Source: an archaeon
GTDB lineage: Archaea; B1Sed10-29; JAJRYS01
Length of the DNA stretch: 38,494 bases
Assembly (NCBI GenBank): GCA_038736665.1
Contig: JAVYMF010000001.1
Span: forward strand, 1 to 38,494
Reading direction: 5' to 3'
Under the pieces are notes generated by a model. That model had not been told where the DNA came from. It was given only the letters and a program-made list of their open reading frames with translations, and ran no database searches. Shown here one piece after another: positions 1 to 38,494 of this stretch (its first letter is position 1; each line of letters begins with the position of its first letter). The position numbers and the translations under genes are program-made.

Positions 1-531
1 CAATGAATCATAATCCTGCGAAGCCGAAGCCCAGGCGTCCTTGTTTTTCGCGATGAAAGCGGCCTGCGCCTCGCCTTCGGACGGGGCCTGCACTACAGGC
101 ACGCCCATGGCAGCCAATAGTTTTTTCGCGTCGCTCAGCATCTCGTCCGTCAGCCGCGACGTCATCTGCGCGTATTTTTTCATTCCTGAAACGTCGCCTT
201 CTTCCCTTGCTTTTTCAAGCTTCTCCGCCGCCTCTTTTTTAATAGCCTGCCTTTCTTGTATTGTCTTGTGCTTTATTTCAGGCGGCTTTCCGTCAAACAC
301 GTACACGGGCTTTATGCCTGATTCAATCAACTTGCCTGTCCTGTACAATAGCCCCGACAAGTGGGACGTCACTCGCCCTTCGGAGTCCATCAAAGGCGTG
401 CCGTCGAACTGGCGTATTATGGACAAAAACTGGTATAAAGAGTTGAACGCGTCGATGGCTATTACTCTGTCTTTCAAGTCCTCAAGTTCTATTTTCTTTT
501 TTACGCCGATGTCCCCGAGCTGCACGCCCAT
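1..531 (-). CDS. fen: Flap endonuclease 1 (FEN-1), N-terminal 177 aa; the 3' end runs off the window
   Basis: Absent from the ORF track because no stop lies in the window. My minus-strand translation from the ATG at 531 reads [113 protein letters not shown]. This is colinear with the N and I nuclease regions of archaeal FEN-1. The listed + ORF 41..637 is its antisense shadow. Confidence 0.95.
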
Positions 532-541
532 GATTTTTTCC

Positions 542-694
542 TCAGAGAAGTTCAGTCAGCCCTTTCAGTATCAGCGCGAGGCCGACTATCCACGCGAGCA
601 GGTGAGGGAACACTATCACGAGCACGCCCGCGATTAAAAGAATCAGGGCTCCCGTCGTTTTGTTGACGCTTATGCTTAAAGTGCGCTTTGCCAT
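542..694 (-). CDS. Small hydrophobic membrane protein (50 aa), unlisted ORF just upstream of fen
   Basis: Hand translation gives [50 protein letters not shown], with ATG at 694 and TGA at 542-544. It has two predicted TM helices and ends 10 nt before the fen start. No family recognised. Confidence 0.4.
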
Positions 695-750
695 TCAAAC
701 CACCTCTGAAAATTAGAGTTCACCGGTATATAATAGTCATTCGGTGCTGA

Positions 751-1494
751 TTATTTCCGCTTTGCGAACTTTTGCCTGGGCAAGGTTGAAAAGCCCCTTC
801 TTATGTTCATGATTTCGCATTCGCGTTCCGTCATGGGTACAATGTGACTCTTATGCTCTTTTTTTATTTTCCTCAGGGCGCGCATTTTGTCAGGGCGCTC
901 GTTTAAAACACTAGGGGTTTTAGGGATAAGCCTGCTAAATTTCTTTATGAATGAATCTGCGAACTTCTTGCCAGAAATTTTTTCAATATCCCTTGCGTAA
1001 ATAGGGTCCACTCTCCTTGCTTTTCCGCTAGCACCCATCCAAGTTACGGATAAGTCGTGCATCACGAAAGTGTTTTTAGGCGCTATTTTCAGGGTTTCCC
1101 TTAAGAGGGTTCCTGTTGTTTCGACGCAGGATTCAGCGCGCTCGCCGCATAAAAACAATGATGCTTGCTTACTTATTTTTTTCCTTAGATTTTTTATTTC
1201 CTGTTCATCTTGAATGCCTTTGTTTCCCGAATGCACTATTATGCGCTCTGAGGGTATTTGGCTGTGTGCGTATTCAAGCAAATCAGACGCCATTTTGTTT
1301 CTAACAGGCTCAACATAAAGCACCGCGCTATTATCCCACTTAACCCTGTCGACAAGCGCCTTCCACCTGCTCATCATTTCTTCGGCTTCTTTTTCGGAGT
1401 ACAAGTTTGAGATTTTTGGCTCTGTCATTCCCCAAAATGGGTGTACTATCGCAAAAATGCTTTTAACTTTAAGAGGGGATTTTTTCATAAGCAT
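751..1494 (-). CDS. Hypothetical protein (about 247 aa)
   Basis: Long ORF with no competing frame. The track start (TTG at 1497) abuts the tRNA at 1498, so ATG at 1494 or 1488 is more likely. The segment LFLCGERAESCVETTG faintly recalls isochorismatase-like hydrolases, but I do not assert this. Confidence 0.7.
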   Translation of the reverse strand: MLMKKSPLKVKSIFAIVHPFWGMTEPKISNLYSEKEAEEMMSRWKALVDRVKWDNSAVLYVEPVRNKMASDLLEYAHSQIPSERIIVHSGNKGIQDEQEIKNLRKKISKQASLFLCGERAESCVETTGTLLRETLKIAPKNTFVMHDLSVTWMGASGKARRVDPIYARDIEKISGKKFADSFIKKFSRLIPKTPSVLNERPDKMRALRKIKKEHKSHIVPMTERECEIMNIRRGFSTLPRQKFAKRK

Positions 1495-1497
1495 CAA

Positions 1498-1580
1498 CGC
1501 GGAGACTGGGATTTGAACCCAGGCGGGCCGAAGCCCACTGGTTTAGCAAACCAGCGCCGTAACCGCTTGGCTATCTCCGC
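1498..1580 (-). tRNA. tRNA-Ser (anticodon GCU), type II with long variable arm, no encoded CCA
   Basis: Minus-strand sequence is GCGGAGATAGCCAAGCGGTTACGGCGCTGGTTTGCTAAACCAGTGGGCTTCGGCCCGCCTGGGTTCAAATCCCAGTCTCCGCG. Acceptor pairs GCGGAGA/TCTCCGC. Anticodon stem is CTGGT/ACCAG with loop TTGCTAA. Variable arm is GGGC-TTCG-GCCC. T arm is CTGGG-TTCAAAT-CCCAG, and the discriminator is G. Confidence 0.93.
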
Positions 1581-1603
1581 AACCAAAATCACGATTTTGG
1601 ATA

Positions 1604-1611
1604 GCGTATAC
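1604..1611 (-). promoter_or_regulatory. TATA-like element about 24-31 nt upstream of tRNA-Ser
   Basis: The minus strand reads GTATACGC at the spacing expected for an archaeal TATA box relative to the tRNA 5' end at 1580. Confidence 0.3.
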
Positions 1612-1775
1612 TGGTGCATGTAATTCTGTGAGCCCCAGTATTTTTAACGTTTTTCAGAGGTTTTTTTTTGTTGATGCACTCATCGCGCGGAAAACACCCT
1701 CTGATTTTCCGCGAATGCCGCACTATTTGAATAGCGCATTCCTGTTTGACGTCAAGCCGCATCCAAGAATCGCTA

Positions 1776-2453
1776 TCATTCAGTCATCTCTTTTATTGCC
1801 TGCATGATGTTTTCAGCGCATGCGACTTTAATGGACGTAGTTTTGTTAGCTTCGATGCACTGTGATTTCGGCACGATTATTTTGCTGAGCCCGTTCTGCT
1901 CCGCGACTTTTATTTTCACTCCCAGCTCCGCTATGGAGCCTATCCTGCAGTGCTCGTCCAGCGTGCCCGTTATGGCGACGTCGCTGCGGATTGTTTTGTT
2001 TTCCAGCAGCGCTATCAGCCCGGCTCCGAGAGCAGCTCCTCCTGACGTGCCTTCAACGGTGTGCGCTTCGGAGCGCAGGTTGACTTTCACGTCAAGGCTG
2101 TTCAGGGTTTCGCCGGTTGCTTTTTCAGCGCATTTTATTATTGCCGACATTGAGTCCTGCAAGTCAGCCCCGTAAGAGTGGAAGGTTGTGTCGAAGAATA
2201 CGCGCCCTTCCCCTGGCTCGATTGAAACGTTTATCTCGACGATTTCGCCTGTTTTGTTGTCGTCATGGACGCCTATCCCGTTCACGAGCATGCTTTCAGG
2301 CACTCTGTTAGTGACGTACACCGCTTTCGTGACGTACCTGTACTCATACTGAACGCTGGGCTCCGGAGGCCGGAACGCGATGTACCCTACTTCGAAGAAC
2401 ACCACGAACATCAGCGTCGCGATTGAGATTGCCAGCAACTTTTTAGCTTTCAT
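1776..2453 (-). CDS. Membrane-anchored Lon-protease proteolytic domain protein (peptidase S16), no AAA+ module
   Basis: N-terminal TM helix KKLLAISIATLMFVVFFEVGYIAF. Ser motif EGTSGGAALGAGLIALL matches Lon GPSAG. This is followed by ITGTLDEHCRIGSIAELGVKIKVAEQNGLSKIIVP, which carries the catalytic Lys region. Confidence 0.8.
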   Translation of the reverse strand: MKAKKLLAISIATLMFVVFFEVGYIAFRPPEPSVQYEYRYVTKAVYVTNRVPESMLVNGIGVHDDNKTGEIVEINVSIEPGEGRVFFDTTFHSYGADLQDSMSAIIKCAEKATGETLNSLDVKVNLRSEAHTVEGTSGGAALGAGLIALLENKTIRSDVAITGTLDEHCRIGSIAELGVKIKVAEQNGLSKIIVPKSQCIEANKTTSIKVACAENIMQAIKEMTE

Positions 2454-2462
2454 TTTTAATAC

Positions 2463-2748
2463 CTGCGGAGTGGCGGGAGCGCCCGCGGATGGCAGTCAGC
2501 GTGCCTTTGAAAGTTTTTCCGGCGCCTTCCTCGTTTCTGTTTCCCTAAAGACATCCGGCATTAATGTTATGGCTGCTGCATTCCTGCCCTGACCAGGTTC
2601 CACTAACATCGGATCCAATAGGACAGAAAGTCAACGTCCGGATCCGGGCTTTCGCGGCGCGCTGAAGGCGCTTCGCGGGCTTCGGCCTTCCCTGAAGCAG
2701 ATTTGGAACGACAGGAGACTGCTGCCCTCCCGGCCTATCCCACCGCAG
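2463..2748 (-). ncRNA. Signal recognition particle RNA (archaeal 7S/SRP RNA), ends approximate to within about 10 nt
   Basis: The minus strand contains CCUGGUCAGGGCAGGAAUGCAGCAGCC. This is the helix-8 signature: GGUCAGG, a GGAA tetraloop closed by GCA/UGC, then AGCAGCC (compare E. coli 4.5S GGUCAGGUCCGGAAGGAAGCAGCC). The 5' end CUGCGGUGGGAUAGGCCGGGAGGGC pairs with the 3' end GCGCUCCCGCCACUCCGCAG. Length is about 286 nt, there is no credible ORF, and the region is GC-rich and structured. Confidence 0.85.
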
Positions 2749-2820
2749 TTATTTTAACAGCCTCTTCTTAAATACGTTTTGACGGCGTTTTTTGGGCTGT
2801 CGCGCATCGTTTTCGTTAAA

Positions 2821-2834
2821 GATATATATAAATA
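2821..2834 (+). promoter_or_regulatory. TATA-rich promoter element upstream of ftsZ, plus SD GAGGTGA at 2857-2863
   Basis: GATATATATAAATA lies about 40 nt upstream of the GTG start at 2870. GAGGTGA sits 6 nt before that start. Confidence 0.35.
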
Positions 2835-2869
2835 TTAGAATTGAGTTATCATTTCAGAGGTGACATTTC

Positions 2870-3946
2870 GTGGAGTCTGTAGTGAGAAACGCATTATCAA
2901 CAGAAGCTAAATCTAAACAACCTAAATTGATGGACGGCCCAAGAATAATTGTCATGGGGTGCGGTGGTGCTGGAAACAACACCCTGAACCGAATGGCAAG
3001 GTTGGGAGTGGCCGGCGCAGAACTGATCGCTGTTAACACAGACCGACAACACTTGACTCTGATCCACGACTCTGTCAAAAAGCTGCTTATAGGCCAAAGC
3101 GTAACGCGCGGGCTGGGGGCAGGAGGCTTCCCAGAAGTAGGAGCAAAAGCAGCCGAAGTTTCAAGGGCAACCCTCTCCCAGGCGCTGGAAGGAGCCGACA
3201 TGGTTTTCATCACAGCAGGAATGGGAGGAGGAACCGGAACAGGAATCAGCCCGATTATCTCCGACATAGCAAAAGAACAAGGAGCCATCGTAATCGGAAT
3301 GGTAACTTACCCGTTCAGACTCGAAAGAGCCAGGCTCTTGAAGGCAGACGAAGGAATCCAGAAGCTGAGAAAAGTCGCTGACACAGTGATCATAATCGAC
3401 AACAACCGACTCGTAGAGCTAGTGCCGAACCTGCCGATAGAGCAGGCGTTCAGCGTTGCAGACGAAGTCATATCGCGCGCGGTGAAAGGAATCACGGAAA
3501 CAATAACAACGCCGTCGCTTATCAACCTGGACTACGCTGACGTTCGAGCAATCATGACGCAAGGAGGCGTATCCGTCATCAGCGTCGGAGAAGCCCGCGG
3601 GCACCAGCGCGTAAGCGAAGTCGTAGAAGACACGCTCAAAAACAGCCTGCTGGACGTAGACTACACAGGAGCAAAAGGAGCGCTAATCCACATCACAGGC
3701 GGACCTGACCTGACGCTGGGAGAGGCGAACGAAATCGGAGAACGCCTCACGGAAGCGATAGACCCAAGCGCAACTGTGATATGGGGAGCGAGAATCGTTC
3801 CCGAATCCGAGGGACGCATCGAAGTCATCGCAATCATGACAGGCGTGCAATCATCCCACATCAAAGGGCCAATGACAGGCGCGATGAACGCAAACGCGAA
3901 CACCAAAGACCTCGACTCAGCGCTAGGAATCAGCTACCTGAAATAA
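2870..3946 (+). CDS. ftsZ: Cell division protein FtsZ
   Basis: Motifs seen: GCGGAGNNTLNRM, NTDRQHL, GLGAGGFPEVG, the tubulin signature GMGGGTGTG, the T7 loop NLDYADVRAIM, and GARIVPESEGRIEVIAIMTG. The GTG start is preceded by an SD; an alternative ATG lies at about 2930. Confidence 0.95.
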   Translation: MESVVRNALSTEAKSKQPKLMDGPRIIVMGCGGAGNNTLNRMARLGVAGAELIAVNTDRQHLTLIHDSVKKLLIGQSVTRGLGAGGFPEVGAKAAEVSRATLSQALEGADMVFITAGMGGGTGTGISPIISDIAKEQGAIVIGMVTYPFRLERARLLKADEGIQKLRKVADTVIIIDNNRLVELVPNLPIEQAFSVADEVISRAVKGITETITTPSLINLDYADVRAIMTQGGVSVISVGEARGHQRVSEVVEDTLKNSLLDVDYTGAKGALIHITGGPDLTLGEANEIGERLTEAIDPSATVIWGARIVPESEGRIEVIAIMTGVQSSHIKGPMTGAMNANANTKDLDSALGISYLK

Positions 3947-3973
3947 AGCAAAAACGTCAAACCATAGACCTGA

Positions 3974-4000
3974 ATGAAAGGAAATCTTTTTTCCTTTCAT
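3974..4000 (+). terminator. Perfect 11-bp stem hairpin after ftsZ
   Basis: ATGAAAGGAAA-tcttt-TTTCCTTTCAT lies 28 nt after the ftsZ stop and is followed by T-rich sequence (TATTTTTCGCTTTT). Confidence 0.45.
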
Positions 4001-4017
4001 CACTCGCTATTTTTCGC

Positions 4018-4025
4018 TTTTATAC
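4018..4025 (+). promoter_or_regulatory. TATA box (TTTTATAC) about 24 nt upstream of the HD-gene ATG, implying a leaderless or near-leaderless mRNA
   Basis: Position and sequence match archaeal TATA consensus spacing. No SD lies between it and the ATG at 4048. Confidence 0.35.
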
Positions 4026-4047
4026 TCTTTCCTTCTAAAGTAACTCT

Positions 4048-4650
4048 ATGGCAGACAATCTCTTCAAGCAGCTTTCGGAAAAAGTCGAGAAAAAACTTGC
4101 CCGAGAGAACCGCTGCCCTTCGCACGATTACGAGCACATAAAGCGCGTCATCAAGAACGCGAAATACATATGCGACCGAGAGCGCGGCGACTGGAAAACG
4201 CTGAAATACGCCGCGCTCCTGCATGACGTCGAGTACAGCGCTAAAAACGATGCAGTGCTCCACAAGCACCACGTTCTTTCAGCGAGGGCAGCAGGAAAGC
4301 TCCTGAAAGGAAAACTGCCTCCTAAAAAAATAAAGCAAATAAAACATGCGATAATCGCGCACAGCCGCAAGTACAAATCCGGTCCGAAAACGCTTGAAGC
4401 GAAAATTCTTTACGACGCCGACAAGCTCGAAGCATACGGTTACCTGGGCGCGGCGCGGTACATGATCCAGTCCAGAGACAGAGGAAGAACGATAAAAAGG
4501 TCGTGCGAAAGATACCTCGAGCTGGCGGACGAAATGAGGAAAAACAAAAAGTTATACTTTACAAGAACAGGGCGCAAATTAGCGCGCAGGAAAATGAAAA
4601 AAGGCTTCGCTTTCATCAAAAAAGTCCTCGAAGAAATGAAACGTGTTTAA
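4048..4650 (+). CDS. HD-domain metal-dependent phosphohydrolase
   Basis: Motifs HDYEHIKRV...ALLHDV...AHSRK...YDADKLEAYG give the H..HD..D pattern of the HD superfamily. Confidence 0.8.
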   Translation: MADNLFKQLSEKVEKKLARENRCPSHDYEHIKRVIKNAKYICDRERGDWKTLKYAALLHDVEYSAKNDAVLHKHHVLSARAAGKLLKGKLPPKKIKQIKHAIIAHSRKYKSGPKTLEAKILYDADKLEAYGYLGAARYMIQSRDRGRTIKRSCERYLELADEMRKNKKLYFTRTGRKLARRKMKKGFAFIKKVLEEMKRV

Positions 4651-4652
4651 AC

Positions 4653-5645
4653 ATGAAGATAGGCAGCGTTAAATTATCGAATCCACTTGTTCTCGCGCCC
4701 ATGGCCGGCGTCACCGACCACGCGTTCCGCCTCCTGTGCAAGAAGCACGGAGCGTCGCTCGTATGCGCGGAAATGATTAACGCGACCGCCGTCGTTCGCG
4801 CTTTCGACACCATAAAGACGTTCGGCGTACCGCTGACGATACCGGATTACTTCGCAGAACAATTGACGATAACAGAAGAAAGGCCGGTGTCCGTGCAGCT
4901 GTTCGGCGCCGAAGCTGACGAGATGGCCAAAGCCGCGCATGTCATAGAAAAATACGCAGATATAATAGACATCAACCTCGGCTGCCCGTCGCCGAAACTC
5001 ACAGGCAAAGAAATGGGCTCAAAACTCTTATTATACCCTGAGCGCATCAGCGCCATCGTTTCAAGCGTTTCTTCCACTTGCAAAAAACCCGTGACAGTGA
5101 AAATGCGCTTGGGCTACAAAAAAGACGACTCGCTGCGGATAGCTCGGGTCTGCGAGAAAGCAGGAGCTGACGCGATAGCAGTGCACGGGCGCACGACAGA
5201 GCAGGCGTATTCTGGGACAGCAGATTGGAACGCAATCGAGCGCGTGAAAAAAAGCGTTTCCGTTCCAGTGATAGGCAACGGCGACATAAACTCGCCTGAA
5301 ACTGCGAAGCAGAGGCTGGGCACCGTAGACGCCGTGATGATAGGCCGAGCAGCTCGCGGGAATCCTTTCATATTCTCCAGGACGTTGCATTACTTGAAGA
5401 CAGGAGAATTGCTTCCTGAACCATCTCGCGAGGAGCGCGTTAAGGCTTTCGAAGAATACGTGCAGCTGTCCGGATTCAAGTATTCAAGCGGTTCGTCCCA
5501 CCGGGAAAGGCGCAACCTGGCGGACTTAAAGTTTCAAGCGGATTACTTCATAAAAGGATTCGAGAACTCCGCGAAATTACGGGCGAGGATACACGAAGCG
5601 AAAACCGCTGAAGAAGTCATTTCGCTAGCGTCTCAATCTTGCTGA
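4653..5645 (+). CDS. dus: tRNA-dihydrouridine synthase (Dus family flavoprotein)
   Basis: MKIGSVKLSNPLVLAPMAGVTDHAFRLLCKKHGASLVCAEMI; catalytic Cys context DINLGCPSPK; VKMRLG; AIAVHGRT; PVIGNGDI. The start is set at ATG 4653, 3 nt after the upstream stop, rather than the track's 4503. Confidence 0.9.
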   Translation: MKIGSVKLSNPLVLAPMAGVTDHAFRLLCKKHGASLVCAEMINATAVVRAFDTIKTFGVPLTIPDYFAEQLTITEERPVSVQLFGAEADEMAKAAHVIEKYADIIDINLGCPSPKLTGKEMGSKLLLYPERISAIVSSVSSTCKKPVTVKMRLGYKKDDSLRIARVCEKAGADAIAVHGRTTEQAYSGTADWNAIERVKKSVSVPVIGNGDINSPETAKQRLGTVDAVMIGRAARGNPFIFSRTLHYLKTGELLPEPSREERVKAFEEYVQLSGFKYSSGSSHRERRNLADLKFQADYFIKGFENSAKLRARIHEAKTAEEVISLASQSC

Positions 5646-5994
5646 AAGGAACGCGCTTGAGCACTGAGTTGACGCGTCCGTAAAACTTCTTAACCGTTAC
5701 CCCTGTTTTTTTGTAGTCACGCGTTTTGCTTATTTGCTCCAGCGCATCATCTGTCAGCTCTTCTATTATTTGCATCGAGGAAGCGAGCGACGAGCGGACA
5801 CTTTCGTCACCGTCTTTTTTCCACGAAAGGTTGATCATCGCTTCTAAATATCCCGTGATTAGTTCTGATGTCACGCGCACTTTCTCGGCGTCGGCTCGCG
5901 CGTATGACGAAGTCCTTCGTTTGACGCGCCCGGCGCTCTCTTTAGCCCTTTTTATCGCTATATCCATAAGTTCGTCCGCGTTCATCAGAATCAT
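5617..5994 (-). CDS. Hypothetical helical protein (125 aa), translationally coupled to the M50 protease
   Basis: ATGA overlap with the upstream stop (5991-5994). The segment ADELMDIAIKRAKES..AEKVRVTSELITGYLEAMI weakly recalls the NOG1 N-terminal helical domain, but no GTPase domain is present and I do not assert this. Confidence 0.6.
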   Translation of the reverse strand: MILMNADELMDIAIKRAKESAGRVKRRTSSYARADAEKVRVTSELITGYLEAMINLSWKKDGDESVRSSLASSMQIIEELTDDALEQISKTRDYKKTGVTVKKFYGRVNSVLKRVPFSKIETLAK

Positions 5995-7262
5995 TGAAGC
6001 AGGAATATTCCCAGGTTGATTGCGAACATGATTCCTATTATTACGCTCATCGCCGTGAGCAGCCGCCTGCCGATTTTCTTTTTCAATCCGAGTTTTTTCG
6101 CGTAAAAGTCAGCGAATTCCTCGAATATGCGCGCGCCGTCGAAAATGAGGAAAGGCATGAAGTTGAACATGCCAACTGCGAAGTTAAGCATCGCGGTCCA
6201 GGACACGATTTCCAAGTAGTAATACATGAGCCAGTGGCCGGGATTGTCTGACAATAGCTTCAGGTCCGTGCTGAAAGTTATTCCTATGACGCCACTTGCG
6301 TTGCGGGCCATCGAATAATTGCCCTTGTCAGTCACGAGCGTTATGCTTTTTCGAGGCGTTTTTTCCTCGTTGAGCACGTTCAAGTTGTATATTCTCATGC
6401 CAGGCTCCAGTCCGGCGAGGGCTGCCGGGGAGCCCGCGTCTACAGTGAGGATTTCAGTGTAGTAATTCGAAAGAAGTGCCGGCTGTATGATTGCCTGCGA
6501 GGGAATGAGTATTGCGAGGAAAGCGAACGCCATGACGAAGTTCATCATCGACCCAGAAGAGTATATACGCAGGCGCTTACGCTGCGCTTCTCGTTTCATT
6601 TGCTTCTCGTCCGGCTCGGCGAACGCGCCGATTGGAAACACGCCCGCCGTCACTAGGCCGAGGGACTTGACCCTAATTTTTTCACGCACAGAGACTATCG
6701 CGTGGCTCATTTCGTGGGCGATTATCACGATGACAAGGCTTATCCACGCGCTCACGGGAACGTCTACTGGCGCGCCGGGTATTTCAACGCCTGGAATCAC
6801 GGGCTGAAGCACTGGCACGGGCACTCTTCCGGAAACCAGGTCGCTTATGACAGACTGGGTCGCCCATATTATTATGTAAAGCGCGAGCCCCCCAAACCCT
6901 GTTGTTAAAAGTATTCCCATCCACAGAGGGTTGGTTATGGTTTTCTCGAAAATCAGCGACGGCTCGATGAGTATTACTGCGCTGGCCGCGAACAGAGCGT
7001 AGCCGATGAGAACTTTAATCGGTCGCTTGCGTTCTGATAAAAGCAGGTAAAGGGCTCCGAACGCTCCGAAAGAAAAAACCAGCCCGAGGTCCGCGAGTTG
7101 CGTGAAAACGCCGTGCTTTGACAGCCGCTTCACGGCATTCAAGCCCTTCTTAGTGCGCCACAAGCAGAAAACTCCCTGCACTTCAGCGGAGCGCCTTTTC
7201 TTGAAGTAGTATGCGGGAATTATCACTAGCATCAGTATCGCCGCGAGCCACGACAAGTCCAT
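5991..7262 (-). CDS. Site-2 protease family (peptidase M50) intramembrane metalloprotease with PDZ domain
   Basis: HEMSHAIV provides the HExxH motif. A PDZ-like segment is VDAGSPAALAGLEPGMRIYNLN. The second motif is NFAVGMFNFMPFLIFDGARI (NxxPxxxxDG). Multiple TM helices are present. Confidence 0.9.
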   Translation of the reverse strand: MDLSWLAAILMLVIIPAYYFKKRRSAEVQGVFCLWRTKKGLNAVKRLSKHGVFTQLADLGLVFSFGAFGALYLLLSERKRPIKVLIGYALFAASAVILIEPSLIFEKTITNPLWMGILLTTGFGGLALYIIIWATQSVISDLVSGRVPVPVLQPVIPGVEIPGAPVDVPVSAWISLVIVIIAHEMSHAIVSVREKIRVKSLGLVTAGVFPIGAFAEPDEKQMKREAQRKRLRIYSSGSMMNFVMAFAFLAILIPSQAIIQPALLSNYYTEILTVDAGSPAALAGLEPGMRIYNLNVLNEEKTPRKSITLVTDKGNYSMARNASGVIGITFSTDLKLLSDNPGHWLMYYYLEIVSWTAMLNFAVGMFNFMPFLIFDGARIFEEFADFYAKKLGLKKKIGRRLLTAMSVIIGIMFAINLGIFLLQ

Positions 7263-7267
7263 TCAAA

Positions 7268-7720
7268 TCATTTCCGTTCCTTTATTTTCACGATGTCCGC
7301 GAGCGTCAGCGGCGGCGTTTTTTTCCTTGTTTCCTCGGCACTCTGCTTGCCGGCAAGGGAGTACAAGCGCACGTTAAGCAGCCGCTCAATTTTTGAAGCT
7401 GTTTTTTTTGACGGCGCAATTCGCCCGAGCTCTATTTTTTTTATGAGCGACAGGCTCTCGCTCACTTTCTTGGCGAAGTCCTCCTGCGTTATTCCCAGCG
7501 CTTCTCGTTTCGAGCGGATTATTTCAGCGTAATCAGGAGTTATCTCTTCTTCAGGAGCGTTTGGCGTTATAATTGCTTGTTTTTTCTCAGGCGCCAGCCG
7601 AACGCGCCCGATAAACTTTCCCCTTGAAGAGCATTCTTCGCACACGCTCAAGCGGGAGCTCTCTAGCTCTATTAAGTACAGCTCGTCGGAACTTCGTCCA
7701 CACAACTCGCAGTCGGCCAT
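7268..7720 (-). CDS. mbf1: Archaeal multiprotein-bridging factor 1 (Zn-ribbon plus Xre-type HTH)
   Basis: The N-terminal CELCG...CEEC zinc ribbon is followed by IRSKREALGITQEDFAKKVSESLSLIKKIELGRIAPS, a cro/C1-type HTH. Confidence 0.85.
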   Translation of the reverse strand: MADCELCGRSSDELYLIELESSRLSVCEECSSRGKFIGRVRLAPEKKQAIITPNAPEEEITPDYAEIIRSKREALGITQEDFAKKVSESLSLIKKIELGRIAPSKKTASKIERLLNVRLYSLAGKQSAEETRKKTPPLTLADIVKIKERK

Positions 7721-8263
7721 TCACTCAACTTTTATCTGGCTCGGCTTTTTTTCTTTTGCTTTGATAAGCTCTATTTCAAGAACACCGTTCTTGTACGTGG
7801 CGCGCGAAACGTCCGGCTTTACAGGAGAAGGTAACTTCGCTTTTTTGTGGAACTTGTTAGGCACGTTTATGACAAGGGTTTCGTTGTTGTCTTTCAGGCT
7901 TATTTTTATGTCTTTTTTCTCGACGCCCGGCAGCTCGGCAATCACGTTAATGCAATTCTCTTTTTCAATGATGTCAACAAGAGGCTCGCGCTCGTCTTTT
8001 ATGGAAGGCTTCTTGCCTGTCTCGACGTTTCCAAACTCCTCGAAATTAATTTTCCCTTCTGGGCCGATGTTCATGGAAAACCCGTAAACCATCGGCTTAC
8101 CTGGCTTCAAGTTTTTCAGCGCTTCTTCATCCAAGTCCTGCAGGCTTGAGAAGCTCTTCTGCATTTCTTCCATCATTTTGTTAATCATTTCCGAGAAGTC
8201 GTCAGAAAAGAAATCATCAAAAGGGCTCTCTGGTTTTTTCTTTTTCTTTCCCCAAAAAGGCAT
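7721..8263 (-). CDS. hsp20: Small heat-shock protein, Hsp20/alpha-crystallin family
   Basis: EPLVDIIEKENCINVIAELPGVEKKDIKISLKDNNETLVINV...ATYKNGVLEIELIK is a typical ACD core. Its stop codon is immediately followed by the mbf1 ATG. Confidence 0.88.
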   Translation of the reverse strand: MPFWGKKKKKPESPFDDFFSDDFSEMINKMMEEMQKSFSSLQDLDEEALKNLKPGKPMVYGFSMNIGPEGKINFEEFGNVETGKKPSIKDEREPLVDIIEKENCINVIAELPGVEKKDIKISLKDNNETLVINVPNKFHKKAKLPSPVKPDVSRATYKNGVLEIELIKAKEKKPSQIKVE

Positions 8264-8306
8264 TATATCACCCGCTATTATTGCGTTTTCTTGATTAATA
8301 AACCCT

Positions 8307-9236
8307 TTATTCTTGCACGTGCTGGCGCCCGAAAATCCTAGGAATTCTTGCTTTTCCTATTATGATTATTTCTTTTTCCTCGGCTTCTTTCCGGAAAGTC
8401 TCAATGTTAGGCACGACTATGACAGTGAATTTCTTCGAGTTCGAGCGCACTCCTGTCGTCACCAGCGACGTCTTCCCGTCAAGGAAAGTGAACGAGTAAG
8501 TGAAAGGAGCGTTCTGCACGTCATTGACTGTAACCAAGTAAAGATACTCACGGTCATCCGATTCCACGGCAAAACGCGAGCCGTTCTCTGCGAACTGCGC
8601 GTACTTCTCGATTTCACCGGCTATCATTCGCGCGCTTTTCTCCAGAGGGACCAGCCTCATTCCGCCTTTCAGCGTCTTCTCGTCAATCTTCATAGGCTCA
8701 GCCAGCGCCACGAGTTTGTCCTCGATTATTTCATACTTGAGCACAGCAAAACCGATTATGCGCAGAGCCTGCCTGAACGACACGTCCTTATTCTCGTGAA
8801 TTATGATCCCCCTTGTCGTTATCTCGAACTGCCTGAAGTACTTCAAAGGCAGCACGAAAAGCACTGTGCCTTTTACAAGAGACCCTATTTTCATCAGCTC
8901 TTCCTCGCTCACGAAATCGCCTTTGAACACGCACTTAGTAAATGTCTCTTTTGAGGAGTAGCTGTCCAGCTCTGTTTTTTCAAAAGAAGAATACGGAAGC
9001 CCAGCTTCTATGAATGACAAGTGCTCCAAGTACTTCTTGCGGGCTATTTCAATTTCTTGGATGTCGGAGCTTATTTCAGCACCCTTGTGAACAAGCGCCA
9101 CGCAAGCCACTTTCGCGTTTTTTTTCTTTGCCGCTCCCGCGAGATAAAGCGCTATTGGTATTGACTTGTCGCCGACGACCAGAATGCGGTCGCCGTCCTT
9201 CGGCTTCAGCAGCTCGTAATACTTGCCGAGTTCCAT
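8307..9236 (-). CDS. Hypothetical protein (309 aa)
   Basis: Long ORF at the head of the Hsp20 gene string. ILVVGDKSIPIALYLAG hints at a degenerate Rossmann-like N-terminus. No family recognised. Confidence 0.7.
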   Translation of the reverse strand: MELGKYYELLKPKDGDRILVVGDKSIPIALYLAGAAKKKNAKVACVALVHKGAEISSDIQEIEIARKKYLEHLSFIEAGLPYSSFEKTELDSYSSKETFTKCVFKGDFVSEEELMKIGSLVKGTVLFVLPLKYFRQFEITTRGIIIHENKDVSFRQALRIIGFAVLKYEIIEDKLVALAEPMKIDEKTLKGGMRLVPLEKSARMIAGEIEKYAQFAENGSRFAVESDDREYLYLVTVNDVQNAPFTYSFTFLDGKTSLVTTGVRSNSKKFTVIVVPNIETFRKEAEEKEIIIIGKARIPRIFGRQHVQE

Positions 9237-9330
9237 AAATCGGACTTAATCAATTCTGGTTTTTAATTTATTACCAGCACCAATAGTTTTAAAAAGCCGC
9301 CTTGAGTTATCGGCTTCGGAGGTATCTTTG

Positions 9331-9570
9331 ATGACGTTCCCCATATCGCAGATGTACGGGCTCAGTATTTTTGACATTGACGGCGCGTATTTAGGAAAAG
9401 CGCACGACTTCATACTTAACATGGAAACAGGCGAGGTCGTAAGGATAACGACGGAGCAGATAAAAAGCATTTCCTCAGCGAAAGAAGACCTGGCCAAGCT
9501 GCTGCAGAAAAAAAGCATAATGTACAAGCGCGTGAAGTCCGTCAAAGACATCATAGTTGTAGGAAAATAA
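9331..9570 (+). CDS. PRC-barrel domain protein
   Basis: ISQMYGLSIFDIDGAYLGKAHDFILNMETGEVVRI shows the PRC-barrel pattern. SD GGAGGT lies at 9318-9323, 7 nt before the ATG. Confidence 0.7.
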   Translation: MTFPISQMYGLSIFDIDGAYLGKAHDFILNMETGEVVRITTEQIKSISSAKEDLAKLLQKKSIMYKRVKSVKDIIVVGK

Positions 9571-9634
9571 CCGCGCTGATGCTTTTAAAAACAAATATTT
9601 TCTGTTGCAGAGCGGATTTTCACAGCAAAAATAG

Positions 9635-10816
9635 TTATTTTATTATTTTGAGGACTTTGACCAGCGTTTCTTCGAAGCGTTCCGCGTCAGACCTGTCGTT
9701 GTACAAGTAAGTGGAAGCGCGCACGCTGCCGTTGATTTTTCTCGCGTTGAACCAAGAGTGCACGCAGTGCATTCCCGAGCGCAGCTCTACTTTTCCAATG
9801 CTGTCCATAAGCATCGCGACTTGGTGAACGTCTTTCCCGCGGAAATTAAAAGAAACAATGCTCGAGCGCTCGCGGTAGTCCGCCGGACCGATGACCTCGC
9901 CGCCGTTAGAAACCACGGCGTCTGTTATCATCTTGTTTAGTTCCGAGTCGTTCTTCTCGACGGCTTTCAGGCCAACGTGCTGCAAGTACTTCACCGCCTC
10001 GCCCAAGCCGATTATTCCGGCGTAGTCCTGCAAGCCTGCTTCGAACCGAAGGGGAATATCCTCTATAACGCGCGAGTCATAAGTAGTGTTCTTCACTGTC
10101 TCGCCGCCCACCATGAACTGAGGCAACTTTTCTAATTCTTCGTGTTTTCCGTAAAAGAATCCCGTGCCCGTCGGCCCGAGCATCTTGTGCCCTGAGGCGG
10201 CCAAGAAGTCCACGTCCATTTTTTTAACGCTTATCTCGCGGTGGGGCGCGGACTGAGCTGCGTCCAGCAGCACTTTCGCTCCGCCGTCATGCGCTATTTT
10301 TATTATTTCTTCAACAGGCAAGGTTGTTCCGTCCACGTTGGACGTGTGGACGATTGAAACGAGCTTCACGTTCTTGTTCATTTTTTCCTCGAAGTTCGAA
10401 ACGACGTCCCCGTCCGTTGAGAAATACTCGTGCTTAACGCCGCGGCGTTCGCTGAGCAGCTGCCACGGCAGCAAGTTAGAGTTGTGCTCCTTGTCAGAAG
10501 TGAGGACGGTGTCTCCCTTGCTTAGCGAGAAAGTGTTAGCCGCGAAGTTGATGGCTTCAGTCGTGTTTCGCGTGAACACTATTTCCTCAGGTTTTTTCGC
10601 GCTTATGAAGCGCGCGATAGACTTTCGGGCTTCGTCTACTTCTTTTGTCACGCGCTCGGCCAGGCTGTGGTGGCTGCGGCCTCCGCATGCGGGGTACTGC
10701 TCGTAGTACTCGTTCATTTTTCTGACGACTGCCGTCGGCTTTATTGACATGCACGCCGAGTCCAGGTATGTCACGTTTTTTATCGCGGGAAAGTCGTTCC
10801 TGTTCATTAAAATCAT
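9635..10816 (-). CDS. sufS: Cysteine desulfurase, SufS/CsdA-like class V aminotransferase
   Basis: YLDSACMSIKP; TRNTTEAINF; HTSNVDGT; PLP lysine context FLAASGHKMLGPTGTGFFYG; active-site Cys context RSGMHCVHSW. The start is set at 10816, where ATGA overlaps the upstream stop. Confidence 0.88.
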   Translation of the reverse strand: MILMNRNDFPAIKNVTYLDSACMSIKPTAVVRKMNEYYEQYPACGGRSHHSLAERVTKEVDEARKSIARFISAKKPEEIVFTRNTTEAINFAANTFSLSKGDTVLTSDKEHNSNLLPWQLLSERRGVKHEYFSTDGDVVSNFEEKMNKNVKLVSIVHTSNVDGTTLPVEEIIKIAHDGGAKVLLDAAQSAPHREISVKKMDVDFLAASGHKMLGPTGTGFFYGKHEELEKLPQFMVGGETVKNTTYDSRVIEDIPLRFEAGLQDYAGIIGLGEAVKYLQHVGLKAVEKNDSELNKMITDAVVSNGGEVIGPADYRERSSIVSFNFRGKDVHQVAMLMDSIGKVELRSGMHCVHSWFNARKINGSVRASTYLYNDRSDAERFEETLVKVLKIIK

Positions 10817-11292
10817 CCGCATTTTTTCTCGAGGCACGAGCAGTTGTAGTTGCAGTCCAGGATGTCCTGCATGGTGCAGTTCTGCATGTTGAAGTTGCAG
10901 TCGCACACTTCGCTCACGTTCGACGAGGGCGTTATTCCACCTTTTCCTGTTATGGCGCAGAACGCGTTCGGATCAGGGCCGTTGCAGTTGTTATAGACTA
11001 TTATGTTGTAGACAGACTGCGCCGCGAATATTGTGCTGATTAAGGTTATGATTATGAGTGCCCAAGAGAACGCCGTGAAGTGAGAGTACACGAGTTTCGC
11101 GGCTTTCGGGGACGTTTTGGCGAGCTTTCCAGTGATTTTCGCCTTCATTTTTTCGTCGAAGCCCGTGTCGCACGGCTTGAGCACTGCCGTTCGCAGTACG
11201 CACGCGAGAGCTTCTCGCGCCAGCGAGCGGTAGTAAGCACTGAACACTCCCATTATTCCGAAAATTACGAGAGCGATTATGCAGAAAACCAT
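10813..11292 (-). CDS. Uncharacterised two-TM protein with a cysteine-rich C-terminal domain
   Basis: TM1 is FCIIALVIFGIMGVFSAYY. It is followed by a K/R-rich loop containing ACVLRTAVLKPCDTGF, then TM2 FSWALIIITLISTIFAA. The C-terminal tail NNCNGPDPNAFC...VCDCNFNMQNCTMQDILDCNYNCSCLEKKCG carries 11 Cys. Confidence 0.75.
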   Translation of the reverse strand: MVFCIIALVIFGIMGVFSAYYRSLAREALACVLRTAVLKPCDTGFDEKMKAKITGKLAKTSPKAAKLVYSHFTAFSWALIIITLISTIFAAQSVYNIIVYNNCNGPDPNAFCAITGKGGITPSSNVSEVCDCNFNMQNCTMQDILDCNYNCSCLEKKCG

Positions 11293-11298
11293 TTCAAT

Positions 11299-11772
11299 TC
11301 ACAGGAGCTTGTTTATGTACTCGCGCAAGTACGCTTCTTCGGCAGCGGTGTCGTTCTTTGACTCGAAAGAGTTGCCTATCCTGTAGTATTTGCAGCCAAG
11401 CACGAACGTCGGGACAGTGTGGCTGGGGTTATATTTTTCATACCTTCCCAGCTCGTTTTGTGGAACGGAAGTTTCCACGGCTGCTGTGAGGGTGTCATCT
11501 CCAGTGTCGAACTGCCAGTGATGGGCGATTATCGAGCCGTTTGCCTCGTATTCTTTTGCGACGCGGTCAAAAACGCTCTTCGCCCAGTTGCAGTGTGGGC
11601 ACGTTGTCGTCGAGTACATTGCGACGACGGGTTTTCCGTTTTCAGTGCACAACTCGTCGCCAGTTGCCTTGAACGCGTTCGAAGGCCCGCTGTGGTTGCT
11701 CATTGAAAATGCTCCTAGCATTATGGCTGCGAGCACAACTATCATCCCGAACAAAATCATTTTGTTGCTCAT
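11299..11772 (-). CDS. Membrane-anchored thioredoxin-fold thiol:disulfide oxidoreductase
   Basis: N-terminal anchor is MILFGMIVVLAAIMLGAF. The active site is TCPHCNW (CxxC), and a cis-Pro motif is HTVPTFVLG. Confidence 0.8.
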   Translation of the reverse strand: MSNKMILFGMIVVLAAIMLGAFSMSNHSGPSNAFKATGDELCTENGKPVVAMYSTTTCPHCNWAKSVFDRVAKEYEANGSIIAHHWQFDTGDDTLTAAVETSVPQNELGRYEKYNPSHTVPTFVLGCKYYRIGNSFESKNDTAAEEAYLREYINKLL

Positions 11773-11835
11773 TAGATCACGCTTTTATAGGCTCGTTTTT
11801 TGTTTAAAATGCTTTGGATTAAGTAAGCTTAATAA

Positions 11836-13140
11836 CTAACTTTCCAGCACTTTTTTCAATGCTTTTTCAAGAGAGCCGTTTTCCTTGAGCTCGTACTTAA
11901 CGCGTATCACTGGCTTGTTCACGCGGATTATTCTCGCCAAGTCTATCGGCGTCCCGCTTATCACGGCGTCCGCGGGCATGCGGTTGATAGTTGCTTCAAG
12001 CTCGCGCAGCTGCTTTGGATAATATCCCATCGCAGGTAGGACTTCGCTTACGTTAGGGTATTGCTCGTAGACTCTTTTCAGAGAGCCGACCGCGAAGTTC
12101 TTCGCGGGGATGACGTGGCAACGCAGGCGCTCGGCGATGACGTAGCCCGCGCCGAACGACATTCCTCCGTGGGTCAGCGTCGGGCCGTCTTCTACCACGC
12201 ACACGCGGCGGCCTGCGACGGAGCGCGGATTGGATACTGTTATTTCAGAAGAAGCCGTGATTATTTTCGCTTCCGGGTTTATCATTGAAATGTTTTTTGC
12301 GATTTTTTCGGAGTTTTCTTTGCCGGAGATGTTTGTTTTGTTTATTAAGATGATGTCTGCCATGCGCGCGTTCGTTTCCCCGGGGTGATACAGCAGCTCG
12401 TGGCCGGGCCTTAAAGCGTCGGCTACGGTTATCATCAGCGACGGCTTGAAGAACGGAGTGTCGTTGTTCCCCCCGTCCCAGATGATGACGTCGGCCTCGC
12501 GTTCCGCGCGCCTGAGTATTCTTTCATAGTCGACGCCGGCGTATACGACGATGCCCCGCGAAATTAATGGCTCGTACTCCTCGCGCTCTTCAATGGTGCA
12601 TTTGGCTTTCGTGAGGTCGTCATACGTTTCAAAGCGCTGGACCGATTGCTCAGCAAGATCGCCGTAGGGCATAGGGTGGCGGACGGCTACGACGCGTTTT
12701 TTCATTTTTTTGAGAATGTCCGCGACGTAGCGCGTCGTCTGCGATTTTCCGGCGCCCGTGCGCACTGCGCAGACGGCAATCACTGGTTTTTTGCTTTTCA
12801 GCATTGTCGAGCGCGTTCCAAGAAGCCAGAAGTCGGCGCCGTTCGCGTTTGCTATTGACGCTTTGTGCATTACTTCTTCGTGCGGCAGGTCCGAATATGA
12901 TAGGACGCACACGTCTGCTTTCAGTTTTTTAATTAATTCCGGCAGCTCTTTTTCCTCGTATATTTTTATGCCTTTAGGGTAGCGTTTTCCTGCGAGCGAT
13001 TTCGGGTATTTTCGTCCGGCTATTTCAGGGATTTGCGTTGCCGTGAACCCGACCACCTTGTACTGTGGGTTGTTCTTGAAGAAAACGTTGAAATTATGGA
13101 AGTCTCGCCCGGCTGCCCCGAGGATTATGGCGTTTCGCAT
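11836..13140 (-). CDS. COG2403-type predicted GTPase / cyclic 2,3-diphosphoglycerate synthetase-like protein
   Basis: ILGAAGRDFHNFNVFF..TATQIPEIAGRKYP..YSDL..VMH; P-loop AVRTGAGKSQTT; RHPMPYGDL; CTIEEREEYEP; YAGVDYERIL; IIWDGGNNDTPF. These strings are characteristic of this family as I recall it. Confidence 0.75.
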   Translation of the reverse strand: MRNAIILGAAGRDFHNFNVFFKNNPQYKVVGFTATQIPEIAGRKYPKSLAGKRYPKGIKIYEEKELPELIKKLKADVCVLSYSDLPHEEVMHKASIANANGADFWLLGTRSTMLKSKKPVIAVCAVRTGAGKSQTTRYVADILKKMKKRVVAVRHPMPYGDLAEQSVQRFETYDDLTKAKCTIEEREEYEPLISRGIVVYAGVDYERILRRAEREADVIIWDGGNNDTPFFKPSLMITVADALRPGHELLYHPGETNARMADIILINKTNISGKENSEKIAKNISMINPEAKIITASSEITVSNPRSVAGRRVCVVEDGPTLTHGGMSFGAGYVIAERLRCHVIPAKNFAVGSLKRVYEQYPNVSEVLPAMGYYPKQLRELEATINRMPADAVISGTPIDLARIIRVNKPVIRVKYELKENGSLEKALKKVLES

Positions 13141-13161
13141 GAAAAATAAGAAGAGGCTGGG

Positions 13162-13512
13162 TTATTTATGGCTTTTTGTTGTTTTTTTGCTGTTGCTGTT
13201 CTTGAGTATGTCGCGCCATTCAGAGTGCGCTATGTCGTGCACGTTTTCCTCGATTTTCCGTAGCTCGTCCTTGGTGCATTTGTAGCATTTCCCTGTGGTC
13301 GCGGTTGTCTTTATGCACATTATGCATGTGTCTATGGATTTTTCCACCGCTTCAGCGGCTTTTGCCTGTTTTTTTTGTATAAGCCGCGACTCGAGCCCCG
13401 CGAGGCCGGCTATCATTGAATAAGCGTGTATCCTCTGGTGGTTCACGTTCGTCAAATAGCACGCTTCAGCCTGGTGGACCAGTGCGTGCGTGAGTTCCTC
13501 GAACTCGTTCAT
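13162..13512 (-). CDS. Hypothetical protein with CxxC-x9-CxxC knuckles (116 aa from ATG 13512)
   Basis: MNEFEELTHALVHQAEACYL...DTCIMCIKTTATTGKCYKCTKDE. The track start at 13569 would overrun the shared promoter region. Confidence 0.6.
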   Translation of the reverse strand: MNEFEELTHALVHQAEACYLTNVNHQRIHAYSMIAGLAGLESRLIQKKQAKAAEAVEKSIDTCIMCIKTTATTGKCYKCTKDELRKIEENVHDIAHSEWRDILKNSNSKKTTKSHK

Positions 13513-13533
13513 AATTATACGTGCGCGTTTGTT

Positions 13534-13545
13534 GTATTTAAATAC
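13534..13545. promoter_or_regulatory. Perfect palindromic TATA-like element GTATTTAAATAC in a divergent intergenic region
   Basis: The element is its own reverse complement. It lies 22-33 nt from the minus-strand ATG at 13512 and 42 nt from the plus-strand ATG at 13587. Confidence 0.3.
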
Positions 13546-13586
13546 TATCTTGCATTCAATAATTAGCAAAAAATCTCAGTGTTCGG

Positions 13587-14759
13587 ATGAAAGTTAATTT
13601 TGTCAATTCTTTCTTTTACCCGTTCAGAGGCGGCACTGAAAACTACATGCTTGACCTCGCCAAGTACTTAGTGAGCCGCGGGCACGAAGTCAGCGTGATA
13701 GCTTCGCGCGAGCCTGGTCAGGAAGATTACTCGCGCGAGTTCGGCATTGACGTACACCGCGTTCCTTCTGTTGTTTTTTACAAGCTGCCTTCTTTCCTGC
13801 CGCCGCCTTACTCGCAGCCGTTATGCTTTTCTTACACAGGCTACCGATTGCTGAAAAAAATCAGTCCAGACTGCATTCACGTGCATTCCCGCTACTTTCC
13901 AGGGTTTTACCCGGTGATTCTGCACAAGAGATTGCTGCACAAGCCAATGTTCCTCACCATCCACAACTCGAAGCCTGAAGACATTAACTGGCAAACGAAC
14001 TTTTTCGGGCGCGCGTACGACGACTTCATCGGCAATGTTTTAATGCGCTCGTGCGACTTCATTTTCGGAAACTCCCAGTACTCGCTGGATGTTACTCTGC
14101 CGCCTGATTACGACAAGAGCCGCTCAGGCGTGGCGTACAACGGAATATACACAGACGTATGGAAGAAGAAAAAAACACCTCTAAAAGACGACTTTGGCTG
14201 CGAATACCTGCTCCTGTCGGACGCGCGACTAGTGCCGCAGAAAGGCATGGAATACCTGATAAAGGCGGTCAGCGGAATCAGCGAAGACTTTCATCTAGTC
14301 ATCAAAGGGCGTTTCGAGGCGAGCGGCTACGGCTACGAGAAAATGATAAGAGCAATGATAAAAAAACAAAAACTCAGCGACCGAATAACCATAATACCAC
14401 AGAGGTTAAGCGAAGAAGAAATGATAACACTGTACTCGGCGGCCGACCAGTTCGTGCTCCCTTCTTTGCACGAGCCTTTCGGAATAGTCTTAATACAGGC
14501 GATGGCAACCGAAACGCCGATAATCGCGACGAACGTCGGAGGCATCCCTGAAGTAGTCGCTGACACAGCGATAACCGTGCCGTCCAGAAACGCAGTTGCT
14601 ATTCGCGAAGGAATACTGTCTTACATGCGCGACAAAAACCTGGCCAGGAAGAACGCGAAACGCGCCCGCGAGCGCGTCGTGAAGCGCTTTGACTGGAAAG
14701 TAGTCGGGCGCGACGTCGAGCGCGTTTACGAACGCTTTTATAACGGAAAAAACAGATGA
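13587..14759 (+). CDS. Glycosyltransferase family 4 (GT-B fold)
   Basis: N-terminus FYPFRGGTENYMLDLAKYLVSRGHEV. C-terminal motif PSLHEPFGIVLIQAMATETPIIATNVGGIPEVV (E-x7-E type). Confidence 0.88.
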   Translation: MKVNFVNSFFYPFRGGTENYMLDLAKYLVSRGHEVSVIASREPGQEDYSREFGIDVHRVPSVVFYKLPSFLPPPYSQPLCFSYTGYRLLKKISPDCIHVHSRYFPGFYPVILHKRLLHKPMFLTIHNSKPEDINWQTNFFGRAYDDFIGNVLMRSCDFIFGNSQYSLDVTLPPDYDKSRSGVAYNGIYTDVWKKKKTPLKDDFGCEYLLLSDARLVPQKGMEYLIKAVSGISEDFHLVIKGRFEASGYGYEKMIRAMIKKQKLSDRITIIPQRLSEEEMITLYSAADQFVLPSLHEPFGIVLIQAMATETPIIATNVGGIPEVVADTAITVPSRNAVAIREGILSYMRDKNLARKNAKRARERVVKRFDWKVVGRDVERVYERFYNGKNR

Positions 14760-14766
14760 TTTCCGT

Positions 14767-15810
14767 ATGAAGATAGGCTTATTCACTGACACTTTCGAGC
14801 AGCCGAACGGCGTGGCAGAGCACGTCAAGAACATCGCGGAGCGCTTCTCGGAAAATCACGACGTCATCGTTTACACTGGCTCAGGATCCTCATCGTCGTA
14901 CAAAGTCATAAACCTGCCTCATTACTCTTTCCCCTTGCAGGGCGAGTATGAGTACATCTCCACGCGCGAGTGCGTCGTTGACGAAGACATTGACGTCGCG
15001 CATGCGCACTCTCCTTACTGCACTCACCGCCTCGCGTTCAGGACGCGAAAGCCCGTCGTCACGACCACTCACACGATTCCCCAGCACATGCTTGACTACC
15101 TTCACCTGCGCTTTCTAACACCGCTTGCTTGGAGGTACTTGATTAGGATACACAACCGCTCAGATCATGTGATTTGCCAGACTGAGTCCACGAAGCGCTT
15201 GTTTTTGGAGAGGGGTTTGAAAAAGCCCGCGAGCGTTATCTCGGCAGGAGTCGACGTCTCTCGTTTTCAGAAAGGCGATCCTAAAAAGTTCAGGGAAAAA
15301 TACGGTATTGACGGGGATTTCGTGCTAAGCACGAGCAGGCTCAGCCCAGAGAAGCGCGTTGACTGGACATTGAAGGCCTGCGAAGAACTAGGCATTCAGT
15401 GCGTGGCGACTTCGACTGGCCCTTTGCTTAAAAAGCTGAGAAAAGATTATCCCAGTGTGAAGTTCTTGGGCCGCATCCCGTTCAAAGAAATCTGCGACGC
15501 TTATTCCGCAGCTAGGATTCTTTCAATATCCTCGAGAGTGGAGACAGAAGGAGTAGTTGTCAACGAGGCGATGGCTTCAAAGCTCCCGTTACTTGCGCCG
15601 CGCTTGCCGTGCATCGCTGATTCCATCTCGGACGGCGAGAACGGTTTGCTGTTCGTCACTTACGATGAACTTAAGTCGAAGATGAAAATGCTTTGGGATG
15701 ACGGAAAGCTAAGAAAAAAATTGTCTTCACGAGCGTTCAAAGACGTGAAACAAAAAGACTATTCCATCGTCACCAAGAAGCTACTTGAGGTTTACGAGTC
15801 GCTCGTATAG
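14767..15810 (+). CDS. Glycosyltransferase family 4
   Basis: MKIGLFTDTFEQPNGVAEHV...; SRLSPEKRVD; SSRVETEGVVVNEAMASKLPLLAPRLPCIADSISDGENGLLF. Confidence 0.85.
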   Translation: MKIGLFTDTFEQPNGVAEHVKNIAERFSENHDVIVYTGSGSSSSYKVINLPHYSFPLQGEYEYISTRECVVDEDIDVAHAHSPYCTHRLAFRTRKPVVTTTHTIPQHMLDYLHLRFLTPLAWRYLIRIHNRSDHVICQTESTKRLFLERGLKKPASVISAGVDVSRFQKGDPKKFREKYGIDGDFVLSTSRLSPEKRVDWTLKACEELGIQCVATSTGPLLKKLRKDYPSVKFLGRIPFKEICDAYSAARILSISSRVETEGVVVNEAMASKLPLLAPRLPCIADSISDGENGLLFVTYDELKSKMKMLWDDGKLRKKLSSRAFKDVKQKDYSIVTKKLLEVYESLV

Positions 15811-16878
15811 CTCCTCGTACTTTTCAATAGTCCTATCTATTGAATGTTCAACAGCGTGCTTTCTCGCGTTTTTCCTCATAGAACTGAAGTCATTGCTTTT
15901 TATCACGCTTGCTAACCCACGGTAGTCGTTTGGCTTGAACAAGAAACCGTTTTTCCCAACGCGGATGCTTTCAGGCACCGCCATGCCGTCAGCTCCCACG
16001 ACGGGCGTTCCGCAGGCCATGGCTTCAAGCACGACGAGCCCCAGCGTTTCAGTGTCGGACGCCGTGATGAACACGTCGGCAGCCGAGTAATACAGGCTTT
16101 TTTTCTCCTCAGGCACGTAGCCTAAAAAGCGCACTTTGCTGCTTAAACTTAATTTTTCCGCGAGTTCCTTCAAGTAATCAGAAGCAGGGCCTTTTCCGGC
16201 TATCAAGAGAACGTCATCATTCCCTAAGAACTCTTTCGCGGCTTTTATCACGACGTCTATTTTTTTCTCGAAGCCTAGCCGCCCTAAGTAAAGATAAACG
16301 TTCTCGTAGTCCAGGCCGAGCTTTTTTCTCGCGTTCGGGACAGGCCGCAGGGCGTTTGTGTCAACGCCCGTAGGTATAAGCTCGCATTTTTCCTGCAGCT
16401 CTTTCGTCATGGTTTTTTTAACAGCGTTGCTCAGCACTATTATTGAGTCGTATTTTTTGTAATGGTAATTAATGTATTTTCTCGCGATTTTTGCCGTGTG
16501 CCTTTTGCCGTATTTTGAGATGTAGTGCGTGTACTCGCTGATGAGCGTGTGGTACGTGGTGACGCTCGGTATTCCCTGCTTTTTGGCGACGCGCAGCCCG
16601 AACAAACCCATCGAGAAAGGCCCGTGCGTGTGCGCGACATCCAATCGCGGGACTTTCATGTTTATCGGCAGCGCTATCTTGTAGTCAGGGTAGGGCTTGA
16701 AAGTTATGGCTGGGCAAGAGTGAACCAGCATTCCCAAATTCGTTTTTATATCTGTTTTCGGCGCGAAAACGTGCAAGTCATGCCCGCGCTCGGCGAGCCG
16801 CGAGCCCACCATGTCCAGCGTAGTCACGACGCCGTTCGTCTGCGGGTGGTATGTTTCAGTGAAGTTGCCTATTCTCAT
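15781..16878 (-). CDS. Glycosyltransferase family 4
   Basis: MRIGNFTETYHPQTNGVV...; GRLGFEKKID; ASDTETLGLVVLEAMACGTPVVGADGMAVPESIRVGKNGFLF. ATG at 16878 is preferred over GTG at 16887. It converges on the previous gene with a 30-nt overlap. Confidence 0.88.
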   Translation of the reverse strand: MRIGNFTETYHPQTNGVVTTLDMVGSRLAERGHDLHVFAPKTDIKTNLGMLVHSCPAITFKPYPDYKIALPINMKVPRLDVAHTHGPFSMGLFGLRVAKKQGIPSVTTYHTLISEYTHYISKYGKRHTAKIARKYINYHYKKYDSIIVLSNAVKKTMTKELQEKCELIPTGVDTNALRPVPNARKKLGLDYENVYLYLGRLGFEKKIDVVIKAAKEFLGNDDVLLIAGKGPASDYLKELAEKLSLSSKVRFLGYVPEEKKSLYYSAADVFITASDTETLGLVVLEAMACGTPVVGADGMAVPESIRVGKNGFLFKPNDYRGLASVIKSNDFSSMRKNARKHAVEHSIDRTIEKYEELYERLVNLK

Positions 16879-16968
16879 TCTAATCACTCTTTGCTTTTTT
16901 ATCAGTTTTTATGTACTCTTTACCTATTATCTGTTTGCTGTTTTTATCTTCATCTTTTACAAGTTTTT

Positions 16969-17520
16969 TTATAAAAATTGAAGTTGTTGAATTTTTTTCT
17001 TAAGGTCAGTGAAACTCTTTATTCCTAAAGACCACGAGTCAAGACCTTTGTCAAGGACTATGTAACCAGAGGGGTTTGACAACTTGCCCTCTTTTCTTCT
17101 GAAATGAATTGTGGAGTTTATTGCGTCGATGATGTACCAGTTGTTATTAGCGAAAACTTCAGCCCAAACATGACCTTCAAGAGAGGCATCAGATTTGTCT
17201 AACCATTTCATACTGATGCCTTCGACGTACTTTGTTGGTATGCCTTTTGCGCGCGCCAACGCGATGAAAGCAAGCGCGAAGTCAGAGCAGCCCGTTCCGA
17301 AGCCGTCTTTTATTATTTTCTCAGCAGTGCGTTTCCTGAAAACTCTGCTTTTTATTTTCTTGTCATTCTCTAGTTTGACGGTCTCAAGCAGCCATTCTAC
17401 TATTGAGACACAAGTATTAAGGTTATTGCCTTTGAATTTTTCGGCTATCTTTTTTATGTAAGGTGTTGCTTTTGTCTGATCACCTTCTTTCAGCCAATCT
17501 TCATGCACGAGAGTCACCAT
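16969..17520 (-). CDS. Transglutaminase-like cysteine protease-fold protein
   Basis: GTGCSDFALAFIALARAKGIPTKYVEG...GHVWAEVFANNNWYIIDA provides the Cys-His-Asp triad context of the transglutaminase core. Confidence 0.8.
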   Translation of the reverse strand: MVTLVHEDWLKEGDQTKATPYIKKIAEKFKGNNLNTCVSIVEWLLETVKLENDKKIKSRVFRKRTAEKIIKDGFGTGCSDFALAFIALARAKGIPTKYVEGISMKWLDKSDASLEGHVWAEVFANNNWYIIDAINSTIHFRRKEGKLSNPSGYIVLDKGLDSWSLGIKSFTDLKKKIQQLQFL

Positions 17521-19367
17521 GGTATGAACAAAACGCTCAGCAGTGACAGCGCTATCGCGCCGCCCATCACCAAAGGAGCAATTATCGAGAGCATGGAAAC
17601 CATCGAGTTTATCGTCGCGACGATTTCAGTCGCTTTCTGTGCGCCGAACACTTCGACGTCCTTCACTTTAATTACTGCTGTTCCGGCGCTTACTTCTTCA
17701 AGATCTTTAAGCGCTTTTTTAACGGCTTCTTCAGAGCGACGCACTAGCACTTCCACAGGTATCCTTGCACCCACGGGATTGTCGACTCCTTGAATGCTGT
17801 TTACGCTGTGCGTGTCAGTCGTCAGCACTTCCACTTCGTCGAGGCCAAGGCGTTTTATTCGTTCGATTATTTTCTCGCGCGCTCCGCTGACTATATTATT
17901 CGCGTCAAACACTATTAAAGCGGTACTGTTTTTTCCGGCGCTTATAACCGCGGCGCGCAGCCCCGCGTATCCTATTCCTTCGCGCACCGAGTAATCCCTC
18001 ATGTCGTCTACTGCAACGCCCAGCCTTAATCTGTTTTTTTTCTGCTTAGAGAGTTTTTTGGCGGCTTCGTTCATGGCGTCGATTAATTCGAACATCATCG
18101 GGTCGCCTGAGTACATCGTGTGGTGCCCGGGATGATGCGAGTTGTGTGCGTCAACGCATATCACGTTCTTGTAATGCTTCTCGAGCTTGTTCATTACGGC
18201 AAGGCCGATGGTGAAATCAATGTCTTCTGTCGGCTCGGGCGCGAACGTCGAGATCAGAAGCGCCGAGTCCCCGAATGACTGGGCGAGGACTTTCGACTTG
18301 CCGCGCTGCACGCGGACCGACGGAGTCGCGCTTGGCGAGTGCTTTATTTTTTTAACGGCGTCGACGCATTCTTCCGCTATCCTGTAGATGTCGTCCGTCT
18401 GAAGTGGGTTGAGGTCGTGCGTCGCAGTGCCGTGCGGAATAATCACTGTGGCTCCCAATTCTTTTTCGCATACTTGCGTGAGCGCTCTCGTCAGCTTTCC
18501 GCCGCCAACTTCGCCGAAAGGCCCGGGATGCAGGTAAGGGATTATGAACAAGGATTTCAAGCGGTTTTTGGCTTTGAAGGATGCAAGTCCGACGTACGCG
18601 TCCGTTTTTTCGGACAGAGGCTCTAGTTCTTTCTCGATTGCCGTGGAACCGTCGAGCCAATGCGCCAGGAAAGTGCCAGCGAGCTTGAAAGTGCTGGCGC
18701 CGAAGATGCGCTTGGCAGGCGCGTTTATGAGCAGGATTATGAGCATAACGCCTATGAGGAAAATCGAGAAGCCTATCGTGATTTTAGCGAGCATCAGGAC
18801 GGGCGATATCGGCGGCAGGGGGAGCACGGAGCTTGTGGTAATCATTTGCGTTGAAGCGACCATGAACGCGAACCCGAGCGCTGGATGAATGGCAGCGATT
18901 CCAGAGGCCTGTATTATGTTGTAAGGGTGCGTGAGCATCAGAGCGAACACCCTTACCGCGAAAACTATTATGTAACCGAATATCATGAGGTCGAACACGA
19001 CTTTTGCGTTTCCAAGGGAGCAGATTATTCCCAGCAGGTAAGTTATTCCAACTACCATCATGCCTGCGAAAGCCAAGTAGCTTGAACGGTTGAACAATAA
19101 TTCTTTTCTCATCGGCTTCGTTATGAAGAACGAGAGCCACCCCGCCAGCACAGAGGGTATTCCGAGGAACACGAGCCCCATTATTGACCCGTACCAGACC
19201 AAATTCAAGGGGTTAATTGAGTTGACGTACACAGCGAAGCCCAGCACGCCTATTACGACTGAAGCAAAGAGAGTGAGGACTGTCGTTGTCTTCGTGTCAG
19301 GAAGTTTCCTCAGATAATTCGTGAGGGATACGAACTGTATTTTTTTGTCCTTGTTGTTCCCGTTCAT
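17514..19367 (-). CDS. Polytopic membrane protein with a large C-terminal soluble domain (DUF2070-like, archaeal)
   Basis: About 7 N-terminal TM helices are followed by a roughly 370-aa soluble region (PYLHPGPFGEVGGGKL...IIPHGTATHDLNP...CVDAHNSHHPGH) and a final TM helix. The DUF2070 name is from recollection of that architecture only. Confidence 0.8.
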   Translation of the reverse strand: MNGNNKDKKIQFVSLTNYLRKLPDTKTTTVLTLFASVVIGVLGFAVYVNSINPLNLVWYGSIMGLVFLGIPSVLAGWLSFFITKPMRKELLFNRSSYLAFAGMMVVGITYLLGIICSLGNAKVVFDLMIFGYIIVFAVRVFALMLTHPYNIIQASGIAAIHPALGFAFMVASTQMITTSSVLPLPPISPVLMLAKITIGFSIFLIGVMLIILLINAPAKRIFGASTFKLAGTFLAHWLDGSTAIEKELEPLSEKTDAYVGLASFKAKNRLKSLFIIPYLHPGPFGEVGGGKLTRALTQVCEKELGATVIIPHGTATHDLNPLQTDDIYRIAEECVDAVKKIKHSPSATPSVRVQRGKSKVLAQSFGDSALLISTFAPEPTEDIDFTIGLAVMNKLEKHYKNVICVDAHNSHHPGHHTMYSGDPMMFELIDAMNEAAKKLSKQKKNRLRLGVAVDDMRDYSVREGIGYAGLRAAVISAGKNSTALIVFDANNIVSGAREKIIERIKRLGLDEVEVLTTDTHSVNSIQGVDNPVGARIPVEVLVRRSEEAVKKALKDLEEVSAGTAVIKVKDVEVFGAQKATEIVATINSMVSMLSIIAPLVMGGAIALSLLSVLFIPW

Positions 19368-19420
19368 GAACGTATATAATGAAGTGATAGGTATAAAAGC
19401 ACGATTTCTGAAATAATTTC

Positions 19421-19869
19421 ATGATAAAAATAAGGGATGCGATAAGGGTGGATTTGTCTTCTATTTCTCGTCTGTCGTGCGAACTTGCCTTGTTTGAAAG
19501 CAAGTTCAACCTAACATAAAGATCTCAAAGAAGCGCTACTCTTCGAATGTTAACTGGTACAGGAAAAAATTCGGGAAAATCAAGATATTAGTTGCCGAAG
19601 AAAATGGCGAAATTGTCGCGTACGCGACGGCGTTCGTCATAAAGAAAAAGTCGGCTTGGGATAACTTCGACGTAGGTTACTTGTGAGACGTATTCGTTTT
19701 GCCGTCGTTCCGAAAGAAAGGGCTCGGTACAAGAATGCTTAAAGCGCTCATCAATTGGCTCAAGAGCAAGCGCGTTGCGAGGGTTAAGGCGGACGCGTAC
19801 TGCGGCAATCCCGCACTAAAGCTTTGGAAAAAACTCGGGCTTAAGCCGTACTCCGTGGGCTTGTTCTGA
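19421..19869 (+). pseudogene. GNAT-family N-acetyltransferase, disrupted by one frameshift and one in-frame TGA
   Basis: Frame A from ATG 19421 reads MIKIRDAIRVDLSSISRLSCELALFESKFNLT and stops at 19517. Frame B continues ..PNIKISKKRYSSNVNWYRKKFGKIKILVAEENGEIVAYATAFVIKKKSAWDNFDVGYL. A TGA follows at 19684-19686. The frame then reads DVFVLPSFRKKGLGTRMLKALINWLKSKRVARVKADAYCGNPALKLWKKLGLKPYSVGLF, which contains the acetyl-CoA motif R-x-x-G-x-G. Confidence 0.75.
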
Positions 19870-19985
19870 TGGAATGAAAGCTCGCACTGTCTTGCATGAA
19901 GAAAAAAGAAGCAGAATTTTTATGCGATTTTTTTGTTCGTTTTATTGATGCTATGCTAATACGAGAAATATATGGTTAATATCAA

Positions 19986-20144
19986 TTAGTATCTTTCTCG
20001 TCTTGCCGGCTTGTGGTTCTGGTAGCAGTCCTTGCAGTATACCGGTCTTGACTCGTCGGGCTTGAAAGGCACTTCGCACTCTTTGCCGCAGTCAGCGCAG
20101 GTTGCTTTGTGCATCTCTCTAGGACCGAAGTCTCTGTATGCCAT
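19986..20144 (-). CDS. CxxC-x17-CxxC zinc-ribbon mini-protein (52 aa), unlisted ORF
   Basis: Hand translation gives MAYRDFGPREMHKATCADCGKECEVPFKPDESRPVYCKDCYQNHKPARRERY. Exactly 17 residues separate CADC from CKDC, matching the CxxC-x17-CxxC domain family as I recall it. Confidence 0.75.
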   Translation of the reverse strand: MAYRDFGPREMHKATCADCGKECEVPFKPDESRPVYCKDCYQNHKPARRERY

Positions 20145-20320
20145 TTATTCACCTATATTCTATTAATTAGAAACCAATCAAGCGCCAGAAAAAGTTTCCT
20201 TTTCAAGACGATAATCGATTTCTATTGAACGCTATTATGGATGTTCCCCTTTATAAATCCGATTACTTCTTGAAGAGAGCGTAAAAACGTTTTTATTCTC
20301 TTGCGCCCCTAGTATTCCTC

Positions 20321-22000
20321 ATGAAGCGCACGCTTGCATTAATTCTGCTTTTGTCATGCGCAGCGATAGCCCAGCCGCACGACGCGGTGCTGAACGTCAC
20401 GTACCCGTTTCCAGTTGACAGCAGCGGCTTCGTGGAGCTCCGTGCGCTGGCCGGCTTCAATGATTCCGGGAACTTCATGTGCTACGGCACAAGCGTGAAC
20501 GCGACGGTGAACGGCGAAAATTACTCGCTCGACCCGCAGGTCGGCTGCTATTACACAAAATTCCTTCAGCTGGCTGACGGCGACTACAGCATCTCTTTCA
20601 ACGCGTCGTACCCGGAGCCTCTTGAAAGCAAGAGTTCGTCATACGTCCTTTCTGTTTCAAACTGGACAAAGCCTTACGTCAAAATCTACTCCCCAGCGCC
20701 AGGGCAGTCGTTCAGGCCGTCCGACTGGGTGTTCATCGAAGCGGCGGGCTTCATAAAGAACAGCATGATTGACGGCACCATGCGCGCTGACATAATCAAC
20801 TCGCTGAACGAGCCGATGAACTCGGCGTTTCTCTCTTCGTCTAACAAAGTCTTCAAGGGCTGGATTAAGTTAAACGTCAGCGACGGAGACTACTATCTGC
20901 GCTTGACTTTTTCAAGCGGGCAGTTCACGGTGCAGAAAAGCGTGGGCATCAAGGCGAACGCTTCGGCAGCACCAGGCGAATTGACGTCGGGCTCTATAAG
21001 CATGATTTACCCGCGCGAAAACATGACGTTCGACAAGAACGAAACTATTCCGTTCGAATTAGAATTCCGTGACTTCAATGAACTGCTTGTGAAGGGCGCC
21101 GCCGTGACCATGAGCATTTACAAGGGCGAGTCGCTCGTTGACACGGTCCGTTTCAACGAGAGCGCGTACTCTTACGTCGCGCAGTACGTTTTTACTGAAG
21201 CGGGCAGGTACGAGTTGCGCTTCAGAGGGGTTTCCGAACGCTTCGAGGCGGAATCGACGTACTCAATAACGGTAGGCAACGCTACTGAAGTGGCCCAAGC
21301 AGAGAATTTCGTGGTCAAAATACTGGTGCCTCGGGCCGACGTGTACGCCACCAACAGCGAGATAATTGCGCGTGCGCGAGTGCGGTTGAACGGCGAGCAG
21401 GTTTCTTCTGACGTTAGGTTTTTCGTTGACAGCTCTGAAGTCGCGCCGCACCGCGATTCGTACGGCGACTACGTCTTCATTCTTTCCTCCTTGCTGCAGG
21501 GCACGCACTCGATAAAAGCCATTGCCGAGAAAGACGGCATGAGCGCCGTGGATTATGTCGAGTTCGCGGTCAGCGACCATGTCCTGAGCGTTTCGTGGCT
21601 GGACCCTGATGAGAACGGCACTGCCGTCATCGCTAAGGGGGATCGCCTTGTTCTGAAAGCGTCCGTGAATGACGAGAGCGGCGATGCTGTCGCCGGGGTT
21701 TTCGTTATCGCGGAAATCATTGAGCCGAACGGTCGCGAGATACAGGTGCGCTTGTTTGAAAGCGAGGACACACCCGGAGTTTATCTAGGGGATTATTACC
21801 CGAGCCTTGAAGGAACGTACAAGGTCCACGTCACTGCCGCGAAAACAGGTTATGTCGCGCGCGTGAAGGACGTCTTGTTCGGCATAGCCCTTGAGAAGCA
21901 ACAGATAATCCCAAGCCTCGACGTAAGTACGGTGCTCCTGATTATTCTGGCTATGGCGATAGTCATTTTCGTCCTGGCTTTCCTGAAGCTGATATTCTGA
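20321..22000 (+). CDS. Secreted, C-terminally membrane-anchored repeat protein (candidate surface glycoprotein or adhesin), first gene of the filament locus
   Basis: Sec-type signal MKRTLALILLLSCAAIAQP. About 13 N-x-S/T sequons. About four modules of roughly 110 aa each open with a similar strand (YVKIYSPAPGQSF / ISMIYPRENMTF / VVKILVPRADVY / LSVSWLDPDENG). C-terminal TM helix VLLIILAMAIVIFVLAFLKLIF. Confidence 0.85.
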   Translation: MKRTLALILLLSCAAIAQPHDAVLNVTYPFPVDSSGFVELRALAGFNDSGNFMCYGTSVNATVNGENYSLDPQVGCYYTKFLQLADGDYSISFNASYPEPLESKSSSYVLSVSNWTKPYVKIYSPAPGQSFRPSDWVFIEAAGFIKNSMIDGTMRADIINSLNEPMNSAFLSSSNKVFKGWIKLNVSDGDYYLRLTFSSGQFTVQKSVGIKANASAAPGELTSGSISMIYPRENMTFDKNETIPFELEFRDFNELLVKGAAVTMSIYKGESLVDTVRFNESAYSYVAQYVFTEAGRYELRFRGVSERFEAESTYSITVGNATEVAQAENFVVKILVPRADVYATNSEIIARARVRLNGEQVSSDVRFFVDSSEVAPHRDSYGDYVFILSSLLQGTHSIKAIAEKDGMSAVDYVEFAVSDHVLSVSWLDPDENGTAVIAKGDRLVLKASVNDESGDAVAGVFVIAEIIEPNGREIQVRLFESEDTPGVYLGDYYPSLEGTYKVHVTAAKTGYVARVKDVLFGIALEKQQIIPSLDVSTVLLIILAMAIVIFVLAFLKLIF

Positions 22001-22066
22001 TTTTAAGAGCGAACAAAAACCGCCGTTACTGATGGATATAAAAACTTGTTTTGCTTCTGGTTTTTT

Positions 22067-22459
22067 ATGAGAGGAGTCAGCGAGGTTGTGGCGATTTCGC
22101 TTCTTGTAGCCATGGCAGTGCTGCTTGCGATGGGTTTCATTTACTGGGGCTCAGGTTTTTATTCGCAGAAGAGCGCCGAGTCGCAGGACATTTTCAGGAA
22201 AGGCATTTCAAACGCTTACGCTGACGTGGACATCATTAACGCCACATGGTACTCTGGCAACAAAACCGTTTACGTGGCGGTCAAGAACACAGGGGGCGTT
22301 GACTTGACAAAAGTTTACGTGATGGCAGGCGTTCAGATAGGCTACTTTGAGTCTTTGGCGCCCGGACAGACCTCTTATGTTTCTTTCGCGCTTTCTTCAA
22401 AGCCGGAAAAAGTCATAGTTTCCGCTTACGAGGGGGCTTCTGATGAGCAGCTGCTTTAA
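22067..22459 (+). CDS. Type IV pilin-like protein 1 (class III signal peptide)
   Basis: MRG|VSEVVAISLLVAMAVLLAMGF resembles the archaeal pilin/archaellin N-terminal domain. A beta-rich C-terminus includes TVYVAVKNTGGVDLTKVYV. The start is set at ATG 22067. Confidence 0.8.
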   Translation: MRGVSEVVAISLLVAMAVLLAMGFIYWGSGFYSQKSAESQDIFRKGISNAYADVDIINATWYSGNKTVYVAVKNTGGVDLTKVYVMAGVQIGYFESLAPGQTSYVSFALSSKPEKVIVSAYEGASDEQLL

Positions 22460-22931
22460 AGGCGTTTCAAACGTCGTTTCAGTCGCTCTCATAACCGGCT
22501 TCATTGTAACGTCAGTTACTATTGTTTTCCTGTGGGCCTCTCCTCTTCTTGACAAAAGCGTGAAAATCGCGGAGCTGGAAAGGATGAAATCCAAGATGTC
22601 TGACATTGACGACGCGATACGGCTCGTGTCGCACTCGGGCGTGAACTCAAGCAGAAGCGTTTTTGTTTCAGTTTCAAAAGGCAAGCTCTTGCTGTCGAAT
22701 TCGTCTGTCGTTTACGTTGTTGACGTTGGAGAGGCCATGCTCAAAGACGGCGTTTCCGTTCAGGAGAGGAATATGTGGATCACTGGCCGTGGTACTTCGG
22801 TCGAGCTAAAGCTGAACTACTCAGGGATTCAGCTCGCCGCAAATGACATTGTGATGGGCGACAGGAATATCGTCATCACCAAAATAGGTGCTTCCGGCGG
22901 AAAGCCCGTGGTGGGGGTCGTTGCTTCTTGA
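22443..22931 (+). CDS. Type IV pilin-like protein 2
   Basis: MSSCFKG|VSNVVSVALITGFIVTSVTIVFL. It overlaps the upstream gene by 17 nt. Confidence 0.75.
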   Translation: MSSCFKGVSNVVSVALITGFIVTSVTIVFLWASPLLDKSVKIAELERMKSKMSDIDDAIRLVSHSGVNSSRSVFVSVSKGKLLLSNSSVVYVVDVGEAMLKDGVSVQERNMWITGRGTSVELKLNYSGIQLAANDIVMGDRNIVITKIGASGGKPVVGVVAS

Positions 22932-23347
22932 AGGGCATTCTTTCAATCAGTCAAGTGCTTTACTTTGGTTTCGGCGTTATGGCCCTCATAGCTGTTGTCT
23001 ACTTGATGACTTCTTTTTACTTGGCCACTAAAGCTGTCTCGTCAGAAGTCGCTATGGACGACGTCTTAAAAACCCTTGATTCGGCTTCAACGAAGCTTTA
23101 CTTCGAAGGCCTGGCTTTCAACGCCGAGAACTCAAGGATTTACCTGAAGCTTCCTGCTAAAGTGGCAGGAAGCAAGTACAGGATAAAGTTCAACAATACT
23201 TCAAGAGAGTTCTGCTTCGTTTTTCCCGAAACCCGTTGCAAAAAAACGTATTTATTGGCAGGAATCGTTCAGATAAACGCCGACATCGACAGCTCTAAAA
23301 GCGAGCATTACATGTATTACTTAAACAAAACTATTCAGGTGGTCTGA
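22928..23347 (+). CDS. Type IV pilin-like protein 3
   Basis: TTG start in a TTGA overlap with the upstream stop. MKG|ILSISQVLYFGFGVMALIAVVYL. Confidence 0.7.
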   Translation: MKGILSISQVLYFGFGVMALIAVVYLMTSFYLATKAVSSEVAMDDVLKTLDSASTKLYFEGLAFNAENSRIYLKLPAKVAGSKYRIKFNNTSREFCFVFPETRCKKTYLLAGIVQINADIDSSKSEHYMYYLNKTIQVV

Positions 23348-24850
23348 TTGCCTAAGAAAAAAGCGAAAAAACCAGCCTCAAAGCAAGGGGCAAGTGCGCC
23401 TGGAAAAAAAGAGAAAGAATTCACGCGCGAATATTTCGTTATTGAGCCCTTCGCAAGAATAAAGATAATGATGAAAGGGCAAAGTTACGTTTATAATCTC
23501 ATCGAGCCAGACTTGGGCTCGCTGAAAAAAGACTTTGAAAAAATAAAAGAAATCATGATATCAGACATAGAGTTTTCAGTGGAAGAAGTAAAAGACCCCG
23601 AGGATTACCTCATAAAAAAGATGGACGAAATCATCAAAAAAGAAAACATCTCAGTGTCCCCTGAAGACAGGGATAAATTCATTTATTACTTGAAAAACGA
23701 GTTCATAGGGCTGGGAAAGCTTGAGCCCCTGCTTCAGGACAAGGACATAGAAGACATCAGCTGCAACGGCCCGGGAATTCCTATATACATAAGGCACAGG
23801 GTGCTCGGCTCGCTGGAGAGTAACATATTGTTCAACGAGCAGGAGCTTAATTCTTACGTGATGAGGATAGCGCAGAAATGCAACAGGTTCATATCTTACG
23901 CGCAGCCATTGTTGGACGGCAGTCTTCCGGACGGTTCCCGCGTGCAGGCCACGTTCGGCGGAGGAGTGTCCATAAAAGGACCCAACTTTACCATAAGGAG
24001 GTTCCGCTCAACGCCGTTGTCTCCGCTGGACTTAATCGAGCTGAATACAGGCAGCTACGAGCTGTTCGCTTACTTCTGGGAAGCGATTGAAAACGGCATG
24101 AGTATTCTCGTTAGCGGGGGTACAGCAACCGGAAAAACCTCTTTCTTGAACGCGTTAGCGCTTTTCATTCCTCCTTCGCTTAAAGTGGTTTCCATCGAAG
24201 ACACTCCTGAAATCAACATTCCGCACGAGAACTGGATTCAGTCGGTATCGCGAGCAGGATACGGAGCCGAGAACTACGGGGAAGTGACGATGTTTGACCT
24301 ACTGAAGGCGTCTTTCCGCCAGCGTCCTGACTACATAATTCTCGGAGAAGTGCGGGGCCAGGAAGCGTACGTTTTGTTCCAGTCGATGGCTTCAGGCCAC
24401 CCGGGGCTCGGCACTATTCACGCCGAGTCGGCCGACGCCATAGTTGAAAGGCTGCTCTCGCCGCCGATAAACCTCTCGCCTGCCCTAATGGAATTGCTTG
24501 ACGTGGCATGCATCCTTGTTTTCGCTCCGAAGATATCGCATAACGCGAGGCGCGTCAAAGAAGTCATCGAAATACTTTCAGTCTCGCCTGAAGGGCAATT
24601 GCGCTCGAACACAGCGTACAGATGGGTGCCTATTGACGACGAGTTCGAGATGGTCGGCTCGTCCAACGTAGTGGCAAAAATATCGAGGATGAGGGGAAAA
24701 ACCGAAGACGAAATATGGGAGGAAATCCGCGAGAAAGAAGCGCTCCTTAAAAAAATGAAAGAAAAAGCTTCTAATTACAGGGAATTCTTCGACTTGATGT
24801 CCCTTTACTACGCTGAAAAAGCGACTCTCCTGAAAAAACTGGGTCTGTGA
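23348..24850 (+). CDS. Type IV filament assembly ATPase (ArlI/FlaI/PilB-like, T2SSE/VirB11 superfamily)
   Basis: N-terminal YFVIEPFARIKI..YVYNLIEP. Walker A is SGGTATGKTS, Asp box VVSIEDTPEI, Walker B PDYIILGEVRGQEA, and His box GLGTIHAES. TTG start lies directly after the upstream stop. Confidence 0.92.
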   Translation: MPKKKAKKPASKQGASAPGKKEKEFTREYFVIEPFARIKIMMKGQSYVYNLIEPDLGSLKKDFEKIKEIMISDIEFSVEEVKDPEDYLIKKMDEIIKKENISVSPEDRDKFIYYLKNEFIGLGKLEPLLQDKDIEDISCNGPGIPIYIRHRVLGSLESNILFNEQELNSYVMRIAQKCNRFISYAQPLLDGSLPDGSRVQATFGGGVSIKGPNFTIRRFRSTPLSPLDLIELNTGSYELFAYFWEAIENGMSILVSGGTATGKTSFLNALALFIPPSLKVVSIEDTPEINIPHENWIQSVSRAGYGAENYGEVTMFDLLKASFRQRPDYIILGEVRGQEAYVLFQSMASGHPGLGTIHAESADAIVERLLSPPINLSPALMELLDVACILVFAPKISHNARRVKEVIEILSVSPEGQLRSNTAYRWVPIDDEFEMVGSSNVVAKISRMRGKTEDEIWEEIREKEALLKKMKEKASNYREFFDLMSLYYAEKATLLKKLGL

Positions 24851-24851
24851 A

Positions 24852-26861
24852 ATGTCCATTTACTCAGTGCTCGTAAAAGCGTATGCGAAGCTATGCAACA
24901 GCTTCCTGTGGCCTGTTTCCAGGAAAATAGCCAAGCGCTCTCCGAGCGTCGAGTCGGACTACAGGAAAGCAGCTTTCCCTTTTTCTTACGAGGAATACAT
25001 TTCAATGGCTTTGTTCACGACGGTGTTCGTGGCCTTCGAGACCTTCGCGTTCTCCTCCACAGTGGTTTTTCTTTTCGAGTACAACGCGCCTACCGCTCCT
25101 CCAGCGGCTTTCCCAGCGCCTGCCGCTGCCTCCCAGACATCGCCAGGCATGGAATTTGAAATCATTTCAGAGCATCAGGTAATGCTTTCCAACAGCACAG
25201 TGACTATTTCAGTGACTTCAAACACTTCCTCGACTTCGTGCGAACTGCAGCTTAACGGCGTGACTTACGACATGCCCCTGCAGAAGCCTGAGAGAGTGTG
25301 CTTTAACGTTTCAAGCAAAGAAGGGGGCCTGGCAGAGTATTGCCTGTCGCCGGTTTCAATCAGCCAAGACAGTTACAACTATTCATACTCCCTCGCCAAT
25401 CCGCAGCCTGGGCAATACAATTACTCTGTTTCATGCTCGAAGCCGTCGTTTTACAGAAACGGGTCCTTCCAAGTGTTTGCTTCAGCGTCCCCTATTAAGG
25501 TAAGCGCTGACCACTACCCATTCAATCTGCTAATAATAAGGGATTCGTCCGAAGTCGGTTCGGCCCATATTCTTTCAGAGTCGTCCGTGCTGGTGCCTGA
25601 CGGCATCTCCAAACTAAAAGCCGTTTACGAAGGCGCCGAGTCGGAAATAAACGTTTCCGTTCCCGCTGTGAAATCAGTTCACTTTGCTTTCCAGTTCGGC
25701 TCAGTTCAGTTGACAGCGCCTGCTTCAGGAGTTATTGAGTTCCGCAAGGGCAACTACTCAATTGAAAAAGAATTCAACGGCTCGCTCGAGCAAGAGCTGG
25801 GAACGGGCCATTGGGAATACAGCATGAAATCGCAGGGGTACGCAGACGCTTCAGGCTCTTTTGAAGTAGCCGCCGGCAGCGCGACTCAGTTGAGCGTTTT
25901 TATGCTCAGGAAAACAATGCTGCAGATTGCCACTGAGCCAGAAAAGCCGGCCACAAACGCGAAAACGTATTTTATCGTGAACTACACTGACTCGTTCGGC
26001 AGGCCATTAGCCGGATTCAAAGCCAACGTCACTGTCGACGGCCAGCAGGCCGCGGAAGAGAGCCTGGGTTTGTACTCTTATTTCTTCAATTCCTCTTCAG
26101 AAGGGACACACACAGTTGTTGTCAGGGCCAGTAGGGATTTTTACGAGGACCAATTAAAAGTAATATCATTGAACGTGGTTTTCAACCAGGAAAGGCAGGA
26201 CTCCTTAAAAATGGGCATCAGGGTCACCATGACCTTGCTTCTGGCTTTCGTGACTGGCTTTATTTTCATGCTTTACCCGTCGCAAAGAGCGTCGTCGCGT
26301 GAGTCGTCAATCGACTCGACGCTGCCTTTCGTCCTGTCGCACATGTCGTCCATGGCCAAGTCAGGCATATCTGTTTCGGAAATCATCCGGCTCATGGCGA
26401 ACTACTGTGCTTACGACGAGCTCAGGAAAGAATTCTCGAAAATGCTGAAATCCATGGAAATCCTCGGATACGACCTCATCAAGGCAATCAAGACAACCGC
26501 TGAAAACACCCCCTCCAAGAAATTTTCGGACATACTTAGTTCTCTGGCGACGACAATACACTCAGGGGGGAACATATCGTCTTTCCTGAAAGACAGGGCT
26601 GACTCGACAAGGCTCGACCTCACAATCTCGGCAAAGGAAAAAACGTCAGCCATGGCGTTGCTTGGGGAGATATACATCATAATGTTCGTGGCCGTGCCCA
26701 TTTTCGTGGCAGTGATGCTCATAGCAATGGAGTTCGTTTCAGCGGGAGCGCTTCCCATATCACCTATAATGGCGCTCAAGCTGTCTGCGTATGTGTTCAT
26801 ACCTGTCATGACTTTTGTGTTCATAGTTTACTTGATGAAAGAGCTTAATGCAGGGATATGA
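24852..26861 (+). CDS. Platform protein, half 1 (single T2SSF domain, ArlJ/PilC/TadB-like) with a large extracellular insertion
   Basis: First TM region is FTTVFVAFETFAFSSTVVFLF. A Pro/Ala linker and a sequon-rich insert of about 350-400 aa follow. A second TM is MTLLLAFVTGFIFML. The T2SSF domain is LPFVLSHMSSMAKSGISVSEIIRLM...ATTIHSGGNISSFLKD, followed by the terminal TM helices. Confidence 0.85.
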   Translation: MSIYSVLVKAYAKLCNSFLWPVSRKIAKRSPSVESDYRKAAFPFSYEEYISMALFTTVFVAFETFAFSSTVVFLFEYNAPTAPPAAFPAPAAASQTSPGMEFEIISEHQVMLSNSTVTISVTSNTSSTSCELQLNGVTYDMPLQKPERVCFNVSSKEGGLAEYCLSPVSISQDSYNYSYSLANPQPGQYNYSVSCSKPSFYRNGSFQVFASASPIKVSADHYPFNLLIIRDSSEVGSAHILSESSVLVPDGISKLKAVYEGAESEINVSVPAVKSVHFAFQFGSVQLTAPASGVIEFRKGNYSIEKEFNGSLEQELGTGHWEYSMKSQGYADASGSFEVAAGSATQLSVFMLRKTMLQIATEPEKPATNAKTYFIVNYTDSFGRPLAGFKANVTVDGQQAAEESLGLYSYFFNSSSEGTHTVVVRASRDFYEDQLKVISLNVVFNQERQDSLKMGIRVTMTLLLAFVTGFIFMLYPSQRASSRESSIDSTLPFVLSHMSSMAKSGISVSEIIRLMANYCAYDELRKEFSKMLKSMEILGYDLIKAIKTTAENTPSKKFSDILSSLATTIHSGGNISSFLKDRADSTRLDLTISAKEKTSAMALLGEIYIIMFVAVPIFVAVMLIAMEFVSAGALPISPIMALKLSAYVFIPVMTFVFIVYLMKELNAGI

Positions 26862-27664
26862 AAATGAACGTTTCAAAGCAGACGAAAATAGTGCTGTTGA
26901 TTTCGTTATCGATAGTCCTGGCGTTCCTGCTTATAAGGCTCTTCGTCGCCGCGCCGTCGCAGGTTCCACTTGTTGAAATGATGATGGTCGTCGGAGCGCT
27001 TTTCCCGCCGATGATTTACTCCCTTGTGTCCTACAGGGTCATGAAATCCAAGGAAGAAGCTTTCCCGTCTTTTTTGGCGGACATATCGAACAACCTGCAG
27101 ATAGGAATCTCTCTTTTTGATACAGTCGAGCTGCTTACGAGAAACAACTACAAGGCCCTGACAGGGGACGTTAAGAAAATGCACAGGCAGATGACGTGGG
27201 GCCGCTCCTTCTCAGACGCGTTCAAGGAACTGTGCGAGAATTCGAACTCGCAGCTCATAAAAAAATCAGGCTACGAGATAATATCAACCATCGACTCTGG
27301 CGGGGAGCTGTCGAAAGTCCTGATGGGAGTTTCGCTGAGCATGAAAGAATACCAGAATGTCATGAAAGAAAGGAAAGCTCAGATTTACGAGCAGACCATA
27401 ACGGGCTATCTCGTGTTCTTCATTTTCCTCGGCATAATTTACGTGCTTATAACGCAGCTGCTTCCGTTCGTCAAGACAACGCCACTCGGCACGCCGTCAG
27501 CCACGCCGGAGACATACAAGCAGGTGTTCTTTCACTTCTGCCTCATTGAAGCTGTATGCATCAGCTTCGTGACAGGCGCTATGGCAGAAGGCTCAATAAC
27601 AGCAGGCTTCAAGCACGTGCTAGTGCTGGTCACCGCGACTATACTCGTGTTTGCATTCGTGTGA
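26858..27664 (+). CDS. Platform protein, half 2 (single T2SSF domain, ArlJ/PilC/TadC-like)
   Basis: ATGA overlap with half 1. Two TM helices are followed by FPSFLADISNNLQIGISLFDTVELL...ISTIDSGGELSKVLMGVS and then C-terminal TM helices. Confidence 0.85.
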   Translation: MKMNVSKQTKIVLLISLSIVLAFLLIRLFVAAPSQVPLVEMMMVVGALFPPMIYSLVSYRVMKSKEEAFPSFLADISNNLQIGISLFDTVELLTRNNYKALTGDVKKMHRQMTWGRSFSDAFKELCENSNSQLIKKSGYEIISTIDSGGELSKVLMGVSLSMKEYQNVMKERKAQIYEQTITGYLVFFIFLGIIYVLITQLLPFVKTTPLGTPSATPETYKQVFFHFCLIEAVCISFVTGAMAEGSITAGFKHVLVLVTATILVFAFV

Positions 27665-27671
27665 TTCGCTT

Positions 27672-28166
27672 ATGAAAGGATTCATGGAAACAGATATGGT
27701 GGTTTCAGTCGCGATTTTCCTTGTTTTCGTTATAATCATGTCGATCACGCTTTCAGGTCAGTTAGCGGTTTACAAGGAGAGGTCCGAAAAAGAAATGAGG
27801 GAAGCCAAGGCCCGCGACACGCTGAACATGATGATAAGGTCGCCAGGCTACCCTGAAAGGTGGGACTTGAACGCGTCTTCAATAACGAGCTTCGGGCTGG
27901 CTTACGACTCTTTCTTTTCAAGGCCCGCCCTGCTGGATTTCAGGAAAATAAACGCCACAAGCCAACTGGCATACCAGAAGCTCAAAGAACTTAACGACGC
28001 GGAAGACATAAGCATACTCATCGAAGACAAGGACCTCAACGTTTCGTATTCTTTCGGGCAGCAGTCGCAGAGGAAAAAAATATCCTCGGTCCAAATGCCG
28101 ATAGCCATAAGATACGCTTACGGTAATGTGTCAAAAGGCAAAATCACGGTGACAGAATGGTTCTAG
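27672..28166 (+). CDS. Type IV pilin-like protein 4
   Basis: MKG|FMETDMVVSVAIFLVFVIIMSITL. The start is set at ATG 27672. Confidence 0.7.
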   Translation: MKGFMETDMVVSVAIFLVFVIIMSITLSGQLAVYKERSEKEMREAKARDTLNMMIRSPGYPERWDLNASSITSFGLAYDSFFSRPALLDFRKINATSQLAYQKLKELNDAEDISILIEDKDLNVSYSFGQQSQRKKISSVQMPIAIRYAYGNVSKGKITVTEWF

Positions 28167-28546
28167 GATACCTGAAATCAATAGAAGCAGTGCTTGCAGT
28201 GATGCTGGCTGTGTTCATGCTCCTGCAGGTTCAGCCCGTTTACGAGCCGGCTACAGCATGGGACCAAACGAACCTGCAGCAGGCAGGCGAGAACGCTTTG
28301 CTGGCGCTGTCATACTCGAACGAGCTGAGGCAAAAAATCGCTTCAGGGGATTATATAGGGCTGAACGCTTCGTTCTCCAGAATAATGCCCGAAGGCATAA
28401 AGTTCAACTTGTTCAAGGACGATCAGCTGGTAATAAACAACGGGAACGCCGGCAGGGGAATGACGTCAGTTGTTTACTTCATCTCAGGCAACACCACTTA
28501 CAGCCCGGCGAAGCTCCAGATGCAGCTGTGGTACGGAGGCAACTGA
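28157..28546 (+). CDS. Type IV pilin-like protein 5 (weaker signal)
   Basis: MVLGYLKS|IEAVLAVMLAVFMLLQV. It overlaps the upstream gene by 10 nt. Confidence 0.6.
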   Translation: MVLGYLKSIEAVLAVMLAVFMLLQVQPVYEPATAWDQTNLQQAGENALLALSYSNELRQKIASGDYIGLNASFSRIMPEGIKFNLFKDDQLVINNGNAGRGMTSVVYFISGNTTYSPAKLQMQLWYGGN

Positions 28547-28547
28547 C

Positions 28548-29279
28548 TTGAAAGCCCAGTTTTACTTAATATCAGCGGCTGTCATCATAACTTTCCTGCT
28601 TTTCGCGTCGCTGTTCATCAGCCATAACCCCTCGCCTGCCTCGGCTTTTTACTCGAACAACGACGTGTTCCTGGCCAGCAACCTACTGCTTGAAGCCCAG
28701 CATCTCATAGAAACAGGAAACTTCGTTAACGTCAGCAGCTTCGTGAATTATTCGGACGCGAAGCTGAGCGAAATGGGCTACGACCTGAAGTCAATCTACG
28801 GCTACTCACCGATAAGCGGCGAAACAAACCTGGACCTGGACTACTCAGGCCAGTCGCAAAAAGGCACTAGGACAGTCGCTGAAACAAACTACATATGCAA
28901 CAACTTTAACAGGACCGTGACGTTCGACTTTTACTGGAACGCGTGCATGCTTGAAACGCAGGCCAGCGCGGTCAGTGACAGGGAGTGCAACGTCACCCTC
29001 CATCCTTTCGAATGCTACGAATCAAATTTGCTGAAAAAAGTCCCAGGAAACAGGGACCTCATAGTGTTCACAGCGAAAAACGAGTCCAACAAGGAAGTCA
29101 TGAACATCTGCATGTACACCGGAACAGGAAACCTCACTTACTCACAGAACATCACGTTCGGCGTTTACCTCGAGCTGAACTTAACGAGTTCGGACTCGGA
29201 TATATTCGTTAACTCTTTGTACAGGACGCCGTACTGCTTGAACCACTGCCCCAAAGAAGACGTCACAAGCTGCGGATAA
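28548..29279 (+). CDS. Type IV pilin-like protein 6, cysteine-rich globular domain
   Basis: Re-started at TTG 28548, 1 nt after the upstream stop, which gives (M)KA|QFYLISAAVIITFLLFASLFI, a textbook class III signal. The mature part has 9 Cys and several N-x-S/T sequons. Confidence 0.7.
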   Translation: MKAQFYLISAAVIITFLLFASLFISHNPSPASAFYSNNDVFLASNLLLEAQHLIETGNFVNVSSFVNYSDAKLSEMGYDLKSIYGYSPISGETNLDLDYSGQSQKGTRTVAETNYICNNFNRTVTFDFYWNACMLETQASAVSDRECNVTLHPFECYESNLLKKVPGNRDLIVFTAKNESNKEVMNICMYTGTGNLTYSQNITFGVYLELNLTSSDSDIFVNSLYRTPYCLNHCPKEDVTSCG

Positions 29280-29312
29280 AGATTTAAATAACAAACTCTC
29301 TCATTGATTACC

Positions 29313-29963
29313 ATGGCATTCAAAAGGCAAAAAACAGGAATAAAAGAGCTGGACAAAATGCTAAACGGGGGAATTCCCGAGCGCAGCTCGATAGTCATAA
29401 CAGGCGGACTCGGAACAGGAAAAACAGCCCTCACGATGCAGCTGCTGTACAACGCCGCGAAAAACGGCGACCGCTGCTTGTTTGTATCCCTTGAAGAAAG
29501 TCCGCAGGACATAATCGACCAGTCCACCTCGTTCGGCTGGAACGTCGGCGACCTCGTGAAGAAAAACATGATAATAATACAGCACCACGTCCAGCTTGAC
29601 TACGACTCGCTGGAAGTGTCAATAGAAAACACGCTCAGAAAATACAAGGACATCAAGTTCGTAGCAGTGGACCCCATCTCAATGCTCAAGATATACTTCA
29701 AGTCAGAGACAGGGTTTAGGATAGCGCTTTTCCGGCTTTCGCAACTTTTCAAGAAGCACAACACCACAGCGTTCCTCGTGGAAGACGAGACAGAATCGAC
29801 AGCGTCAAGATTCGTTTCCGACGGAGTCATAATGCTTAAAATAGAAAAAAAAGAAACAGGAAAAGTCAGGACTCTTGAAGTGCCGAAAATGAGAAAAACA
29901 GCGCACGAAATAGAGCCGGTCACGTTCAAAATAACCGACAAAGGCATCCAGCTTTTCCTCTGA
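29313..29963 (+). CDS. KaiC/RecA-superfamily ATPase, ArlH(FlaH)-like
   Basis: TGIKELDKMLNGGIPERSSIVITGGLGTGKTALTMQLLYN provides Walker A. LFVSLEESPQDII is also present. KFVAVDPIS is Walker B-like. Single-domain size of about 216 aa. Confidence 0.8.
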   Translation: MAFKRQKTGIKELDKMLNGGIPERSSIVITGGLGTGKTALTMQLLYNAAKNGDRCLFVSLEESPQDIIDQSTSFGWNVGDLVKKNMIIIQHHVQLDYDSLEVSIENTLRKYKDIKFVAVDPISMLKIYFKSETGFRIALFRLSQLFKKHNTTAFLVEDETESTASRFVSDGVIMLKIEKKETGKVRTLEVPKMRKTAHEIEPVTFKITDKGIQLFL

Positions 29964-30272
29964 TCACTGGTAATACCTGCTTTCCGGAAAAACTTCTTCG
30001 AAAAGCTTTCTTCTTTTTTCAAGAAAAGAAACCAAGTGAGAGTACTTTTCCGCGTATTCCGGCGAAAACTTCCAACCTGCAACAGAACGCTTGGCTTCAA
30101 GCTCAGAATCCAGCTCCTTAATTACCCTGTCGAGCTCCTTTATCTGCGCGATTTTTTTCGAGCGCCTCTGCGCGGCCCATAATTTCTCCTGCTCAGCGAC
30201 TCGCGGGTCTTTTCTCGCTTTTCTCACTTCTTCTTCGATGGAAAGCCAGCAGCTTACTGTCTTCTTTCGCAT
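29964..30272 (-). CDS. Hypothetical coiled-coil protein (102 aa)
   Basis: ORF only. It lies 25 nt downstream of the ArsR-like gene, and its stop abuts the KaiC-like stop. Confidence 0.55.
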   Translation of the reverse strand: MRKKTVSCWLSIEEEVRKARKDPRVAEQEKLWAAQRRSKKIAQIKELDRVIKELDSELEAKRSVAGWKFSPEYAEKYSHLVSFLEKRRKLFEEVFPESRYYQ

Positions 30273-30297
30273 GAAAAAATTAAAAAGAGCCCGCTAT

Positions 30298-30840
30298 TTA
30301 TCGCTTTCTATAACGGAACGCGGCCATCAGCAGCACAAGACCCGTAACGGCAAGCGTTATGCCGAGCTTTTCAGCGTCGACGAACTCGTGCTGCACGAGC
30401 AACGCTTCATAGCTCTTCTCATCGGTTTCCGTCGCCTCTGCGCCTGCAAGCGCGTTCTGGTCAATTATTTTCGCAGGCGCGAAAGCGGTCGCAGGCTTCG
30501 TCAGCGATGAATAAGCTAAGAACATGCCCGCAAACAAAAGAATCAGCGAGACGCTTAACGCGAACACGAAAACCGGCGTTTTCGCGCCGGGCGACACTAT
30601 CGCCGCGCCTTTTTCCGTTAATTCGTAATACACCCATTTTTTGCCCTGGTTCTTGCGCGTTATCAGGCCGGCGTCGCCCATCTTCTCAAGATGCTCGGAC
30701 ACCGTCGACGTGGCCACGCCAAGTTCCTTAGCGAGCTCTGACTGCGTCTTGCGCCGCTGCCTCAAGCTCTTCAGTATTTTTACCCTGGTATCTATCGCGA
30801 GAGCTTCGAACGTTTTCTTGTCAAGAGTTATTTCCGCCAT
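30298..30840 (-). CDS. Membrane-anchored ArsR-family winged-helix regulator
   Basis: MAEITLDKKTFEALAIDTRVKILKSLRQRRKTQSELAKELGVATSTVSEHLEKMGDAGLITR is an ArsR-type wHTH. Two TM helices follow (VFVFALSVSLILLFAGMFLAY and ITLAVTGLVLLMAAF). The start overlaps the upstream stop by 1 nt (TAATG). Confidence 0.8.
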   Translation of the reverse strand: MAEITLDKKTFEALAIDTRVKILKSLRQRRKTQSELAKELGVATSTVSEHLEKMGDAGLITRKNQGKKWVYYELTEKGAAIVSPGAKTPVFVFALSVSLILLFAGMFLAYSSLTKPATAFAPAKIIDQNALAGAEATETDEKSYEALLVQHEFVDAEKLGITLAVTGLVLLMAAFRYRKR

Positions 30841-31886
30841 TAATACCACTGGCATTGGTTTGAAATGCATCCGCATTTTTTGCCGTAAGCTTCGCTGTCA
30901 TAGCATTCCCTGTATTCGCATGTCGTTGCTATAGGCTTGTCATTTTTAGAAGCGCATACCTGCATTGAGCAGCCTTCTTTCACGCAGTCGGCGTCGGATC
31001 CGCATCCGCTGTAAGTGGACCACCCGCAGAAACTCGTTTTGCAATTGTCCACGTCAACGTACTTGAACTTCTGCAGAGGGAAAGAAAACCTTCTTACTTT
31101 CACTATATGGTAAGGCGTATCTATCCCAGCCGGCAACGATGAGCAGTTGTTCCTTATCCTTAACACTTGGATGTCAACCGAGCTCTTGCTTGACGGATAA
31201 ACGCTGTCTATTGATATTTTGTTTCCGGCGCCTGTGCCTTCGCTCAAAACAGCCAAGACTAAGTTGGTTTCAAAATCGATTTCAGGAACAGTTATTAAGC
31301 ATTCATCGTCGTATTTTCCGCACTTGACTTCCTTGTAGAAAATTTCCCAACTGCTTTCATTTCTTATCACGAATTCCTTCTTATCGCCGAGCGCCATTTT
31401 ACTGTCAAAATACTTGTGCACGCTCCCAGATTCTACTTCAGTTAAAGCAAAATACGAGACGCATTTTGTGCCATTCCACACAGCTTTGGCTCCGCAATCG
31501 CACGTTTTAACTTCATGGCTGTTTTCAGGAGAGCAGCCGCACGCGCCGATTAAATCCGTTCTCGGGAAGTCGCCCACGCTCAAGCAGCAGAGAGACGTCG
31601 TAACAGTTCCGCCTGACGACGTGCAAGCGTTTTCAGGACTGAAAACGCAGCCGCTGCCTTTGACGAATTCGTATCCATCATCGCACACTGTTTTTATCTT
31701 GCACTGGAAGTTCTCGCAGTAAGCTTTGATATTCCCGTTAGGCGTATGTATAGTCGGTAGAGGGCAGTCGCTGTCCTGCAGGCAAAAGCCGCCGGCGCTG
31801 CTCACGCAGCCCGTCACGAGCGATAGCGATACGACCAAAATCAACAGTTTCATCGCGTCCGGCTTTACTGCTTTAACTAATTCCAT
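30840..31886 (-). CDS. Cysteine-rich secreted lipoprotein (about 29 Cys) with a PrcB_C-like central domain
   Basis: The lipobox is MKLLILVVSLSLVTGC. The Cys-rich N-terminal part includes FCLQDSDCP..YCENFQC. The centre, EIDFETNLVLAVLSEGTGAGNKISIDSVY..TPYHIVKVRR, resembles PrcB C-terminal domains. The C-terminal cluster is FCGWSTYSGCGSDADCVKEGCSMQVCASK..CEYRECY..CGCISNQCQWY. The start is ATG 31886 or 31853; the track start at 31994 would overlap the mat start. Confidence 0.8.
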   Translation of the reverse strand: MELVKAVKPDAMKLLILVVSLSLVTGCVSSAGGFCLQDSDCPLPTIHTPNGNIKAYCENFQCKIKTVCDDGYEFVKGSGCVFSPENACTSSGGTVTTSLCCLSVGDFPRTDLIGACGCSPENSHEVKTCDCGAKAVWNGTKCVSYFALTEVESGSVHKYFDSKMALGDKKEFVIRNESSWEIFYKEVKCGKYDDECLITVPEIDFETNLVLAVLSEGTGAGNKISIDSVYPSSKSSVDIQVLRIRNNCSSLPAGIDTPYHIVKVRRFSFPLQKFKYVDVDNCKTSFCGWSTYSGCGSDADCVKEGCSMQVCASKNDKPIATTCEYRECYDSEAYGKKCGCISNQCQWY

Positions 31887-31983
31887 GATTATCGCTCTTG
31901 TTAAAACATAGCGTCCGGCTTTTAAAGCATTTTGTTTTTCATTCGGTGAAAACCTTATTAAGAAACGGCGCGTATTTCTCAGC

Positions 31984-33159
31984 ATGCGAAACATTTACGT
32001 CGAAACTATTCAGAAGCCCCTGCATGATATTGAGTTTGTGGAAAGAAAAGGATTAGGGCATCCTGACACCATCTGCGACGCGCTCGGCGAGGAAGTGTCC
32101 CGCGCTCTCTGCAAAGAATACACAAACCGCTTCGGAGCGATACTGCACCATAACGTTGACAAGATAACGCTCGTCGCGGGCCAGAGTGCGCCGAGGTTCG
32201 GCGCGGGCGAAGTGATTTCGCCGATTTACATAATGCTCGCCGGGCGCGCAACGCAGAACGTGGACGGCGAGCTTTTTCCAGTTCAAGAGATAGCGATTGA
32301 AGCATGCAACGAGTATTTGGAGAAAAACTTCTTTGCTTTGGACGTTCCGACGAACGTTGATTTGGACTCGAAGCTCGGTCAGGGCTCTTCTGATTTGCAA
32401 GCCGTGTTCCAGCGCAAAAGAGACATGCCTCTGTGCAATGACACAAGCTTCGGAGTGGGCTACGCGCCGTTTGACGAGCTTGAAAAGCTTGTGTATGACA
32501 TAGAACAGTTTTTGACAGCTGAAAAATACAGGCGCAAGAACCCTTTCATAGGCGAAGACGTCAAGGTGATGGGAATGCGCAAAAAAGACGGCTATACAAT
32601 CACGGTCGCTAACGCTTTTATCGGACGCTACCTCAGCGACGTTAATGACTATATGGAAATGAAGGAAAAAACCGTTGCTGAAGTCCGCGAGCTTGTCAGC
32701 AGAGAGTCGGAAAACGAAGTCAGCCTCTTATTCAATAACTGCGACGACTATGAGAGCGAAAGCGTTTACTTGACTGTCACAGGCTTGTCAGCTGAGAACG
32801 GCGACGACGGAGCGATAGGGAGAGGAAACCGCGTTAATGGCCTGATAACGCCGAACCGCCCGATGAGCCTCGAAGCAGTTGCTGGAAAAAACCCAGTGAA
32901 CCACACAGGGAAGATCTACAACATCCTCGCCCACAGGACTGCTGAGCAGATAGTGGACGAGCTGAGCGTTGACGAGGCGTATGTGAAAATACTTTCAGGG
33001 ATAGGGATGCGCATTGACGAGCCCATGGCAGCAGGCATACAGCTGGTCGGCGCTTCTGGCGAGGACGAGAAAGAAGCGTTTGACATACTCGATTATAACT
33101 TTGAGAACATTCAGTCGCTAACGCGCTTGTTCGTCGAAGGAAAAATAAAGACGTTCTGA
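31984..33159 (+). CDS. mat: S-adenosylmethionine synthetase, archaeal type
   Basis: MRNIYVETI...[29 protein letters not shown]...HHNVDK...[47 protein letters not shown] is characteristic of the archaeal MAT family. Confidence 0.93.
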
Positions 33160-33165
33160 TAGTTT

Positions 33166-33792
33166 ATGAACGCCATTTCGCTGGTTAAAAAAATTGTAGA
33201 AAAAGAGCTAAGGAAAAACGGCGACCACGATTATTCCCATACTATGCGCGTTTACGCGAACGCGATGAAAATCGCAAAAAAAGAAAAATGCGATCCTGAA
33301 ATCGTCGCTTTGGCTTCACTTCTTCATGACATAAGCGAAGGCGAAGGCCACCGAATGCATCACTTATCCTCTGCGAAGCGCGCCAGAGAAATACTGACAG
33401 AACTAAAATGCCCTGAACGCGTCATTTCAGGCGTGGAGCGAGCGGTCCTGGCGCACCGCTTTTCAATGCCACCTGAGCCGAGCACCATTGAAGCGAAAAT
33501 AGTTCAGGACGCAGATAGGCTTGACGCGCTCGGCGCCGTCGGGATAGCCCGCTGCTTTTCGTTCGGAGGAAGATTCAACCGCAAGCTTTACGATGAAAGA
33601 AACCTCATCAGAGAGAAAACGAATCCAAAAAAAAGCCGCACCCAAGCAAGCGTCGACCATTTTTACCTGAAACTACTCAATCTTAAAGACAAAATGCACA
33701 CTAAAACAGCCAGGAAAATCGCGCTCGAAAGGACAAAATTTATGGAAAAATACCTTAAACAGTTTGGAAAGGAAATCAGAGGTGAAGCGTGA
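33166..33792 (+). CDS. HD-domain phosphohydrolase (paralogue of 4048..4650)
   Basis: HDYSHTMRVYANA...SLLHDISE...AHRFS...QDADRLDALGAVGIARCFSFGG. Confidence 0.8.
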   Translation: MNAISLVKKIVEKELRKNGDHDYSHTMRVYANAMKIAKKEKCDPEIVALASLLHDISEGEGHRMHHLSSAKRAREILTELKCPERVISGVERAVLAHRFSMPPEPSTIEAKIVQDADRLDALGAVGIARCFSFGGRFNRKLYDERNLIREKTNPKKSRTQASVDHFYLKLLNLKDKMHTKTARKIALERTKFMEKYLKQFGKEIRGEA

Positions 33793-34011
33793 ATGACGTG
33801 CTATTTGATGTTCAAGAACGCGGTCAAGAATTACCTTAAGAAGTATAATGTTAATGACGAGCAGGCGATAGACATTTTGATGGACATCGAGCGCGAGGTA
33901 GGGCATAACCGCGAGCTTATCAGCGCGGTTGTCGAGCTAGAGCGAGAAAACTTGATAAAGCGATTAAAGAAAAAGAGAGAAAAGCGCGACGTCGCAATGA
34001 CTTACGCGTAA
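33793..34011 (+). CDS. Hypothetical small protein (72 aa)
   Basis: ORF only. Its ATG immediately follows the HD-gene stop. Confidence 0.5.
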   Translation: MTCYLMFKNAVKNYLKKYNVNDEQAIDILMDIEREVGHNRELISAVVELERENLIKRLKKKREKRDVAMTYA

Positions 34012-34046
34012 GCAATCATTGTTTAAGAACAGATGGTAATGTTGTT

Positions 34047-34541
34047 ATGTCTGGACTTAATCCTTTCGAGAGAAAGTTGCTTGCAGAGATAGCGTTGGCC
34101 AGCGAGGGCTGCGGCACGCACGCAGCGCGAGAAGAACTGAGGAAAGCGTACGAAAGCAACGCGCTTACGGACGAGATCGTGCGCAAGGCCGTGCCGAAAG
34201 CGTTCAACGGAATATTGAAAATAAAAGAAAAAGCAGCGCGTGAAGGCTGGACCCCGGGAGTGAATGAGCCAGTGTTCATGTATTTCAAGCAGCATAACTC
34301 CGCGCTGGACAAGGAAATCGCGAGGCTGAAGGCGAAGCGCGAGAAATCAGCGAATCCCTCTGAAAAGAAAATTCTCGGCAAGGCAATCAAGAGCGCCGAG
34401 TTGTGTCGCCTGAGGGTCGAGCGGAAAGGCCGCGGGAGGCCGTTGTTTTTTTTGATGCACGGCAAAGGCGTCGTGAAAAAAGTTCCTAGCGAGAGAATGG
34501 GCCCTCTTGCGATTCTGAACCCGCGCAAGAAAAAGCGCTAA
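34047..34541 (+). CDS. Hypothetical basic protein (164 aa)
   Basis: ORF only. It is Lys/Arg-rich with no recognised motif. Confidence 0.55.
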   Translation: MSGLNPFERKLLAEIALASEGCGTHAAREELRKAYESNALTDEIVRKAVPKAFNGILKIKEKAAREGWTPGVNEPVFMYFKQHNSALDKEIARLKAKREKSANPSEKKILGKAIKSAELCRLRVERKGRGRPLFFLMHGKGVVKKVPSERMGPLAILNPRKKKR

Positions 34542-34690
34542 ACAACGACGTTCTGGAACACGTCCACTCGCTCGTCTTTTTTCAGTGGTCGCGTAGTCGT
34601 TACGTCGCGTTCGGCGCCGGACGGCAGTATCCGCACAGTTGCGCGGTTTTTCCCAGCTTTGATGACAACGGCTTTTTGAGAAACGCACAT
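34538..34690 (-). CDS. Unlisted 50-aa ORF with a HypC/HupF-like N-terminus (Met-Cys)
   Basis: Hand translation gives MCVSQKAVVIKAGKNRATVRILPSGAERDVTTTRPLKKDERVDVFQNVVV. The pattern resembles the HypC OB-fold start (MCLAIPGKVVEI..A.V...G....V.L). It starts 1 nt after the stop of 34692..35024. Confidence 0.35.
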   Translation of the reverse strand: MCVSQKAVVIKAGKNRATVRILPSGAERDVTTTRPLKKDERVDVFQNVVV

Positions 34691-34691
34691 T

Positions 34692-35024
34692 TCAAAGAAC
34701 CCTTTTTTTGTATTTTTTTCCAGCGACTTTTATGCTTTTTTTTGTTTTCTTGTTTAGTCTGGTAAGGCCTTCGTATTCCACCAAGCCGGTTGCCCTCCGA
34801 CCTTCTGTGGCTATTTGCCAGCGCATCGCTTTGCTCACAGCTTCGGCTGCGTTTATCATCATTTTGTCGACTTTTTTCAAGAAGCGCTTTTCAGCCCACG
34901 TGATTTTTCCTCCGGCGTTCTTCCTCCTGCTTATGTCGGCATATTTGCTCATAATTTCATTAGGCGTCATTTTTTTGGTGTCTAGTTCAGCATTCCGGCG
35001 TTTGAACGGCCACATAGTTATCAA
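34692..35024 (-). CDS. Hypothetical basic protein (about 107-110 aa)
   Basis: ORF only. The start is TTG 35024 or ATG 35015. Confidence 0.55.
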   Translation of the reverse strand: MITMWPFKRRNAELDTKKMTPNEIMSKYADISRRKNAGGKITWAEKRFLKKVDKMMINAAEAVSKAMRWQIATEGRRATGLVEYEGLTRLNKKTKKSIKVAGKKYKKRVL

Positions 35025-35169
35025 TTAAGAGAGCGTGGTATATAAGCATAAACGCTTAAATACACAGCCAACCTAATAACGTTAGCTCGAAAGTTCTTTC
35101 GTTTTAACGCAATCGCACGCGTTACTTTTGAGCAAATTTAACGGATTATTATATTAAGGAGTGGTTTAG

Positions 35170-35550
35170 ATGGCAGAAGAGCAGAAAGCAAGTATTAACG
35201 AGGAAGAAATAGAAGACGAACAGCTGGACCTTGTTTTTCCGACAGCAACCATAGTGCGCGAAATGAAAAAGTACGTTTCAGAAGGTAAAATGATAAAAAA
35301 AGAAGTAAAGATAGGAATGAACAAGTTCCTGGCTGACATCGTCAAGGACGTGTCAACGCGCATGAACGAATACCCTTACTCGATGCTTGATTACAGGATG
35401 TTCCAAGAAGCGTCACGGCCTTACAGGATGGCGAAAGAAATACAAAAAGAAAAGCAGAGGATGGACAAGCACATGGACGTCATAATCGCCGACTGCCAGA
35501 GCGTGAAGCGCGACCTTGAAGAGAAGTTCGCCGAAGCAGAAAAAGTATAA
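35170..35550 (+). CDS. Candidate divergent histone-fold protein with acidic N-tail and coiled-coil C-extension
   Basis: SD AAGGAG lies upstream. LVFPTATIVREMKKYVSEGKMIKKEVKIGMNKFLADIVKDVSTRMNE aligns by eye to helix1-loop1-helix2 of histone / NF-YB folds (LPIAPIGRIIK..ERVS.DA...). The usual RKTI loop-2 motif is absent. Confidence 0.6.
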   Translation: MAEEQKASINEEEIEDEQLDLVFPTATIVREMKKYVSEGKMIKKEVKIGMNKFLADIVKDVSTRMNEYPYSMLDYRMFQEASRPYRMAKEIQKEKQRMDKHMDVIIADCQSVKRDLEEKFAEAEKV

Positions 35551-35581
35551 TCTCAAACCCATTAATTTTTAAGGAACAGCA

Positions 35582-35950
35582 GTGATAAAGTTAGCTATGA
35601 ACGTATTAAAGCGTAAGATGCTTGAAAGAAAAAAGTACAAGATCCCCCCTCTCTCTGAGAGAATGGAAGCGACCCTGAACGACAGGATGTTCGGCCTGGC
35701 AATTAAAGAAGTCGCAGAAAAACAGCTTAAAAGAGGCATAATCGACGAGAGGTACCCTGGGATAACGGAAGTCATTGTTGACGGGATTGCCAAGAAGCTA
35801 AACGTCCAAAAACTAACAGAAGAGTTTAGAAGAAAAAACATAAACCCGTTTTTAATGAACAATACCATATCAAATATGCTGCAGACGTCAGCGGGAATCG
35901 CACTATTCGAAGAACTTAAAGAAAGAGGAGCAGTAATGAACGCCCCCTAG
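35582..35950 (+). CDS. Hypothetical protein (117-122 aa)
   Basis: ORF only. The start is GTG 35582 or ATG 35597. Confidence 0.55.
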   Translation: MIKLAMNVLKRKMLERKKYKIPPLSERMEATLNDRMFGLAIKEVAEKQLKRGIIDERYPGITEVIVDGIAKKLNVQKLTEEFRRKNINPFLMNNTISNMLQTSAGIALFEELKERGAVMNAP

Positions 35951-35973
35951 AAGACCTGAAAGAGCTTAACAAA

Positions 35974-36240
35974 ATGCAGAGGCAGAAAATCGTGCTCCTC
36001 TCGAAAATCGCCGACGAGGGCTCGCAGAAAACCCAAAGAGGAATTCAATTAGCAAAAGAAATCAGTGAGCTTGAGGAAAAAGAAAGCAAAAAAGTCCAAG
36101 AGTTAAGCGAAAAAATCAGTAAAATAATGAAAGGAAAAGGTTTTCAAGGAAAAAACGTGCCGCAAGAATTAATAGAAGCGGTTGAAACCCTTAAACGACA
36201 AGCGAAAGAAAAGGACACCGGACCAAGCATGTACGGCTGA
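35974..36240 (+). CDS. Hypothetical coiled-coil protein (88 aa)
   Basis: ORF only, rich in Lys and Glu. Confidence 0.5.
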   Translation: MQRQKIVLLSKIADEGSQKTQRGIQLAKEISELEEKESKKVQELSEKISKIMKGKGFQGKNVPQELIEAVETLKRQAKEKDTGPSMYG

Positions 36241-36242
36241 AC

Positions 36243-36710
36243 TCATTTCGTCAGCGCATTAACGTCATTGCGCGTTATTTCCCCTTTTTCAGCATCAATT
36301 TCCACTGTAACTACTTCAAGCGTTTTCGTTATGAAGCTGAACCTCCAGAGGGGCTTCTCGCCTTGAACGACGACGATAACTTGGCTGAGCGGTTTTTTGA
36401 GCTCTTCGAACTTTTTCCTTGCTTTTTCCAGCATTTTTTCCTCATTAGTCTTGACTAGCTTCACGTCCAACAGTTCTTTTGAAGGGTTCAATGGCTCGGC
36501 CGACTGGCGCAATTCAACGCCCCTGTCGCTGACGCACGCCTGGATCACGCGGTTGTCCCCACTGTGGTAATACGTGAGAATCCAGTCGCCGAAAACAAGG
36601 GTTTCAGGCGTGAAAATAGCTATGCATGAATTAAGAAAGTATCCTTTCTCCGCGAGCCCGCGGACACTCTCGTCATTCGCTGCTGCCTTCACTGCGTCCT
36701 TGAATCTCAT
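36243..36710 (-). CDS. Hypothetical protein (155 aa) downstream of tfb
   Basis: ORF starting 9 nt after the tfb stop. No family recognised. Confidence 0.6.
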   Translation of the reverse strand: MRFKDAVKAAANDESVRGLAEKGYFLNSCIAIFTPETLVFGDWILTYYHSGDNRVIQACVSDRGVELRQSAEPLNPSKELLDVKLVKTNEEKMLEKARKKFEELKKPLSQVIVVVQGEKPLWRFSFITKTLEVVTVEIDAEKGEITRNDVNALTK

Positions 36711-36719
36711 TTCATCAGC

Positions 36720-37634
36720 TCACGCCGGAATGTCAAGGCCAAGCTTGTCCTTGAGCTCGCGGTAGCGGTTGCGGATAGTGACTTCAGTGACGCCGGCGAT
36801 GTCAGCCACTTCTTTCTGGGTTTTCCTTTCCCCCATTAGGACGCCGGCAATGTACACCGCGGCGGCCGCGACGCCTGTGGGTCCACGGCCTGAAATGAGG
36901 CCTGAGCCTATGGCTTTCTCGAGTATTTCGCGCGCTTTTTCCTGAACCTGCCCTGACAGCCCGAGCTCGGACGCGAACCTCGGCACGTAATGCACAGGAT
37001 TAGTTAACGGCATGCTTATTCCCAAGTCGCGCTTCAAAAACCTGTAAGTCCGCCCGATTTCCTTCTTATTGATTCCGCTGACTTCAGCTATCTCGTCAAG
37101 CGTTCTGGGAATACCGTACTGCCTGCACACTGTGTAAAGCACAGCAGCGACCACTGATTCAATCAATCGCCCGCGAATCAGCCCTTTTTCAACGGCTTTC
37201 CTGTACAGCAGCGCCGCAGCTTCGCGTATGTTGTTAGGCAGCTGCAAGGACGATGCTATGCGTTCCAGCTCGCTTAACGCGATTGCTAGGTTCCTTTCCA
37301 TTGAGGAGGATATCGACGTGCGCTTGTGCCACTTGCGCAGCCTGTACATCTGGGCGCGCGTTTTCGCGGATATTTTCACGCCGCGAATGTCGCGGTTGTA
37401 CTGGTCTATTTCCGTCGCAAGCCCTTTGTTCGGCTTCGTGAATTTTATCGGCGCTCCTGTTCTAGGGCGCTTGTCGCGCTGGTCTGAGTCGAACGCCCTC
37501 CACTCGGGGCCGGAGTCGATGATGTTTTCGTCGATGACAAGCCCGCATTTCGTGCAAACAAGCTCTCCGCGCGCGTAATCGCGCTTTATGCTCTTGCTCC
37601 TGCATTCTGGGCATGTTGCCTTTTCTTCAGCCAT
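36720..37634 (-). CDS. tfb: Transcription initiation factor IIB (TFB)
   Basis: Zn ribbon [29 protein letters not shown]; B-finger/linker [21 protein letters not shown]; two cyclin-fold repeats with a C-terminal HTH ([22 protein letters not shown]). The ATG at 37634 overlaps the gar1 end by 8 nt. Confidence 0.95.
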
Positions 37635-37839
37635 AAAGATACTCCCCCACAAGTTTTCCAGGGTCTTTTTTCGCGCTCACCAGCAAGTAAGGCCCCATAG
37701 TCGGGCCGAAATAATCGACAACGGTTCCGACGTGCCTTTCAGAGTCGTCGTACACTTCAGAGCCGAGCTTCACGAGCCCGTTAGCCTTCAGGACGAGCTT
37801 TCCGTCAGATATTGAAACAACGCGGCCGATTTTTTTCAA
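37627..37839 (-). CDS. gar1: H/ACA RNP component Gar1
   Basis: (M)[53 protein letters not shown] matches the archaeal Gar1 pattern. TTG start is preceded by GGGGGT. Confidence 0.8.
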
Positions 37840-37945
37840 CAGATTACCCCCTATTAAGAGCTATTCCCCTAAAACCAGCAAGAAACAGTAAGCTTTATAT
37901 ACTTTCTTTAAAACTTGTATTTAAGCGTTTCGGTGATTAAGGCTT

Positions 37946-38006
37946 TGCACATAAAAAGGCCTAAAAACGACTCCTGCACAATAAAACGACGAACTGCACA
38001 TAAAAT
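37946..38006 (+). repeat. Three imperfect direct repeats, core TGCACA(A)TAAAA, in an AT-rich intergenic region
   Basis: TGCACATAAAAA at 37946, TGCACAATAAAA at 37975 and TGCACATAAAAT at 37995, spaced 29 and 20 nt. AAAACGAC also recurs at 37964 and 37983. Confidence 0.6.
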
Positions 38007-38248
38007 CGTTGATAATGCTGTTTTTTAGTAGTATTTTAGTTAGTCTTTTTATAGGGTTTCGTTTATTAGTTAATTCATGTCTGAAACAATTGAGTGCCCA
38101 TTTTGCGGTAAGAAGTCAGTTTCAGTTGATGAAAAACCGTCTGTTCTACCCGACTTCTGACGGGTAATACCTGCCTATCGTCTTCTGCCAAGGATTCTTT
38201 TTTAAATGATTGTCAATCATCGCGTCGAAGTCAACCATTATTATCTCC

Positions 38249-38494
38249 TTACTTTTCCACACCCATGGATTCTAAATCTTTGATTAATGTTTCCGTTTCC
38301 TTTTTGAGTTTTTCAAGCATTCGTAATCTTGCGGGGTCTTTAGATGTTTTTATTAACTCTCTTCTTGAAAATCCCTGCAGTACTTCTATGGTCTTACGTA
38401 TCTGTTTAAATTCTTTACTTTTTAATTCGGGATTAAATTCTTGGATTAAGTTATACGCTTCACTAAAACCATATTTTTCAAAAAGACGAAATGC
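38249..38494 (-). CDS. Hypothetical protein, C-terminal 81 aa (5' end outside the window), in the low-GC segment
   Basis: Hand translation gives ..AFRLFEKYGFSEAYNLIQEFNPELKSKEFKQIRKTIEVLQGFSRRELIKTSKDPARLRMLEKLKKETETLIKDLESMGVEK, with the stop at 38249-38251. No family recognised. Confidence 0.5.
   Translation of the reverse strand, partial: AFRLFEKYGFSEAYNLIQEFNPELKSKEFKQIRKTIEVLQGFSRRELIKTSKDPARLRMLEKLKKETETLIKDLESMGVEK

Follow-up and report, generated by a model that had tools for sequence, protein, structure and literature searches.

A split archaeal type IV pilus platform with a large predicted Ig-like ectodomain in its N-terminal half

The window analysed here (the whole stretch of archaeal DNA, 38,494 nucleotides) encodes a platform in two overlapping genes, ORF1 and ORF2, the first of which is shown by alignment to correspond to a canonical N-terminal half with about 370 aa inserted in the short TM1-TM2 loop predicted to face outwards. 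The unusual feature of the locus is this loop, not the split. We assign a probability of about 0.5 to the reading that the two proteins are the platform halves of an archaeal type IV pilus machine, whose loop would form a glycosylated Ig-like stalk acting as a strut or collar at the pilus base.

The two-gene platform and its operon

The platform genes are flanked by pilin-like and ATPase genes on the plus strand; the features of the region, with the evidence for each, are as follows (a slash marks the predicted cleavage site of the signal peptide).

20321-22000: separate Ig-like surface protein, just upstream
22046-22459, plus strand: pilin-like gene 1, class III signal peptide MRG/VSEVVAISLL... 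(NCBIfam TIGR02537, archaellin/type IV pilin N-terminal domain, 24.7 bits, cutoff 20; signal-peptide heuristic)
22443-22931, plus strand: pilin-like gene 2, KG/VSNVVSVAL..., DUF7289 (Pfam DUF7289 E=4.8e-9; 58% identity to the L001 gene)
22928-23347, plus strand: pilin-like gene 3, MKG/ILSISQVL... (signal-peptide heuristic; 48% identity to the L001 gene; weak Pfam DUF7266)
23348-24850, plus strand: PilB/FlaI-type assembly ATPase, 500 aa (Pfam T2SSE E=9e-30; 80% identity to the L001 ATPase)
24852-26861, plus strand: ORF1, platform gene 1, 669 aa
26858-27664, plus strand: ORF2, C-half platform module (TM1-TM2 hairpin, T2SSF, 2-3 TMs), 268 aa (Pfam T2SSF)
27651-28166, plus strand: pilin-like gene 4, MKG/FMETDMVV... 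(signal-peptide heuristic; 42% identity to the L001 gene in the same position)
28157-28546, plus strand: pilin-like gene 5, LKS/IEAVLAV... (signal-peptide heuristic; 44% identity to the L001 gene)
28470-29279, plus strand: pilin-like gene 6, LKA/QFYLISAAV..., 8 sequons (signal-peptide heuristic)
29304-29963, plus strand: KaiC/ArlH-like accessory ATPase, end of the operon (NCBIfam KaiC_arch_3 E=3e-37; 69% identity to the L001 gene)

ORF1 and ORF2 each contain a single T2SSF domain (PF00482) above the Pfam gathering score (ORF1: aa 495-622, E=1.1e-16, 61.4 bits; ORF2: aa 72-198, E=1.3e-14, 54.7 bits; cutoff 25.2), and base-by-base reading places the ORF1 stop and the ORF2 start in an overlapping ATGA at 26858-26861. 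ORF1 aligns with the N-terminal half of the ArlJ, UpsF and BasF models, and ORF2 with the C-terminal half of the ArlJ and UpsF models; by these sequence comparisons, the two proteins are shown to correspond to the N-terminal and the C-terminal repeat of fused ArlJ/UpsF-type proteins. In a neighbour-joining tree (computed without support values and without Epd or Tad sequences) ORF1 groups with N-modules and ORF2 with C-modules, a result that supports the N-/C-half assignment and not a dated or single fission event.

An earlier note on this DNA had taken the split to be genuine rather than a frameshift artefact, and two independent assemblies bear this out: the same split, with overlapping stop and start, is kept at 54% and 33% identity, the overlap reading ATGA in one related locus (L001) and GTGCCTAA in the other (L002), and ORF2 is 70% and 48% identical to its respective partners. 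The two-gene platform is genuine as judged from this pair, conserved in three assemblies. It is extremely improbable that faulty sequencing or assembly, or recent pseudogenisation by mutation, divided a single two-repeat gene: ORF1 and ORF2 do lie in different frames, so that one indel could fuse them, but the three independent assemblies, 33-54% identical, all keep two genes with stop/start overlaps of differing sequence; ORF2 opens with a TM hairpin of its own, like stand-alone C-halves; about 135 of 151 proteins (the query and the best 150 of 1813 relatives; about 90%) are single-module; and the split arrangement is already published for archaea. The last two of these observations contradict the further suggestion of the note, that a two-gene platform would be unusual for an archaeon. 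Epd-like archaeal pili and Tad were reported to have two adjacent single-T2SSF genes, arisen by gene fission (Denise et al. 2019, PMC6668835); two tadC-like genes were described in clade 1, many clade 2 and clade 4B loci (Makarova et al. 2016, PMC4858521); and M. maripaludis needs both EpdJ and EpdK for piliation (PMC4371748). The split platform as such is not novel; it is one further example of an arrangement published for archaea.

The surroundings of the gene pair are those of a pilus operon. The end of the assembly ATPase is separated from the start of ORF1 by 1 nt. This ATPase scored 383 bits against the NCBIfam FlaI model, below the 550-bit cutoff, and the KaiC/ArlH-like ATPase matched the ArlH model with E=1.8e-15, the ArlH/FlaH models giving 57-59 bits versus cutoffs of 194-215. 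Identity to L001 was 80% for the assembly ATPase, 70% for ORF2, 69% for the KaiC-like ATPase and 42-58% for the pilin-like genes. One of the six pilin-like ORFs passes TIGR02537, and a Q follows the predicted cleavage site in one of the six. The true start of pilin-like gene 6 is probably downstream of 28470; its N-terminus is 38% identical to the L001 gene, which has an additional vWA domain. No archaellin was found in the locus, and the ArlF model fell below its cutoff on the 22046 ORF (E=1.8e-4, 21.7 bits versus 110). No A24 peptidase was found among the window ORFs scanned, which were part of the total (the gene could lie elsewhere).

With the Epd-like pili (EpdJ/EpdK, Methanococcus maripaludis) and other loci with two tadC-like genes, the operon shares adjacent single-T2SSF genes beside an ATPase of the PilB type, together with pilin genes; its KaiC-type ATPase is a candidate counterpart of FlaH. 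It differs in that ORF1 has a large extracytoplasmic domain (predicted), none being described for Epd and other archaeal platform halves. Neither an EppA peptidase nor a general +1 Gln pilin signature was found among the window ORFs scanned. The bacterial Tad platform, TadB/TadC (CpaG/CpaH), is likewise built from two single-repeat proteins, modelled as a heterodimer equivalent to one PilC (PMC11300603). In the published assignment (PMC6668835), TadC corresponds to the N-repeat and TadB to the C-repeat, which makes ORF1 TadC-like and ORF2 TadB-like. In contrast to Tad, the N-half gene precedes the C-half gene, the ORFs scanned showed neither a secretin nor TadZ, and TadB/TadC have no large outer domain. 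A tblastn search of 72,556 plasmids for likeness to TadB/TadC returned five records only, each a haloarchaeal 'T2SS F family' gene, with none from bacteria. Similarity to TadB/TadC was not detectable with tblastn, and the NCBIfam output contained no model of a Tad platform. The fused platforms (ArlJ/FlaJ, UpsF, BasF, bacterial PilC/GspF) have the same T2SSF repeats, and ORF1 plus ORF2 are collinear with their two halves; they are, however, single polypeptides with a small outer loop only (PMC10191384), versus two genes and a large loop here. ORF1 lies far below the equivalog cutoffs of this group (ArlJ 83.5/550, UpsF 47.3/400, BasF 52.9/1300 bits), and its best ArlJ match covers half of the model only, which places it outside the archaellum platforms.

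The inserted loop of ORF1

The ORF1 protein is divided as follows.

24852-25076, plus strand: aa 1-75, conserved cytoplasmic N-terminus and TM1 (alignment to 17 short relatives, hydropathy)
25077-25148, plus strand: aa 76-99, Pro/Ala-rich flexible linker (sequence; pLDDT <50; 26-27% identity between orthologues)
25149-26186, plus strand: aa 100-445, inserted ectodomain, sequon-rich, with 4 cysteines (AF2, Foldseek, sequons, absence from short relatives)
26187-26861, plus strand: aa 446-669 and stop, TM2, cytoplasmic T2SSF helical bundle and TM3-TM4, forming the N-half platform module (Pfam T2SSF)

Residues 76 to about 445 form a single gap against 17 short single-module relatives, and aa 1-75 and 446-669 align fully; a single clean gap of this kind indicates a true insertion of about 370 aa. 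The start of ORF1 is backed by the conservation of its N-terminus, which is found in P0003 and, for P0002, upstream of the called gene. The hydropathy profile comprises an N-terminus (1-49), a TM segment (about 50-75), the loop (76-455), a second TM segment (456-474), T2SSF and two C-terminal TMs. The location between the first two TM segments, proposed in the earlier note, is supported by the alignment. The T2SSF bundle is flanked by TM helices, as in a polytopic membrane protein; this topology derives from a hydropathy scan and AF2 secondary structure, the TM helices having pLDDT <50 in the full-length model. An extracytoplasmic loop is the sole placement consistent with a predicted cytoplasmic T2SSF domain one TM away. 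The outside location foreseen by the note thus agrees with the topology and also with the sequon enrichment in three orthologues, the conserved cysteines and the predicted all-beta Ig-like fold. No K/R occurs within the 35 residues that follow TM1.

The loop of ORF1 contains 12 N-x-S/T sequons compared with 3.5 ± 1.6 in shuffled sequences (0 of 3000 shuffles reached 12). In the three orthologues the loops have 12, 11 and 12 sequons versus 3.5-4.3 expected (reached in at most 0.03% of shuffles), and the remainder of each protein has 1 only. A single sequon column is kept in all three. The sequons, which are the basis for this point, suggest that the loop is N-glycosylated. Four loop cysteines are conserved with P0002. 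The Pro/Ala-rich linker NAPTAPPAAFPAPAAASQTSPG (aa 77-99) is present on the N-terminal side of the loop only.

AF2 predicts the loop as all-beta (mean pLDDT 77.9, from an alignment of 3 sequences only), made up of three Ig-like beta-sandwich modules in tandem (about aa 100-209, 212-340 and 344-443). Foldseek, proposed with structure prediction in the earlier note, matched only tandem Ig-like arrays, including the S-layer proteins SbsB and SlaB, with TM-scores of about 0.2, which define a fold class only and neither a specific homologue nor a binding site. The PDB sequence search gave nothing significant. Pfam matches on the three modules were limited to sub-threshold Ig-like families (MtxA_IG-like, GldM_3rd, Filamin, Big_1), and the Pfam scans detected no ligand-binding family in ORF1.

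The insertion is rare and unannotated: among the query and the best 150 of 1813 relatives, 3 of 151 proteins carry it, and the NCBI name of P0002 is only 'type II secretion system F family protein'. The layout is found in 3 clusters among the best 150 of 1813 matches from a library of 1.84 billion representatives; homologue searches with the full protein or with a 3-sequence profile (word-indexed) recovered only P0001 and P0002, and two scans of species-representative genomes found no relative. Many long relatives (400-1018 aa), considered at first as possible carriers of the insertion, were rejected: their extra sequence is N-terminal to both TMs, rich in K/R/E and poor in cysteines and sequons. 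It is, judging from its sequence, a cytoplasmic extension, a different architecture with its own conserved motif, in which Pfam found nothing. The 213-aa loop of P0123 was also discarded, its inconsistent topology pointing to a probably false TM call.

Loop identity between orthologues is 42% and 21%, versus 72% and 46% for the membrane/T2SSF module; the loop diverges twice as fast as the remainder of the protein. Such low conservation, the restriction to 3 clusters, the absence from the 17 short split-platform relatives aligned, the generic character of the Pfam matches and the presence of a separate Ig-like surface protein just upstream would all fit a lineage-specific passenger, that is, a surface-protein segment captured in a permissive loop and serving as a general membrane/S-layer tether or membrane shield, with no specific role in pilus assembly. 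We nevertheless regard this explanation as doubtful: down to 21% identity the orthologue loops, at 342-384 aa, are close in length, Gly/Tyr/Trp core positions are conserved and the fold is predicted with confidence, which argues for selection, and no relation to the neighbouring surface protein was detectable. Capture from that protein was examined directly and rejected (BLASTP E=0.019, hhalign probability 2%).

Possible roles of the ectodomain

The preferred reading, in which the loop is a strut or collar of a pilus platform, can be set out step by step. From the published Tad models, the ORF1 and ORF2 halves would pair back-to-back to give one PilC-equivalent unit, and one to three such units would dock on the ATPase hexamer and relay its movements to membrane pilins. 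The inserted loop would be an N-glycosylated stalk of three Ig-like modules reaching into the gap between membrane and S-layer, as suggested by the topology, the sequons, the cysteines and the predicted fold; the last module would sit directly on TM2, with the flexible Pro/Ala tether leading back to TM1. More speculatively, the loop may tie the platform to the S-layer or guide the filament through it. The ectodomain is not needed for the core mechanism: related split platforms, which number in the hundreds, function with no comparable domain.

In function, the loop is best compared with ArlF/FlaF and ArlG/FlaG of the archaellum. FlaF has a beta-sandwich fold and binds to the S-layer protein (PMC4425475), and a membrane-anchored beta-sandwich between membrane and S-layer is also what is predicted for the ORF1 loop. 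ArlF/ArlG are, in contrast, separate monotopic proteins and not platform parts, and their sequences show no detectable link to that of the ORF1 loop; the strut job that they perform in the archaellum would here be built into the platform. By this analogy, S-layer binding by the loop is putative. A cultivated Micrarchaeon has an S-layer (bioRxiv 10.1101/2021.04.28.441871). The organism of the window is placed in the Micrarchaeota/DPANN through its nearest relative only.

We consider it unlikely that the ectodomain is a contact sensor or adhesin, through which a host-cell or surface ligand would switch platform and ATPase via TM1/TM2, making the building or retraction of pili dependent on contact. 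The relatives are DPANN archaea, whose cultivated members are host-dependent ectosymbionts; Ig-like arrays in tandem are a typical feature of proteins for adhesion and recognition; fast evolution, as seen in the loop, is frequent in recognition surfaces; and the loop is physically joined to the two helices flanking the cytoplasmic T2SSF domain. Both loop ends are, however, membrane-anchored, and three Ig-like modules probably reach about 10 nm (a rough estimate) and may not clear the S-layer; the lack of a detected ligand-binding family in Pfam also speaks against a sensor, and the literature search found no precedent for signalling via a platform protein.

A bolder proposal, to which we give very little weight, is that several ORF1 ectodomains (one per heterodimer) form a glycosylated ring or barrel round the pilus base across the membrane/S-layer gap, the platform supplying its own envelope conduit or stator. 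If this were true, a function fulfilled elsewhere by separate proteins (PilMNOP plus secretin, or ArlF/G) would belong to the platform, the platform would be fixed against rotation, and the ring could match the envelope-embedded barrel-like densities seen under the S-layer by cryo-ET of a cultivated Micrarchaeon (bioRxiv 10.1101/2024.05.20.594898).

Implications for platform biology

Of the core components of type IV filament machines, the platform is the one least understood, and how many copies there are and whether they rotate are open questions (PMC10191384, PMC11300603). Canonical platforms lie almost wholly within the cytoplasm and the membrane, with a topology that leaves only a small periplasmic or outer loop (PMC10191384). 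ORF1, with an outer domain of about 40 kDa that is predicted to be folded and is probably glycosylated, is a natural variant of this design, and shows that the TM1-TM2 loop tolerates large insertions. The ectodomain would be a built-in external landmark, allowing cryo-ET or surface labelling to reveal platform position and stoichiometry; if it is anchored to the S-layer, this would speak against a freely rotating platform in this system. The variant is also a further example of surface elaboration in the DPANN archaea, a group in which contacts between cells are little understood.

Platform genes and their operon

The window carries a two-gene platform that adjoins its own ATPase and pilins, with a predicted folded insertion in the loop between TM1 and TM2 of the N-half (N-half and C-half being the first and second repeats of fused ArlJ/UpsF-type proteins).

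Features of the pilus operon
23348-24850: PilB/FlaI-type ATPase, directly 5' of ORF1
24852-26861, + strand: ORF1, 669 aa, single T2SSF at aa 495-622 (Pfam)
26858-27664, + strand: ORF2, 268 aa, single T2SSF at aa 72-198 (Pfam)
29304-29963: KaiC/ArlH-like ATPase, last gene of the cluster

The two single-T2SSF genes joined by ATGA that the earlier note described were confirmed: each ORF contains one platform domain, far above the Pfam gathering score, and the overlap lies at 26858-26861. Six small ORFs, three on each side of the platform genes, begin with archaeal class III (prepilin-like) signal peptides. L001, the locus encoding the orthologue P0002 (NCBI GCA_013425355.1; 54% identical to ORF1), likewise runs from the ATPase through the long to the short T2SSF gene, again with an ATGA overlap, and identity to the operon is 80% for the ATPase, 70% for ORF2, 69% for the KaiC-like ATPase and 42-58% for the pilin-like genes. 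A further orthologue, P0003 (JGI metagenome contig; 33% identical to ORF1), lies in locus L002, preceded by an ATPase C-terminus and followed by an ORF2 homologue whose GTG start overlaps the P0003 TAA stop. An indel artefact is effectively excluded as the source of the split, because three independent assemblies keep the two-gene layout with differing junction sequences; the split is genuine, as had been proposed.

The sixth pilin-like gene (28470-29279, + strand; 269 aa), whose TTG start is probably upstream of the true one, aligns with its L001 counterpart (5729-7063; 444 aa, with a vWA domain) within the N-terminal ~70 residues only. The deposited P0002 gene call (Micrarchaeota MAG) begins 34 codons too late (L001 2049-2150): codons for the conserved N-terminus MSIYSVLLKTYARLCNSFLWPVSRKIAKRAPSLE lie in frame directly ahead of the called start, beginning 5 nt past the ATPase gene.

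ORF1 aa 448-660 and ORF2 match, respectively, the N-terminal and C-terminal halves of the ArlJ, UpsF and BasF models (NCBIfam). With 16/16 fused two-module relatives, the module of ORF1 is closer to the first module and ORF2 to the second, and a neighbour-joining tree (no support values) groups ORF1 with the N-modules and all single-module relatives, and ORF2 with its orthologues and the C-modules. The halves (26% identity, E=4e-6) are old paralogues, and the pair therefore runs collinear with a fused platform gene, which is what a fission would give.

The view that a split platform is unusual in an archaeon did not hold: among ORF1 and the best 150 of 1813 matches of an exhaustive HMMER search, ~135/151 are single-module and ~16/151 fused, and the arrangement is already published. 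A pair of neighbouring platform genes, each with a single T2SSF, is described for Tad and for Epd-like archaeal pili alike and ascribed to gene fission, TadC corresponding to the N-repeat and TadB to the C-repeat (Denise et al. 2019, PMC6668835); two tadC-like genes are reported from loci of clades 1 and 4B and from many euryarchaeal loci of clade 2, with accessories including KaiC ATPases and vWA proteins (Makarova et al. 2016, PMC4858521); and piliation of M. maripaludis needs both EpdJ and EpdK (PMC4371748). Haloarchaeal genes were the only matches in a tblastn search of plasmids, and the likeness to the bacterial Tad platform is purely architectural.

The insertion in ORF1

TM1 (~aa 50-75) and TM2 (456-474), the latter followed directly by the T2SSF bundle, were located by hydropathy, with which the AF2 secondary structure agrees. 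ORF1 aa 1-75 and 446-669 align in full with 17 short (~290 aa) relatives, and residues 76-~445 form a single gap in 17/17; this makes ORF1 a canonical N-half with ~370 aa added in the TM1-TM2 outer loop, which is usually very short; 6 residues occupy that position in ORF2. In the published topology, platform proteins have large domains in the cytoplasm and expose no more than a small loop to the periplasm (PMC10191384). A glutamate within TM1, E63 (window ~25038-25040), is invariant in ORF1, P0002 and P0003; at the TM1 N-terminal edge, E47/E48 are common to ORF1 and P0002, with E48 in all three.

The loop was modelled by AF2 on a 3-sequence alignment (mean pLDDT 77.9) as all-beta, with a disordered Pro/Ala linker ahead of three modules (~aa 100-209, 212-340 and 344-443). 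Foldseek matches in the PDB were all tandem Ig-like arrays (Sidekick, Dscam, complement MG domains, a bacterial ice adhesin, the S-layer proteins SbsB and SlaB), with TM-scores of ~0.2 that point to a fold class and to no homologue; Pfam returned Ig-like matches only, all sub-threshold.

T2SSF must be cytoplasmic to contact the ATPase, and one TM separates it from the loop. The three orthologous loops hold 12, 11 and 12 sequons vs 3.5-4.3 expected (reached by <=0.03% of shuffles), with 1 sequon only outside the loop in each protein. Four cysteines are kept between ORF1 and P0002, the first 35 residues past TM1 contain no K/R, and divergence is ~2x faster in the loop (identity 42% and 21% vs 72% and 46% in the membrane/T2SSF module). 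All these features agree with a loop on the outer face, the placement the earlier note had predicted.

ORF1 has 1813 matches among 1.84 billion 50%-identity representatives; among the best 150, the alignment spans the loop in just two, P0002 and P0003, and other proteins may carry stand-alone loop homologues. These two group with ORF1 in a single clade within the short single-module proteins (neighbour-joining, no support values), which indicates that the loop was gained once, after the fission. P0002 is named 'type II secretion system F family protein' at NCBI, nothing more, and no description of such a domain turned up in a literature search. The two-gene platform is thus known from earlier work; what the analysis supports as rare, unannotated and specific to one lineage is the variant with a large ectodomain.

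Long relatives (400-1018 aa) were considered as sharers of the loop and rejected, since their extra part lies N-terminal to both TMs; charged, with few cysteines/sequons and a conserved motif of its own, it is a presumably cytoplasmic extension and a separate architecture. Such extensions (100-800 aa before the TM hairpin; no Pfam family matched) occur outside the window in many single-module DPANN-type platform halves, one named Woesearchaeota (P0006, P0008, P0012, P0024, P0025, P0028, P0030, P0048, P0052, P0100 and others), and their first ~100 residues carry the motif ...EYQxGK..Y.EY..LLKGK..EEW..YYN.YIYSLLKKIE...

Neighbourhood and possible role

Features flanking the operon
1498-1580: tRNA
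2471-2745: archaeal SRP RNA
2870-3946: FtsZ gene
13587-16887: three GT4-family glycosyltransferase genes
17514-19367: DUF2070 membrane protein, after the GT4 genes
20321-22000, + strand: 559-aa protein, directly 5' of the pilus operon
30298-30876, - strand: ArsR/MarR-type winged-helix regulator, adjoining the pilus cluster
30840-31994, - strand: 384-aa protein, cysteine-rich, hydrophobic segment at the N-terminus

The archaeal SRP RNA and an archaeal-type AdoMet synthetase mark the window as archaeal. The closest ORF1 relative is from a Candidatus Micrarchaeota MAG and other close ones are from Diapherotrites and Woesearchaeota; the organism is therefore DPANN-like. An HD-domain ORF (4048-4650, + strand) and a dihydrouridine synthase ORF (4503-5645, + strand) share ~148 nt; the latter's GVG-type start is probably set too far upstream. 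The 559-aa protein has a signal peptide at its N-terminus, a TM anchor at its C-terminus, 13 sequons and Ig-like domain matches (Filamin, Big_7, YtkA). No relation between it and the ORF1 loop could be detected; it could be a surface or S-layer-like pilus partner. The GT4 genes and DUF2070 may provide glycan-synthesis capacity close to a cluster of sequon-rich surface proteins. The regulator, with hydrophobic C-terminal segments, is apparently membrane-anchored, and the 384-aa protein, without a Pfam match, is possibly secreted or at the surface.

By analogy with Tad work (PMC11300603, PMC10191384), ORF1 and ORF2 would form one PilC-equivalent unit, with 1-3 such units on the ATPase hexamer passing pilins into the filament. 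The loop would form a stalk of three modules, putatively glycosylated, on the outside of the membrane, with the last module against TM2 and the first leading back to TM1 via a flexible tether. Such a stalk could be a contact sensor/adhesin gating pilus assembly, or a tolerated passenger domain without a pilus-specific role. The reading we favour, tentatively and at odds of roughly one in three, is a strut or collar at the base of the pilus, tying the platform to the S-layer or guiding the filament. An S-layer is present in a cultivated Micrarchaeon. The proposed strut or collar would resemble FlaF/ArlF, the beta-sandwich protein that secures the archaellum to the S-layer (PMC4425475), with the difference that FlaF/ArlF is a separate protein, whereas the loop is part of the platform itself.
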